Part shown: one piece after another, positions 1 to 42,892 of the stretch | Numbering within the stretch: the stretch's first letter is position 1 | Layout: every line of letters begins with the position of its first letter | Assembly (NCBI GenBank): GCA_048881705.1 | Contig: JBHLSH010000016.1 | Location: forward strand, 1-42,892 | Origin: Candidatus Heimdallarchaeota archaeon | GTDB taxonomy: Archaea; Asgardarchaeota; Heimdallarchaeia; Hodarchaeales; Hodarchaeaceae | Direction of reading: 5' to 3' | Length of the DNA: 42,892 nucleotides | Translations under genes and position numbers: made by a program | The notes under the pieces: model-generated | What the model was told of the DNA's origin: nothing | What the model saw: only the letters and a program-made list of their open reading frames with translations | The model's database searches: none

Positions 1-1
1 T

Positions 2-376
2 GAGGACCTACTTCGCCAACTTTTCGTCAAGAAATCCCTTAAAAACAATCCAGATGGCTTTGAATGTCAGATGAAAAATTCCTTGAGCGATGCTACAATA
101 GTGGCACCCCTCAAAATCGTTTTGAGTAGCGAGGCAATCGGTAAGGAGACGTACAAAGACTTTACGATTGAATTGGGAGAATCGACGATTCTTAATCAAG
201 AGATTTCTGAACAGAGGCCCGCTCCCTTTGTCGTTGGTAGTTTGGCGACCCTAAAATTCAAGCGTACAACCTCTTTGCCATCAGATAAGTATAAAATCAG
301 ATTTGTGAGACTTTTGACTGAAGAATACGGTGATATCCCCTTCACAATGAAGGAAAGAATCCGAGACAAGATCTAG
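2..376 (+). CDS. Hypothetical protein, 5'-truncated by the window edge
   Basis: The frame of ORF 71..376 is open back to base 2 (EDLLRQLFVKKSLKNNPDGFECQMKNSLSDATI...), so the true start lies outside the window. No function recognised. Confidence 0.6.
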   Translation, partial: EDLLRQLFVKKSLKNNPDGFECQMKNSLSDATIVAPLKIVLSSEAIGKETYKDFTIELGESTILNQEISEQRPAPFVVGSLATLKFKRTTSLPSDKYKIRFVRLLTEEYGDIPFTMKERIRDKI

Positions 377-416
377 GGATTATCCATTCATTATTCAATG
401 AGATAGGCGAGAATAG

Positions 417-1784
417 ATGCCCGATCAAGACCGACTCTTCTCAGACCAGGAAATCCTTTCCTGGATTAGTGATATATCAGAAAAGGAAATCAATAACGCT
501 GCGAAACACAGTCTGGTCCCCTTTTATCCACAATTGCTAGTTTCTGGAACGGGGCCCTATCTAGAGGATAGAAGTGGAAAAGAATACCTTGACTGTACTT
601 CCCAAGCTTGGACATGTAATATAGGATTTTCAAATCCTGATGTGGCGTTTGCAGTTAGTACGCAGTTAAAGAGGTTGATTCACGTCCGGTATGGTTTCCC
701 GACAATTCCTCGGCTTAAATTTATAGAAAAGTTCATTGAAATCACTCCCAGAAATCTCAACAAGATTGCGGTGAATGCGATGGGAGGTGGTGCATCCATC
801 GAAGCCGCCTTGCGACTAGCCATGATTAATAAGCCAGGGACGGAGCATTTTTACACCTATACTAGAGGTTATCATGGTGCATCTCTGGCCACCATGACTC
901 TATCGGCCCGTTTCTCAGGGGTAACAAGATTTAGACCATGGGGACTTGATCGGGTTTCCAAACTGCCATATCCCTATTGTTATCGATGTCCAATGGGGCA
1001 GGAGGATGAAAAGAAATGTCATTTGGAATGTCTAGAGATGGCTAAACATCTCATCGAGTATGGATCGAAAGATAAGGTATGCGGAATCCTTATGGAGCCT
1101 ATGCAGGCTCCAGGAGGGCATATACCAACCCCAAAGAGGTATATGCATGAGCTTCGGAAATGGACTGAAAAGCATGATATTCTTTTGATATGGGATGAGA
1201 GCCAGTTATTTACACGTATTGGCTATTGGTTCTCATCGGAATGGTATCAAGTTGTTCCTGACATTACCTGTATAACCAAAGCAATTGGTGGTGGCCTCCC
1301 TATGGGAGTGACAATAGCCAGAGACGATTTGAAAGGATTTAATGCGGCTGAGGAACACAGTACCTTTGGAGGAAACCCATTAATGTTTGCTTCCAGTTTG
1401 GTATTTCTCCATTACGTAGAAAAAGCTAATCTTCTTGAGAATGTTCGAAAACAAGGCGAATACATAACCTCTGGTCTAAAGGAATTGCAGGAGAAATATG
1501 ATGTGATCGGTGATGTTCGCTGTCCGGGCTTATTTATTGGAGTTGAATTAGTTAATGATCCTCAGACTAAGGAACCTGGGAATGGACTCGCAACCGACCT
1601 CATTGAGGAAGCAATGACCCAAGGAGTGATATTTGGGCAAATGGCTCCAATTAGTACGGACACTGGCAAATTATTCCGTAATGTTGTGAAAATCAAGCCA
1701 CCCTTAATTATCAACCGAGAGGAATCCGATAGGATTTTGGAAGTTTTTGAGAGTTCCTTAGAGGAAGCGATCGACTATATGTAG
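417..1784 (+). CDS. Class III PLP-dependent aminotransferase (GabT/ArgD-like family)
   Basis: Motifs YLDCTS, GYHGAS, EPMQAPGG, WDESQ..TRIG, PDITCITKAIGGGLPMG (PLP lysine) and STFGGNPL. Confidence 0.93.
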   Translation: MPDQDRLFSDQEILSWISDISEKEINNAAKHSLVPFYPQLLVSGTGPYLEDRSGKEYLDCTSQAWTCNIGFSNPDVAFAVSTQLKRLIHVRYGFPTIPRLKFIEKFIEITPRNLNKIAVNAMGGGASIEAALRLAMINKPGTEHFYTYTRGYHGASLATMTLSARFSGVTRFRPWGLDRVSKLPYPYCYRCPMGQEDEKKCHLECLEMAKHLIEYGSKDKVCGILMEPMQAPGGHIPTPKRYMHELRKWTEKHDILLIWDESQLFTRIGYWFSSEWYQVVPDITCITKAIGGGLPMGVTIARDDLKGFNAAEEHSTFGGNPLMFASSLVFLHYVEKANLLENVRKQGEYITSGLKELQEKYDVIGDVRCPGLFIGVELVNDPQTKEPGNGLATDLIEEAMTQGVIFGQMAPISTDTGKLFRNVVKIKPPLIINREESDRILEVFESSLEEAIDYM

Positions 1785-1800
1785 GTTCGGTGAGGAATTA

Positions 1801-3408
1801 TTGAACGAAAATGGTGTTTTTCTAGCATATGATTTAGGAACGACCGCAACCAAGTCCGTGTTGGTCTCTAATGAGGGAAGATTTCTCCAATCGGAGGTCG
1901 AACAATATGAAACCTATTATCCAATGAAGGGATACGCAGAACATAATCCTGAGGACTGGATGCGGACCATAACTGCGACGACGAGACGTTTATTAGATGA
2001 TTCGGGAATCGGATCCGAAAAAATTAAGGCGGTGACATTCTCAGCACAAATGCAAGGACTCCTACCTATCAATCAAGATGGAACGCCGCTAACCAATTGT
2101 ATGATCTGGCTAGATGCTAGGGGTGCTGAATTTGTAAAAAAAATATGGCCATGGCCCAGGATTATGGGCTATAACCCTTATCGGTTATTTAGAAAATTCC
2201 TGAAGATAACTGGAGGGGCTCCTGGATTATCAGGCAAGGATCAGATCCCAAAAATTATTTGGCTAAAAGAAAAGCGCCCCGATATATATGAACAGACCTA
2301 CAAGTTTCTTGACGTAAAGGACTATGTAATATACAAGTTAACTGGAGAAATTGCAATAAGTTCTGACTGCGCATATGTTTGGTGGTTGATGGATTCGCGT
2401 AAGGACAAATCAGGTAAGCCTAGAAATAAATGGTCCGAAACATTATGCAAAATCTATGGGATCGATAAAAAGAAACTACCTGAAATTCGCAGGCCTTCAG
2501 ACCTAATTAGTGATAAAATACTCCCAAATGTTGCAGCTGATCTTGGATTATCGGAAAAAACTCCTGTGATATGTGGAGCGGGTGATATGACAACAGCTGC
2601 TGTGAGCTCCGGGGCAGTTATGGATGGCGAGCTGCATTGTCAGATCGGGACTAGCGGTTGGGTCGCTGGACATGTTTCTAAACGTAAAGTGGATATCTTT
2701 CACTACACAGGGTGTGCAGGAAGCGCCTTTCCTGATGATTATTATCTGGTGACGGGCCATCAGGAGATTGCGGGGGCTGCCCTTGAATGGGTAAAGAACA
2801 AGGTTCTATATTCGACCGATGAGCTTCGTCGGAGGCAATCTAAGGAGATCTATGAGATTTTTGATGATTTGGTTCAGGATTGCGAACCCGGAGCAAGAGG
2901 AGATGGAGGAACGAATCTCATGTTCATTCCCTGGTTTGCGGGGGAACGTAGTCCTCTGGATGATGAAAACGTTCGAGGCGGGCTTATCAATCTTTCCTTA
3001 GATCATGATCGAAGACATATATTACGTGCCGTGTTTGAAGGGGTTGCTTTTAATACGCGATGGGCATTAGAAACCGTGGAGAACCTCTATCATCCTGTAA
3101 CTTCGCTGGCCATAATTGGAGGTGGAGCCAAGTCAGCAGTCTGGTGTCAAATACTCGCTGATGTCCTGAATCGAACGATCCATCGTGTCGAGGAACCTCA
3201 GGAAGCTGGCGCGATCGGTGCGGCCTTGCTAGCAAAGATGGCCTTGAGAGAGATTAAAGAAATAGCAGAAATCAAACAATACTGCCATTACAAGGACACC
3301 TTTTCACCTAATCCAGAATATAGGGAGTTATATGATGGGCTCTTTGTGGAATTCAAAAATCTGTATAAAAAGACCCGATCGTGGTTTGCTAGGATGAACA
3401 GGCATTAA
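1801..3408 (+). CDS. FGGY-family carbohydrate kinase (xylulokinase-like)
   Basis: N-terminal YDLGTTATK, plus SAQMQG, WLDARG, DVKDYV.YKLTG, GAGD, PWFAGERSP, RAVFEG and GGGAKS. TTG start. Confidence 0.93.
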   Translation: MNENGVFLAYDLGTTATKSVLVSNEGRFLQSEVEQYETYYPMKGYAEHNPEDWMRTITATTRRLLDDSGIGSEKIKAVTFSAQMQGLLPINQDGTPLTNCMIWLDARGAEFVKKIWPWPRIMGYNPYRLFRKFLKITGGAPGLSGKDQIPKIIWLKEKRPDIYEQTYKFLDVKDYVIYKLTGEIAISSDCAYVWWLMDSRKDKSGKPRNKWSETLCKIYGIDKKKLPEIRRPSDLISDKILPNVAADLGLSEKTPVICGAGDMTTAAVSSGAVMDGELHCQIGTSGWVAGHVSKRKVDIFHYTGCAGSAFPDDYYLVTGHQEIAGAALEWVKNKVLYSTDELRRRQSKEIYEIFDDLVQDCEPGARGDGGTNLMFIPWFAGERSPLDDENVRGGLINLSLDHDRRHILRAVFEGVAFNTRWALETVENLYHPVTSLAIIGGGAKSAVWCQILADVLNRTIHRVEEPQEAGAIGAALLAKMALREIKEIAEIKQYCHYKDTFSPNPEYRELYDGLFVEFKNLYKKTRSWFARMNRH

Positions 3409-3419
3409 AGCCGAGGTTG

Positions 3420-4472
3420 TCAATAACTTGAGGGAGTGGTTGCAACACCAAAGTCGGAAGGATACTTCAAGCTTAGATAAGTTTGTATTTCGCTCTCGTC
3501 GATAAGTTCCATAATATCAGAAGGAGAGGGGATCCTTACTCGAATCCAATTTAGCAGATCTTTCCCAATCTTAACACTCTTCCTGATGGAATCTGTCTCG
3601 TCAACAATTAGTATCACAGAGAAATCTGATTCTTCTACTCTTACAAGTTTTAAATTATCAGATACTTCATTAGATCCTGCGATTTCGCTTTTTTTCATCA
3701 AAATCTCGCGAATCCCAGCTCCCAGTGACGCTTGCGCAAACATGTTAACCGCCGAAAACATACTTGTCAAGAGAGACGGATCATAGTTTGTTTGACCTTC
3801 GAGGGAGGTACTACTGGCCACCATCAATCCTGAATCCGTCTGATAGACAACAACGTTGTGAATATTTACATTAGGAAGGATAATCTCTCCCGTTAGCGTT
3901 TCGATCAGCCAATCGAAGGCCTGATATACATTCGAGCCCGTTTTGGCAGACATATGAAAAATGTTGACAGCTCTGAACTTTCCCTTGTTTTGAATCTCAT
4001 ATAAATCAAAATTATCCAGCAATGTAACGTATGGATCCACCCCGCTAAGGTCGGCCTTATTTGCGGCAATGAGTAATACGGCGTTTTCCTTAATATAATC
4101 AAGGGCATCGTACAAAGCTTCTTTGCTAGAATAGAAACTTGCCGGATTGGATGTATCAATAACAAAAACAACTGCATCAGACAATCGCAGATAATTCTCC
4201 CATATCACACGGAAAGATTGTTGGCCGGCAAGATCGAACGCTTGGAAACGGACATCCCTATATACGAAGCTGTCTACATTCAAGCCTAGGGTACGATGCT
4301 GGTTTGCGAAAAACTCCCCTGTTCGTAAGCGATGTAAGATGGTGGTTTTCCCAGCAAACGCTTCACCTACAAAGGTAATAGTGATTTGCTCTTCACGAGT
4401 ACTCTTTTTCTCTACTTCCACCCCTTTCTCTTCTTTCTTGTGCCTGCCTAAGAGTCTCCTTATGATTGACAT
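3420..4472 (-). CDS. Arf-family-like small GTPase with C-terminal longin/roadblock-like domain
   Basis: G1 GEAFAGKTT, G2 RTLGLNV, G3 FDLAGQ followed by the Arf-type FRVIWENY, G4 NKAD, G5 SAK, and AFDWL. The C-terminal ~150 aa start IHNVVVYQTDSGLMV...DPSLLTSMFSAVNMFAQ, a longin/roadblock-like pattern. Confidence 0.88.
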   Translation of the reverse strand: MSIIRRLLGRHKKEEKGVEVEKKSTREEQITITFVGEAFAGKTTILHRLRTGEFFANQHRTLGLNVDSFVYRDVRFQAFDLAGQQSFRVIWENYLRLSDAVVFVIDTSNPASFYSSKEALYDALDYIKENAVLLIAANKADLSGVDPYVTLLDNFDLYEIQNKGKFRAVNIFHMSAKTGSNVYQAFDWLIETLTGEIILPNVNIHNVVVYQTDSGLMVASSTSLEGQTNYDPSLLTSMFSAVNMFAQASLGAGIREILMKKSEIAGSNEVSDNLKLVRVEESDFSVILIVDETDSIRKSVKIGKDLLNWIRVRIPSPSDIMELIDESEIQTYLSLKYPSDFGVATTPSSY

Positions 4473-4954
4473 TCACGGGTCTCCTTACATCGATCTAACG
4501 AAATATGGATTTCTGGTGGCATATAGGAGTGGAGAGTATCATTTCTGGTATGAAAATGATTACCCGCTATCCTATTCACAAGTTAATAATAAAAGGCTAT
4601 CTCGAGAATCCGTCCCAAAGTTCGAAATACTTCTGGGAATAATCATTCAAAGGCTGGAAAGAAGGGTAATGAGGATGAGCAATTCGATTAGGTTACTTGA
4701 GACGATAAAACGAGGCTAGATTCGATTTTATAACGGCCCTATAGAACACTCAAAAGGTATTTTGTTATTTCATTTACTTCAGTTTAATCCTGCGAAATTT
4801 GTAAATCTAGTATTTGAAAAGTGAAATTCTGGCAAGGCCAAGATATTGGTTTGATCGCGGTCATTTTTGGTTTAAATAAAGAATAATTGAGATAGATCCT
4901 TGGGCCTATCTTGGCGATTTTCATTCAATCGCTGATTCTCAAAGACCTCCATAA

Positions 4955-6184
4955 CTAGTACGTCATCCACCACCCGATATTCAAGATCAGTCCAAGCAAT
5001 CCTGCCAAGATCAGTGATATCACCCTAACACTCCCGTTTAGTTCGTATTTTTCTATTGTGAAAGCTAGAATAGGGTAAGTTGGAAAAGAAAAAGTAAGAA
5101 ACCTTGCCAGATTTCTGCCTGATGCAACGATACTTACTCCAAGGAAACCACAGAAAAACAAAACGGCAAGAGGCAAAAGGTTTTTCGTTTCTGAAATTGA
5201 ACTCGCTTTGAATCGTTGATAGAACGATATTAAAGAGGTAATTCCCAATCCAAGCGAGACCAGAACAGTCCCAAACAATAAAAGTTCAAACCACGGACCT
5301 GAAGTGAGTAACCACATTAAATAATCTGGAAACCAAGCAAATGGGAACGTTATAACCCCATTGGAAGCATAGGGCTCCCAACCCTGGTATACAGATATTT
5401 CACGTATAAGAGGTAACCAGAAATCCCCGGAGTAAACCCAAGCGGCTATATAAGAGACAAAACCTATTGCAAACATTGCACTTAATACGATTATTCCCCA
5501 AAAGATACCTCGTGGCGATAATAAATCCTTCTTGGTATAATAAACAATTAGGATCAAGGTCCCCACGACGAAAAACGCTCCATTGTACCGTAAAGCGAAT
5601 GTCATTGCACTTGTAATTCCGGCAAAAAAATACTTTTTTCGATCCAAAAAATGCCAGGCCAAAGATTGATAGAACAAAAAAAGTATCTCGGGAGCAGGTA
5701 TGAGCAGGTATGGACTGAAGAGAACCAAATCCGTTGTTAATACAAGCAAGGTAGCTTGATTGAAACCTAGGTTCATCTTTTTTACATACATAGAGTATAA
5801 AAGACAGAGGCTAAATAGAGAAGCGGAAAACTGTATACTTAAAATCGAAATCGTTAAGGCATCTTTTAAGGGTAAAAAAATCGATAATACCACCAATCCG
5901 GGGACGTAATGGAGGCTTGTACCCAGTAAAACGTGTGGGTACAATGGAGGGTAATTTAAGGTGTTTGAAATATATAGTTTAGAATCATTGTGAGAACCTG
6001 GGGCCCAAAATGAGGAAATCAGATCTGTATTGAAGAAAACAAGCGCCAAAAGATAAAGAAAAGCAAACAGGAATGCGTGAGAAAAAAAAATCACCCTATA
6101 TGGATTTTTTTCTAGATATTTGATCCTATCGCGAATTCTAATCCGTGGTGTAGGAAATTTCGTCACTCTGAATCCCCCAATCAA
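4955..6184 (-). CDS. Polytopic GT-C-fold glycosyltransferase, PIG-V/PMT-like mannosyltransferase
   Basis: About 10 hydrophobic segments and a luminal YPPLYP loop. The stretch PEILFLF...KKYFFAGITSAMTFALRYNG resembles the ESLF...R.NG signature of PIG-V-type enzymes. Confidence 0.65.
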   Translation of the reverse strand: MIGGFRVTKFPTPRIRIRDRIKYLEKNPYRVIFFSHAFLFAFLYLLALVFFNTDLISSFWAPGSHNDSKLYISNTLNYPPLYPHVLLGTSLHYVPGLVVLSIFLPLKDALTISILSIQFSASLFSLCLLYSMYVKKMNLGFNQATLLVLTTDLVLFSPYLLIPAPEILFLFYQSLAWHFLDRKKYFFAGITSAMTFALRYNGAFFVVGTLILIVYYTKKDLLSPRGIFWGIIVLSAMFAIGFVSYIAAWVYSGDFWLPLIREISVYQGWEPYASNGVITFPFAWFPDYLMWLLTSGPWFELLLFGTVLVSLGLGITSLISFYQRFKASSISETKNLLPLAVLFFCGFLGVSIVASGRNLARFLTFSFPTYPILAFTIEKYELNGSVRVISLILAGLLGLILNIGWWMTY

Positions 6185-6191
6185 AGTTTAA

Positions 6192-7247
6192 TTATTCCTG
6201 TTTATTAAGGAAGTGTTGTAGGTCTCTTGATCTCTGCTGTTCATGCAAAGACATTGTTTTTTTGTAATGATCCATCAAAGGAAGCGTGACGTCCAAATCT
6301 CGAAGAACGGTTTCCAAAATCGCCATATTTTGTTTTTCCTTCTTGGAGAACCTAAAATCGATTTTCTCATACATTTCCCCTGGAGGGGTCATATTGTTTA
6401 ATTCTGCTAATAGTTTAACCGCTAATTCTAAGTGTGGTATCGTAATGGCCGAGGAAGGAATATATTTAGAACTTCGGATCTTTTCTGCTATCAGATTCTT
6501 CCGAGGAAACTTCTCATAGCCATATCCTATTTTTCCTAAGATCTCTGCCGCAGCCAAGGTTGTTCCCGATCCTAAAAATGGATCCAGAACTGTTTTTCCT
6601 CCAGAAAGTAGAATACACTTTATTGGAACTTCTAAAGGGAAGGGAGCGTCATGTCCCTTCTTTATTGTTGCTCCAGTTGTTTGAGAATAGGGGATAAACC
6701 ATACATTGCCAGCATCACGGAGGTCTCCGTCACTATAACGTCCGATGTTTGATTTGTCGGTATATGGAACACCTATCGCTTTGGGATTTAACGTGTAATT
6801 CCTCTTATCTTTCACTAGTACATAAATATTCTCAAAAACATTATTTAGCCTTTTTCTACCTCCCGAAGGAGTATAGTGCCCCTTCCCGAAAATCGATTTT
6901 ATCCAAATAATGGTTTGAATTCGAATAAACCCAGATTTAACTGCAAGCTCAGCTACTCGTTCGCTAAGGCCTTGGGTTGAAGCTGAATCCCATAGATTTA
7001 GGAAAAATACCCCAGATGATGTACAGACTCTAAAGCATTCTTTCCATACTCGGGCTAGGAATGCAAAGTATTCTTCTAAAGGTTGATCGTCATTATAAAC
7101 TTGTCCCTTGTCATCTGAATAAATTTTCGAAAGATTATAAGGAGGGGAGGTTATGATCGTGGAAATTGAGCCCGATTTAACCTCGCTCATATTCTCTGAA
7201 CTTTTATAATATACTGTTTGGCTCTCAAACTTGTCAAACTCGGTCAT
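6192..7247 (-). CDS. Orphan beta-class N4-cytosine/N6-adenine DNA methyltransferase
   Basis: Catalytic TSPPY precedes the SAM-binding DPFLGSGTT (beta order). Also WIK, E..YVLVK, GNVWFI and HDAPFP. No adjacent endonuclease gene. Confidence 0.9.
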   Translation of the reverse strand: MTEFDKFESQTVYYKSSENMSEVKSGSISTIITSPPYNLSKIYSDDKGQVYNDDQPLEEYFAFLARVWKECFRVCTSSGVFFLNLWDSASTQGLSERVAELAVKSGFIRIQTIIWIKSIFGKGHYTPSGGRKRLNNVFENIYVLVKDKRNYTLNPKAIGVPYTDKSNIGRYSDGDLRDAGNVWFIPYSQTTGATIKKGHDAPFPLEVPIKCILLSGGKTVLDPFLGSGTTLAAAEILGKIGYGYEKFPRKNLIAEKIRSSKYIPSSAITIPHLELAVKLLAELNNMTPPGEMYEKIDFRFSKKEKQNMAILETVLRDLDVTLPLMDHYKKTMSLHEQQRSRDLQHFLNKQE

Positions 7248-7381
7248 CTAGACCACTGATTCTCAGATCGTCGTTTGTGATTTTATAGTTTTCTTGTTCC
7301 GAAAATAGGGACTCAAATCTGATTCCAAAAGCAGCCTCCCCACCCGTCCTTCTATCCGCCAGTTTGGGTTACAAGAACATC

Positions 7382-7813
7382 TTAAAACTTGTCTCTAATC
7401 ATGATAAAGTAGATGATAAGGAGAAGCGTCACTATTGGACCAAAAAGGAAGCCCCATGCACCCACTTGAGCTGCGGTTAGGAGGAAATTAATGTCTAAAA
7501 GGTAGGTTATACCATTCAATAAGTAAAGTACCAGATCGACCGCCCAGGCCCATTGTTTCATATTCCAAAGTCCCCTACCTAATAAAAAGAACAACAAACC
7601 GACGATGATAAAAACAATTCCAACGAACTGTATAACGGCGCCAATTACAGCAAAGAAAGGTTGCCAGACCGGAGGAAGGTTGTCGAGGATTGCTTGGCCC
7701 ACTGTAAAGATAAGGATGGTATACAGAACTCCAACAAAAATCGCTAGTACACCAATTAGCATTTGCAGTACACTAATGATTGAAACTACGAGTGGACGAT
7801 CTTTCTTGGCCAT
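7382..7813 (-). CDS. Small four-TM membrane protein of unknown function
   Basis: Four hydrophobic segments, with RPLVVSIIS and GRGLWNMKQWAW motifs. Clean ATG start. Confidence 0.75.
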   Translation of the reverse strand: MAKKDRPLVVSIISVLQMLIGVLAIFVGVLYTILIFTVGQAILDNLPPVWQPFFAVIGAVIQFVGIVFIIVGLLFFLLGRGLWNMKQWAWAVDLVLYLLNGITYLLDINFLLTAAQVGAWGFLFGPIVTLLLIIYFIMIRDKF

Positions 7814-7974
7814 CTTTAGAAGACCTCACATGATAACGTTTCAAAAGAACGCGAAGAGAAACTTACTTCCCATTACACTTAAGACTTTTCTTCTGTTTGT
7901 GTTATTACCTACCAAGCAGTTTCTTGCCCTCTCTGGGGAAAAAGCGTAATGCTGAGCAAAATGGTGGTGGAAAA

Positions 7975-9300
7975 TTGGCAAATATAATCGGTATCAGACG
8001 AGAAGATAAGAACAAATGGGAAAGAAGAACACCTATAGTCCCAAATGACGCAAAAACACTAATTGGCGAACATAATTTGGATTTCATAATCCAATCATCA
8101 ACAATAAGGGCATATACCGATGAAGATTATGGAGGAATAGGGGCCCGAGTGTCAACGGCAATTGATGAAGCAAATGTCATCTTTGCGATCAAGGAAATCC
8201 CAATCTCTCTTTTAAAGCCTAAGAAAACCTATATCTTCTTTTCACACACGATTAAAGGCCAAAAAGGTAATATGCCTATGTTACAGCACATTCTCGACAC
8301 AAATGCAACTCTGATTGATTATGAGAAAATTGTAGATGAAAGAGGTTTTCGACTTATTTATTTTGGCAATTACGCAGGTTATGCAGGCATGATCGAAACA
8401 TTATGGGGATTTGGCCAACGGATCAAGACAAAAAAGGGGATCGAAACTCCTTTTCTAAAACTACGTCACACCTACGAGTATGGGGGTTTAGAAGCCGCAA
8501 AGAAAGCGGTTTCCAAAATTGGTAATGAAATTAAGGAAGAAGGGATAGATGCAGACTTGGTTCCTTTAGTCATTGGATTTGCCGGATATGGAAATGTGTC
8601 TCAAGGGGCACAAGCAATTCTAGATCTCTTTCCCGTAATTGAAATCCAGCCTATTGATCTCCAGGATTTCTTTTCCAGTGGGGACTTTTCATCAAATCAC
8701 TTGTATAAGGTTGTTTTCAAGGAAGAACATATGGTTATGCCTAGAGGTGATTTTGCCTTTGATCTCCAAGACTATTATGACCATGGAAGTGAGAAATATC
8801 AAGGAATGTTCCACGAATACTTCCAATATCTGTCAATCATGATAAATGGTATCTATTGGTCTAATAAATACCCCAGATTATTAACGAAAAGCTTTCTAAG
8901 GGATGTGTTTTCCTCTAAGCGGGATATAAAATTACAAGTAATCGGTGATATTTCTTGTGACATCGAGGGAGGGATAGAGGCAACCGTAAAAACAACAAAG
9001 CCAGATAATCCGTTTTTTGTTTACAATCCAGTTTCCGGGGAAGCGAAATTGGGTTTGGATGGAGACGGTATACCAATCATGGCAGTCGATAATCTTCCAT
9101 GTGAGCTCCCTCATGAATCTTCCACCAATTTTTCCAAAACTCTAAAACCATTTATCCCCATTATCTCTTCTGCAGATTACACCAAACCATTTGATACCTT
9201 GGATTTGCCCCCGGTAATCAAAGATGCCGTTATTGCTCACCAGGGTCATTTAACTCCAAGGTATGCCTATTTGGAAGAAAACCTCTCTCAAGCAAAGTAA
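7975..9300 (+). CDS. Lysine-ketoglutarate reductase (LKR), stand-alone equivalent of the AASS N-terminal domain
   Basis: IGIRREDKNKWERRTP, FFSHTIKGQ, IDYEKIVD, GYGNVSQGAQ, INGIYW, GDISCDIEGGIE and DNLPCELP match the LKR domain of eukaryotic AASS. Start moved to the in-frame TTG at 7975, which follows GGTGGTGG; the ORF track starts at 7897. Confidence 0.88.
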   Translation: MANIIGIRREDKNKWERRTPIVPNDAKTLIGEHNLDFIIQSSTIRAYTDEDYGGIGARVSTAIDEANVIFAIKEIPISLLKPKKTYIFFSHTIKGQKGNMPMLQHILDTNATLIDYEKIVDERGFRLIYFGNYAGYAGMIETLWGFGQRIKTKKGIETPFLKLRHTYEYGGLEAAKKAVSKIGNEIKEEGIDADLVPLVIGFAGYGNVSQGAQAILDLFPVIEIQPIDLQDFFSSGDFSSNHLYKVVFKEEHMVMPRGDFAFDLQDYYDHGSEKYQGMFHEYFQYLSIMINGIYWSNKYPRLLTKSFLRDVFSSKRDIKLQVIGDISCDIEGGIEATVKTTKPDNPFFVYNPVSGEAKLGLDGDGIPIMAVDNLPCELPHESSTNFSKTLKPFIPIISSADYTKPFDTLDLPPVIKDAVIAHQGHLTPRYAYLEENLSQAK

Positions 9301-9434
9301 TGTTCCTGTAATAGTTATGATGTAGTGAAAAAAACTTCTTTTACATATTGGAAAGTTCGATTTTCGTAAATGACAGTAAATTGGATATACGATATTTGGT
9401 ATTTGCTTCAGATGTGTTTTAATACAGGATATAG

Positions 9435-10775
9435 GTGAACAAGATGAAACATGTATTAGTTTTAGGAGCAGGAATGGTAGCTGGCCCACATATTCGCTAC
9501 CTTTTAGACCATGGATTACACGTTACAGTTGCGAGTCGAACCTTGGCAAAAGCGGAAGCTCTTGTAGGTGATCATCCCAATGGGGTTGCTAAAAAGTTTG
9601 ACATCACGAGGGATGCCGATAAATTAGAACCCCTAGTTCAGGAATGCGATCTCGCTGTATCTCTTTTGCCTTATATTTATCATGTACAGGTAGCAAAGGT
9701 TTGTCTCAAATATAAGAAACATATGGTAACCACCTCATATGTATCGCCAGAGATGAAAGCATTAGACTCTGAAGCCCGTACTGCAGGGGTGATATTTTTG
9801 AATGAGATCGGAGTCGATCCAGGTATCGATCATATGAGTGCTCAACAAATTATTGACCGGGTTCACGATCAAGGGGGGAAAATTCTCTCATTCAAATCCT
9901 ATTGTGGTGGTCTGCCCGCTCCAGAGGCCAATACGAATCCCTGGGGTTACAAGTTGAGCTGGAGCCCTCGGGGGGTAATTCTTGCAGGACGTAACGCTGC
10001 AAAATACTTAGAAGGGGGCAAGACAGTTGACGTGGCAGGCGAGGATCTATTTGATCAGAATTTCTCTTATCCAGTAGAGGGCCTGCAAGGGGAGTACGAG
10101 GCATATCCTAATCGAGATTCAACACCTTATATCGATATTTACAAAATTCCTGAAGCCCAAACCATTTTTCGTGGCACCATTAGGAATGCGGGTTGGTCAC
10201 GTGCGTTGAAAAAGGTGGCCGAAATTGGGTATATGGAGATAGAAGAGAACAAATACCCAGATGGGTTTACCTATGCTGATTTGACTGCAAAATTATTGGG
10301 TGTCAAAGATCCTTCAAGTGTGAAACAAGAGTTCATCAAACATTTCGATCTAGACCCAGAGGACGATATTGTAAAACGGTTCGACTGGATGGGACTTTTC
10401 AGCAACATACCTATACCCGAATCCAAAATATCTCCCTTGGATGCTCTTTGTGCCCAATGGGAAAGACATCTTCAATATGAAGAAAAAGAACGAGACATGC
10501 TACTCTTAATTCATGAGTTCGAGTATGAATTGCCTTCTGGTAGAGAAAGATTAACTGCCAGCATGGTGGACTTCGGGCATCAGGATAAAGGAGGTAACAG
10601 CTCGATGAGCCGTACTGTTGGCTACCCCGCTTCTATCGCTGTCCGTCTGATTTTAGAGGGAAAAATCACCGAAACGGGGGTTCACATACCAGTTAAGCGA
10701 AGTATCTATGAACCTGTTCTCAAAGAGCTTCGTGATATGAACATTGGATTTAACGAGAAAAAAGAAAACCTCTGA
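9435..10775 (+). CDS. Saccharopine dehydrogenase (glutamate-forming; AASS SDH domain/Lys9-like)
   Basis: VLVLGAGMV Rossmann motif, SLLPY, TTSYVS, NEIGVDPGIDHM, SYCGGLPAPE..NPWGYKLSWSPRG, RGTIR and MSRTVGYP. Confidence 0.93.
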   Translation: MNKMKHVLVLGAGMVAGPHIRYLLDHGLHVTVASRTLAKAEALVGDHPNGVAKKFDITRDADKLEPLVQECDLAVSLLPYIYHVQVAKVCLKYKKHMVTTSYVSPEMKALDSEARTAGVIFLNEIGVDPGIDHMSAQQIIDRVHDQGGKILSFKSYCGGLPAPEANTNPWGYKLSWSPRGVILAGRNAAKYLEGGKTVDVAGEDLFDQNFSYPVEGLQGEYEAYPNRDSTPYIDIYKIPEAQTIFRGTIRNAGWSRALKKVAEIGYMEIEENKYPDGFTYADLTAKLLGVKDPSSVKQEFIKHFDLDPEDDIVKRFDWMGLFSNIPIPESKISPLDALCAQWERHLQYEEKERDMLLLIHEFEYELPSGRERLTASMVDFGHQDKGGNSSMSRTVGYPASIAVRLILEGKITETGVHIPVKRSIYEPVLKELRDMNIGFNEKKENL

Positions 10776-10800
10776 AATCATATGATATCGCAATTTAAGG

Positions 10801-11619
10801 TCATTTCAAATCACAGTAGGTGGCGAAGACTTCTCCAACGTGCATAAAGCCAAGCTTATTGTACATGGAAACAGCAGGCAGGTTTCTCCTCTCTACCCAG
10901 ATAAAGATTTTTTTAACGTTATAGCGAAAAAAAAGTTCATTACAAAGGGTTTTAACCGTCATCTCTGCGTATCCTTGCCTACGTTCCAGGATCTGAGTTT
11001 CTATCCCACGTAAAAGAGCGAATGAGTAGTCGGAACCATGGATGGAACGTTGTAGGATGTGCGGTGCGGCTGCAAAGCTCACGATTTTGTTTTCCTTCCA
11101 CATTCCGAAATTAATCCCACCTCGGAGATGTCGATACCTTTTAGGGAGAGAATGATCTGGGAGCTGTATAATATCAGGGTTGTCTCGGACTGGGAAGTTA
11201 AATGTCTTTCGAGTCAAAAGAAGTATATTATAAGTGTTAAAACTGTCTATCGGCTCATTCGCTTCTAAGCTTCGGAAATTTGTAAAAAACTCGACAAGAT
11301 CAGGCCAAAAATCCGATCTCTCGAAGATTAAGACGAGATTTGTCTTGAACCAAGGTAACTGATCCATAAGCGGTTTGAGATTGGTTGTGGTGCTAATAGA
11401 AAAGTGATACTTGTTCTCATATCTAAATATCCAATCAAAGGGATCTTTCAGAAAAATCAGGTCTATCAGATCTGGGGCATTAACACAATACCAGATAAGG
11501 TAATTTGAAATGTGGAGCGGATAATCTGATGGGTGTGATAACAAGAGTTCTAAGAAAAGCTGTCCCTTTTTTGAAAAACCCTTAGGAACTTTTCTTCTTC
11601 TTTTCCACATTAGCGTCAC
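10801..11619 (-). CDS. GNAT-family acetyltransferase (C-terminal FR47-like domain)
   Basis: C-terminal ERRQGYAEM (acetyl-CoA motif A) and NLPAVSMYNKLGF (motif B). Confidence 0.8.
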   Translation of the reverse strand: MTLMWKRRRKVPKGFSKKGQLFLELLLSHPSDYPLHISNYLIWYCVNAPDLIDLIFLKDPFDWIFRYENKYHFSISTTTNLKPLMDQLPWFKTNLVLIFERSDFWPDLVEFFTNFRSLEANEPIDSFNTYNILLLTRKTFNFPVRDNPDIIQLPDHSLPKRYRHLRGGINFGMWKENKIVSFAAAPHILQRSIHGSDYSFALLRGIETQILERRQGYAEMTVKTLCNELFFRYNVKKIFIWVERRNLPAVSMYNKLGFMHVGEVFATYCDLK

Positions 11620-11888
11620 CCGAAGTTAATCCTGGGATATTCCATTATCTAATAATTTCCCCTACGGTTTATCTATTCGATCGATATGATTATTCGTTCT
11701 AGAACGGGCACCCAACCCTGAATTATTTGCTAAGTATTCATCCACTAATTACCATTTATCTCCAGTACTTCATCTTTTACATCGTGCTCCACAAATCCAA
11801 ATATTGCCATTTTATGATTTGTAAACTTCCAAAATCAGTTCTCCTTACTACGACGAAGGAATTGGCAATAATTAACCATAGAATATAT

Positions 11889-11917
11889 GAATCCGATATT
11901 AATAAATATCTGGATTC
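11889..11917. promoter_or_regulatory. Imperfect inverted repeat upstream of ccmE (candidate operator)
   Basis: GAATCC-GATATT-AATA-AATATC-T-GGATTC, centred on an AT-rich TATA-like core about 60 nt before the ccmE ATG. Confidence 0.35.
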
Positions 11918-11975
11918 GTTTCATTAATTAGAAACTATATGAATTAAAAAAGTCCTGGTAACGGGAATCGATGAA

Positions 11976-12371
11976 ATGGTTAAAACAACACAATTAGTTT
12001 TCTCTGGTATTATAATTGCTATATCTGTGGGGGCAATTTCCTTACTATTGACGGAGTCATCTATACCCGTATTTACAGTAAGGGAAATAATGGAACACCC
12101 AAACTCCGAATCCTTTTTAGATCGAAAAATCCAGCTGATTGGTACTGTGGCTGATGTAAATAGAACGGGATTCTACATTTTAGACCCAGATGATCCTACA
12201 AATTTATCTCTAATGATCTACGTAAATTCGACTAATGTGGGAAAACCTAACGGGTTTGAACCGGGAAAAAATGTACTCGTTGAAGGTAAACTCATATCCA
12301 CGTCTGGTTTATGGCTATTTAGGGCCAATATGATTAGTACCAAGTGCCCCAGGGAGTATTCAAACAGTTAG
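11976..12371 (+). CDS. ccmE: Heme chaperone CcmE, CxxxY (System I*) variant
   Basis: N-terminal TM anchor, OB-fold pattern (IQLIGTV...PNGFEPGKNVLVEGKL), and C-terminal KCPREY in place of HxxxY. Confidence 0.88.
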   Translation: MVKTTQLVFSGIIIAISVGAISLLLTESSIPVFTVREIMEHPNSESFLDRKIQLIGTVADVNRTGFYILDPDDPTNLSLMIYVNSTNVGKPNGFEPGKNVLVEGKLISTSGLWLFRANMISTKCPREYSNS

Positions 12372-12455
12372 TCCGGACCATTAATAACCATCTCATCCTT
12401 CCTCAAACCGCAAACCAGTCCATATCTCTTCCAATTCAATCGAAAACGGATTAGG

Positions 12456-13136
12456 TTACTGATTGATCAGATCATCGGTGATAGCCAGGGCGAGCGTTAA
12501 GAGGAGGATCGCATGGAAGAAAAGAATTAGAATGTTGTTCATCACGAATCCAGGATCATCATATAGGACTAGACTCGAGGTGGCCTGTGTGGCAATTAAA
12601 ATGCTAGGTAGAACGATTGGAAAGAAGAGAATGGGGACAGCTAAGGTCTTTGATTTTGCGTATATTGTTAGAAAAGAGACAATACACCCTCCAATCGCAA
12701 GATCAAAGGATCCAATAACCAAAACTGCACCAAAGAGCATAGCTTGGTTTGAAAATCCTATCCGCATAAATACAATCGCTAAAGCGATTGTAATAACTTC
12801 AATTATTGCGAGAATAGCACAAAGATAGACTAATTTAGCTAGAAAGATCGCTTGGGGTTTAATAGCTAGTGAAAGAAGTGCATCGACCGTACTTTTTCGC
12901 ACTTCGCGAAGAAAGATAGATGTAACTCCCAACATGACAGAAAAAGTTATGATAAACCATAAAGAGGCCGCAGTAATCGTTTCTCGGGTCTCTTGAGAAA
13001 TATCCGCCAGATTGAACAGTGTGGAGAATATTAGTACGGAAGCAAGAGAAAATAGTCCCATGGCGAATAGGGTTTCCTTTTTCCGGAACTCTAAGGTCAG
13101 ATCCTTCTTAGCAAGAAAGAGGATGTCTGAAAGTAT
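12456..13136 (-). CDS. ccmB: Heme exporter membrane subunit CcmB
   Basis: Six hydrophobic segments, with LLSL..KPQAIFLAK and LAVPILFFPIVLP. The frame is open upstream of the ORF-track ATG (13061) and encodes the CcmB-like KKDLTLEFRKKETLF, so I extended it to a possible ATA at 13136. The start is uncertain. Confidence 0.85.
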   Translation of the reverse strand: MLSDILFLAKKDLTLEFRKKETLFAMGLFSLASVLIFSTLFNLADISQETRETITAASLWFIITFSVMLGVTSIFLREVRKSTVDALLSLAIKPQAIFLAKLVYLCAILAIIEVITIALAIVFMRIGFSNQAMLFGAVLVIGSFDLAIGGCIVSFLTIYAKSKTLAVPILFFPIVLPSILIATQATSSLVLYDDPGFVMNNILILFFHAILLLTLALAITDDLINQ

Positions 13137-13158
13137 GGTCGTTCTAGATCCCTTCTAC

Positions 13159-13857
13159 TCAAGCAGATTTCTCCAAGAAAAAACCAAATTCAGATTTTTC
13201 TAATATCTTGGATATTTTTCCTTTTTCCAGGTATATCACTCTGTCACATAGCTTGGCTACGGTTCTAAAATCGTGAGAACAAATTATGACAGTTCTGTTG
13301 GACGGTCGATTGGTTATTAGATCAATCATGATTTTTCTGTTCTCGAAATCTAGTCCGGCAAAGGGTTCATCCAATAACAATAAACGTGGGTAGGTTGGAA
13401 TAATTACTCTTAAAATTTCAAGCTTTTTTGCCATACCAGTTGAAAGCTCATGAGTTGGACGATCAATATACAATCGCAACTTGTGATCGGAAATAAGTTT
13501 ATCTATTATCGAATCTGGATTCATCCCTCTTTTGTTCATCCTCATGAAAAACTCTAGATTTTCTCTTCCGCTTAAATCCTCATAAAAGAATGGGGTGCTA
13601 AGTAAAACACCAATATCTCTCTTGAGCAAATCTTGGTTTTCCGAAACACGCTTTCCGAAGAGTGATACTTGCCCATTAGTAGGCCTCATAAGAAGAGAGA
13701 TGATTTTAAGTAGAGTGCTTTTTCCTGCTCCATTGGGACCCAAAAATCCTATCGTTTCCCCCTCAGTAATAGAAAATGTTACGTCTTTGAGGGCATTGGA
13801 AAATCCAAAGGCCTTGTAAACGTGTGATACATTTACAGATTGAGCGTCCGTGATCAA
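13159..13857 (-). CDS. ccmA: ABC ATPase CcmA
   Basis: Walker A GPNGAGKST, signature LSTGM, Walker B LLLLDEPF, H-loop SHD. Directly upstream of ccmB. Confidence 0.88.
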   Translation of the reverse strand: MITDAQSVNVSHVYKAFGFSNALKDVTFSITEGETIGFLGPNGAGKSTLLKIISLLMRPTNGQVSLFGKRVSENQDLLKRDIGVLLSTPFFYEDLSGRENLEFFMRMNKRGMNPDSIIDKLISDHKLRLYIDRPTHELSTGMAKKLEILRVIIPTYPRLLLLDEPFAGLDFENRKIMIDLITNRPSNRTVIICSHDFRTVAKLCDRVIYLEKGKISKILEKSEFGFFLEKSA

Positions 13858-13935
13858 CGTGTTTTCTCCCGATTTCGCTGGTTTTCAGGTAGTCGAAGAG
13901 TCTACGCTTAAAATTCTAGAGGAATCGAGGCCTAA

Positions 13936-14100
13936 TTAGGCTCTTTCTTCAGATTCGAAGAGTCGTAATTCTTTCTGTAACTTATTCATTCTATTGTTTA
14001 TATAGAATATGTACACTAGAATTAAAATCCAGACAGCTGTTGAAACTAAAAACAATAAACTTAATTCAGAACCTAGTAAATCATCAATTATGGTGGCCAT
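13936..14100 (-). CDS. ccmD: CcmD-like small membrane protein (54 aa; absent from the ORF track)
   Basis: Hand translation gives MATIIDDLLGSELSLLFLVSTAVWILILVYIFYINNRMNKLQKELRLFESEERA. It has one TM with W..L..Y and a charged helical tail, and lies between ccmC and ccmA on the same strand. Confidence 0.8.
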   Translation of the reverse strand: MATIIDDLLGSELSLLFLVSTAVWILILVYIFYINNRMNKLQKELRLFESEERA

Positions 14101-14126
14101 AACGGTCTCACAATCCTTTTTCTTTG

Positions 14127-14834
14127 TTACATCTGATCTAGCTTTAACATTCTTATATTTTTTAACTTAAACTCGATTTCATTGGTAATAAATGTCAAGT
14201 ATACAAGGATCAACGTGATTATCCCAGCCACCAGGAAATTTGACATTAGGATCATCCCTACTCCTTCTCCAAGGGCGGTTTGCTGCGGTTCTGGATGGAG
14301 TGGCCCGACTGTATAATTAGACAGTAGTACTGAAGGAGATACGACTATTCCAAATATTGCTGTCAATAAAGCTCTTCTCTGAGGGTTCTGTTCTTCCAGC
14401 ATCCCGCGGAATATTAGTAGAGCGATGTATGCCAACCACATTATGAGAGTTGCCGTCTGACGAGGTTCCCATTGCCAAAAGTAACCCCATTCAGCGTATG
14501 ACCATAATATACCAGTAATTAGCGTAATGGCCCCCACAACAATGCCCGTCTGAGCTGCTGCCACCAATAAAAAGTCTGAACGGAACCCTATTTGTTTTTT
14601 CCTAACGGAGGTGTTAATTATGTAATAAAGCCCGCTAAGAAGTACAATGGCAAAACAGATGTATGTTGAGAATGCAAAAGGAACCATATAAAAGATCGGA
14701 TGTCCACTGACCGTGAATCCAGATGTAAAAGGTTTTACAACGATATAAACAAGGTAATAGTTGATTACCATGAAAAGAATAAGGATACCTAATAATAATG
14801 TTTTTTCCCGATTTCCGATATTAAATGAAATCAA
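14127..14834 (-). CDS. ccmC: Heme exporter/heme handling protein CcmC (variant)
   Basis: WWD motif WSYAEWGYFWQWEPRQTATL and second His (PLHP) are present. The usual YxHVP reads FYMVP. Confidence 0.88.
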   Translation of the reverse strand: MISFNIGNREKTLLLGILILFMVINYYLVYIVVKPFTSGFTVSGHPIFYMVPFAFSTYICFAIVLLSGLYYIINTSVRKKQIGFRSDFLLVAAAQTGIVVGAITLITGILWSYAEWGYFWQWEPRQTATLIMWLAYIALLIFRGMLEEQNPQRRALLTAIFGIVVSPSVLLSNYTVGPLHPEPQQTALGEGVGMILMSNFLVAGIITLILVYLTFITNEIEFKLKNIRMLKLDQM

Positions 14835-15212
14835 TAATCGATCTCCGGACTTCTTTTGTCGATTTGTAGACAGAAAGGATTGTTACATGATATCTAAAAA
14901 GAATGATGCTATATCAGAAACGATTGTTAATGTAGTTTAAATCTAGTGGAAGAATCAATATTCTATTTGCTAAAAATCCTGTCTGAAATCTGGCAATTCC
15001 TGTTTGGTCAATATTTCGCGCATTTAAATGTTAAAGTAATTGGGATTAAGTGAGTTTTGTAACCGACATACCTCCCAGTGCTTCTCGGGAGGGTTTTACA
15101 TCTGTAACTCGGGTTTACAATAGTTTAGAATTTTTATACTTTTGTATGTTTTTTTCGAACAAAATTAAAATAGTCAGAACTGGAACAAACTTTTGTCCTT
15201 TCTAAGACGAAA

Positions 15213-15234
15213 TTTACAATGTAAATATTGTAAA
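15213..15234. promoter_or_regulatory. Palindromic candidate operator TTTACA-N10-TGTAAA
   Basis: TTTACAATGTAAATATTGTAAA has 8-bp arms (TTTACAAT/ATTGTAAA) and lies in the divergent ccmC / EB_dh intergenic region. The same core recurs at 27794-27815. Confidence 0.5.
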
Positions 15235-15295
15235 CATATCTTTCAAGTTTAGGAAAGTCTTCTAATTCAAGAATAAGAACAATGGAGAAATTAAA

Positions 15296-16444
15296 TTGCG
15301 AAATACTAACCTAACAAAGCTTTTGGCCATTGTAGCATTCTCTACGCTAGTATTCGTCGTTTTTACCCAGAACCGTGCAAACATTGAGCAGGCAAACCCT
15401 ACTCTCACATCGTATAAGGTCACGGGTACCATTACCCTAGATGGGATGGCAAATGAAGCTTTCTGGACCGACGCAGATCAGCTAGAAATACTCAACATTG
15501 GCAATACTTTCAATTTAACCGTTATGTCTGTCCATAATGCAACGCATGTATTTCTGTTCTCAACGTGGAATGACGCTACGGAATCGAGCACCCGCAACGA
15601 TTGGATGTTTAACAGTACCCAGATGTGGGAAAATCTACAACAAAACGAGGATCGAATTACCTATTTCTGGTCAAATGCCTCATTAACACCTAAATGTGGG
15701 CATTATGTCTTCAGTCCAAATGCCTCCGCTGGCTTTCAGGGCGATGTATGGCATTGGAAGGCATCTCGAACCGCTCCTGCTGGTTGGGTTGACGATAAAT
15801 ATTTCGATGGTACCGGAAGACATTCTGATGCCAAAAGCTCTGGTGGATATCTGGAAAACTCTGCAATAGTACAAATGTTCGGTGTGAACACTTCGGGAGA
15901 GATCACAAATGTCCTCGGGAACTCAACTATTGTATACGCAAACGAATCATTTACTGACAGAGATCGACCCTTCTGGGATGCCCAGGGAAGTGTAATATCA
16001 TGGACCAACGGTGTAAACGATACGGCCGTCTCTGCAAATATTCCAGGATACTTGACAACGGTTCCAGTTGGAAGCCGTGGAAACGTCCTTGCAGAAGCTG
16101 TTTATAGCTCTGGCATGTGGAGTGTCGAAGAGGTTCGCAAGCTGGATACAGGAAACTATAAGGACGATATTAAGTTCGAAGAAGGTATGACCTACAACTT
16201 TTCGGTTGCCATTCATGACAATGGTGGCGGCGGTAGTCATAAAAGGCAGTCAGGTTTTGGATTTGCTGTTTCAGCCTCTGCTCCACCAACAACAACGACC
16301 ACGACCACAACCACCACGACCACCACGACCACAACCACAACCACAACCACTACGACCACTGGTCCCACTCCTGGCTTTATAATTGCTGGAACGGTTCTCG
16401 CGATTGCCACAATGGTCATAATAGCTAGAAGAAAGAGACAATAG
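15296..16444 (+). CDS. Exported EB_dh/DOMON-like heme-binding-family glycoprotein with Thr stalk and PGF-CTERM anchor (paralog 1)
   Basis: Signal-like N-terminus, TLDGMANEAFW, VHNATHVFLFSTWND, EDRI, DVWHWKASRT, DDKY, WSVEEVRKLDTG..DDIKF..G.TYNFSVAIHD. Ends with 24 Thr, then TPGF + TM + RRKRQ. Confidence 0.8.
   Translation: MRNTNLTKLLAIVAFSTLVFVVFTQNRANIEQANPTLTSYKVTGTITLDGMANEAFWTDADQLEILNIGNTFNLTVMSVHNATHVFLFSTWNDATESSTRNDWMFNSTQMWENLQQNEDRITYFWSNASLTPKCGHYVFSPNASAGFQGDVWHWKASRTAPAGWVDDKYFDGTGRHSDAKSSGGYLENSAIVQMFGVNTSGEITNVLGNSTIVYANESFTDRDRPFWDAQGSVISWTNGVNDTAVSANIPGYLTTVPVGSRGNVLAEAVYSSGMWSVEEVRKLDTGNYKDDIKFEEGMTYNFSVAIHDNGGGGSHKRQSGFGFAVSASAPPTTTTTTTTTTTTTTTTTTTTTTTTGPTPGFIIAGTVLAIATMVIIARRKRQ
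16289..16360 (+). repeat. ACN trinucleotide tract encoding 24 consecutive threonines
   Basis: Counted directly: 24 ACN codons of mixed synonymous types between CCA CCA and GGT. Confidence 0.95.
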
Positions 16445-16449
16445 TACTG

Positions 16450-16490
16450 TTCTCTCTTCTCCTCTCTTTTTTTTTGACTCTTTTTATTCT
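16450..16490 (+). terminator. Probable archaeal oligo-T terminator
   Basis: A pyrimidine tract ending in T9 (16467-16475), plus a further T5, directly after the stop at 16444. Confidence 0.55.
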
Positions 16491-16690
16491 AATTCATCTA
16501 AAGTGAAATACAAGGGAGTATAAGGCCTTCCAGAATTATTGGATATATATCTAGGGCTTCCATCCCTAACAGCGATTGGAATATCTTATCAATTCATTGG
16601 GACGAAAACTTGATATTTGATTTGTGCATTTTGTGGGGAGTGATATCGTAACTTCCAAAATCCACTGAAGAAATAGAGGGGTACCGAAGG

Positions 16691-17920
16691 TTGAAAATAG
16701 GTAATTTGGTTAGAATTTTGGTGATTTCGGGAACGTTTTTTCTAGTTTTCTTTCTTGTTTCCCTGGAAACAGCAACCGTTACTCAAAGCAGAAACCTAAT
16801 TTCTTATTATTTTCCGAGCAAGATTCTGTTGGATGGAAAAGCGGCGGAGGATTTTTGGTATAACGCGGATAAGTTGGAAGTTCGCAAATTTGATGGCACT
16901 AACATGAACCTGACAGTCATGACCGTCCATAATTCGACTCATCTCTTTTTGTTTTCAACGTGGACTGACGTTACGGAATCTAATACTTATAACGACTGGA
17001 TATTTAACAGTACCAAAATGTGGGAGAACTTAGGAGGAAACGAGGATCGGATAACCTTTTTCTGGTCAAATGAATCCAATTTCCCGAACTGTGCACATTA
17101 TACATTCAATCCCAATCCATCGCTTGGATTTCTCGGAGACGTATGGCATTGGAGGGCGTCCAGAACAGCACCCGGGGGCTGGACTGATGACAGATTCTTT
17201 GATGGTTTAGGCCGGCATTCCGATGCTAAAACGTTTGGCGGATATAAAGAGAATTCAGTGGTAGTACAAATGTTTGGTGTGAACAGCTCTGCAGAGATCA
17301 CAAGTGTCCTTGGGAACTCAACTACTGTATCGTCAAACGAATCATTCACTGATAGAGATCGGCCATTCTGGGATATCCAAGGTAGTGTCATTGCCTGGGT
17401 AAATGGTGTCAACACTACGAATATCGGCGCATCCATACCAGGATATTTAACAACGGTTCCAGTGGGAAGCCGTGGGGACGTCCTTGCAGGAGCTGTCTAC
17501 AGCTCTGGTATGTGGAGTGTCGAAGAAGTTCGCAGGCTGGACACGGGAAGCTATAAGGACGATATTAAGTTCGAAGAAGGTTTCACGTACAATTTCTCGG
17601 TCGCCATTCATGACAATGGTGGCGGCGGTAGTCACAAAAAGGAGGCAGGTTTCGGATTTACAGTTTCAGCATCTACCCCGCCAACAACCACGACCTCGAC
17701 TACTACCACCACTACAACCAACACGACAACGACCACCACTACTACACCAACAACTACGATTACAAGTACTACTAGAACCATGGATACCAAACGGGCCACC
17801 CCTTCAGCCGATTTAACTAGCTCCACCACTTCTATTTTGCCGCTGCTATCACCTGGTTTTATTTTACCAGCTTTGACGATTAATCTCGTGATTATAGTTA
17901 TCTACGTCCGAAGGAGATAA
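16691..17920 (+). CDS. Exported EB_dh/DOMON-like heme-binding-family glycoprotein with Thr stalk and PGF-CTERM anchor (paralog 2)
   Basis: Tandem duplicate of 15296..16444 at a 1395-nt offset, with the same motifs. Ends SPGF + TM + RRR. Confidence 0.8.
   Translation: MKIGNLVRILVISGTFFLVFFLVSLETATVTQSRNLISYYFPSKILLDGKAAEDFWYNADKLEVRKFDGTNMNLTVMTVHNSTHLFLFSTWTDVTESNTYNDWIFNSTKMWENLGGNEDRITFFWSNESNFPNCAHYTFNPNPSLGFLGDVWHWRASRTAPGGWTDDRFFDGLGRHSDAKTFGGYKENSVVVQMFGVNSSAEITSVLGNSTTVSSNESFTDRDRPFWDIQGSVIAWVNGVNTTNIGASIPGYLTTVPVGSRGDVLAGAVYSSGMWSVEEVRRLDTGSYKDDIKFEEGFTYNFSVAIHDNGGGGSHKKEAGFGFTVSASTPPTTTTSTTTTTTTNTTTTTTTTPTTTITSTTRTMDTKRATPSADLTSSTTSILPLLSPGFILPALTINLVIIVIYVRRR
17684..17779 (+). repeat. 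Thr-rich low-complexity linker
   Basis: Encodes TTTTSTTTTTTTNTTTTTTTTPTTTITSTTRT. Confidence 0.9.
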
Positions 17921-17967
17921 CTAGCAGGAGTTTTTATCAAACGATAATCAATACTGCCTGAAGAGAT

Positions 17968-19989
17968 TCATCCAAGCGACCTAGTTAGTCTCCTAGTTTT
18001 TGTAGCTATCAAGGGGATTAGACTTACAAGGAGCAAAATGACCCCTAGCCACAGAATGTGGATAAGAGGGATGTACCTAACCTGGATCGTTGCGCTATCG
18101 AAGATTCCAGTATCATCATTCTCAAAAACAAAATCTAGAACTAGGTAAATGTCATCAGGCAATTGTGTAATTATTTGGATCTTTTGGTCAACACCCCAAA
18201 TCGTATCGATTCTATAATACAGAACTCCTTCTGATATGATATCAGATCCAAGTTTTAGCTCATATTGGACTTCATATATTGATAGATATGGGCTATCGTT
18301 TGGAATGGTCTTATTGAAGTTTGAGACGGTGATTTCATAATTTGTGTCTAGAACAGTGACATTTGATCCGTCTTGAACATCGATTAGATCGGTTGAACGC
18401 AGTGTGCCGCTAGTGACGATGCCCAAAACGATTATAAGTAAGGAAAGGTGTAAGAGCGACTGGCTAGTTTTCTGAAATACATTTCCCGTTCTATGAATTA
18501 ACAAAGTTTCAGTTAAGTTCCATATCAGGCCAAAAAGGCCCAAAAGCATGAGAGGTAGGAAGAAATTAGCCACGTCGTTCCTAGTAATTAGTTTCAGGGC
18601 GTAAAAACCGATGCCAGCTAAAACTCCCACTACTAACAAACCTAACCTAAATTTTAGCCCGATATTACTGTAATATTTGCAGAAGAAGGAAAAGACAAGG
18701 AGAATCACTCCAAAACATACAAATATAGCTGTAAAATAGCTAGGACCAACAGAAATGCTCGGACCAAGTATTAAGGTTAGTTCAGGAATGAAATCGCTCA
18801 AAACATTATAAATAAAAGGTAAAAATATCCCTGTTATCATAACATACGTTCCCAAGATAATCGTCAGGTATGAAAGCTTAAGAAAAGTATCCTTATAGGT
18901 TGAAATAATTGATAGCTCATTGAAATTGAGATTGATATCCAAATTTGCTTTATTAATATATGCAAAAATATGCGGTAGAGTGAATGTTACAATGAGGACG
19001 ATCAGGATTATGAATGTATTTTCATCGGGCGCAAAGGTGTGCACACTCTCAAGAATACGGCTCCGTGTGATCAAGGTCGCCAATAGTACCCCTACGTATG
19101 ACATACATGTAAAGTAATATCCTAGAAAAGGGTTCTCCTTGTGTATTGAACTTCCGTGATAATAAATGGTAATAAACAGCCAGGGGATTAGTGACGATGT
19201 CTGTACTGGATCCCAACTCCAAAAACCTCCCCACCCAAGGGTAGTGTAAGCCCAATAGGCTCCCAATGCAACGCCAAGAGAAAGCAGCCACCAGGCCAAA
19301 GCAATCTGAAGCTCCGCGAAAGATTCAATTTTCATGATTAAAGGTCGTTGAATCTTTGAATCTTCCCGTAACAATGATATACGTGCCAGAGCAATTGCCA
19401 TTGGCACCAAACAGAATGAATACCCCATGAGAATAATCGGAGGATGAGTGATATTCCAGATATTCGTGAGAACTGGATTCAAACCAATGCCATCTGAGGG
19501 AGTAATAGTATTAAGCTTAAAGGGGTCGCTTATTAGAGTAAACAGCCACAAGATTACCATCTGGAAGGAAATCATAAGTGAAGCCCGATGGATTAAGGAC
19601 TCTTCTGAATCGTTTCTAAATACAAAACGGAATATCGTATAAGATAGGAGACTGAAAACCGCCCAAATAAAAAAGGATCCTGCGGTTCCAGACCAAATTG
19701 CCGCGATCCGCAGAAGAAAATCCATTCTTAAATTGACAAATGATGAAACGTAGGATAATCCATAATCCGGAACTTGCAGTAAAGCCACGAAATAGAAGAA
19801 AGATCCCGTGAACAGTATGAAACCAATAATCAGGCTTGCAAAGGCGGGTTCCTTTACCCTTTTCTTCAAAGGTTCCGTTAGGCCAGGAAATAATTGAAAA
19901 AGAAAATCCAGAAAAAGAAAGATCCCACCAAGAAGTAACAAAATTAGGCCAAAATCAAAGGAGATGATTCCAAAATCTAATAGAAACAT
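17968..19989 (-). CDS. ccmF: Cytochrome c synthetase CcmF
   Basis: WSGTAGSFFIW, GLNPVL..IWNITHPP, GAYWAYTTLGWGGFWSWDPVQTSSLIPW, YYHG and SVHTFA. Many TM segments. Confidence 0.92.
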   Translation of the reverse strand: MFLLDFGIISFDFGLILLLLGGIFLFLDFLFQLFPGLTEPLKKRVKEPAFASLIIGFILFTGSFFYFVALLQVPDYGLSYVSSFVNLRMDFLLRIAAIWSGTAGSFFIWAVFSLLSYTIFRFVFRNDSEESLIHRASLMISFQMVILWLFTLISDPFKLNTITPSDGIGLNPVLTNIWNITHPPIILMGYSFCLVPMAIALARISLLREDSKIQRPLIMKIESFAELQIALAWWLLSLGVALGAYWAYTTLGWGGFWSWDPVQTSSLIPWLFITIYYHGSSIHKENPFLGYYFTCMSYVGVLLATLITRSRILESVHTFAPDENTFIILIVLIVTFTLPHIFAYINKANLDINLNFNELSIISTYKDTFLKLSYLTIILGTYVMITGIFLPFIYNVLSDFIPELTLILGPSISVGPSYFTAIFVCFGVILLVFSFFCKYYSNIGLKFRLGLLVVGVLAGIGFYALKLITRNDVANFFLPLMLLGLFGLIWNLTETLLIHRTGNVFQKTSQSLLHLSLLIIVLGIVTSGTLRSTDLIDVQDGSNVTVLDTNYEITVSNFNKTIPNDSPYLSIYEVQYELKLGSDIISEGVLYYRIDTIWGVDQKIQIITQLPDDIYLVLDFVFENDDTGIFDSATIQVRYIPLIHILWLGVILLLVSLIPLIATKTRRLTRSLG

Positions 19990-20136
19990 AGAAAAACGCC
20001 TTCGTTTGTTAAGAGTCTGGTAGTAGGAAATACCAAAGCATCAGTGGATTTATTTCAATTGGTACGCGCTGAGCCGATGCATTCTTATTCTTAGCTTTCC
20101 GAAGTTTTACTAACAGATAAGGTACGGAACTGACCT

Positions 20137-21114
20137 ATGCGAACTAGTCGTATTAACAATGTACGATTACAGATAGATTCACGTCTTACTATCATCTTGG
20201 CGACGATAATCGTCCTTGGTGATCGTATATTAGTACTTCTAACGAATACAAAGAACTTGCATAAACTTCCTCTCCCTTCTCTCGATATTTTGCAATTCTT
20301 ACTGGCCGTGGCTAGTCTCACGTTACTTTTGCTCTTTTTATTTCGTTATGAGCCTTTTTTTGGCAGAAACATTGAACTTCTGATTTTTAGCATTATCGCT
20401 TTGAATGGAGTGAATACGACTCTTTTCCTAATCCAGGAAGGAATGCTATCTCCTTTCATTCGTCTCCTGACCTCTATAATCACAATCTTGCTAATATTAG
20501 TTCTAAGCACTAGACCAAAACTATTAGAATCTTCGGAGTTTGCAAATCTAAAACTAATCGTGTTTACTGCAAATCTAGGTTTGCTCGGTTTCGTAATGGC
20601 TGAATTACTTGAAACCCTTTATTTTGGTCAATTTATTTTTTATTTTCAATTCGTAGGAACCTTATTCGCTCTCTTCGCTATTCTTATTTTTTCTTCTACC
20701 GCGATTGTGACACCATATTATCGGAATCAAAGAAAGGGCTATAAAACAGTGTTGGCTTTCATAATCCCGCTCCTTGTGAGCTTTATGGTTAGTATTTTAC
20801 TATCTTCTCGGCAATTAACGGTTCAAATCCTCACCTCTTCTCTAACCCAGACCCTTCGCCTAACCATATTTAGAGAAATCCCCGGAATTTCCCAATCTGT
20901 TCAATCCTTCTTTTTAACACTGATTCTAGGAGCAATATTCCTGGGGATTACTGGTCTAGTTTCCTTGTACAGCAAACATAAAATTACCCGTTTAGTTGGT
21001 CTTACTGGATTATTGATTTGCGGATTAGAAGTGGTTTTTCCGTATATTGTGCTACTGCGACTCATTATTGTTTTTGAATTGATGAACAATAGTAGTCCGA
21101 ATTCTATTACATAA
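20137..21114 (+). CDS. Polytopic membrane protein of unknown function
   Basis: About 9-10 hydrophobic segments. No motif recognised. Confidence 0.7.
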   Translation: MRTSRINNVRLQIDSRLTIILATIIVLGDRILVLLTNTKNLHKLPLPSLDILQFLLAVASLTLLLLFLFRYEPFFGRNIELLIFSIIALNGVNTTLFLIQEGMLSPFIRLLTSIITILLILVLSTRPKLLESSEFANLKLIVFTANLGLLGFVMAELLETLYFGQFIFYFQFVGTLFALFAILIFSSTAIVTPYYRNQRKGYKTVLAFIIPLLVSFMVSILLSSRQLTVQILTSSLTQTLRLTIFREIPGISQSVQSFFLTLILGAIFLGITGLVSLYSKHKITRLVGLTGLLICGLEVVFPYIVLLRLIIVFELMNNSSPNSIT

Positions 21115-21136
21115 TCAGATCAATTATTCTACGGCT

Positions 21137-21916
21137 TTAGGGTCGTTTTAACGCAAATCTGGCCAAAAGCATCAGAACTAGTATGCCTATGCTATATACG
21201 ATTTCCAGTATTAATTCTGATTCCCATATATTAACTTGAGGCTGACCTGGCACCTCGTAAGTAGTCCAATCACTGTGAGAGGTACTCTGGATTAACGGAC
21301 CAAAGTGGTTATCCCAGTAAGCAAACATTAGATTGAATCTGTCCCCTGGATGCAAGGAAACATCATATCCAGGAGAGTCGTTTGAATCAAGAGGTTTGGT
21401 TCCCTCCATAATTAACCCATCACCACTCGGATTAAGTTTTATACTTCCTTTTCCGTCATTGGTTCCATTTTCAAGGATATCTGCGACTGCAGGATTCCCC
21501 ATTCCTTGAAGAAAGAAATCTTCACCTCCAGGTTGATTATAAGACACAAATAAGGCATCATCTGGGGAAAACGAAAGGCCCATTGGTACTTTATCGCCAT
21601 TATTATCAAATTCCACCCCAAAGAAATCGTGTCCCCCGCTTTCTCCAAATAACTTTGGATCATCATCACTAACCTGAATTAGAATAAAAATGTGGCTCAG
21701 ATTGAATTTGATGGTAACGTCGATTGTGGTTCCATCTGCCATTTGTAAAATCCGTCTATCGCCACCTTCCCATTCTTCCTCTGTGATAATTCCGTCAATC
21801 ACTGGAAACTCCGAGCTCAGAGATTTCAGAAGGATTTTCGATCCGATTAAGAGATAAACAATTAGAACCAGAGGAATAAGGCTTTTTATCAATTTTTTTG
21901 GCCAAATTATCTTCAT
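21137..21916 (-). CDS. Membrane-anchored DOMON-like domain protein
   Basis: Signal-like N-terminus, PVIDGII..EEW, EFDNNGD..PMG, EGTKPL...D....PG..FNLMFAYWD...HS, and a C-terminal TM. ATGA overlap with the upstream LanC-like gene. Confidence 0.7.
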   Translation of the reverse strand: MKIIWPKKLIKSLIPLVLIVYLLIGSKILLKSLSSEFPVIDGIITEEEWEGGDRRILQMADGTTIDVTIKFNLSHIFILIQVSDDDPKLFGESGGHDFFGVEFDNNGDKVPMGLSFSPDDALFVSYNQPGGEDFFLQGMGNPAVADILENGTNDGKGSIKLNPSGDGLIMEGTKPLDSNDSPGYDVSLHPGDRFNLMFAYWDNHFGPLIQSTSHSDWTTYEVPGQPQVNIWESELILEIVYSIGILVLMLLARFALKRP

Positions 21917-23613
21917 ATGGCGTCTTTCCTTCGTAATGCCAGTATTGGGATTAGTAATAACATCGATACTGAAGCGAATCCAAGTAAGGAGAGGAGCAAT
22001 TGCTCATCGTTATCAATCTGCCCATTTACTGTTGTTTCTGAACTTTGATTATCAATATATATTTGGGGTAGCATTTCTCCGAACTCGGGAAGAGCAGAAC
22101 AATTTATGATTTCGGGATATTTCGGAGTTGCTTGTAAACTTTCGGCCACCTTCAAGAAATATAAAGCCACGCCTGCTGCTCCGCTATGGTACCCAAGGTG
22201 ATGACCATATTGCTTAAGATGGAATGGGTGACGAGTCGTCCCCGTAGCAACTGGAAAAAGGTAACCATCTTTTCGTAGCGAAACCAACCACTCTGCCGCC
22301 CCTAGCATCGCGTTTTTGAATTTTTCACATCCGAATGCGGAATAAGTCTCTGCAAAAAAACTTCCAATCCCTGCCGCTCCTGATGAATAGCCCGTGAAGT
22401 AGGTATTATAATCTGGTTCAGCCGTAGTTTTCGCCCATTTCAGACCTTGATCTGAATTATTGGCATGTCCGATTAACCAGCTTGCTGCATCAATTGCGCC
22501 TTCTGCATATTTCATATCAGCTGTGGTGTGGTATAATTCCAGTAAAAACTGACCTATCCCTGCAACTCCGCTATCTATACCAGCAATTGTATGGTACCTG
22601 GTTGAATTGGGATCTAACTCGGTTATATAGGTTGGACCACCATTTAGCCAGGTCCCGTTGATTTGTTTTGAAAGTAACCAATTTCCAATGAAGCTCGCTG
22701 CGTCAAGCCACTTTGAATCATTTGTTGAACGATAAAGAGATAATAGGAACGAGCCAATGCCTGCGTTTCCCCCTCCGTATCCCGTGAAAAAGGAGGTGTT
22801 AAAGGGAGCGAAATCAGACCATGGAATGCTCCATTCCTGTTGTTCGTCTGTACCAATCTTGCTAGCAAGTTTCGTTAGCCATTCGCCGGAACTAACTGCG
22901 ATATCTATCCAATGGGTGTTATTTAAAGTGACGCCAGCTTCTAGAAATACGTTGGCTATTCCTGTTACTCCATACGTAATGTCAGTCACGCCTTCGGAAC
23001 CAGAAAGGGTATAACTCCAGAAGGTATCATTGTCAGAGGAATTGTGAGCTACCGCCTCTAACGTAAGAAGAGAGTTTCGCAATGGCTCGTAATATGTTTG
23101 GTTGTTCGTAGATTTTAAAAGGTCTAGGAAGAAAAGAGCAATCCCCGCATTTCCATACTTCATCCCAATATAGGTTGTACTGTAATCCTCAGCACCATAC
23201 CAGTAAATTCCATTATCAGAGAGGTTCTGAGCATTTTGGATAAGGTAGTTACCAGCCCTCTCAGCGTATTTGAGATAACTCTGATTCTGTGTCGCATCAA
23301 ATAGAGTGATGAGGGTATCCGCCACACCTGCGGTCCCCCACCAGTATCCATAATAGAAATTATTCCAAGATCCCAGCCATCCTGGTGGAGGGCCGTCAGC
23401 GATCCTAGGCCATTTGACAAAATTGCTGTCCCCAATGGCCTCTCCAATCAATCCATTGGCTATTTCAATGGCGATCTGTTCAAGCTCCTGTGGGGAAAAC
23501 AATACAGTATAATGGGAAAAACTGATGGAACCCTTGAATTGCACGACCATTGAAGTACCGGTGATCAAGATAAGGAAGCTTACACCAAACCATTTGGTAT
23601 ATCTGTTTTTCAT
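21913..23613 (-). CDS. Exported, membrane-anchored LanC-like alpha/alpha-toroid protein lacking Zn-binding motifs
   Basis: Seven G-x-x-G repeats: WGTAG, YGNAG, YGVTG, GGNAG, SGVAG, SGAAG, SGAAG. N-terminal and C-terminal hydrophobic segments and many NxS/T sequons. I prefer the ATG at 23613; the ORF-track start at 23715 overlaps nrfD. Confidence 0.75.
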   Translation of the reverse strand: MKNRYTKWFGVSFLILITGTSMVVQFKGSISFSHYTVLFSPQELEQIAIEIANGLIGEAIGDSNFVKWPRIADGPPPGWLGSWNNFYYGYWWGTAGVADTLITLFDATQNQSYLKYAERAGNYLIQNAQNLSDNGIYWYGAEDYSTTYIGMKYGNAGIALFFLDLLKSTNNQTYYEPLRNSLLTLEAVAHNSSDNDTFWSYTLSGSEGVTDITYGVTGIANVFLEAGVTLNNTHWIDIAVSSGEWLTKLASKIGTDEQQEWSIPWSDFAPFNTSFFTGYGGGNAGIGSFLLSLYRSTNDSKWLDAASFIGNWLLSKQINGTWLNGGPTYITELDPNSTRYHTIAGIDSGVAGIGQFLLELYHTTADMKYAEGAIDAASWLIGHANNSDQGLKWAKTTAEPDYNTYFTGYSSGAAGIGSFFAETYSAFGCEKFKNAMLGAAEWLVSLRKDGYLFPVATGTTRHPFHLKQYGHHLGYHSGAAGVALYFLKVAESLQATPKYPEIINCSALPEFGEMLPQIYIDNQSSETTVNGQIDNDEQLLLSLLGFASVSMLLLIPILALRRKDAI

Positions 23614-23671
23614 CAATGTACCTAAATTCAATGTTAGATTTGAAAAAGCCTGGGAGCTTTTGGTAATGCGG

Positions 23672-25165
23672 TTATTGAGCTCCGTCCTCGAAACGGAATT
23701 CCGCCGGCCGCTCATCTTCTATTCTTTCTTTCTTGCCGAGAATCAGTTCACTGGAAATTTCCTCTTCTCTTTGTTTCTGAGTCTCTGAAAGCGGAAAAGT
23801 TTGATCAGCAAATGATGTGGGATACCTCAAATCTGCCTCCTTCCACAATTTGCGGTTTTTTTCATCTTCGAGGATTTCCCATAGCGGAGCAATGGGGAAG
23901 AACTTCATCGCGATTGCAATTCCAAACACCAATGCGGTAAATGCACCCAAAGTAATGGCAGCTTCAACCCAAGTGGGGATATAGGTCCCCCAAGGTCCCG
24001 CTATCCAAGGTCGCGCCATAGCTGGAACGATAATCACATACCGTTTCATCCACATCCCTATATTGACGAGAATCGAGGCAATGAAAATGCCAGTGATACT
24101 ACGGGCTCTTGTAAAGAAGAAAATGTTTCCTGGAATTACTATCCCACCCACGATTGAGAACCAGAAAAGTATCGCATAATCTCCATAGAAAAGGGCATTA
24201 AGAAGCTCTGCCTCTTCGGTTGGAGTAGAGTATAAAGCTCCAATGTATTCTGAAAACGTGAAGTAAGCGTATCCAAGGCTTAAGACAACCATAATTACAC
24301 CCATATTTCGGAAGTGCCGTTCTGTCAGAATTTTCTTATATTCAGGATAGATGACCCTTATGATGAACATGGCGGTAATTAACGCTGCAGATCCAGAATA
24401 TAGTGCTCCAATAACGAAATAAGGTCCAAAGATTGTACTACGCCAACCTGGCCGTAACATGACTCCTCCTACTGTATAAGAAACCACGGTGTGAACTGTA
24501 ACCATGACAGGAATGAGAATCCAAGCCATGAACCCAATTCCTCTGTTTAAACGCTTATGTTGAGCTTCAGTCCCTTGCCAACCCAAAGCCAGAAACCTCC
24601 ACAGCCACCGTTTGAGCCAAAAAGCATCCGTACTGAGATGATCACGCATCAAGGCGAAATCTGGGATAAGGGCGATATAAAGATAAACCAAGCTTCCTAC
24701 CAAATACATGGAAAGCGCTAGAAAGTCCCAAAGGATGGGGGAATTAAACTTGCCAATCGTTATGACATATAGAATTCTGTCAATGCGGCCAATATCAATC
24801 AAAACCATTGCTGCTCCAATTAGTAACCCAAAAGCTGTTAGCAACTCACCGATCCTAGTTATCGGGTGACGCCATTGGGCATCCGTAACACGCAATACTG
24901 CAGAAATAAATGTCCCCGCGTGAGAGATTCCGATAAAGAACACAAAATTGGTGATATAAACCCCCCAAGAAACCTTGTCACGTAATCCAGTAACTATCAA
25001 ACCATTAATAAATTGATTTAGATAGGCGTAGGCCGCAAACAATAGGATTAGGAGCATCAATATGAGAGTGACGAAATATAATCTTCCCGTTTTCATCACG
25101 GGATGTAGTAATATTTGCGCGCTTTTGTTATCATCAAGGAATGTGTTTCGTTTTTCAGTCTGCAT
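23672..25165 (-). CDS. nrfD: NrfD/PsrC-family quinol-interacting membrane subunit, ActC-like
   Basis: WGVYITNFVFFIGISHAGTFISA, WRHPITRIGE, DIGR, SPILWDFLALSMY...LIPDFALMRD, HTVVS and GALYSG. ATG at 25165 follows GAGGT. Confidence 0.9.
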   Translation of the reverse strand: MQTEKRNTFLDDNKSAQILLHPVMKTGRLYFVTLILMLLILLFAAYAYLNQFINGLIVTGLRDKVSWGVYITNFVFFIGISHAGTFISAVLRVTDAQWRHPITRIGELLTAFGLLIGAAMVLIDIGRIDRILYVITIGKFNSPILWDFLALSMYLVGSLVYLYIALIPDFALMRDHLSTDAFWLKRWLWRFLALGWQGTEAQHKRLNRGIGFMAWILIPVMVTVHTVVSYTVGGVMLRPGWRSTIFGPYFVIGALYSGSAALITAMFIIRVIYPEYKKILTERHFRNMGVIMVVLSLGYAYFTFSEYIGALYSTPTEEAELLNALFYGDYAILFWFSIVGGIVIPGNIFFFTRARSITGIFIASILVNIGMWMKRYVIIVPAMARPWIAGPWGTYIPTWVEAAITLGAFTALVFGIAIAMKFFPIAPLWEILEDEKNRKLWKEADLRYPTSFADQTFPLSETQKQREEEISSELILGKKERIEDERPAEFRFEDGAQ

Positions 25166-25180
25166 CGGGAAATACCTCAA

Positions 25181-26029
25181 TCAGCGTTTCGGTAGGTAAA
25201 AAACACGGGGTTTTGTACCCAATTCCTCTTGTAAACGATAGCCCATTCTTTCTTTGACCGTGTCTGAAAGAGTAACTGTTTGAAAGGTGCCATTTGTTAC
25301 TAAATCGTGATTTAGATTTCCAAAATAGAGCGCACCGCCAGGACACGCTCCTACGCAGGCAGGAAGCTGACCGTCCTTGGCAGAATGGGAACAAAAATCA
25401 CATTTCTCAACAACTCCTCTTTCGTGAGGCAGCGGATAGTGTGGCGAATATGCCCCCAACTGCTTGGAATATTCAATTTCCTCTTCTCGGGTGCCAAACC
25501 ACGGCTCTGGTTCACCCCAATTGAAGTATCGTGCATTGTAGGGACAGGCCGCGATGCACATCCGGCAACCTATGCATATCCTATGATCTATTAGCACAAG
25601 TCCTTCCTCATTTCTAAATGTAGCCCCAGTGGGGCATACCCACATACATGGGGGGCTTTCACAATGCATGCATGGTCTAGGTAGGAAATATTTACCTGCG
25701 ACAGCGTTATCTTGTTTTTCGTAAAGCTGTATCCATGCTTGGGGTTCTGGTGGTTCCGCGGGCTCCCCTGATTCCTTGAATCGTTTGGGGACATAATGCA
25801 TGATGGCGCAGGCTTCTAGACAAGAGCTGATCTCTCTATCTTGACAGCCATCACATTTTTCCAAATCAATCATCATAACCCATTGGGGAGGAATCTCCTC
25901 TGCATGAGTTGCATTTTGACGACCTAGAGACTGCTGGTTGAAGTTTAATTTAGATGTAACGGCAAGAGTTCCTCCAACCGCTCCTATTGCGCCTAATAGT
26001 TTGAGAAAACTTCTTCGTGACGTCGGCAT
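25181..26029 (-). CDS. Tat-exported multi-[4Fe-4S] protein (NrfC/DsrO/ActB2-like)
   Basis: Twin-arginine SRRSFLK. Cys motifs CDGC-x7-CLEAC, CMHCESPPCMWVCP, CIGCRMCIAACPY and EKCDFC...PACVGACP. Confidence 0.92.
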   Translation of the reverse strand: MPTSRRSFLKLLGAIGAVGGTLAVTSKLNFNQQSLGRQNATHAEEIPPQWVMMIDLEKCDGCQDREISSCLEACAIMHYVPKRFKESGEPAEPPEPQAWIQLYEKQDNAVAGKYFLPRPCMHCESPPCMWVCPTGATFRNEEGLVLIDHRICIGCRMCIAACPYNARYFNWGEPEPWFGTREEEIEYSKQLGAYSPHYPLPHERGVVEKCDFCSHSAKDGQLPACVGACPGGALYFGNLNHDLVTNGTFQTVTLSDTVKERMGYRLQEELGTKPRVFYLPKR

Positions 26030-26056
26030 GAACCTTATTTCCTATTATGGTTTAAT

Positions 26057-27769
26057 CTAATTCACCTGTTCCTTTCCAGATCTTATTCTAACCGCGTTAT
26101 ACAGTACATATCCATAAACCAAAAAAACGCCTGCTACCAGAGTTAATGCTCCAGCCGATACAGCTCCGAAGATTCTTGGATCATCAAACCAAATGAATTC
26201 TTCGACATGCTCTTCAGGAATCAGGTTGATAGTAAAATATTCTTCGTGATTTGCAAGAATTTTCGTTCCAACTGTTTGGCCTGGAAATTCGATTACAAAG
26301 TTGATTAGACCAGCTACATTTTCCAAATCGTAAACAAATTTAACAGTGCTCTCAGTATTAGTTATGTTAGAGCCTAGTAGCATTCTTCCGAAGGTAAAGT
26401 TTAAATACATGTTAATTCTCCTTCCATCCATCAAGTTCGGATCTCCACCCTCTAGAACTTGGAACCTCGCCTCAAGAATTATTCTAGTTCCCTGCGGAAT
26501 CTCCGTTCCAGCTGGAATCGATGTTCCAGTAGTATCTGTCGCATTAACCGTCATATCAATATTTAAGGTTTCAAATGGCGATACTAAGAGATCGTATGTA
26601 ATAGAATGCTCTGGGTGCATGCTGACAAAATCATCAGCTGTCCTATTATGAGAGAGAAAGAAACCATACGTTGAATTGATCGAAAAGTCGTGATCTAATG
26701 GAATGTCCCCCGACTTTAACGGGAATACGAATTCGATAATTGTATGGGTCGCATTTTCGGTTCCCCCACTAGCTTTAATGTCAAAAGTTCCATTGGCCGA
26801 GATATCGGGGTGGTGTTCACCTGGCTCCCCGTAATCATCACTCATATGAACTCCAGTAGCATTGACAAACCCAATAATAATATTGGATCCATTTTTATGA
26901 GCGTTCTTCGGTCCAAATCCTATCCCCAACCAACCACTATGCCCTGGAGGTGAAATCAGACCGATAAACATATCAGTATTGTTGTGTTCCAAGTAAACAT
27001 TGATTTCAGTCAATGGGTCAACCATCGATGATTCATACTCATTTAGACCGATAATGCCATCGACAGAAACAATCGGATTTGTAACCAAAGGCATTATGAT
27101 AGATGACGTTTCCAGCTTAATGGTGATCAGGTTGGAATGGTCGGGATGATACGAGCCGAAATTATCAGCCGTCGGATGATTGGCCAGATGAAAGCCGTTT
27201 TCTTGGCCCAAAATCCAAGAATGGTCATAACTGTCCCCTGATGAAAGAGGAAAAACAAACTCAATCACCGTGTGTGTTTCGTTTTCTGTACCTGCCGCTG
27301 CCTTGATATCGTTCGTCCCTCCAGAGTCAATATCCGAAAAATGTTGCGTTCCCAATCCGTAGTGATCCTCGATCGCAAATGTTCCATTATCCGATACATA
27401 TCCCATTATAATATTCGCGCCGTCCATTGGAACGCTTTTTGGTCCCAATCCGATGCCGACCCAGCCCTTTGTTGGGCTTTCCAAGGCAACAAACAAATCA
27501 GTACCGTTGTGGCTAAACGAGACAATGATCCCTGTGAGCTCGTGTGAATCTTCCAAGGTTACTGGATATTCACCTTGCGAGACAATCCCATCTATTACAA
27601 CCTCAGTTGGAATAACGTAAGGAACAGATACGTATCCAGTCAAAGGGGGAAATCCGTGGTTAGGGCCCGCCAGCGTTGCAGAATTTGGTTTTCCAATTAT
27701 TACAACTAAAAAAATAAAAAACAGGAAAAAGGTACTTTTCCGTTTGGGTGGTAAATTAGGTTGACGCAT
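26057..27769 (-). CDS. Exported protein with two tandem DOMON domains, an Ig-like domain and a C-terminal TM
   Basis: Two repeats of IDG...GW.GIG.GP.......N.I.G....ED.Y...H..D...G..DI.A..GTEN.THT.IEFVFPL.SGD...H. Domain 1 has PMDG and YHPDH. Confidence 0.85.
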   Translation of the reverse strand: MRQPNLPPKRKSTFFLFFIFLVVIIGKPNSATLAGPNHGFPPLTGYVSVPYVIPTEVVIDGIVSQGEYPVTLEDSHELTGIIVSFSHNGTDLFVALESPTKGWVGIGLGPKSVPMDGANIIMGYVSDNGTFAIEDHYGLGTQHFSDIDSGGTNDIKAAAGTENETHTVIEFVFPLSSGDSYDHSWILGQENGFHLANHPTADNFGSYHPDHSNLITIKLETSSIIMPLVTNPIVSVDGIIGLNEYESSMVDPLTEINVYLEHNNTDMFIGLISPPGHSGWLGIGFGPKNAHKNGSNIIIGFVNATGVHMSDDYGEPGEHHPDISANGTFDIKASGGTENATHTIIEFVFPLKSGDIPLDHDFSINSTYGFFLSHNRTADDFVSMHPEHSITYDLLVSPFETLNIDMTVNATDTTGTSIPAGTEIPQGTRIILEARFQVLEGGDPNLMDGRRINMYLNFTFGRMLLGSNITNTESTVKFVYDLENVAGLINFVIEFPGQTVGTKILANHEEYFTINLIPEEHVEEFIWFDDPRIFGAVSAGALTLVAGVFLVYGYVLYNAVRIRSGKEQVN

Positions 27770-27793
27770 GAAGATTAAACCAGCTTACACAGG

Positions 27794-27815
27794 ATTACAG
27801 TGTTTTCATTGTAAT
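27794..27815. promoter_or_regulatory. Palindromic candidate operator ATTACA-N10-TGTAAT
   Basis: ATTACAGTGTTTTCATTGTAAT lies about 25-45 nt upstream of the tandem-DOMON start (27769). Same core and spacing as 15213-15234. Confidence 0.5.
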
Positions 27816-27870
27816 AACTAAAATTCGGTATTCTCTGGGCTTTTATAAGAGTTTCCTTGGAAAGCTACGT

Positions 27871-27919
27871 TTTACACATTCACAATGGTTTATATAATAA
27901 TTATTCGTGAATGTGTGAA
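27871..27919. promoter_or_regulatory. TATA box flanked by a 13-bp inverted repeat
   Basis: Arms TTTACACATTCAC (27871-27883) and GTGAATGTGTGAA (27907-27919), one mismatch. They enclose TTTATATA (27889-27896), which reads TATATAAA on the minus strand facing the DOMON operon. Confidence 0.55.
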
Positions 27920-28354
27920 TATTCCTTACGAGGAGAATACGGAGGGTTTATTGGCTAATGTTCGGGAATGATCTACAAGAATCTGAAAAATTCTAGGTAT
28001 TCAAATTTGCCCAAAAATACTCCTTCATATATAAAACCAATTTTCGACGTAATAAAACGCGAAAGGCATATTCCCTACCAGTGTTTGGATGAAACCCCAA
28101 CGTTTGTAGATTATCCATCCGCAGGTTGTGATATTTCGATTCGAGTTTTGATGAATGGTTTCGACCCTAATTCTTGTTTGAGGAAATGATTACGAGAATA
28201 GATAAAGTCAGATTTTTAAGGGGAAGATAACCCTACGTGCGTCCAGAATTCCTTTCACATAAGATGGTTATCAAAGATTATATGGAATGAGTTAGATAAT
28301 AATACCCCATCAAGGAGCGGAAACACAAGATGGTGGTAATCAGAGGACGTAATA

Positions 28355-28678
28355 ATGAAAAAAATTTCTACCGATGAACTAAAGAAAAAAATGGATAATG
28401 GCGACAAATTTAAGCTTGTTTTTACCCTGGGAGATTGGTATTTCAAAGCAATGCACATCCCTGGCTCTATTTCCGTACATAATCCTGAAGATGCTCCCCA
28501 ATACCTTAGCCAAGATGACGAAATCGTGGTATATTGTTCCAACCCAGAGTGTACGGCGAGCCAAGTCGCATACATCTCATTGGAAAAAGCAGGATTCAAA
28601 AACTTACGACGTTTTGCGGGGGGTTTGGAAGCGTGGCAAAAAGCGGGGTATGACCTCGAAGGTGAAATGGTGGATTAA
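28355..28678 (+). CDS. Single-domain rhodanese-like sulfurtransferase
   Basis: HIPGSI, IVVYCSNPEC (active-site Cys loop), and GFKNLRRFAGGLEAW. Confidence 0.88.
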   Translation: MKKISTDELKKKMDNGDKFKLVFTLGDWYFKAMHIPGSISVHNPEDAPQYLSQDDEIVVYCSNPECTASQVAYISLEKAGFKNLRRFAGGLEAWQKAGYDLEGEMVD

Positions 28679-28814
28679 TTGGATCGACCAGAGCGCTTTC
28701 AAGTTTGAGCTTAATGATTAATCCATTATCCCAATTAATACGCCTTAATACGTCTAATCTGGGGGAGCCAAATTCGAATGCTACTAAAAATTGATTAAGA
28801 GGGAAGAGAACCTA

Positions 28815-29453
28815 TTATACTGACGTAATAGATCTGAATTTACGATCCAGTGGAAAAGCGATAGCTAATGCAACCACTGGTAAAGCTAAGACGGCTACCA
28901 GAACGAAAGCTATGGCAAATATGAGTTCACTTAAGGTCGCCATCTCCTTAAAGGGAGGGGGGCCAATAGGATTGCCTACAGTAAAATAACCTTTCATTCC
29001 TGCACCAAAATGCCCAGGACAGGAGCAAAAGAAACTAACGTACATGTTGTCTTTGGGTGTGGTCCATGTTATAGAGCCGACCATCCCTTTATCGGGTCCT
29101 CCAAAGTCTTCATCGGTTACAGTAGATAAATCAGTTTTACCTATGACGAGATCCGTACTGATGGCACCCAGAACAGCGATTTCGGGGGTAATCGTTCTTC
29201 CATTAGTTGCTATTATCAGGTTATGAAAGTGATTTTCAACGGGGTTCCAAAAATAAATAGTATATGTAGTATCAGGGAGTAAGTTCAATTGAGTAACACT
29301 GAACTGATTTTCAGGTAAGGCACGAATTTGTATGGAAGTATTCTCGTTCACGCCAACAATTGTGAACGGCGAAAAACCGAAAAAAGTAATTAAGAATAGA
29401 AATATACCTATTGTTAAGATATTATACCCTTTTCTCAATTTAACTAACCTCAT
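28815..29453 (-). CDS. Membrane-anchored type-1 blue copper protein (auracyanin/azurin-like cupredoxin)
   Basis: His in HFHNL and ligand loop FFCSCPGHFGAGMKG (Cys, His, Met). Hydrophobic N- and C-termini. Confidence 0.85.
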   Translation of the reverse strand: MRLVKLRKGYNILTIGIFLFLITFFGFSPFTIVGVNENTSIQIRALPENQFSVTQLNLLPDTTYTIYFWNPVENHFHNLIIATNGRTITPEIAVLGAISTDLVIGKTDLSTVTDEDFGGPDKGMVGSITWTTPKDNMYVSFFCSCPGHFGAGMKGYFTVGNPIGPPPFKEMATLSELIFAIAFVLVAVLALPVVALAIAFPLDRKFRSITSV

Positions 29454-29755
29454 TTGATTTGGACTAGCATTATGTTTTCAACTAATAAACATTTACCCTT
29501 TTTTAAATTGCTAAATAAACAATAGAAAAGAAATAACGGTTTTACGATATTCACAGCTGTTTATGAAAAGTTTGTCTCGTATGTTCAATCTGGTCACCCT
29601 TTTTCTCCGAAAAAAGTAAAGGGTCTCTATTCCGTGTGGATTATTGCAAGAAAACGAAATATTCCAATATGAACATAATCTAATCAGAATCTTCGCTTTT
29701 CACAAGGATTTATATAATGAATCCCTTACTGGGTCATTCTAAATGCTCAATAATC

Positions 29756-30379
29756 TCAAGTCTTCCTCTTTCTTGTTATAGGGAAAAATCTGGGAACCCT
29801 AGATTTGTAGGTCTCATAAGTACGGCCGAATTCCTTCAATAATTCCTTTTCTTCTTTCCAAACAAGAAAATAGAGGTAGGCACCTATGAAAGGGGTTATG
29901 AGCAGTGAATAAAGCGAAGAGAACAAAATTGACAGGGCTAAGTGAGCAAGGAATGCCCCAACATATTGAGGATGCCTGATATGAGAATATATACCCGATT
30001 CGATGATTTCTACGGCTCTATGAGTTTCTGCTACCTTCAAACCCATTTCAGTAACCCCAGTTAAAGCAATCGATAAAACCACCAGAATTAACGGCAAGGA
30101 TATTGCAGAGTGGATAAGGGGGATTTCCAGTTCAATGACTGGGATTATGAATGAGAATTCTAGGGGAAACGGTATCGTAAACCTTGGCTGGGGGGTGACC
30201 CAGATCCCGATCAAAAAAAGGAAAAAACCCCATCCTGAAATTATACCCAACATATCCCCGATGATTTTACCTTTATTATCTCCAAACTTATCCGAAAGTT
30301 TTTGGTGTTCCAAAGATAAAACGTAGAGCGGAAGAATGGCAATTTCGCCGATAACACTAAACCAAAACCAGAGGGACAT
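29756..30379 (-). CDS. Isoprenylcysteine carboxyl methyltransferase/PEMT-family membrane methyltransferase
   Basis: GIYSHIRHPQYVG and EEKELLKEFG..YETYKSRVPRFFP. Confidence 0.88.
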   Translation of the reverse strand: MSLWFWFSVIGEIAILPLYVLSLEHQKLSDKFGDNKGKIIGDMLGIISGWGFFLFLIGIWVTPQPRFTIPFPLEFSFIIPVIELEIPLIHSAISLPLILVVLSIALTGVTEMGLKVAETHRAVEIIESGIYSHIRHPQYVGAFLAHLALSILFSSLYSLLITPFIGAYLYFLVWKEEKELLKEFGRTYETYKSRVPRFFPITRKRKT

Positions 30380-30684
30380 ATGTACTCAAATTCCATATTT
30401 CAAAGAAGATATCTTTTTGTTCCAATGCGATCGAAAATCATTACTTAAAAGTGTAAGCTCAATCCTATGGGATCTTTCCGGACATGTCAGGCCCCCATCC
30501 TTTTCCTTCTATCAAAGGGAAAACCTGTTAGATGGAGTAATCTTAATCTCTCTCTGGCAATAGGATATCCGATGCGAGCTGAGGCCATCAACATGCGTAA
30601 ATGTCGCGTAATACAAATCGGAAATAAAGATAAAAAGGATGGGGATCTAGTCATTTTCTGAATAGCCAAAGTAGGTGGTAGTTT

Positions 30685-31149
30685 GTGCAAGAAATGTCAC
30701 CCAAGCAAAAGGACCGGATCAAAAAGATATTGAAGTCCGTTTATTTCTATTCTTTGACCACAAGTTGGAAGGACATGCCTCAAACAACTATTGTGCTGCC
30801 GGGGATAACAGAAGATTGGAAAATATTAATTATATCGCATAAAAAAAGGAAAAAAGTACAAAATATTCGGAATAATCCAAACGTCTGGCTGATAGCAGAC
30901 AAAACAGGTCTCTTTAGGATTCCCCGTGTAATTTACATCAAGGCAACGGCAGAGATTTGTAATTTAACAACAGAAAAGTTCAATGAATTTGCTTCACTTC
31001 ACAGCTGGTTCTCTAGAAGGTTAATTCGCCGTCTGGCGCGGGATGAGATCAAAGAATCTGTGTTAATCGAGATTACTCCCTCAAAATTCACAACTGTTGG
31101 AATTTACGGCAAAGTAACGGAAACAGTTTCTTTTAGGGCACCGAGTTGA
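30685..31149 (+). CDS. Pyridoxamine 5'-phosphate oxidase-like (split-barrel flavin-binding) protein
   Basis: RKKVQNIRNNPNVWL, IKATAEI and VLIEITPSK. Confidence 0.7.
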   Translation: MQEMSPKQKDRIKKILKSVYFYSLTTSWKDMPQTTIVLPGITEDWKILIISHKKRKKVQNIRNNPNVWLIADKTGLFRIPRVIYIKATAEICNLTTEKFNEFASLHSWFSRRLIRRLARDEIKESVLIEITPSKFTTVGIYGKVTETVSFRAPS

Positions 31150-31221
31150 TGATGTTATTCGATACTATTTTCAGAGAAACATCTACTTATTATCGGATTA
31201 CTCACCATTTTATGAAATAAA

Positions 31222-31590
31222 ATGCCCACAATAACTATTCTTAAGGACGGAACGAAAAAAACGATAGAAGCTGCGCCAAGCGAAAGATTGGTTTTGGCAA
31301 TTGAACGTGCAGGCATCGATATAGGGCACAGGTGCGGTGGATTCGCTCGTTGCACCACTTGTCGGGTAGAAATTCATTCTGGCGAGCCAGAGAAAATGAC
31401 AAAGGCTGAACTTACGAGACTAGAGGATCGTGGACTTAAGGGCCATTTCAGGCTCTCCTGTCAGATTTTGTGTGAGCAGAATATGGAAGTCAGTCCGAAA
31501 TACTTCGTAAGCGAAAAAGGGTGGGACGGACCGGGAAAAACGCCAGAACGAAATATCACGCCAGAAGCGGAATGGGTCTCGAAATCGTAA
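31222..31590 (+). CDS. 2Fe-2S ferredoxin
   Basis: HRCGGFARCTTCRV...RLSCQ. Confidence 0.9.
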   Translation: MPTITILKDGTKKTIEAAPSERLVLAIERAGIDIGHRCGGFARCTTCRVEIHSGEPEKMTKAELTRLEDRGLKGHFRLSCQILCEQNMEVSPKYFVSEKGWDGPGKTPERNITPEAEWVSKS

Positions 31591-31680
31591 AAAAATGATC
31601 GCGGCCGCCTGATATGTAGGTATATGGACAATTACCAGCAAAACGAAGAAGTAATATTCAAATATTAAAGGGTTGAAATA

Positions 31681-33426
31681 ATGTCAGTTAAAAATGAATT
31701 CATTGTTCGAATTGGTGGAGCTGCTGGAGACGGAGTAGCATCAGCAGGAGAAACTTTTGGGAAAATTTGTTCTAGACTGGGCCTTTATGTCCACGGACTA
31801 AATTTCTACCAGTCAGTAATCAGGGGCGGTCTTGTAGGCTGGAATATAAGAGCTTCTAGCCGACCTATCAAAAGCCAAGGTCAAGGCATTGATATTTTAA
31901 TAGCTCTAACGACCTTGGCGGCCAATACCTATGGACATGAATTGCAGCCAGGAGGTTTATTGATTTATGATGAGAAGAAAGTTAAACCTAAAGCAGAGGA
32001 TCTGCCCAAGGATATCAATTTATGTCCATTACCCTTGATTGAAACAGCGAAGGAATTTGGTAGGAGAATGACCATTCTACAGAATACAGTGGCGATTGCC
32101 GCTGTATTAAGGGTACTAAATATCGAATCAGGACATTTTAACCAACTACTACGGGAACAATTCCAAAAAAAGGGGGAAGAGATTATCAAGATAAACCTGG
32201 GCGCGGCTGAACGGGGCTATCAGCTTGGTTCTGGACTGCCATCGTTTCAGCACTCAGTACAATTTGGGGGATCCCCCCGCATGTTCATTTCAGGAAATCA
32301 AGCAATTGGGCTTGGAGCGATGGCAGCAGGATTACAATATTATGCTGCTTACCCAATGACGCCTGCAACTTCGATCTTGCATTTTTTGGCAGCACACGCG
32401 AAAGAATATGGAATGGTGGTAAAGCAAGTGGAAGACGAATTGGGAGTAGTTAATTCTGCAATAGGTGCGTCTTTTGCGGGCACTAAATCAATGTGTGGAA
32501 CTTCAGGAGGAGGATTTGCTCTTATGACGGAAGCCATTGGTTTTGCTGGGATGATTGAAACTCCACTCGTAGTTGTTACAAGTATGAGGGGGGGCCCTTC
32601 AACGGGGCTTCCAACCAAAACGGAACAAGGGGACCTAAACCAAGTATTCGGTGCCTCTCAAGGAGATTTCCCGAAGGCGATTTTTGCCCCATTAAATGTT
32701 ACAGATGCCTATGATACAATTGTCGAAGCATTAAATCTTGCAGAAAAGTATCAAATACCCATCATTGTAATGTCAGATCTCTATTTATCAGAACACTATG
32801 AAACCATTGAAGAGGTTAATCTAGAACCTGAAATTTATGAACGTTTAGCACCGAACGGCCTAAGTGATTATCTCCGTTATAAATCAGACACAGAAAACGG
32901 TGTTTCACCGAGATCAATACCCGGAGAATCTGGATATGAATTTATCGCAGGCTCCGACGAACATGATGAAAAAGGAAACCTAATTTCCGATGTTAGAGCT
33001 GGTCTCCCAGAACAATTCGTTATCAGAAAACAGATGATGGAGAAACGGGGCAGGAAGCTTGAATTCTTAAGCAGAGAATTACGTCCCCCAGAGACTTATG
33101 GCCCTCCGAATTCGGAAATCACGATCATTGGTTGGGGTTCATCTACCGGGGCGATTCAAGAGGCAGTCGACATTCTAAATTCCATTGGCATTAGAGCAAA
33201 TAGCCTACATATAAGAAGCATCGTTCCTTTCAACGAAGATATGTTCGGCAATTATCTTCAAAATGCTAAAAAAGTTGTTATGGTTGAGGGCAATTATAGT
33301 GGACAGATGAAACGGCATATCTCAGCTGAAACAAGTATTAAAATTGACAATAGTTACAATAAGTATGATGGAGATTATCTATCGCCAAAAGAGATCGTTA
33401 ATTTTGTTAAGCAGGAGGTTCTCTAA
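31681..33426 (+). CDS. korA: 2-oxoacid:ferredoxin oxidoreductase alpha subunit (gamma-alpha fusion, KorA-type); substrate not determined
   Basis: IGGAAGDGVAS, SVIRGG, YPMTPAT, EDELG, TSGGGF, RGGPSTGLPTKTEQGD and EHDEKG. Confidence 0.93.
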   Translation: MSVKNEFIVRIGGAAGDGVASAGETFGKICSRLGLYVHGLNFYQSVIRGGLVGWNIRASSRPIKSQGQGIDILIALTTLAANTYGHELQPGGLLIYDEKKVKPKAEDLPKDINLCPLPLIETAKEFGRRMTILQNTVAIAAVLRVLNIESGHFNQLLREQFQKKGEEIIKINLGAAERGYQLGSGLPSFQHSVQFGGSPRMFISGNQAIGLGAMAAGLQYYAAYPMTPATSILHFLAAHAKEYGMVVKQVEDELGVVNSAIGASFAGTKSMCGTSGGGFALMTEAIGFAGMIETPLVVVTSMRGGPSTGLPTKTEQGDLNQVFGASQGDFPKAIFAPLNVTDAYDTIVEALNLAEKYQIPIIVMSDLYLSEHYETIEEVNLEPEIYERLAPNGLSDYLRYKSDTENGVSPRSIPGESGYEFIAGSDEHDEKGNLISDVRAGLPEQFVIRKQMMEKRGRKLEFLSRELRPPETYGPPNSEITIIGWGSSTGAIQEAVDILNSIGIRANSLHIRSIVPFNEDMFGNYLQNAKKVVMVEGNYSGQMKRHISAETSIKIDNSYNKYDGDYLSPKEIVNFVKQEVL

Positions 33427-33428
33427 TA

Positions 33429-34322
33429 ATGATGAGTGTAGAAATAGTAGAAAGCCATCTCGATTTAAAGGATTTTCAATCGGATGTAAAACCCACTTGG
33501 TGTCCCGGCTGTGGTGATTATGGTGTTTTAAGAGGGACACTTGAAGCCATGAAGGAACTCCAAATCCCCCCACGTAACATTGTTGTGGTATCAGGTATTG
33601 GATGTAGTTCAAATTTTCCCCATTTTCTCTCCAGCTACGGGGTACACGCACTTCATGGTCGTGCACTTCCGGTCGGCATGGGAATCCAATTAGCAAATCA
33701 CGAACTTACAACAATTGTAGCTGGAGGAGATGGGGATGGTTACGGTATAGGTGCGGGACATTTTGTTCATGCATGCAGAAGAAACGTTAATATAACTTAT
33801 ATTGTAATGAATAATGAAATCTACGGGTTGACCACGGGACAGGCTTCTCCCACTTCAAGAGAGGGATTGGTTACCAAATCGACTCCACGAGATTATTCAC
33901 TCCATGAACTCCCATTAAACCCCATTGCGGTAGCCCTCGCAGCGGGAGCCAGTTTTGTTGCACGAGGCTTTTCTGGTGAAAGAACGCATCTGGCCAATCT
34001 AGTCGAAGAGGGGATTAAACATCGAGGATTCTCATACATCGATGTAATCTCTCCATGTGTAACTTTTCAAAAGATGGCGACATACGATTTCTTCAAAGAA
34101 CGGGTGTTTAAAATCGAGGATAACGAGTACGATACAAGTGACTTCGGAGCGGCCATGGCACATGCAAGAGAACCTTGGGAAGAAAAAATAGCCATCGGAT
34201 TATTTTATCAGGAGGATCGTCCGCTTTACGAGGATTACGAGCCAACCTTACGGCGGGGCCCACTTGTATCACAAAAGAGGAATTTGAGGAATCAAAAAAA
34301 GATCTTGAAGCAATTTTACTAA
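33429..34322 (+). CDS. korB: 2-oxoacid:ferredoxin oxidoreductase beta subunit
   Basis: WCPGCGDY, SGIGCSS, HGRALP, TPP motif GDGD...NNEIYGLTTGQASPT, and SPCVTF. Confidence 0.93.
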   Translation: MMSVEIVESHLDLKDFQSDVKPTWCPGCGDYGVLRGTLEAMKELQIPPRNIVVVSGIGCSSNFPHFLSSYGVHALHGRALPVGMGIQLANHELTTIVAGGDGDGYGIGAGHFVHACRRNVNITYIVMNNEIYGLTTGQASPTSREGLVTKSTPRDYSLHELPLNPIAVALAAGASFVARGFSGERTHLANLVEEGIKHRGFSYIDVISPCVTFQKMATYDFFKERVFKIEDNEYDTSDFGAAMAHAREPWEEKIAIGLFYQEDRPLYEDYEPTLRRGPLVSQKRNLRNQKKILKQFY

Positions 34323-34629
34323 GATACTTGTCATTAGAGTGACCCGCAAATGGTAAGGGTTGTATCATATCCCCGCTTCCCCATAAAATTACGTGAATGC
34401 GCGTAAAATTGAAATCACTCAAAGCCCAATTAATACCCTTCCCAGTCTGGTGTCCTCCTCGCTTTTTGACTTGATTTAGGGAGAGCAATCTCAATCTTTT
34501 ATCGTTTTTTTAATATTCTTCGCAGAATATATTTAAAATAACCAGTTCACAACCGTCTATCAGACAAAACCAATAAAAAATATATTAAAAACCCAACAAA
34601 AATGGATTTAGTATAGGTGTTGAAGAATA

Positions 34630-34869
34630 ATGACTCATGTGATAGCCGAACCTTGTATAGACGAAAAAGCTGCTGATTGTCTTGAAGTCTGCCCAGTCGA
34701 CTGTATCGAAGAAGGCGCCGATCAGTACTACATTGACCCTGAAGAATGTATTGACTGCGAAGCCTGTGTTGAAGCATGTCCAGTCGAAGCCATCTTCCAT
34801 GAAGATGAACTTCCCGAAAAGTGGCACTCTTTTACTGAAAAGAATGCAAATTTTTTCGCAAACAAGTAG
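34630..34869 (+). CDS. 7Fe ([3Fe-4S][4Fe-4S]) ferredoxin, FdxA-type
   Basis: PC-x7-CLEVCPVDCI and IDPEECIDCEACVEACPVEAIFHED..PEKW..F..KNA.FF. Confidence 0.88.
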   Translation: MTHVIAEPCIDEKAADCLEVCPVDCIEEGADQYYIDPEECIDCEACVEACPVEAIFHEDELPEKWHSFTEKNANFFANK

Positions 34870-35231
34870 GCGACCTACAAGGTAGGACCTACCATTATTA
34901 ATTTTTTCAGAGGAAAACCACACCTTGTGAAAGATCCGCAGTGCGCGAACTAAACCTCATTGGAAGAATTATAAATTTCCTAGGATTCCAATCATATTTT
35001 ATACAACATTTTTGCACCCTAATCTTTTAAACTGGGTCTTTCTATGATAAAACAAAATCCGACCTTTGTTAATATTGACGTCATATCTAGTCGAATACTC
35101 CAAGAACTCCAGCTCTGAAACATTAACCCAACTTTTTGCTGCCTGAAAGCCAAATATGCTATCAAATCACCGAATGAAGTATTTTCATAGTAGTGTGAGC
35201 TGAAAAAACCAAGGAAAACGGCGGACTGGAT

Positions 35232-35360
35232 ATGCCTAGAAAAGGAAAGGGAGTAAAACGGATTATACGAGAAGAACGAAGGTTACGAGAAAAAGTAAAA
35301 CAGGGGGAAAAACAAAAGCGGGTAAAACTCAAGAATATAGAGAATTTGGATGAAAGTTAG
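35232..35360 (+). CDS. Putative 42-aa highly basic small protein (absent from the ORF track)
   Basis: MPRKGKGVKRIIREERRLREKVKQGEKQKRVKLKNIENLDES. ATG follows a purine-rich GGCGGA..GGA. The stop lies 7 nt from the convergent gene end at 35368. Confidence 0.5.
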   Translation: MPRKGKGVKRIIREERRLREKVKQGEKQKRVKLKNIENLDES

Positions 35361-35367
35361 TGTATGT

Positions 35368-36756
35368 CTATTTTATCCAAGCACAATCAAATATACCCTC
35401 GGCCAAACTCGGATGGAAGGCGGGAAACTTTCTAAGCTCTTTCAATGTTCCGTTACAGGCAATAGCTGTTCCAATAACGGTAATCAGATTTAGTGCATCG
35501 ATCCCAACGATTTCTCCGCCTATGATTCTTTCCGTAGAGTCTTCTACAATTAGCATCGTATATCCATTGATTCCTCCTGAAATTTGAGCATAAGCATTCT
35601 GTCCATTAGGTATTTCCAGTATTTTGACCTTAATCCCTCTATTTAAGGCTTCATCTTGCGTTAAACCAATCTTTGCGGCCTCGATATCTAAGGCGGTTAA
35701 TCCACATAGTACAAGGTCGGGATCCACATGAATGGAGTGATCGCTTTCCATGATATGGTCTGCGAGGATTCTACCTTCGTATGTGGAGAGGAATGAACGG
35801 AAAGGTAACCCATCATTTCTGATTTGGTCTCCTATAAAGTAAATATTATCGGGTGGATTTCCGAAATTACTTTTCTCTCTCCATTCGAGATTAGGTTGCT
35901 TTTGAAAGGCGTTGATGAACATCTCAGAAGATAATTGCTTCCTTTTATTATCCCGATATAGAATATCGACCTTAAATCCAGTGTCATGCACAAAAAATCG
36001 CTCTATCTTTGTATTTTTATAAATGATAATTCCCTCAACCTCCAATAAATCTTCAACGCTCTGTTTAAGTTTTTTACTTCCATAGGAGACGACAGTATTG
36101 TTTGGGCTTGCTATGGTCACTTCGGAACCAAGTAAATGAAAAAAGACCGCTATTTCGATACATGGACTATCAGCTCCGAAAACAATCACCTCACTTGGAA
36201 TTTCATCAAGATTCATTGTCATTACTTGCTCCGCCGGAATAATAAATTTTTCCACTTCTTTTGTCCCTGGTACGGATATGGGGGCATATACAGCTCCTGC
36301 TGCAACAATAATGTTCCTTACGAATAATTTGAAAATTACCCTATCGTTTTTGGTAATTTCTACTTCGTTTCTCGTTAAAACTTTGGCTGTTCCCTCTATG
36401 AATTTTATCCCACGATCCTCCAGATTTTTTTTAATCCCTGATCGGATTTTACGCTCTATTCCTTCCATAGCTGATTTTAGCTGAGGTATCGCAACGGCAG
36501 GAACTTGATCAAACATTTTATTGCGGCGAATCCTCTCTGAGATCTGATGTTTCAAAATAAGGTTATTTAGGGCAAAATGAATTGGGATACATCCTTGGTT
36601 TACACAAATGCCACCTATTAGTCCTTTTTCAACAACTGTTACATTATCGGCTCCTAGGAGGGATAATCTTTCAGCTAGGGCCGTACCTCCAGGTCCTGCA
36701 CCGATTATCAAATAATCTGCATCGACCTCTATCATTTCCTGCATGATGTTTTCCAA
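35368..36756 (-). CDS. Class I pyridine nucleotide-disulfide oxidoreductase, dihydrolipoamide dehydrogenase-like, with degenerate NAD site
   Basis: GAGPGG, GGICVNQGCIP redox disulfide, FIGD and HPSLAE. The second Rossmann motif reads VFGADSPCIEIA. Confidence 0.82.
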   Translation of the reverse strand: MENIMQEMIEVDADYLIIGAGPGGTALAERLSLLGADNVTVVEKGLIGGICVNQGCIPIHFALNNLILKHQISERIRRNKMFDQVPAVAIPQLKSAMEGIERKIRSGIKKNLEDRGIKFIEGTAKVLTRNEVEITKNDRVIFKLFVRNIIVAAGAVYAPISVPGTKEVEKFIIPAEQVMTMNLDEIPSEVIVFGADSPCIEIAVFFHLLGSEVTIASPNNTVVSYGSKKLKQSVEDLLEVEGIIIYKNTKIERFFVHDTGFKVDILYRDNKRKQLSSEMFINAFQKQPNLEWREKSNFGNPPDNIYFIGDQIRNDGLPFRSFLSTYEGRILADHIMESDHSIHVDPDLVLCGLTALDIEAAKIGLTQDEALNRGIKVKILEIPNGQNAYAQISGGINGYTMLIVEDSTERIIGGEIVGIDALNLITVIGTAIACNGTLKELRKFPAFHPSLAEGIFDCAWIK

Positions 36757-37019
36757 TTCCTAGCTTGCCATTCGTTCGGCGACTGTTTTGTTCATACTCT
36801 TGGAAATGAGGATTTTATGTATTATAAGATATTCAAAATATCATCGTAATCAACTACATTCATTTCCAAACGAATAATGATATTGAAACCTAGGGGTAAA
36901 CCCAGAACCGATCTGAAGTCAAAGCATTTGTCGAAAAATCTATTCTCGATTCACTGAGCGACTTCGAAAACAGGATCATCTCATTTAAAGCCAAATCTGA
37001 ATTATAATCAATTAAAGTT

Positions 37020-37463
37020 ATGTTTAAATCAAACTTAGGTAAGATTATGCATTCCAGCTCAAATAATGAAATAAATACATCTGCCTCCGATCAAAGAAGC
37101 TTGCTCTTATGGGATGGAAATTGTGGATTCTGTAATCTAGCCAAGGGTATATTGAATGAGAAGGACAAATTCTCTCTAATAAGGTTCAGGAAATTACAGG
37201 ATCCAAAGCTTTCAATGAATGGATCCTATACAAATCGAGATTATGAGACTTTATATTTTATTTCAAATAAAGGGGTAAGATTCACTCATGCGCGCGCCTT
37301 TTTTGAAGCTATGGCGGTTTTGCCTGGCCTTTGGGGGGTAGCAGGTCGGGCATTTGCGAATAGGTTTTTTGGTTTCATTGGATTTCCATTTTACCTGTTA
37401 ATTTCGAAAAACCGAAAAAGGATTTCCCACTGGTTACGGTTAAATCTTGAAGATTCACTTTAA
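37020..37463 (+). CDS. DCC-family (DUF393) thiol-disulfide oxidoreductase
   Basis: LLWDGNCGFC motif, DKFSLIRF, and Y.LISKNRKRI. The start could be the later ATG at 37047. Confidence 0.85.
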   Translation: MFKSNLGKIMHSSSNNEINTSASDQRSLLLWDGNCGFCNLAKGILNEKDKFSLIRFRKLQDPKLSMNGSYTNRDYETLYFISNKGVRFTHARAFFEAMAVLPGLWGVAGRAFANRFFGFIGFPFYLLISKNRKRISHWLRLNLEDSL

Positions 37464-37592
37464 ATTGATTGAAATAATTCGTGCCCAAAATTGGGATCTA
37501 TTTTTAATCAGTCCTCAGCTGCCCTCATCAGAATTACATAGTTTTCTTATTGATACCTGCAAACATCGGATGTGAAATTGACCGGAAAGTCA

Positions 37593-38768
37593 CTAACTAT
37601 CGAATGCGAAGTTTTTGTGTCTGTTAAGGGTGGATAACGGATGTCCAGAATCATAGGATTTTCTTAGATGAGATAGAGAAACATGAGTGTAGAGCTGGGT
37701 CGTTGATAGTGAAGCATGACCCAGAAGTTCCTGTATTACGCGGATATCAACCGCGTTGGATAGAAGATGGGTGGCAAATGCGTGGCGTAGAGTATGAGGA
37801 GTAAGTTTTCTGTCATCTAATCCAGCTAGCTTCTTATACTTTTTAACGATACGTTGAATGGAGCGTGGGGTTAGGCGAGTCCCCTTCTGGTTTAATATCA
37901 ATGCTGAATCCTTACGATCAAATTTGTTTGAGTAAGAAAGTACGTATTCGGCAAGAATAGGCACAAGAAGGTCTGGTATCGGAATTATCCGATCTTTATT
38001 CCCTTTCCCGTTTTCGACCCGGATGACTCGATTGCCAATATCAATATGTTCCATGTTCAAATTGCTGAGTTCTGAGACCCGTAATCCTGTACCGTAAAGT
38101 AGGTACAAAATAGTCTTGTCTCTAAGATTTACAGGACTGGAGAACTTTGTTAGCATCTCGAAAAGCGATATCGTACTCCTTTCCTCTATTGATTTAATCT
38201 CTGGCCTAGTCTGTAAAACTGACATAATCAGCTCAGGAATGGGAATTAAACTATTGACCAAGCCGTCGTTGTTTTCTACAAGGATTGTTTCGGTTGCAAG
38301 ATCGAACTGGAAGTTGAAACCCTTATTAGTATGGGGTAGATTAATTTCGCTTGTGATTAAATACAGGATTGAGGCATCCCGTTCTCCTCCGGGAGCTGCT
38401 AGGAGTCGAAAGACCTCCTCAACTGTAACAGTCTTTGGTAAAGATTTAGGTATTTTTGGAGACTCTATTTGCTCTACGGGATTATTAGTAATATAACCTG
38501 TTCTTCGCAGGTATTTATAAAACGACTTCAGAGCGCATATCTTTCTATGCAGACTTCGCGGAGCGTACTCCTTATCTCTCTTTAGAAAAAGCAGGAACCG
38601 GCGAATATCTGTGGTCGTTGCCTTTTCGATTTTCTTCTTCACCCCTGCTGACGATAAAGATTGCTCGAATAGCTCCAGATCATAGGAATATTCCTTAATC
38701 GTTTTCGGGGAATAGTTCTTCTCTACCTCCAGGAAAAGCAAAAACTCTTCAATACAGTTAGTTTGCAT
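37593..38768 (-). CDS. xerA: XerA/XerC-type tyrosine recombinase with an 86-aa internal insertion
   Basis: N-terminal EKNYSPKTIKEY..DL and RKICALKSFYKYL. Catalytic R (TGLRVSE), K (GKG), HxxR (PHTLRH), H (LGH) and Y (TQLYTH). ATG at 38768 preferred over 38849. Confidence 0.92.
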   Translation of the reverse strand: MQTNCIEEFLLFLEVEKNYSPKTIKEYSYDLELFEQSLSSAGVKKKIEKATTTDIRRFLLFLKRDKEYAPRSLHRKICALKSFYKYLRRTGYITNNPVEQIESPKIPKSLPKTVTVEEVFRLLAAPGGERDASILYLITSEINLPHTNKGFNFQFDLATETILVENNDGLVNSLIPIPELIMSVLQTRPEIKSIEERSTISLFEMLTKFSSPVNLRDKTILYLLYGTGLRVSELSNLNMEHIDIGNRVIRVENGKGNKDRIIPIPDLLVPILAEYVLSYSNKFDRKDSALILNQKGTRLTPRSIQRIVKKYKKLAGLDDRKLTPHTLRHAFATHLLSNAVDIRVIQELLGHASLSTTQLYTHVSLSHLRKSYDSGHPLSTLNRHKNFAFDS

Positions 38769-38879
38769 ATTACCAGCCAGCATACCAGGTATATAGAAGT
38801 ATGAACAAGATAAGACGTGGGATAATATCGACGTAGCACCTGAAGCCACTAAAACCGAACGAATCTGCGTCGAGAAAGG

Positions 38880-39416
38880 CTATTCAAAAATGCGGTTTGA
38901 TAACTTCACAATGCCAGCTTCTTCATCCCATGTAACAAGCTCAGCCCGATTAAGTTCATGGATTGAGTGTAGTACCACAGCTGCGGAGACTCCACTCGCT
39001 TTGGTCAGCTCTTCACGCGTCATTTCTGATTTATCACCGTGAAGTAGGTAAAGGATTTTCGCATGGGGTTGACCCGCGAAAACTTTTTCTAAGAGGGCAA
39101 TATAGATACCGAGTAATTGCTTAACATCGAGTGATGCCTCCTCTTTACCGGTCATTTCCTGATATAGTTCAGAGATCTTTTTGAGCTCGTTTTCAAGATT
39201 CATATAGTCAAATTCAAGTTGTTGGCGATGTAGATGAGCTTCCTCGAGCGCCTTTGCTCGTGCTTCGATTTCTTTTTCTTTAATCTCAATTTCTGTTTCC
39301 TTCGTTTCTAGTTCCTTTCTCATGTTTACAAGTTTCTCGTTTTGTAGCATAAGAGTAGACTTAACTCTCTCTATGGTAGGAATAATCTCATCAATATCCA
39401 GGGGTTCATCGCTCAT
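38880..39416 (-). CDS. Coiled-coil protein with C-terminal winged helix-turn-helix
   Basis: A heptad-rich E/K helix over about residues 15-90, then PHAKILYLLH...MTREELTKASGVSAAVVLHSIHELNRAELVTWDEEAGIVKL. Confidence 0.75.
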   Translation of the reverse strand: MSDEPLDIDEIIPTIERVKSTLMLQNEKLVNMRKELETKETEIEIKEKEIEARAKALEEAHLHRQQLEFDYMNLENELKKISELYQEMTGKEEASLDVKQLLGIYIALLEKVFAGQPHAKILYLLHGDKSEMTREELTKASGVSAAVVLHSIHELNRAELVTWDEEAGIVKLSNRIFE

Positions 39417-39472
39417 TTACAAACATCCTTCGTCCGATAATAAATCTCTCGAATTGATTTAATACAAGCCTA

Positions 39473-39507
39473 ACGTAGGATACCGGTGTCGAAAATGTAT
39501 CCTACGT
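39473..39507. promoter_or_regulatory. Perfect 11-bp inverted repeat with 13-nt spacer
   Basis: ACGTAGGATAC-CGGTGTCGAAAAT-GTATCCTACGT, about 56-90 nt upstream of the wHTH gene. Confidence 0.55.
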
Positions 39508-39707
39508 CACCTCCTGCTTTCTTTGTATCTATCGGTTTATTTATACTTATTGTTTATTCTCTCCTTACTTTTTCATACCTTTTTAAAAAGGTACTGTGCT
39601 TAGGTATTATTGTCGGATAGAAGCATCGGGTTTTGGTAGTCCAGGATAAATGGCTTTCGTGATTTTTGAAAAACAATTCCAAATCCCCGGCCCTGATTAT
39701 TGATCAC

Positions 39708-40649
39708 TTATTTCGAGGGATTGAAGAAAACTAGGTAAGCAAACTTGTCATATACTTCGGGGAGAGTATGTAGAGAAATCAAATCCCAAATCCTTCGTTT
39801 TTCATTATTTACAAGACCGACTTCTGAAAATCCCCATGAATTGCATATTTCTTGAATTTTAGCCATTTGCGAAGCAACGGAGCTTTTACCGCCCTGAGAA
39901 TTCAAGAACTTTGCAATTTTATAAACTGAAACGAGCACGCAGGGAATATTAAAGGCAGAGATTAGAAGCTCGAGCTTGGATAATATCTGTTCCCTTAGAT
40001 TCGCACCTAAATCGAGGTGTTGATCGTATTCAATCAAATCACCTAGGTTTACTCTTAAGATATCAAATGATGTCGGAAAGAAGTCGCTAACGTTACCTGT
40101 TGCCCCGATAGCTATTGCGTTTTTAGGCGGAACCGAGTTCTCTTCTTCCAAGGACAGCTGAAACGAGGGGGGAAGAATAATTGCTTTTGTTTCCAATCCC
40201 CTATCATCTCTCGGTTTATGCCTATGAATACTACTACTGATAAGATAATATGGCTGATAGGGTTTGAAGTCTAGTTCAGGATTTGAAGAAGTTTCGAATC
40301 TTAGGCGAGGAAGGACAAAAAAGTTGATGTTCGATCCAACAATTGAAATTCTTAGATGGCTTGCCAATTGAAAGAAAAAAGGGGCTGTTTTAAGACCTGT
40401 GGACCCGTCAATGAGATAGAGGGATTTTAAAGAGCATTCTTTCGGGGTCGTTTTCCAATTGTAGCTTTTCTCGGTAATTTTTCGGGTAATAATTGAGTAT
40501 TTGGGGATACCACTAAACTCTCGATAGAGCATATGGCTGTGCGTTCGAAAGAAAATGTAGTCTGGGGCACAAAGTAGCTTTATCCGTCGACCTTCTGAGA
40601 TAATTCCAGCTGATTCAAGTAAGCTATCCAACACGATTTCCGGTTTCAC
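39708..40649 (-). CDS. Hypothetical protein
   Basis: Long ORF with no recognised motif. The GTG at 40649 avoids overlap with dph2; the ORF track starts at 40748. Confidence 0.6.
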   Translation of the reverse strand: MKPEIVLDSLLESAGIISEGRRIKLLCAPDYIFFRTHSHMLYREFSGIPKYSIITRKITEKSYNWKTTPKECSLKSLYLIDGSTGLKTAPFFFQLASHLRISIVGSNINFFVLPRLRFETSSNPELDFKPYQPYYLISSSIHRHKPRDDRGLETKAIILPPSFQLSLEEENSVPPKNAIAIGATGNVSDFFPTSFDILRVNLGDLIEYDQHLDLGANLREQILSKLELLISAFNIPCVLVSVYKIAKFLNSQGGKSSVASQMAKIQEICNSWGFSEVGLVNNEKRRIWDLISLHTLPEVYDKFAYLVFFNPSK

Positions 40650-40714
40650 TAAAGCACTCTTATAATTTTTTTCCTTCTCGGTTGTATTTAGACGGAATAA
40701 CGGATGAAAGCAAA

Positions 40715-41734
40715 GTGAAAATCGATTATGACCTGGCCATTCCTTCATTAACGAAGACTATTCAAAAAAAGGGATGGAATAGAGTCCTTGTCCAGATGCC
40801 CGAGGGGATGTTGAACCATCCTCTCCAAGAAGTTCTCACGGCGTTAAAGGCATTGAACGTTACCGTATTCGTGGAAGGTGAGCCATCATATGGAGTTTGT
40901 GATCTTGCAGTTGATACTGCGATTGGGCTGAAGGTAGATGCGTTAATCCATTATGGCCACACTTCATTTGGTTTTGAACAGCGAGTACACAGTGCTGAAG
41001 GCATGATAGATGTGGTATTGGTTCCTGCTCTCATTGGGAATTATCACATTGATTTACCAGAAATAATTAAGAAGATAAAGGAGCTAGATTGGAAAAAGGT
41101 AGGACTAACTGCTACCGCTCAGCATATGATGTATTTACATAACATGAAAGATCAGCTTGAAGCACATCAAATCGAATCTGCCATTTCTCAGCATGGCGGG
41201 CAAATTTTGGGTTGTTATATTGGTAAATCCAAGACCGAATTCGGAGCTAACGATATTGATGGCATTGTAAGTCTTCACCCTGGGAATTTCCATACACGAG
41301 GATTATTGTTCTTAACATCTCGGCCGATTCTTCAGATTGATCCCATCACTGGTAATTTATCATTGTACACAATCTCAGAAAGGGATACGTTGATCAAAAA
41401 GAGATTTGCGGTAATTGAAAAGGCACGAAAGGCGACAACTTGGGGAATAGTAAGCAGTCTTAAACATGGCCAATGGCAACCAAATCCTCATAAACGTGCC
41501 TCCAGGATACTAAGTGAAGCGGGACTTAAATTTGTTGAATTAGTTGGAAAAACAATAACACCCTTGTATCTGGCCAATTTTACCTGGATTGATGCTTGGG
41601 TAAACACAGCGTGCCCCCGAATAGCTCTGGATGACGTAATCAGATATCACCGTCCAATGATCACATTCCAAGAATTTTTATATCTATTCGACCAAATCAC
41701 CTGGAACCAGCTTCTAGAAAGAGGATTCATGTAA
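40715..41734 (+). CDS. dph2: Diphthamide biosynthesis enzyme Dph2 (2-(3-amino-3-carboxypropyl)histidine synthase)
   Basis: VQMPEG, EPSYGVCD, IHYGH, GQILGC and TACPRI..DD give the three cluster cysteines. Start is GTG 40715 or TTG 40682. Confidence 0.9.
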   Translation: MKIDYDLAIPSLTKTIQKKGWNRVLVQMPEGMLNHPLQEVLTALKALNVTVFVEGEPSYGVCDLAVDTAIGLKVDALIHYGHTSFGFEQRVHSAEGMIDVVLVPALIGNYHIDLPEIIKKIKELDWKKVGLTATAQHMMYLHNMKDQLEAHQIESAISQHGGQILGCYIGKSKTEFGANDIDGIVSLHPGNFHTRGLLFLTSRPILQIDPITGNLSLYTISERDTLIKKRFAVIEKARKATTWGIVSSLKHGQWQPNPHKRASRILSEAGLKFVELVGKTITPLYLANFTWIDAWVNTACPRIALDDVIRYHRPMITFQEFLYLFDQITWNQLLERGFM

Positions 41735-41893
41735 TAAAACAGCAAAACTAATGTTCTGATAAAACTAGGGCTTCTGATGCTGAGAACTTCTGGGTTAAGT
41801 GAAGCAAGAAGGTTTTTTCTAGAAGATTTTTTAAAATATTAGAACCTAAGTCTCCTTACAATGCCTCGAAATGGAAAGGAGGTTGAAAGGTAA

Positions 41894-42844
41894 GTGGAAG
41901 ACAGAATCGTTTCCATTGGAGAATGGTTCCACGAGGAAAAAACGGAAATCCTTCGTGCCACCTCATCCTTAAGAGGAAACAGCATCTTGGTTATTCTTTC
42001 CGATGAGGGCGGCTTACCAATATTTACTCGAGGTATACACATAAATGAGTGGAATGGTGGAATTGAGGATCTGGATTTAGAGATTTCGTCGTCTAATGAA
42101 AATATCCTCCTGATGTCGGGATTGATAGAAGCAATTATGCAGCTTAAGGAAATTGTAAAACCCGTAATTTTCAAGGTTACTGGCAGTAAGGAGGATAAGA
42201 AACCATTGTATTTGGATTATGCAAGAACTAAACAGGGAATATCATTAATCAGCCTTTCAACATCCCCAGATTTTCAACAGCTGCCCACTTCGCTGTTAAA
42301 GCAGATTTCTCCACTAAATGAAGACGTACGAGAACTTCTTTTTGGTAATTTGGAGGTTAATTTTGAGAAATCTGTCGTAGCTCCTTTGAGCGAAGATGTA
42401 GCGATTTACTGGCGAGTTTTGGATCGAATCAAGAGGGACCTTGCGGATGTAGTATCGTTTATATTGGTCTATAATAATGAAGGTAAATTCCTTTTTTCAA
42501 CATCCAAAAAGCCTGAAGTTGATATAGCTGATCCCCTTTTGATGGCCATCTCTCATTATATCAAAAGACAGTATGTAGGTTCGAAATTTAAATCTGAGAC
42601 CCTAATTGGGTCCAAACAGCTATCGTCTAGCGTGATATGGCATTTCAAGTGTTTTGACAAGATTTTTGTTTTTTTTACATATAAAATTCCAGAGATGCAT
42701 ACCTTTGATACCCTAAAGTCCGAATTGCTGACATTTATCTCCAATAACCTAGAAAAATTCATTTCTTCCATCCAGCTATTCCCTAAAAAGCCAGAAGACG
42801 CAGAAAACAATCTCGAAACCTCCCGAATAATTCTACTTTCCTAA
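41894..42844 (+). CDS. Hypothetical protein with possible tandem longin-like domains
   Basis: Two hydrophobic-strand-xxG motifs typical of longin N-termini (ILVILSDEGGLPIF; FILVYNNEGKFLF), each followed by an L...L..AI helix. Confidence 0.5.
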   Translation: MEDRIVSIGEWFHEEKTEILRATSSLRGNSILVILSDEGGLPIFTRGIHINEWNGGIEDLDLEISSSNENILLMSGLIEAIMQLKEIVKPVIFKVTGSKEDKKPLYLDYARTKQGISLISLSTSPDFQQLPTSLLKQISPLNEDVRELLFGNLEVNFEKSVVAPLSEDVAIYWRVLDRIKRDLADVVSFILVYNNEGKFLFSTSKKPEVDIADPLLMAISHYIKRQYVGSKFKSETLIGSKQLSSSVIWHFKCFDKIFVFFTYKIPEMHTFDTLKSELLTFISNNLEKFISSIQLFPKKPEDAENNLETSRIILLS

Positions 42845-42892
42845 AAGAAAAAAATCCCTTCTCCTCGTACTTATAATTCGGGAAATTTTCAT

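Follow-up and report, generated by a model that had tools for sequence, protein, structure and literature searches.

Two neighbouring genes in a Candidatus Heimdallarchaeota archaeon encode paralogous EB_dh-domain proteins of an Asgard clade in which a single cysteine, two residues ahead of an invariant histidine (C-x-H), occupies the site where related proteins carry a heme-c motif. The reading we favour from these sequences, tentatively and at rather less than an even chance, is that both proteins are bis-His monoheme surface cytochromes, that one thioether would hold the heme, and that a dedicated CcmE/CcmF module would serve them as they in turn serve a neighbouring NrfD/Fe-S/DOMON module. 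The chemistry at its core, with C-x-H as a new covalent motif of one thioether set by a lineage-specific System I module (CcmE-A/CcmF-A) that is duplicated in Heimdall-group Asgard archaea, is possible, and we advance it with more reserve. Heme c attachment is thought to require CXnCH, or CXXCK together with a special lyase, and to our knowledge attachment through a single cysteine occurs only in systems other than Ccm. We know of no case of covalent heme attachment via C-x-H, and literature searches yielded no description of one.

The twin EB_dh proteins and the origin of their motif

The window, meaning the whole stretch of 42,892 nucleotides that was analysed, contains the two genes in tandem:

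15296..16444, + strand: EB_dh-1 (P0001), 382 aa, TTG start with GGAG 8 nt upstream; codons for Cys134 at 15695-15697 (TGT), His136 at 15701-15703 and His315 at 16238-16240
16691..17920, + strand: EB_dh-2 (P0002), 409 aa, TTG start, a 68% identical paralog; codons for Cys134 at 17090-17092 (TGT), His136 at 17096-17098 and His315 at 17633-17635

Both products match Pfam EB_dh PF09459 above its gathering cut-off of 33.3 bits (88.7 bits and E 7.9e-25 for EB_dh-1, 75.3 bits and E 9.5e-21 for EB_dh-2). EB_dh-1 is laid out as a signal/TM segment, the EB_dh domain, a poly-Thr linker and a PGF/Heimdall-CTERM-like anchor; PGFIIAG...RRKRQ is present at its C-terminus, which scores 21.1 bits with the NCBIfam Heimdall-CTERM model against a cut-off of 24. 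As part of the favoured reading, and with a confidence that likewise stops short of even, we regard P0001 and P0002 as probable monoheme cytochromes with an EB_dh/DOMON fold, exported, N-glycosylated and anchored at the C-terminus. The earlier note had described one cysteine per paralog, and this is correct: it is Cys134 in both, within PKCGHY in EB_dh-1 and PNCAHY in EB_dh-2. Its observation that the C and H are kept across residues 122-146, where 10 of 25 positions differ between the paralogs, was equally accurate.

The motif is also kept in orthologs, as that note had supposed. Cys134 and His136 are invariant in an alignment of 27 sequences with 39-68% identity to P0001, and throughout the Asgard clade (31/31 members of the tree set, plus four more genes read from loci), whose hosts are Hod- and Thorarchaeal. 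The residue between them is G, A or V, and in 27 of the 31 clade proteins Cys134 is the sole cysteine of the whole chain. As judged from these alignments, the pattern is beyond chance. When the same loop was compared across a wider set of EB_dh domains (n=196), CX3CH was found in 135, C-x-H in 33 and no cysteine in 21, and in the tree the C-x-H sequences branch together (support 99) from among the CX3CH lineages, which places the descent of this single clade among CX3CH relatives. The C-x-H motif therefore does fall on the heme-c motif site of EB_dh homologs, as had been proposed, but those homologs carry CX3CH and not the CxxCH that the earlier note had named. Among the cytochromes c predicted by Kletzin et al. 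2015 (PMC4429474, supplement) is an EB_dh protein with a conserved CxxxCH.

The CX3CH proteins, which are annotated as ‘ethylbenzene dehydrogenase-related protein’ and include ANME2D_02958 of Ca. Methanoperedens from the Kletzin list, have the Pfam domain, the loop and its histidine in common with the Asgard clade, as well as the histidine of a C-terminal ‘[FH]DN.G...H’ motif. They differ in having two cysteines, at His-5 and His-1, whereas the Asgard clade has one at His-2, a register distinct from both canonical ones. P0001 and P0002, with a single cysteine in C-G/A-H and no two-cysteine CXXCH or CXnCH, thus fall outside the canonical c-type definition. The searches made found no biochemical or structural characterisation of CX3CH EB_dh proteins, and PDB sequence searches returned no solved c-type EB_dh protein.

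Linkage to a duplicated CcmE/CcmF pair

The pair lies between ccmC and ccmF, where the earlier note had placed it, within the following set of ccm genes:

11976..12371, + strand: island copy of ccmE (CcmE-A, P0007), Pfam CcmE PF03100, C-terminal KCPREY
12456..13061, - strand: ccmB, Pfam CcmB PF03379 (E 4e-9), single copy in the genome
13159..13857, - strand: ccmA, the ABC ATPase, Pfam ABC_tran, 60% identical to its counterpart in the Hodarchaeales ccm locus L008
13936..14100, - strand: ccmD-like small membrane protein of 54 aa, resembling ORFs of 56 and 50 aa that L008 and L018 have between their ccmC and ccmA
14127..14834, - strand: ccmC, the WWD heme-handling protein, Pfam Cytochrom_C_asm and NCBIfam ccmC, single genomic copy
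17968..19989, - strand: ccmF of clade A (P0004), Pfam Cytochrom_C_asm and CcmF_C

CcmE-A reaches 24.9 bits against the Pfam CcmE cut-off of 24.6 and has CxxxY in place of HxxxY, the form that is said to define archaeal CcmE since work of Allen and colleagues in 2006. The description of this Ccm as a variant, made in the earlier note, does not hold up on this point: a CxxxY CcmE is of the ordinary archaeal type, so it was dropped as a sign of a variant system, and the special feature is the duplicated CcmE/CcmF pair. The WWD motif of P0004 reads WGGFWSWDP, and H182, H278, H317 and H514 align with the histidines that are invariant among 23 CcmF sequences, as in a heme lyase. The idea of a CcmF-A without heme-handling residues was discarded on finding the WWD motif and all four histidines in place. 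One change specific to the clade turns DPVE into DPVQ (E263Q).

This genome has two ccmF/ccmE pairs and one ccmABC. The second pair is on contig C91, where the encoded CcmE is 53% identical to CcmE-A. In a tree of Heimdall-group CcmF sequences two sister clades, A and B, are resolved, and clade B ccmF sits in multiheme-cytochrome/ccm operons (L018 and C91). The earlier note had made its proposal hinge on a phylogenomic link between the C-x-H genes and ccm, and such a link is present: all five full-length clade A ccmF genes directly adjoin a C-x-H EB_dh gene, and CcmF occurs in 13 of 16 genomes with EB_dh(CxH) against 52 of 285 others, the genomes not being phylogenetically independent. Within the Thor family the counts, which are again not phylogenetically independent, are 12 of 14 against 21 of 62. 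The three EB_dh(CxH) genomes without CcmF still carry a CcmC-family gene. An EB_dh gene also stands beside ccm genes in the Thor-like locus L004 and in a second Heimdall-class genome (G148).

Ordinary CxxCH proteins were the other point on which the proposal had been made to depend. No CxxCH, CX3CH, CX4CH or CxxCK was found in frames of at least 80 aa in the window or in loci L006, L008, L159 and L160, and L017 has just one such motif, a CX4CH whose 91-aa frame runs opposite a called gene and overlaps it; but the genome does encode one convincing exported CxxCH cytochrome, an ordinary multiheme protein on C91 beside its own ccmF/ccmE. Under the favoured reading, CcmABCD would load heme onto the island CcmE and CcmF-A would present the CcmE-borne heme to the C-x-H loop, while the C91 CcmE/CcmF pair would serve the multiheme cytochrome.

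Lyases dedicated to deviant motifs are known elsewhere, namely NrfEFG for CXXCK and CcsA1 for the CX15CH of MccA. The likeness is that a duplicated lyase gene lies beside a deviant-motif substrate and a general lyase handles ordinary cytochromes. The differences are that the substrates of NrfEFG and CcsA1 receive two thioethers whereas the C-x-H proteins have one cysteine, that CcmE is duplicated here too, and that it is synteny which points to specificity. Literature searches found no description of Asgard Ccm paralogs. In most Thor genomes the C-x-H gene and ccmF are not on the same contig, and the Thor sequences yielded only one CcmF lineage, so a dedicated lyase is not universal. Four queries found no CcmF in the Thor genome G239, which has a C-x-H gene and ccmABCE; because 12.4 kb of this assembly is N (2.79 of 3.16 Mb read), the absence may be an assembly gap. 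G239 was also considered as a case in which the EB_dh protein is the sole Ccm client, and proved uninformative, as a cytochrome with 7 CxxCH and 2 CX4CH motifs is present.

The predicted heme site and competing explanations

An AlphaFold2 model built from the 27-sequence alignment is of weak to moderate quality, with a mean pLDDT of 63.7 that falls below 50 at residues 132-136, the C-x-H loop. Its top Foldseek matches are 7b04_C (E 1.7e-9), 2ivf_C (E 3.4e-7) and then CBM9, in keeping with a beta-sandwich, and the closest PDB matches by both structure and sequence are EbdC (2IVF_C) and NxrC (7B04_C). In the alignment the methionine ligand of these two proteins, which in EbdC is reportedly Met108 in the numbering of the 2006 structure paper, lies exactly 8 residues ahead of the [DN]xW[HY]WKA strand, in the C-x-H loop. 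The C-x-H clade has G, N, A, S, D or P at this position and no methionine. Met/Lys ligation of EbdC is confirmed in PMC8840923, and the methionine of NxrC is Met155 (PMC8387239). His315, in ‘[FH]DN.G...H’, is almost invariant (at least 90%) and aligns 3 residues before the lysine ligands of EbdC and NxrC. The EDR and DxWHWKA motifs of the wider family are retained, and in all these proteins the heme would be placed alike, with this loop on one side and the corresponding C-terminal strand on the other. EbdC and NxrC are soluble subunits of Mo-enzymes that bind heme b non-covalently through Met/Lys and have no cysteine in the loop, whereas the C-x-H proteins lack the conserved methionine and are predicted to be surface-anchored. 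A scan of window ORFs turned up no molybdopterin subunit; the partners there are NrfD, Fe-S and DOMON proteins.

There is also weak NCBIfam similarity (E 1.2e-9) to Sulfolobus CbsA, a subunit of cytochrome b558/566, at 37.5 against 468 bits, a score that confers no family membership. CbsA is an extracellular archaeal protein with one heme, heavy glycosylation and a C-terminal anchor; it is, however, a cytochrome of the b type, and its organism has no Ccm. The characterised relatives thus bind heme b without a covalent bond, which runs against the favoured reading.

In the favoured reading the heme iron would be held on one face by His136, from the loop that joins the EDR and D-x-WHWKA strands and provides the Met ligand in EbdC and NxrC, and on the other face by His315, near the position of their Lys ligand. 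Cys134, followed by a small residue (G, A or V) and then His136, would form a single thioether to a heme vinyl. Single-thioether hemes are found in the euglenozoan (A/F)XXCH cytochromes c and c1 and as heme ci of b6f. These and SfmD (HxnHxxxC), which is also bis-His, resemble the proposed C-x-H site in having one Cys-vinyl bond, but they differ in cysteine register, fold, compartment and maturation (System V, CCB or autocatalytic), and none involves C-x-H or System I.

The main rival, which we consider unlikely though worth serious weight, is that heme b is bound non-covalently as in CbsA, EbdC and NxrC, with His136 and His315 as ligands and Cys134 lining the pocket or tuning the redox potential. 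The ccm genes would then be nearby because extracellular b-type EB_dh/DOMON proteins need heme across the membrane; CcmABCDE would bring it there and CcmF-A would possibly act as an insertase. Besides the b-type nature of the characterised relatives, this explanation can draw on the three Cys-free DOMON-type domains of the island, which if heme-binding would be loaded outside the cell, and on the location of clade A ccmF in L006, L017 and L160, where it separates EB_dh from DOMON genes. It gives no reason for an invariant cysteine two residues from a ligand histidine in proteins otherwise free of cysteine, nor does it account for the descent of the clade from CX3CH proteins, and we know of no role for CcmF in heme b delivery.

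The remaining possibilities differ in what they make of Cys134. It is improbable that its thioether forms spontaneously after heme has entered the pocket, with Ccm supplying heme only or uninvolved, since the linkage of clade A ccmF to C-x-H genes in five cases out of five and the enrichment of these genes in Ccm-carrying genomes both speak against it; such chemistry does have precedents in SfmD, where a single thioether accompanies bis-His ligation with no Ccm (PMC8179489), and in covalent heme of single-Cys cytochrome b562 variants such as R98C (PMC3268396), and many Thor loci are unlinked to ccm. We give very little credence to the Cys134 thiolate, rather than His136, being the axial ligand of a His/Cys heme of low potential, the type known from SoxAX, TsdA and DsrJ, perhaps for sulfur chemistry or sensing. 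The single heme-loop cysteine is indeed invariant, and on geometric grounds Cys(i) and His(i+2) would not both be axial on opposite faces, so one of them should have another role; but c-type cytochromes universally use the motif histidine as their proximal ligand, and that histidine is retained from the ancestral CX3CH; nor do the loci read share a conserved sulfur-enzyme partner. Least credible of all is that Cys134 forms an intermolecular disulfide, between paralogs or in a homodimer, or that the proteins bind no heme and are CBM9-like glycan binders. Each chain does have one free cysteine and the CBM9 fold is related, but this cysteine lies in a loop homologous to a heme motif beside a conserved histidine, with a second conserved histidine at the other ligand site, and the EDR and DxWHWKA motifs persist. 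The inter-paralog disulfide, which the earlier note had offered as its alternative, is unlikely because 14 of 16 carrier genomes gave a single gene match and still keep the cysteine.

The neighbouring NrfD/Fe-S/DOMON module and its proposed role

Beyond ccmF lies a set of genes for membrane and redox proteins, flanked by one of two copies of a palindrome:

15214..15233, + strand: palindrome TTACA-N10-TGTAA, 63 nt upstream of EB_dh-1
20137..21114, + strand: polytopic membrane protein with no family match; a similar-sized ORF without family match is at the same place in L017
21137..21916, - strand: DOMON/EB_dh-like anchored protein (P0010), Cys-free, weakly similar in tblastn to EB_dh genes over their N-terminal part
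21913..23715, - strand: LanC-like protein; L017 has a member of this family at the same place
23672..25180, - strand: NrfD-type membrane quinol-interacting subunit, Pfam NrfD (E 3e-33)
25181..26029, - strand: 4x[4Fe-4S] NrfC/PsrB-type protein, Pfam Fer4_11
26057..27769, - strand: tandem-DOMON anchored protein (P0008), no Cys, Pfam DOMON in two stretches
27795..27814, + strand: second copy of TTACA-N10-TGTAA, just upstream of the DOMON/Fe-S/NrfD operon

A search of this genome found none of HemA, HemB and HemC, and the host organism seems unable to make its own heme, a difficulty for the favoured reading on the side of heme supply. If the favoured reading is true, a C-x-H clade with its own CcmF would extend System I, in its chemistry and in the substrates it serves, to a class that canonical Ccm is known to handle badly. 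That E. coli Ccm copes very poorly with single-Cys cytochromes (PMC3268396, with its references 23 and 24) also counts against the reading. A genome with two lyases, and with a substrate class for each, would then offer a natural test of CcmF substrate recognition, and the Asgard archaea, whose respiration matters for models of how eukaryotes arose, would gain a defined extracellular electron-transfer module (NrfD/Fe-S/DOMON/EB_dh). Were the heme instead non-covalent, the strict synteny of CcmF and EB_dh would suggest that Ccm proteins also help to load heme proteins outside the cell, a role not recognised so far.

Within the favoured reading, holo-P0001 and holo-P0002 would be the outer electron carriers of the NrfD/Fe-S/DOMON module. 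EB_dh-1 and this module have the upstream palindrome in common, and TTACA-N10-TGTAA gave 2 matches where 0.03 would be expected by chance.

Twin EB_dh proteins with a lone cysteine

The assembly (G000) comprises 3.96 Mb in 155 contigs with a GC content of 41%, and the window is its contig C16. The nearest named homologs of the window's genes come from Hodarchaeales, other Heimdall-group Asgard archaea and Thorarchaeota. The EB_dh pair is flanked by ccmC and ccmF, with ccmD, ccmA, ccmB and a CxxxY-type ccmE lying leftward. The 54-aa ORF is probably ccmD, resembling small ORFs equally placed in other Heimdall ccm operons.

Features of the window
13936-14100, - strand: probable ccmD, 54-aa ORF between ccmC and ccmA
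15296-16444, + strand: P0001 (EB_dh-1), 382 aa, Pfam EB_dh match above gathering score
16691-17920, + strand: P0002 (EB_dh-2), 409 aa, Pfam EB_dh match above gathering score

TTG is the start codon of both EB_dh genes, with a GGAG/GGGG element lying 8-12 nt before it, and the encoded N-termini line up with those of homologs in the alignment. In each protein a hydrophobic segment stands at the N-terminus and a PGF...RRKR-type anchor, with a sub-threshold match to Heimdall-CTERM, at the C-terminus; NxS/T sequons are numerous, and there is a poly-Thr linker. The sole cysteine is residue 134 in both, encoded by TGT at 15695 in P0001 (PKCGHY) and at 17090 in P0002 (PNCAHY). The earlier note had described the pair correctly in each detail checked, namely one Cys134 each, the C-x-H motif and the ccmC and ccmF flanks.

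Homologs of P0001, collected by word-indexed search and exhaustive HMMER search, form a compact Asgard clade with 39-57% identity to it. An alignment of 27 sequences shows no variation at Cys134 and His136, nor in the family-wide motifs EDR and DxWHWKAxR, and His315 is retained in at least 90% of the sequences. Four more members were read from loci, each with one Cys, in CGH. Cys and His are separated by G, A or V, and no Cys besides Cys134 occurs in 27 of the 31 clade proteins. The motif is thus kept in orthologs, as the earlier note expected.

The loop motif and the putative heme pocket

We scored the segment between EDR and DxWHW in 196 EB_dh domains (from the Asgard set and the 150 top-ranking representatives) aligned to the clade profile.

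Loop motifs in the 196 EB_dh domains
C-x-x-x-C-H: 135
single-Cys C-x-H: 33
no Cys: 21
'CH' or other: 7 (3 of the 'CH' domains have no other loop Cys)

The earlier note gave many homologs a CxxCH just after EDR/EDK, which comes close; the family motif is CX3CH. A Ca. Methanoperedens EB_dh protein with a conserved CxxxCH is listed by Kletzin et al. 2015 (PMC4429474), in their supplement, among predicted c-type cytochromes. In a FastTree tree of 166 near-full domains, the C-x-H rows all form a single clade, with support 99, that lies among CX3CH lineages. The putative heme loop varies repeatedly in this family: among P0055 (Thermoplasmatota), P0135, P0156 and P0149 there is natural loss of the first Cys (xxxxCH), and one of these proteins has C-K where the others have C-H.

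PDB searches found no solved structure of any c-type EB_dh protein; the best matches were the heme b subunits NxrC and EbdC, followed by CBM9 modules. Heme b is ligated by Met155 and Lys305 in NxrC (PMC8387239) and by Met and Lys in EbdC (PMC8840923). In local HMMER alignments the ligand Met of both lies exactly 8 residues before the [DN]xW[HY]WKA strand, and therefore in the loop bearing CX3CH or C-x-H, and the ligand Lys lies 3 residues past the position aligned with His315. The EbdC ligands are numbered Met108 and Lys201. The Met is not kept in the C-x-H clade. Most economically, the ancestral pocket would bind a heme with His136 and His315 as its two axial ligands (bis-His). On geometric grounds, Cys(i) and His(i+2) could not both ligate the iron of one heme from opposite sides; if the His sits on the iron, the Cys side chain would come within reach of the heme edge. 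The predicted structure is poor at the motif.

Two lyase modules and the reading of C-x-H

Whereas ccmA/B/C are present once in the genome, in the window, ccmF and ccmE each occur twice.

Second lyase module
C91 (another contig), about 2539-8983: second ccmF (741 aa, clade B) with ccmE, a 446-aa cytochrome and a 787-aa protein

This ccmF/ccmE pair directly follows the anchored cytochrome (six CxxCH and one CX3CH) and the 787-aa protein. Many ordinary CxxCH substrates elsewhere in the genome would have weighed against the earlier interpretation; in a six-frame census filtered for signal/TM segments, no exported CxxCH protein of the assembly other than the C91 cytochrome was convincing, and this one has its own ccmF/ccmE. 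No ccmA/B/C lies on C91, so both modules appear to share the window's ccmABCD.

Heimdall-group matches to the window's CcmF (P0004) fall into two bit-score groups, which are sister clades (SH-aLRT 98 each); the CcmF and EB_dh trees are quick-search or FastTree trees. Clade A comprises P0004, P0191-P0194 and the partial P0201, five being full-length; clade B has 20 rows, the C91 copy included. A C-x-H EB_dh gene convergently adjoins every full-length clade A ccmF (5/5; window, L006-L008, L017, L159, L160), and the DOMON/Fe-S/NrfD set adjoins it where the contig is long enough (L006, L017, L160). Among all frames of at least 80 aa, none in the window, L006, L008, L159 or L160 holds CxxCH, CX3CH, CX4CH or CxxCK, and L017 has a single CX4CH, in a 91-aa frame overlapping a called gene on the other strand. 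A clade B operon (L018) reads multiheme cytochrome, X, ccmF, ccmE, ccmC, ccmD, ccmA, ccmB. In clade A CcmF the WWD motif is intact and none of the four heme-handling His is lost. Among columns that are otherwise invariant, one alone sets the clade apart: residue 263 (P0004 numbering), in the WWD-adjacent DPVE, is Gln instead of the Glu seen in all other CcmF compared, whether from clade B, Thor or bacteria (E263Q). Directly behind P-His2, clade B carries a 25-aa insertion that clade A lacks. A LanC-like gene (21913-23715, - strand) lies inside the window's NrfD/Fe-S/DOMON set, and L017 has a same-family gene equally placed.

We consider it probable that P0001 and P0002 bind heme and act in some way as extracellular electron carriers. 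Four things come together here: the motif is deviant and goes back to a c-type one, its lone Cys is invariant, a duplicated lyase gene always adjoins the EB_dh gene, and the ordinary cytochrome has a separate lyase next to it. The same signature earlier identified NrfEFG (CXXCK) and CcsA1 (CX15CH), and the island's four-part pattern matches it. Single-Cys cytochromes are matured very poorly by E. coli Ccm and are trapped on CcmE (PMC3268396), so a specialised CcmE/CcmF pair would be needed, and the island's pair would handle the C-x-H substrate. On these two grounds we tentatively place first a single thioether formed at Cys134 by the island's Ccm module. The earlier interpretation of Ccm-matured single-Cys cytochromes is partly supported, and C-x-H would be a heme motif of c-type descent served by its own System I lyase.

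The proteins might instead hold heme b non-covalently, with Ccm supplying heme to the EB_dh and Cys-free DOMON proteins of the island, which we regard as possible if doubtful. An autocatalytic thioether, for which SfmD is the model case (PMC8179489), seems unlikely. Axial ligation by Cys134 is distinctly improbable. Least probable of all is a disulfide or a non-heme role.

Distribution, heme supply and a candidate regulon

The C-x-H gene occurs in 16 of 301 Asgard genomes, with CcmF in 13 of these 16 vs 52 of the 285 others, and within the Thor family in 12 of 14 vs 21 of 62; relatives are not independent, so p-values of co-occurrence overstate the case. The three C-x-H genomes without a CcmF match still carry CcmC-family genes. 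An EB_dh gene also adjoins ccm genes in the Thor-like locus L004 and in G148, a second Heimdall-class genome; most Thor C-x-H copies are not linked to ccm, and Thor sequences yielded just one CcmF lineage. A further, distantly related EB_dh-like protein, the third in L004, has the canonical motif CNLCH (19737-20546); the locus also encodes SCO1, a COX2-like cupredoxin and FAD-oxidase/CCG proteins.

The C-x-H gene was found in none of 20 further genomes from the genus. Their best P0004 matches, found in 15 of the 20, are at the level of the C91 copy, and none is closer. These absences argue that the island is accessory, and the redox island (11976-29453) may be mobile. The window also encodes a phage-type integrase (37593-38849).

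HemA (PF05201), HemB (PF00490) and HemC (PF01379) were not found in the 91%-complete genome, so heme would have to be scavenged, an extra unexplained step for any model. In the genus, HemB was found in just 1 of the 21 further genomes, which include single-contig ones and reach 99% completeness; sister families give strong matches. With CcmF so frequent in the genus, this suggests heme auxotrophy in a lineage still maturing cytochromes c.

The palindrome TTACA-N10-TGTAA has exactly two copies in the window against 0.03 expected, one upstream of EB_dh-1 (15214-15233) and one upstream of the DOMON/Fe-S/NrfD operon (27795-27814). Its restriction to these sites suggests that EB_dh-1 and the operon form one regulon, with the palindrome as a candidate shared operator.

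Follow-up and report, generated by a model that had tools for sequence, protein, structure and literature searches.

A DOMON-FeS-NrfD gene trio of Asgard archaea as a candidate quinol oxidoreductase without cytochrome c

How electrons pass from quinol to the oxidase in aerobic Asgard archaea, the closest archaeal relatives of eukaryotes, is an open question, because most of those searched show no cytochrome bc1: among 400 Asgard genomes, cytochrome b was found in 6 and COX1 in 24. A minus-strand operon in the window, the 42,892-nucleotide stretch of a Candidatus Heimdallarchaeota contig analysed here, would offer a concrete and expressible candidate for the missing step between quinol and oxidase. 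The operon runs from 27769 to 21137 and consists of five tightly packed, co-oriented genes (Table 1), spaced by a 27-nt gap, then abutting (as do the FeS and NrfD genes), then overlapping by 4 nt. All five members named in a sequence-only reading of this DNA (tandem-DOMON, Tat FeS, NrfD, LanC-like and DOMON) were confirmed. An independent sediment metagenome contig spans 24008-29255 with zero differences, and this exact match, together with synteny in the Asgard genome G001, ruled out an assembly chimera.

Table 1. Features of the operon and of its upstream flank, in positions of the window
Feature	Coordinates	Strand	Evidence or position
Tandem-DOMON surface protein, 570 aa	26057..27769	-	Pfam DOMON 3.5e-25, CDH-cyt 2.3e-6
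Tat-exported ferredoxin-like (FeS) subunit, 282 aa	25181..26029	-	Fer4_11 1.2e-26 and TAT_signal match
ActC-like NrfD-family integral membrane subunit, 502 aa	23672..25180	-	Pfam NrfD 3e-33
LanC-like (alpha/alpha) toroid	21913..23715	-	Pfam LANC_like 8e-27
Divergent DOMON-superfamily protein, 259 aa	21137..21916	-	Profile comparison
Rhodanese gene	28355-28678	+	Between cupredoxin gene and operon
Membrane-anchored type-1 cupredoxin, auracyanin-like, 212 aa	28815..29453	-	PDB matches to auracyanins

Among solved structures, the NrfD subunit matched only the ActC chains of alternative complex III (ACIII), namely 6f0k_C (2.2e-64), 6lod_C, 8k9e_C and 6btm_C, with E values down the list to 5.4e-51 and alignments over residues 24-436. 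NrfD subunits of the ActC type are defined by ten TM helices with a quinol pocket on the outer face, and the protein agrees with this type in alignment and in key residues. Residues W72, I76, F79, D152, H230, V233 and R380 correspond to ActC W82, I86, F89, D169, H247, V250 and R395, respectively, and the equivalent of ActC H97 is also retained. The position of ActC His139 is occupied by Asp129, and only one of the 94 relatives tabulated departs from Asp there. With ActC chains as the sole solved matches and the quinol-pocket and proton-path residues largely retained, the earlier description of this protein as ActC-like was borne out. The subunit probably holds a quinol site and a proton path, and because the ActC proton-path residues are retained, the oxidation of quinol may go together with the translocation of charge or protons. 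Its DsrP score was 105.9 bits compared to a cut-off of 350, and its QrcD match (6.7e-11) fell far below the cut-off of that model. It is the single NrfD match in the genome. The NrfD tree, a check proposed in the sequence-only reading, was unrooted and its base was not resolved, so no claim of donor or recipient is made for the module.

The FeS subunit contains 16 Cys in four complete groups, as expected for four [4Fe-4S] clusters. None of these 16 Cys is lost in 12 archaeal orthologues, which also share the RR motif. Its top NCBIfam model was DsrO (4.2e-55; 186.7 bits, just below the cut-off of 200), and the PDB matches were PsrB (2vpw_B, 2.2e-28) and the C-terminus of ActB (6f0k_B, 5.9e-22); it is nearer DsrO, NrfC and PsrB than ActB. 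A Tat-exported ferredoxin with four predicted [4Fe-4S] clusters thus lies beside a cofactor-less NrfD protein, the arrangement of NrfCD-type quinol dehydrogenases, and modules of this type that carry four such clusters are established as quinol dehydrogenases (PMC8076601). NrfBCD, DsrJOP (of DsrMKJOP) and QrcABCD share this pair and add a small haem protein to it. In contrast to these systems, the haem partner here is a DOMON protein (predicted b-type and non-covalent) and not a CxxCH cytochrome, and the locus lacks Dsr, Nrf or Qrc catalytic partners. The equivalog cut-offs for DsrO and DsrP were not reached, and no Dsr genes, DsrMKJ partners included, were found among the window ORFs scanned.

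The likeness to ACIII (ActABCDEF; 6f0k, 6btm, 6lod, 8k9e) consists of the NrfD subunit, which is ActC-like over its full length, of the FeS subunit, a homologue of ActB in its C-terminal half, and of the auracyanin-like cupredoxin nearby. However, ActB carries a MopB-like ActB1 domain that the module lacks, and has a [3Fe-4S] and three [4Fe-4S] clusters compared to four complete Cys groups and no [3Fe-4S] motif here. The pentahaem ActA and monohaem ActE c-type subunits, the second NrfD-like subunit ActF and the two-helix ActD are also missing, and the exit partner is a DOMON protein. Because ActA, ActB1, ActD, ActE and ActF are all missing, the module is not an ACIII, and most defining features of that complex are lacking. 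An adjoining 325-aa membrane protein was tried as a hidden ActF or ActD and rejected (hhalign probability 5.6%). The lack of a molybdopterin subunit, previously noted for the operon, holds genome-wide, as no PF00384 match was found in this genome, which is 91% complete with 7.5% contamination. In a published survey, 0 archaeal ActB were found among 3,464 (PMC10100899). The present findings suggest a much greater age, or a greater mobility, for ActC-type modules than for ACIII itself.

The tandem-DOMON protein scored 89 bits against Pfam DOMON, compared to a cut-off of 32.7. It is composed of a signal/anchor helix, two DOMON domains, D1 (~47-226) and D2 (~247-402), an Ig-like domain (404-517) and a C-terminal TM anchor (531-569), and has 13 N-glycosylation sequons and zero Cys. 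The AF2 model of the full-length protein reached pLDDT 84, and that of D1 by itself 92. The fold neighbours of D1 were obtained from the single-domain model and were CBM9, NxrC, the CDH cytochrome domain, the DBH DOMON and EbdC; CBM9 modules were the top matches, and DOMON folds also bind sugars. A fold search with the whole 570-aa model returned generic multi-Ig matches only, and the DOMON family sequence profile matched only the Ig-like domain when compared with the PDB. A DOMON beta-sandwich is indicated for D1 by the Pfam match and by the likeness of its model to CDH, DBH, EbdC and NxrC.

In D1, M115 is shared by 34 of 35 relatives, and so is H208; these relatives are DOMON partners across phyla. 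The spacing of the two residues matches that of Met90/His174 in plant CYBDOM, a pair predicted by modelling to coordinate the DOMON haem (PMC10784544). Met115 and His208 are therefore candidate haem b ligands. The earlier suggestion that Met and His ligate haem in the DOMON domains agrees with D1 but does not extend to all of them: in D2, H385 is kept and the Met column is K292 here (Met in orthologues), and the 259-aa protein keeps the Met but not the distal His. The haem-b DOMON domains of CDH and CYBDOM share with D1 the fold, the Pfam DOMON/CDH-cyt match and the Met...His spacing, and their haem hands electrons to an external copper protein or iron. Those enzymes are eukaryotic and take their electrons from a flavin domain or from cytochrome b561 rather than from an Fe-S/NrfD quinol module. 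From its sequence, a DOMON protein of the haem b type appears to take the place of cytochrome c as exit partner.

A comparable substitution exists in Sulfolobus SoxLN-CbsAB. CbsA (cytochrome b558/566) is a glycosylated surface b-type cytochrome of the EB_dh/DOMON superfamily, and it stands in for a c-type cytochrome in an archaeal quinol-oxidising complex. The core of that complex is Rieske/cytochrome b, compared to FeS and NrfD here, and a search of the present genome for cytochrome b gave no match. The EB_dh proteins that neighbour the operon gave weak CbsA matches in NCBIfam.

The cupredoxin carries a type-1 set of predicted Cu ligands (H77, C141, H146, M151) with an azurin-like C-x4-H-x4-M loop, and is tethered by TM helices at 15-33 and 177-195. 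Its PDB matches were auracyanin B (1ov8_A, 5.3e-7), 6kol_A (6.1e-7) and auracyanin A (0.015), and the alignments to 1ov8_A and 6kol_A cover H77 and the C141...H146...M151 loop, so the auracyanin-like loop reported earlier is present and auracyanins are the best solved relatives of the cupredoxin. Compared to auracyanins A and B of Chloroflexus and Roseiflexus, with which it shares the loop, an upstream His-Asn and membrane tethering, identity is ~20-25%, and the cupredoxin has an extra loop Cys and a C-terminal TM anchor. Auracyanin is the named electron acceptor of ACIII, whereas the partner complex here is not an ACIII. The gene is the sole plastocyanin-type match in the genome, and is conserved in G001; cupredoxins also adjoin the module at two further loci (L014 and L063). 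Its distance of about 1 kb from the operon had been given correctly, but the interval is not empty, and because a plus-strand rhodanese gene sits in it, the cupredoxin gene does not share a transcript with the operon and forms a separate, upstream transcription unit. Its product is the likely electron acceptor of the module.

The DOMON, FeS and NrfD genes of the trio stand side by side in all Asgard loci whose flanks are long enough (the window, G001, G026, G034, G397 twice, G085 twice, G083, G081 and G086). It was also found in Bathyarchaeia, Thermofilaceae and Thermoplasmatota, without CxxCH neighbours, so that the conserved archaeal synteny expected from the first reading is seen in several phyla. 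The DOMON gene is the sole constant neighbour of FeS-NrfD in archaea. No published description of the trio was found. COX1 is present in 10 of the 11 Asgard genomes with the module compared to 14 of the 389 without it. The module is absent from seven COX1-bearing congeneric genomes, and the oxidase is therefore independent of it. A clean complementarity of module and cytochrome b was rejected: among COX1 genomes, the module is present in 10 and cytochrome b in 4, with one genome counted in both groups, and 11 fall in neither.

The genome under study encodes a NuoD and one COX1 operon, on contig C94, together with an EB_dh gene; no match to cytochrome b or cytochrome bd was found in it. The reported absence of c cytochromes is correct for the window, where no ORF contains a CxxCH motif, but not for the genome, in which one hexahaem cytochrome c, the only multihaem ORF, lies unlinked on contig C91 with its own CcmF/CcmE. 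MqnA was not found in the genome and a MenA-like match was below its cut-off; quinone biosynthesis is not established.

These findings give slightly better than even confidence that the module is a quinol:DOMON-haem oxidoreductase feeding a cupredoxin or a haem-copper oxidase. The core would consist of three subunits assembled at the outer side of the cytoplasmic membrane, in which the ActC-like NrfD, the Tat-exported FeS subunit and the anchored DOMON protein are predicted to contact one another. Quinol would give up its electrons to NrfD at a site on the outer face, and these electrons would pass along the four [4Fe-4S] clusters to a haem b held by Met115/His208 of D1 and perhaps onward to D2. 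From there a carrier of high potential would take them up, most plausibly the auracyanin-like cupredoxin or haem proteins of the EB_dh type, and their end point would be the haem-copper oxidase encoded on C94.

A quinol-to-surface conduit had been proposed from the sequence, and in a form that remains unlikely, electrons from quinol would leave through the exposed DOMON haem(s) to surface Fe(III), Mn(IV), chelates or humics, making the module a ferric or metal reductase. The extracytoplasmic subunits are all glycosylation-rich and anchored by terminal TM helices, and the module sits in a wider island of EB_dh surface proteins and Ccm genes, which speaks for this reading; CYBDOM proteins with a DOMON domain are ferric reductases (PMC10784544), and the one module genome with no COX1 match (G397) also fits. 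The locus, however, has no multihaem wire, and one or two short-tethered haems are not a long-range conduit. Together with COX1 in 10 of 11 module genomes and an auracyanin-like carrier adjoining the operon, this favours the cupredoxin or the haem-copper oxidase over the surface as the acceptor. Electrons could also run in reverse and enter the quinone pool as in QrcABCD and HybAB, which is quite improbable; the donor, external or periplasmic, would be a reduced cupredoxin, Fe(II) or a reduced haem protein. DOMON haem b and type-1 copper are high-potential centres, and transfer from them to quinone would be uphill; moreover, the NrfD subunit resembles ActC, which oxidises quinol, more closely than QrcD, and the module co-occurs with an O2 reductase. 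Such a direction is favoured by the low-potential [4Fe-4S] type of all four clusters, by weak NCBIfam similarity to QrcC and QrcD, and by the operation of NrfD-type modules in both directions (PMC8076601).

It is very improbable that the DOMON proteins are non-redox (sugar-binding or structural) and that FeS-NrfD serves a partner encoded elsewhere, such as the hexahaem cytochrome c. This would suit the CBM9 sugar-binding modules at the top of the D1 neighbours, the conserved Asp of the 259-aa paralogue and the presence of a hexahaem protein with its own CcmF/CcmE, but the Met/His pair in 34 of 35 partners, the constancy of the DOMON gene beside FeS-NrfD and the unlinked position of the hexahaem gene argue against it. 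Several observations also count against the quinol:DOMON-haem reading, namely four low-potential [4Fe-4S] clusters unlike the [3Fe-4S] of ACIII, the CBM9 fold matches, K292 in D2, the missing distal His of the 259-aa protein, the cupredoxin outside the operon, the hexahaem cytochrome c on C91, the same-genus COX1 genomes without the module, the non-complementary distribution of cytochrome b, the lack of an MqnA match and the incompleteness and contamination of the genome.

More tentatively, and with clearly less than even confidence, the module may be a cytochrome-c-free and molybdenum-free archaeal analogue of complex III, that is, a proton-translocating quinol:haem-b-DOMON/cupredoxin oxidoreductase common to Asgard archaea, Thermoproteota and Thermoplasmatota. 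Its NrfD lineage would stand beside, and possibly basal to, bacterial ActC, and it would link the quinol pool to the haem-copper oxidase in bc1-less Heimdall-type Asgard archaea. If the partner of FeS-NrfD is indeed a haem-b DOMON protein, a well-known redox building block would be wired in a new way, and DOMON cytochromes would serve in prokaryotic respiration as well as in eukaryotic enzymes.

The remaining two genes of the operon are lineage-specific accessories. The 259-aa protein, whose start overlaps the LanC-like stop by 4 nt, has a signal anchor and a C-terminal TM helix and gave no Pfam match; its family (76 relatives found) matched the DOMON partner family by hhalign with 99.3% probability (E 2.7e-20). 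The Met-equivalent M112 is Met in 20 and His in 6 of 34 relatives, the distal His is not conserved and many Asp are, and haem binding by this protein is uncertain. The LanC-like toroid, whose true start is probably an internal Met at 23613, has N- and C-terminal TM helices and 14 sequons. It has 2 Cys in 600 aa, neither of them in a LanC motif, and so lacks the Cys/Cys/His zinc site. The gene is absent from the operons of family f5 and present in G001 at 85% identity, and similar LanC-like toroids elsewhere adjoin EB_dh and haem genes.

The five ORFs of the operon were found on the minus strand between 27769 and 21137 with almost no spacing between them, and no ORF in the window contained a CxxCH motif, which bears out, with corrections, the gene content described in the sequence-only reading. 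Read from its first ATG, the LanC-like ORF would share 44 nt with the NrfD gene, and it more likely starts at the internal Met at 23613. Each extracytoplasmic protein had a hydrophobic helix at both the N- and the C-terminus, and N-glycosylation sequons were abundant in these proteins. The nearest named relatives were labelled Asgard (Thorarchaeota, 93% identity; Hodarchaeales, approximately 70%). The locus was nearly identical in the second genome of the genus, G001 (same gene order, 81-93% protein identity), and an independent sediment metagenome contig spanned 24008-29255 with zero differences; an assembly artefact was therefore ruled out. Upstream of the DOMON start at 27769, a TTACA-N10-TGTAA palindrome and, further upstream, a TTATAAAA box (27790-27815) were common to the window's genome and G001, and the surrounding intergenic region had diverged.

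Coordinates of the operon, its neighbours and related loci (L095 and L094, loci extracted from contigs C94 and C91 of the same genome; other L-handles, further extracted loci)
Feature	Location	Strand	Remarks
Tandem-DOMON protein, 570 aa	26057-27769	-	Pfam DOMON 3.5e-25; CDH-cyt 2.3e-6 on second domain
Fe-S protein, 282 aa	25181-26029	-	Twin-arginine motif at start, 16 Cys, Fer4_11 1.2e-26
NrfD-family protein, 502 aa	23672-25180	-	NrfD 3e-33
LanC-like protein, 600 aa	21913-23715	-	8e-27
259-aa protein	21137-21916	-	No Pfam match
Rhodanese, single-domain, 107 aa	28355-28678	+	PF00581 4.5e-13; kept in G001
Cupredoxin gene	28815-29453		Auracyanin-like, solved-structure matches
cox region	L095 (C94) 1003-10071		COX2-COX1-COX3 flanked by EB_dh proteins (312, 300 aa), LanC-like, HTH regulator
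Hexahaem c island	L094 (C91) 2539-8983		Hexahaem c, then toroid, CcmF (741 aa), CcmE
LanC-like/(alpha/alpha)6 toroids	Window 21913-23715; L095 (C94) 2035-3678; L094 (C91) 3967-6330; L112/L047 469-2115		

When the NrfD protein was compared with all solved structures, only ActC chains of alternative complex III (ACIII) were matched (Rhodothermus 6f0k_C at 2.2e-64, then 6lod_C, 8k9e_C and 6btm_C), with residues 24-436 aligned to ActC 34-451; no other structure, PsrC included, was found at E = 0.1, and the protein fell far under the cut-offs of the NCBIfam DsrP and QrcD models. When the residues that PMC5928083 singles out in the Rhodothermus structure were mapped, it was seen that W82, I86, F89, D169 and V250 of the quinol pocket and H97, T100, S103, R114, R119, E122, Y176, D191, R196, D197, H247 and R395 of the proton path were retained (ActC numbering). 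ActC His139 was replaced by Asp129 and Glu394 by Lys379. Because Asp occupied the His139 position in all but one of 94 tabulated relatives, bacterial ActC-ActD-ActE-ActF-like contexts included, Asp129 reads as a subfamily trait and not as decay. In a tree of 96 relatives, which is unrooted and unresolved at its base, the sequence fell in a small, well-supported Asgard clade, and the archaeal DOMON-linked sequences were close to ACIII-context and Chloroflexota sequences and separate from a large bacterial clade with MopB-like and multihaem cytochrome neighbours.

In the Fe-S subunit, the twin-arginine motif and the 16 Cys in four complete groups were invariant or nearly so among 12 archaeal orthologues, indicating that four [4Fe-4S] clusters would be carried, whereas ActB has a [3Fe-4S] cluster. 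The top family model was DsrO (186.7 bits; cut-off 200), and the best solved relative was PsrB, followed by the C-terminal part of ActB. The subunit contained no MopB-like domain. The earlier claim that a molybdopterin subunit is missing held for the genome as a whole, which is 90.9% complete with 7.5% contamination and gave no match to the molybdopterin family, and a published survey lists 0 archaeal ActB among 3,464 (PMC10100899).

The proposed auracyanin likeness of the cupredoxin proved sound: among solved structures it was closest to auracyanin B (5.3e-7), then to a blue copper protein of Roseiflexus type (6.1e-7) and to auracyanin A (0.015). Both the copper loop and the His-Asn upstream could be aligned. 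The gap of about 1 kb between operon and cupredoxin was not empty. It holds the plus-strand rhodanese gene, divergent from the operon promoter, so the cupredoxin is a neighbour of the operon and not a member.

Scanning species-representative genomes yielded 80 loci. Among these, bacterial NrfD relatives had c-type cytochrome neighbours, in ACIII-like ActC-D-E-F orders, in split sets of MopB-like, FeS and penta- or tetrahaem proteins, or in FeS-NrfD-monohaem sets (Chloroflexota). DOMON genes adjoining FeS-NrfD with no CxxCH nearby were seen in archaea only (Thermofilaceae, Bathyarchaeia, two Thermoplasmatota and the Asgard loci). In two Nitrososphaerota loci a Big_1-domain protein came after FeS-NrfD; in one of these a 239-aa protein of no family stood before the Big_1-domain protein, and in one an EB_dh protein also followed. 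A cupredoxin lay beside the module in one Nitrosopumilales and one Bathyarchaeia locus as well. NrfD was encoded in 11 of 400 Asgard genomes, with 8 of the 12 genomes of one family and just 2 of the 22 of the window's own genus, and the DOMON-FeS-NrfD order was kept in every Asgard locus with sufficient upstream sequence. The operons of the other family lacked the LanC-like and 259-aa genes and had TatA, TatC and an uncharacterised 430-445-aa protein, which leaves the trio as the conserved core. In several bacterial loci (L031, L059, L069, L070 and L071, from Calditrichota, Ignavibacteriota, KSB1, Rokubacteria and others), EB_dh-domain proteins, some with 7 CxxCH, were encoded upstream of pentahaem-MopB-like-FeS-NrfD clusters.

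The single haem-copper oxidase operon of the genome was located on C94, where the adjoining EB_dh proteins may be electron donors to the oxidase. NuoD was encoded; no cytochrome b, cytochrome bd, second NrfD or second plastocyanin-type protein was found in the genome. COX1 was present in 10 of the 11 module-bearing Asgard genomes compared to 14 of the 389 others, a co-occurrence that represents a handful of lineages and not 11 independent events, since the module genomes are related. Seven COX1 genomes of the window's genus were without the module, and cytochrome b, present in 6 of 400 Asgard genomes, was not neatly complementary to it. C91 carried one gene for a hexahaem cytochrome c of 446 aa with six CxxCH motifs. 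An (alpha/alpha)6 toroid, another CcmF and another CcmE were encoded after it, which gives the genome two islands centred on CcmF.

The AF2 model of the 570-aa protein showed two DOMON sandwiches (D1 and D2) and an Ig-like domain, with a helix at the C-terminus. A non-redox role for this protein is a less likely alternative. The fold of D1 (pLDDT 92 when modelled alone) does not decide between sugar and haem, since its structural neighbours included sugar-binding modules (CBM9) as well as haem-b domains, namely those of NxrC, cellobiose dehydrogenase, EbdC and pyranose dehydrogenase. Unlike the fold, the sequence can separate the two, and the conserved ligand pair favours haem: M115 and H208 were each kept in 34 of the 35 relatives compared, which came from Asgard archaea, Thermoproteota and Thermoplasmatota, and a third His, H87, in 32. 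The spacing matches H54/M90/H174 of one plant CYBDOM, in which M90 and H174 were predicted by modelling as haem ligands (PMC10784544). In D2, H385 was invariant; the Met column held Lys292, adjacent to His291, both here and in the two nearest relatives, and Met in six orthologues. The 259-aa protein was found to be a genuine, divergent DOMON-superfamily domain (hhalign against the DOMON partner family, 99.3% probability, E 2.7e-20), in which 26 of 34 relatives had Met or His at the Met position and the distal His was not kept; it is doubtful that this protein binds haem. Elsewhere in the genome, a 1502-aa ORF on another contig contains a third DOMON domain (G000:C89:13663-14016).

These findings show that, as far as can be read from sequence, the module is a variant of the FeS-NrfD quinol module that is conserved in archaea and whose partner is a DOMON protein with conserved predicted haem ligands. 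The sequence-only interpretation is supported in part; judged by the defining features of that complex, the module is not an ACIII. The core would consist of a cofactor-less quinol-binding NrfD, a wire of four clusters and a small protein that carries haem. NrfBCD, DsrJOP, QrcABCD and the ActABC core of ACIII follow the same logic (PMC8076601), with a CxxCH cytochrome where a non-covalent haem-b DOMON protein is predicted here. Quinol would be oxidised and the electrons passed to a high-potential carrier and the oxidase. This direction is the most likely, given that the NrfD is akin to ActC, that the neighbouring cupredoxin resembles auracyanin, that the cox operon includes an EB_dh gene and that the module co-occurs with COX1; an outward route to metals and operation of the module in reverse are less likely alternatives. 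A literature search returned no publication joining DOMON, NrfD and archaea or joining Heimdallarchae* and NrfD, and found DOMON and NrfD together in a single paper, on oral nitrate metabolism.

Toroids without the LanC zinc ligands recurred beside extracytoplasmic haem proteins in the window's genome and in another Asgard genome, G085. Their neighbours were genes for DOMON and EB_dh proteins, for the hexahaem c and for CcmF/CcmE, and the toroid proteins may help in haem-protein maturation or anchoring. Upstream of the operon (11976-19989), CcmE/B/A/C, CcmF and two EB_dh proteins with one Cys each were encoded, all without CxxCH. A PNPOx-like (FMN-binding split-barrel) gene was located near the module on the plus strand (30685-31149), and in the Asgard genome G397 such a gene lay directly upstream of the DOMON gene (L106 3078-4849).

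Follow-up and report, generated by a model that had tools for sequence, protein, structure and literature searches.

The recombinase gene and its extra segment

The window analysed here, a 42,892-nucleotide stretch of a Candidatus Heimdallarchaeota archaeon, carries near its right end a minus-strand gene for a Xer-type tyrosine recombinase. The features of the gene are listed in Table 1. The open frame extends upstream of the start given there, up to a GTG at 38849 (ORF 37593–38849), and another possible start, the ATG at 38781–38783, is common to all three of the insert-bearing proteins described below. Residues are numbered according to P0001 or P0002, of which P0002 is the 391-residue form. 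An earlier note, made from the sequence, had placed an 86-residue insertion and the segment following it within this gene; the coordinates and the reading frame of both are correct. The insert contains a core, called copy A here, and a linker. The segment that follows the insert is called copy B.

Table 1. Features of the recombinase gene (positions within the window; all on the minus strand)
Feature	Position	Strand	Basis or remark
Xer-type tyrosine recombinase gene, 391 aa (P0002)	37593..38768	-	ORF list, translation, Pfam, NCBIfam
Stop codon TAG	37593-37595	-	
Start codon ATG	38766-38768	-	Picked by orthologue alignment
Core-binding (SAM-like) domain, N-terminal	38499..38753	-	PF02899, residues 33-117 of P0001, E 1e-19; AF2 pLDDT 82-97
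86-aa insert, RDASILYL...SSPVNL	38124-38381	-	Some 10 residues past the start of the catalytic domain
Copy A core, 58 aa (RDASILYL...SVLQT), acidic dead duplicate	38208..38381	-	Self-similarity (BLASTP, hhalign, shuffles, alignment), AF2
Variable 28-aa insert linker (RPEIKSIEERSTISLFEMLTKFSSPVNL)	38124..38207	-	6/28 positions invariant; low pLDDT
Copy B (RDKTILYL...LVPIL), functional first half of catalytic domain	37953..38123	-	Alignment to P. abyssi XerA 4a8e from residue 118 on
Catalytic domain, second half	37677..37952	-	PF00589 covers 37677-38165
Copy B Arg-I, CGG	38079-38081	-	R230 in P0002 numbering
Copy B beta-hairpin Lys, AAA	38004-38006	-	K255 in P0002 numbering
Catalytic His (of H-x-x-R)	37794-37796	-	Codon verified
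Arg-II	37785-37787	-	Codon verified
Second catalytic His	37716-37718	-	Codon verified
Nucleophile Tyr	37689-37691	-	Codon verified
Copy A Leu in place of Arg-I, CTA	38337-38339	-	
Copy A Asp in place of hairpin Lys, GAC	38265-38267	-	

The product of the gene is a tyrosine recombinase of the Xer type (XerA-like), encoded on the chromosome of an Asgard archaeon. Residues 230–391 of P0001 match the Pfam family PF00589 with an E value of 7.2e-46 and 156.5 bits, against a cutoff of 27.1. Of the NCBIfam equivalog models, NF040815 (recomb_XerA_Arch) is the sole one passed, with 259.9 bits against a cutoff of 220; the bacterial XerC (296 against 335) and XerD (282 against 330) models both stay below their cutoffs. 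Judged by these scores the family naming is mixed: the XerA_Arch cutoff is reached, yet the XerC and XerD models give the recombinase more raw bits than the XerA_Arch model does. Each NCBIfam model matches the protein in two stretches, split by the 86-residue insert. No paper on XerA/dif or dimer resolution in Asgard archaea was found in the literature searched.

In an alignment of 91 homologues, R230, K255, H325, R328, H351 and Y360 (P0002 numbering) are invariant. The full catalytic set is supplied by copy B together with the C-terminal half of the domain, and copy A possesses neither Arg-I nor the Lys. The gene is single-copy, and its synteny is conserved across the genus. It is the one PF00589 match in the genome, for which completeness is 91% and contamination 7.5%; the assembly may thus lack a second recombinase.

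Archaeal XerA from Pyrococcus abyssi (4a8e) and Thermoplasma acidophilum (5hxy) has the same two-domain tyrosine recombinase fold. The phmmer match to P. abyssi XerA has an E value of 7e-52. By sequence, the insert sits between residues 116 and 118 of 4a8e, the catalytic domain of which spans residues 107–279 (PMC3646895). The insert therefore follows closely on the interdomain linker, with about ten residues of the catalytic domain ahead of it. Compared with P. abyssi XerA, the protein here has 86 extra residues, which are a dead copy of the half-domain that follows.

Tandem origin of the insert

The earlier note claimed that the first half of the recombinase's catalytic domain is present a second time, as a dead tandem copy retained in frame, and this holds by several independent comparisons. 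The alignment made by hand in that note was reproduced exactly, since the best one-gap alignment of the insert with copy B contains 19 identities in 57 columns. Arg-I of copy B stands opposite Leu in copy A and the hairpin Lys opposite Asp, as the note had said, and copy B keeps all catalytic residues; the alignment and the codons were verified. BLASTP of the insert against the rest of its own protein gives an E value of 5e-8. When the three known inserts were aligned to their own downstream segments, the Smith–Waterman scores were 64–102, against a mean of about 25 (sd 4.6, maximum 58) for shuffled sequences. For each of the three proteins 0 of 5000 shuffles reached the observed score (z 8–17). 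A comparison of profiles, which the note had proposed as a check for self-similarity, gave the same answer: hhalign of a profile of the three inserts against one built from 18 insert-less orthologues returned a probability of 91.7% and an E value of 7.8e-7. The match is in register from the RD motif and its helix, through the PIL segment, to the helix after IPIPxL. Pfam searches with the insert and its flanks from the three proteins produced no match even at an E value of 10. The general Pfam model is therefore blind to copy A, and only self-comparison and profile–profile comparison reveal it.

The homologous motifs are spaced 86–87 residues apart, which matches the 86 residues of the insert and is what a tandem event would produce. 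The DNA of the two copies is 45% identical, against 27% for shuffled codons, and the two share no long exact words. The note's remark that the codons have diverged was borne out: third codon positions are near random (18 of 56 matching), and the same codon is used at 6 of the 19 identical residues. Residues common to copies A and B lie mainly at hydrophobic core positions (RD..ILYL, I.VEN, IPIPEL..L). Before copy B stands LFEMLTKFSSPVNL (ILAKLATPASL in P0004, the third carrier described below), which resembles the canonical EETLxLLxTPxNx in the alignments; the 28-residue linker therefore appears to hold a second, degenerate version of the short helix ahead of the RD motif. Judging from this resemblance, the duplicated unit probably also takes in that helix. 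With the pre-RD helix seemingly present twice, the exact breakpoints of the duplication cannot be fixed.

Among 40 relatives whose genomes were searched, one other species genome (G001) encodes the full-length form, of 391 residues and 84% identity. In 19 further genomes the query was matched in two pieces, omitting residues ~154–236. A single syntenic orthologue is present in 19 of the 21 other genomes of the genus that were sampled. The insert-less orthologues, from 18 species genomes of the same genus and order, are 286–306 residues long and 64–70% identical over the shared 305 residues; they retain the catalytic residues and lack exactly the 86-residue insert, leaving one clean 86-column gap in all 18 aligned. 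A gene for a 178-residue protein adjoins the recombinase on the upstream side at every locus long enough to reveal the neighbour, the loci of the insert-less proteins included, which marks the 18 as true orthologues. In public records the nearest relatives go under Hodarchaeales, Heimdallarchaeota and Promethearchaeota, and the protein of G001 under 'Thorarchaeota', names that point to an Asgard host, probably of the Heimdall/Hod group.

A search of 5.8 billion proteins seeded with the insert identified a third carrier, P0004, with 396 residues and 57% identity over the insert region (residues 150–250). P0004 was seen in two sequencing runs. Across 83 species genomes of the class the insert was found only in the present genome (G000) and G001, and 81 are without it. 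In a tree built from the shared columns only, with the insert left out and a different genus as outgroup, the three carriers make up a single clade inside the genus, supported at 100/100. The gene tree agrees with the grouping by genus and order. The insert is always 86 residues long, and its presence in three independent assemblies shows that it is neither an assembly artefact nor unique to the present assembly, as the note had allowed it might be. The restriction to a three-member clade in one genus, together with the absence from 18 syntenic orthologues and 81 of 83 genomes, places the gain after the genus began to radiate; the insert was gained once within the genus, prior to the split of the three lineages. 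After the gain, copy A diverged quickly. The note had called the duplication old. This stands on the scale of synonymous-site saturation, but not on that of distribution, where the insert belongs to a single small clade of one genus.

A phmmer search of 1.8 billion cluster representatives with the insert found no related cluster beyond its own. The sole other match was P0005, a protein of 508 residues with five PepSY-like repeats (E 6.5e-6, summed over the five repeats). That match covers the hairpin NFQFDLATETILVENNDG, aligned to Y.YEIDAATGKILEKD, and we take it for convergent beta-hairpin similarity and not for homology.

An origin other than self-duplication can be weighed against these data. 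The insert might be a piece of some other integrase gene, perhaps one on a mobile element, that was recombined into this one. The identity of only about 32% between copies A and B would agree with such a source, as would the several paralogous integrases in relatives of the genus. However, the spacing of the motifs is that of a tandem event, and copy A scores 79–102 against copy B of its own clade and 35–70 against most other orthologues. Moreover, no donor-like integrase emerged among the 1.8 billion representatives, and the genome contains no other PF00589 gene. We regard a foreign fragment as very improbable. It is almost inconceivable that the insert is an assembly artefact, an intron or intein removed before translation, or a chance similarity. 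All carriers are metagenome assemblies, which could raise the suspicion of an artefact, but diverged versions of the same 86 codons recur in three independent assemblies and samples. The substitution pattern is typical of coding sequence and no intein-like termini were seen in the insert, so the intron and intein readings were rejected along with the artefact. Chance similarity is excluded by the shuffle tests and the profile comparison.

An in-frame tandem duplication of about 86 codons therefore took place in the ancestor of a small clade within one genus. From the beginning of the catalytic domain, the duplicated unit extends over the RD helix, the Arg-I helix and the three-stranded sheet, Lys hairpin included, to the helix after it; the copy A core corresponds to this series from the RD helix on. 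The downstream copy B is still joined to the H-x-x-R/H/Y half of the domain, with all its catalytic residues in place. Copy A, which lies upstream, no longer has Arg-I, the Lys or most of its basic residues, and is now an acidic alpha/beta unit of 58 residues followed by a variable tether of 28.

Constraint, predicted structure and a bacterial parallel

Substitution rates were compared for one species pair, G000 and G001, with 258 nt of insert. The dN/dS ratio is 0.08 for the N-terminal domain, 0.34 for the insert and 0.115 for the rest of the catalytic domain. The positions invariant in the three carriers number 91 of 129 in the N-terminal domain, 34 of 58 in the copy A core, 6 of 28 in the linker and 142 of 176 in the rest of the catalytic domain. 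Within the insert, synonymous changes per site exceed non-synonymous ones (Fisher p = 8e-4), so that omega is significantly below 1. At non-synonymous sites the insert changes about 2.5 times as fast as the remainder of the protein (p = 4e-4), and the synonymous rates of the two do not differ; dS between G000 and G001 is already 0.5–0.7. The inserts differ at up to 48% of their residues, with no indels, frameshifts or stops in the three lineages. Copy A is thus under purifying selection, and its length has stayed unchanged in all three. The low omega could merely reflect selection against misfolding of an essential protein.

The motifs NFQF and SVLQT of copy A are invariant in the clade and were not inherited from copy B. 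The net charge of the copy A core is -3 to -9 and its pI about 4.2, against 0 and 6.8 for copy B. The note had suggested that an extra pseudo-catalytic subdomain could alter site recognition, synapsis or activation by a partner; the loss of basic residues argues against a new role in DNA recognition.

An AF2 model computed from the 91-sequence alignment has a mean pLDDT of 79. An earlier run with 20 sequences was poor (pLDDT 70); the larger alignment improved the canonical parts and not the insert linker. The model predicts a two-domain clamp of core-binding and catalytic domains, and VIA-align superposes it on 4a8e with a Z score of 23.6 (260 residues aligned), on 5hxy with 22.2 and on DNA-bound XerH (5jk0) with 17.8. 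In the insert, the predicted elements are H129–141, E152–156, E161–165, E171–176 and H179–186, in register with those of copy B (H215–227, ..., E248–251, E260–263, H268–280). Confidence in the insert is low to moderate, with pLDDT values of 46–72; the sheet reaches about 70, and the tether drops below 50 at 189–197 and 206–211. Copy B occupies the catalytic domain with high confidence, and the model gives no alternative packing.

Among the best 120 full-length matches to the recombinase, the only other long protein is P0112, of 418 residues. Its relatives P0123 and P0124 are 58–60% identical in the insert. The three are bacterial-type XerC proteins from marine and other metagenomes, with the C-terminal motif HPRA and the gene context topA – 465-aa gene – xerC. 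The nearest genomic relatives of this clade are insert-less XerC proteins of Bryobacterales/Terriglobia, at 43–47% identity. At the same junction as in the archaeal protein, the bacterial clade has the opening part of the catalytic domain repeated in frame and in degenerate form. The bacterial insert is about 105–118 residues long and represents a longer unit than the archaeal one, as the next strand and helix are included. BLASTP self-comparison of P0112 did not detect the repeat. Smith–Waterman comparison of insert and following segment gives z values of 8–11.5, hhalign gives a probability of 95.8% with an E value of 7.6e-9 over 98 columns, and the insert-less relative P0119 aligns to both copies. 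In the upstream copy Arg-I has become Lys and the hairpin Lys is lost; the downstream copy is intact. The bacterial proteins share only 36% identity with the archaeal one, and many insert-less proteins are closer to each of them, indicating that the two duplications were independent. The bacterial copy A is basic (+3 to +8), whereas the archaeal copy A is acidic, so a common role does not have to be assumed.

Another comparison is with engineered partial tandem duplications and 'alternate frame folding' proteins. In these a domain segment is doubled in tandem, and either copy could in principle complete the fold. They are laboratory constructs, whereas the present duplication is natural and has one degenerate copy.

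Possible roles of copy A and their meaning

What the clade has kept copy A for, if for anything, can be read in two ways. One is regulation. Copy A may be a regulatory pseudo-half-domain, either competing with copy B for the C-terminal half, so that two exclusive folds exist, or lying as an acidic flap over the DNA-binding face; the Xer would then be auto-inhibited until DNA, synapsis or a partner displaces copy A. The retention of core-packing residues together with the loss of catalytic and basic ones, the acidic pI, the clade-invariant motifs that did not come from copy B, and the omega of 0.34 all fit such a role. XerA is, furthermore, already known to be under intramolecular control, through its alpha-N helix, which docks in cis (PMC3646895). 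The AF2 model, however, places copy B in the catalytic domain at high confidence and offers no other packing. The basic charge of the bacterial copy A means that a DNA-mimic role would not be general, and the very narrow distribution suggests no strong general advantage. We consider this reading unlikely.

The other reading is that copy A is a neutral remnant heading for loss. It would be tolerated at a permissive surface junction, and its constraint would come only from not disturbing the folding of an essential enzyme. The raised non-synonymous rate, the highly variable linker, the narrow distribution and the low model confidence agree with this, and the independent bacterial duplication at the same site suggests that the site is permissive. 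A decaying remnant is less easily reconciled with three lineages that differ at up to 48% of the insert residues and contain no indel, frameshift or stop, with an omega significantly below 1, or with 34 invariant core positions of 58, the new motifs among them. Plain decay is a possible account of copy A, though we find it doubtful.

We think it likely that, after the lineage-specific tandem half-domain duplication, the enzyme works via copy B and copy A is a non-catalytic appendage. On this explanation the protein would function like any other Xer recombinase, with cleavage in cis carried out by copy B and the C-terminal half together. Its normal Xer function is suggested by its being the sole tyrosine recombinase found in the genome and by the strong constraint on its canonical parts. 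Copy A would take no part in catalysis or in direct DNA binding. It would hang, as a folded appendage, from the surface junction just after the interdomain linker, and the similar, independent duplication in the bacterial XerC clade indicates that this junction tolerates such events. Our best guess is that copy A is a constrained passenger starting to gain a modulatory role, perhaps as an acidic flap near the DNA-binding face or as a spacer altering clamp closure. We give some real modulatory role a chance appreciably short of even; that copy A is merely a tolerated module kept foldable has a chance just short of even.

A bolder proposal is that dead half-domain duplicates at the junction of linker and catalytic domain are a recurrent, selected intramolecular regulator of Xer enzymes, invented independently in the Asgard and the bacterial XerC clades. 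By competing with the active half, or by masking it, the pseudo-half-domain would keep the cell's only dimer resolvase off until that enzyme is correctly assembled. We hold this to be quite improbable.

The catalytic domains of tyrosine recombinases are compact and very well studied. No description of this architecture, or of an internal or tandem duplication in tyrosine recombinases, was found in the literature searched. A natural in-frame duplication of a half-domain, under selection, in the only Xer enzyme found in an organism is thus undescribed in that literature. We know of no FtsK-type activator in this lineage.

If copy A does modulate activity, Xer recombination would have a new control element built into the enzyme itself, and copy A would be a natural pseudo-enzyme module born of partial duplication; the bacterial case offers a second system in which the modulatory idea can be tested. 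If copy A is only tolerated, the duplication documents how quickly a superfluous half-domain erodes, identity having fallen from about 70% to about 32% inside one genus, and it marks the beginning of the catalytic domain as a place that accepts insertions, which may be useful for recombinase engineering.

Sequences resembling the archaeal insert

A clade of bacterial XerC-like proteins (P0112, P0123 and P0124) also carries a degenerate extra copy, about 105–118 residues long, of the initial part of its catalytic domain. The duplicate lies at the same junction as in the archaeal recombinase, but it is longer than the archaeal insert and is basic, whereas the archaeal copy A is acidic. The duplicate in the bacterial clade arose independently of the archaeal insert.

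When the representative library was searched with the insert, the sole non-self match was P0005 (E 6.5e-6), a protein of 508 residues with five PepSY-like repeats. The match stems from a common hairpin-like motif (Y.YEIDAATGKILEKD versus FQFDLATETILVENNDG), and the likeness is probably convergent.

Genes around the recombinase

Features of the recombinase neighbourhood and of the bacterial clade
Feature	Location	Strand	Remarks
DCC1-like thiol-disulfide oxidoreductase gene	window 37020-37463	+	PF04134, E 2e-11
178-aa gene	window 38880-39416	-	directly upstream of recombinase
346-aa ORF	window 39708-40748	-	
Bacterial XerC-like clade (P0112, P0123, P0124)	L021:4687-5943, L022:4630-5886, L023:2005-3261		marine and other metagenomes

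Public names conflict among the members of one GTDB genus; P0003, the protein of genome G001, is labeled Thorarchaeota, and the nearest orthologues are labeled Hodarchaeales, Heimdallarchaeota or Promethearchaeota. The DCC1-like oxidoreductase gene lies downstream of the recombinase in convergent orientation, and among the fetched loci it has matches only in the source genome (G000) and G001. The Pfam search gave no match for the 346-aa ORF. Most of the genus's orthologous loci conserve its C-terminal part, at 33–47% identity, in an equivalent relative position.

The gene adjoining the recombinase upstream

The 178-aa gene, for which the Pfam search likewise gave no match, keeps its position beside the recombinase in all orthologous genus loci that reach that far, with 54–93% identity. 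The ESM Atlas neighbours of its product are hypothetical proteins found only in Asgard archaea, with MarR/TrmB-type winged-helix regulators as weaker leads. The N-terminal half, judged by eye, looks like a coiled coil. The gene is conserved and is a putative partner of the Asgard Xer.
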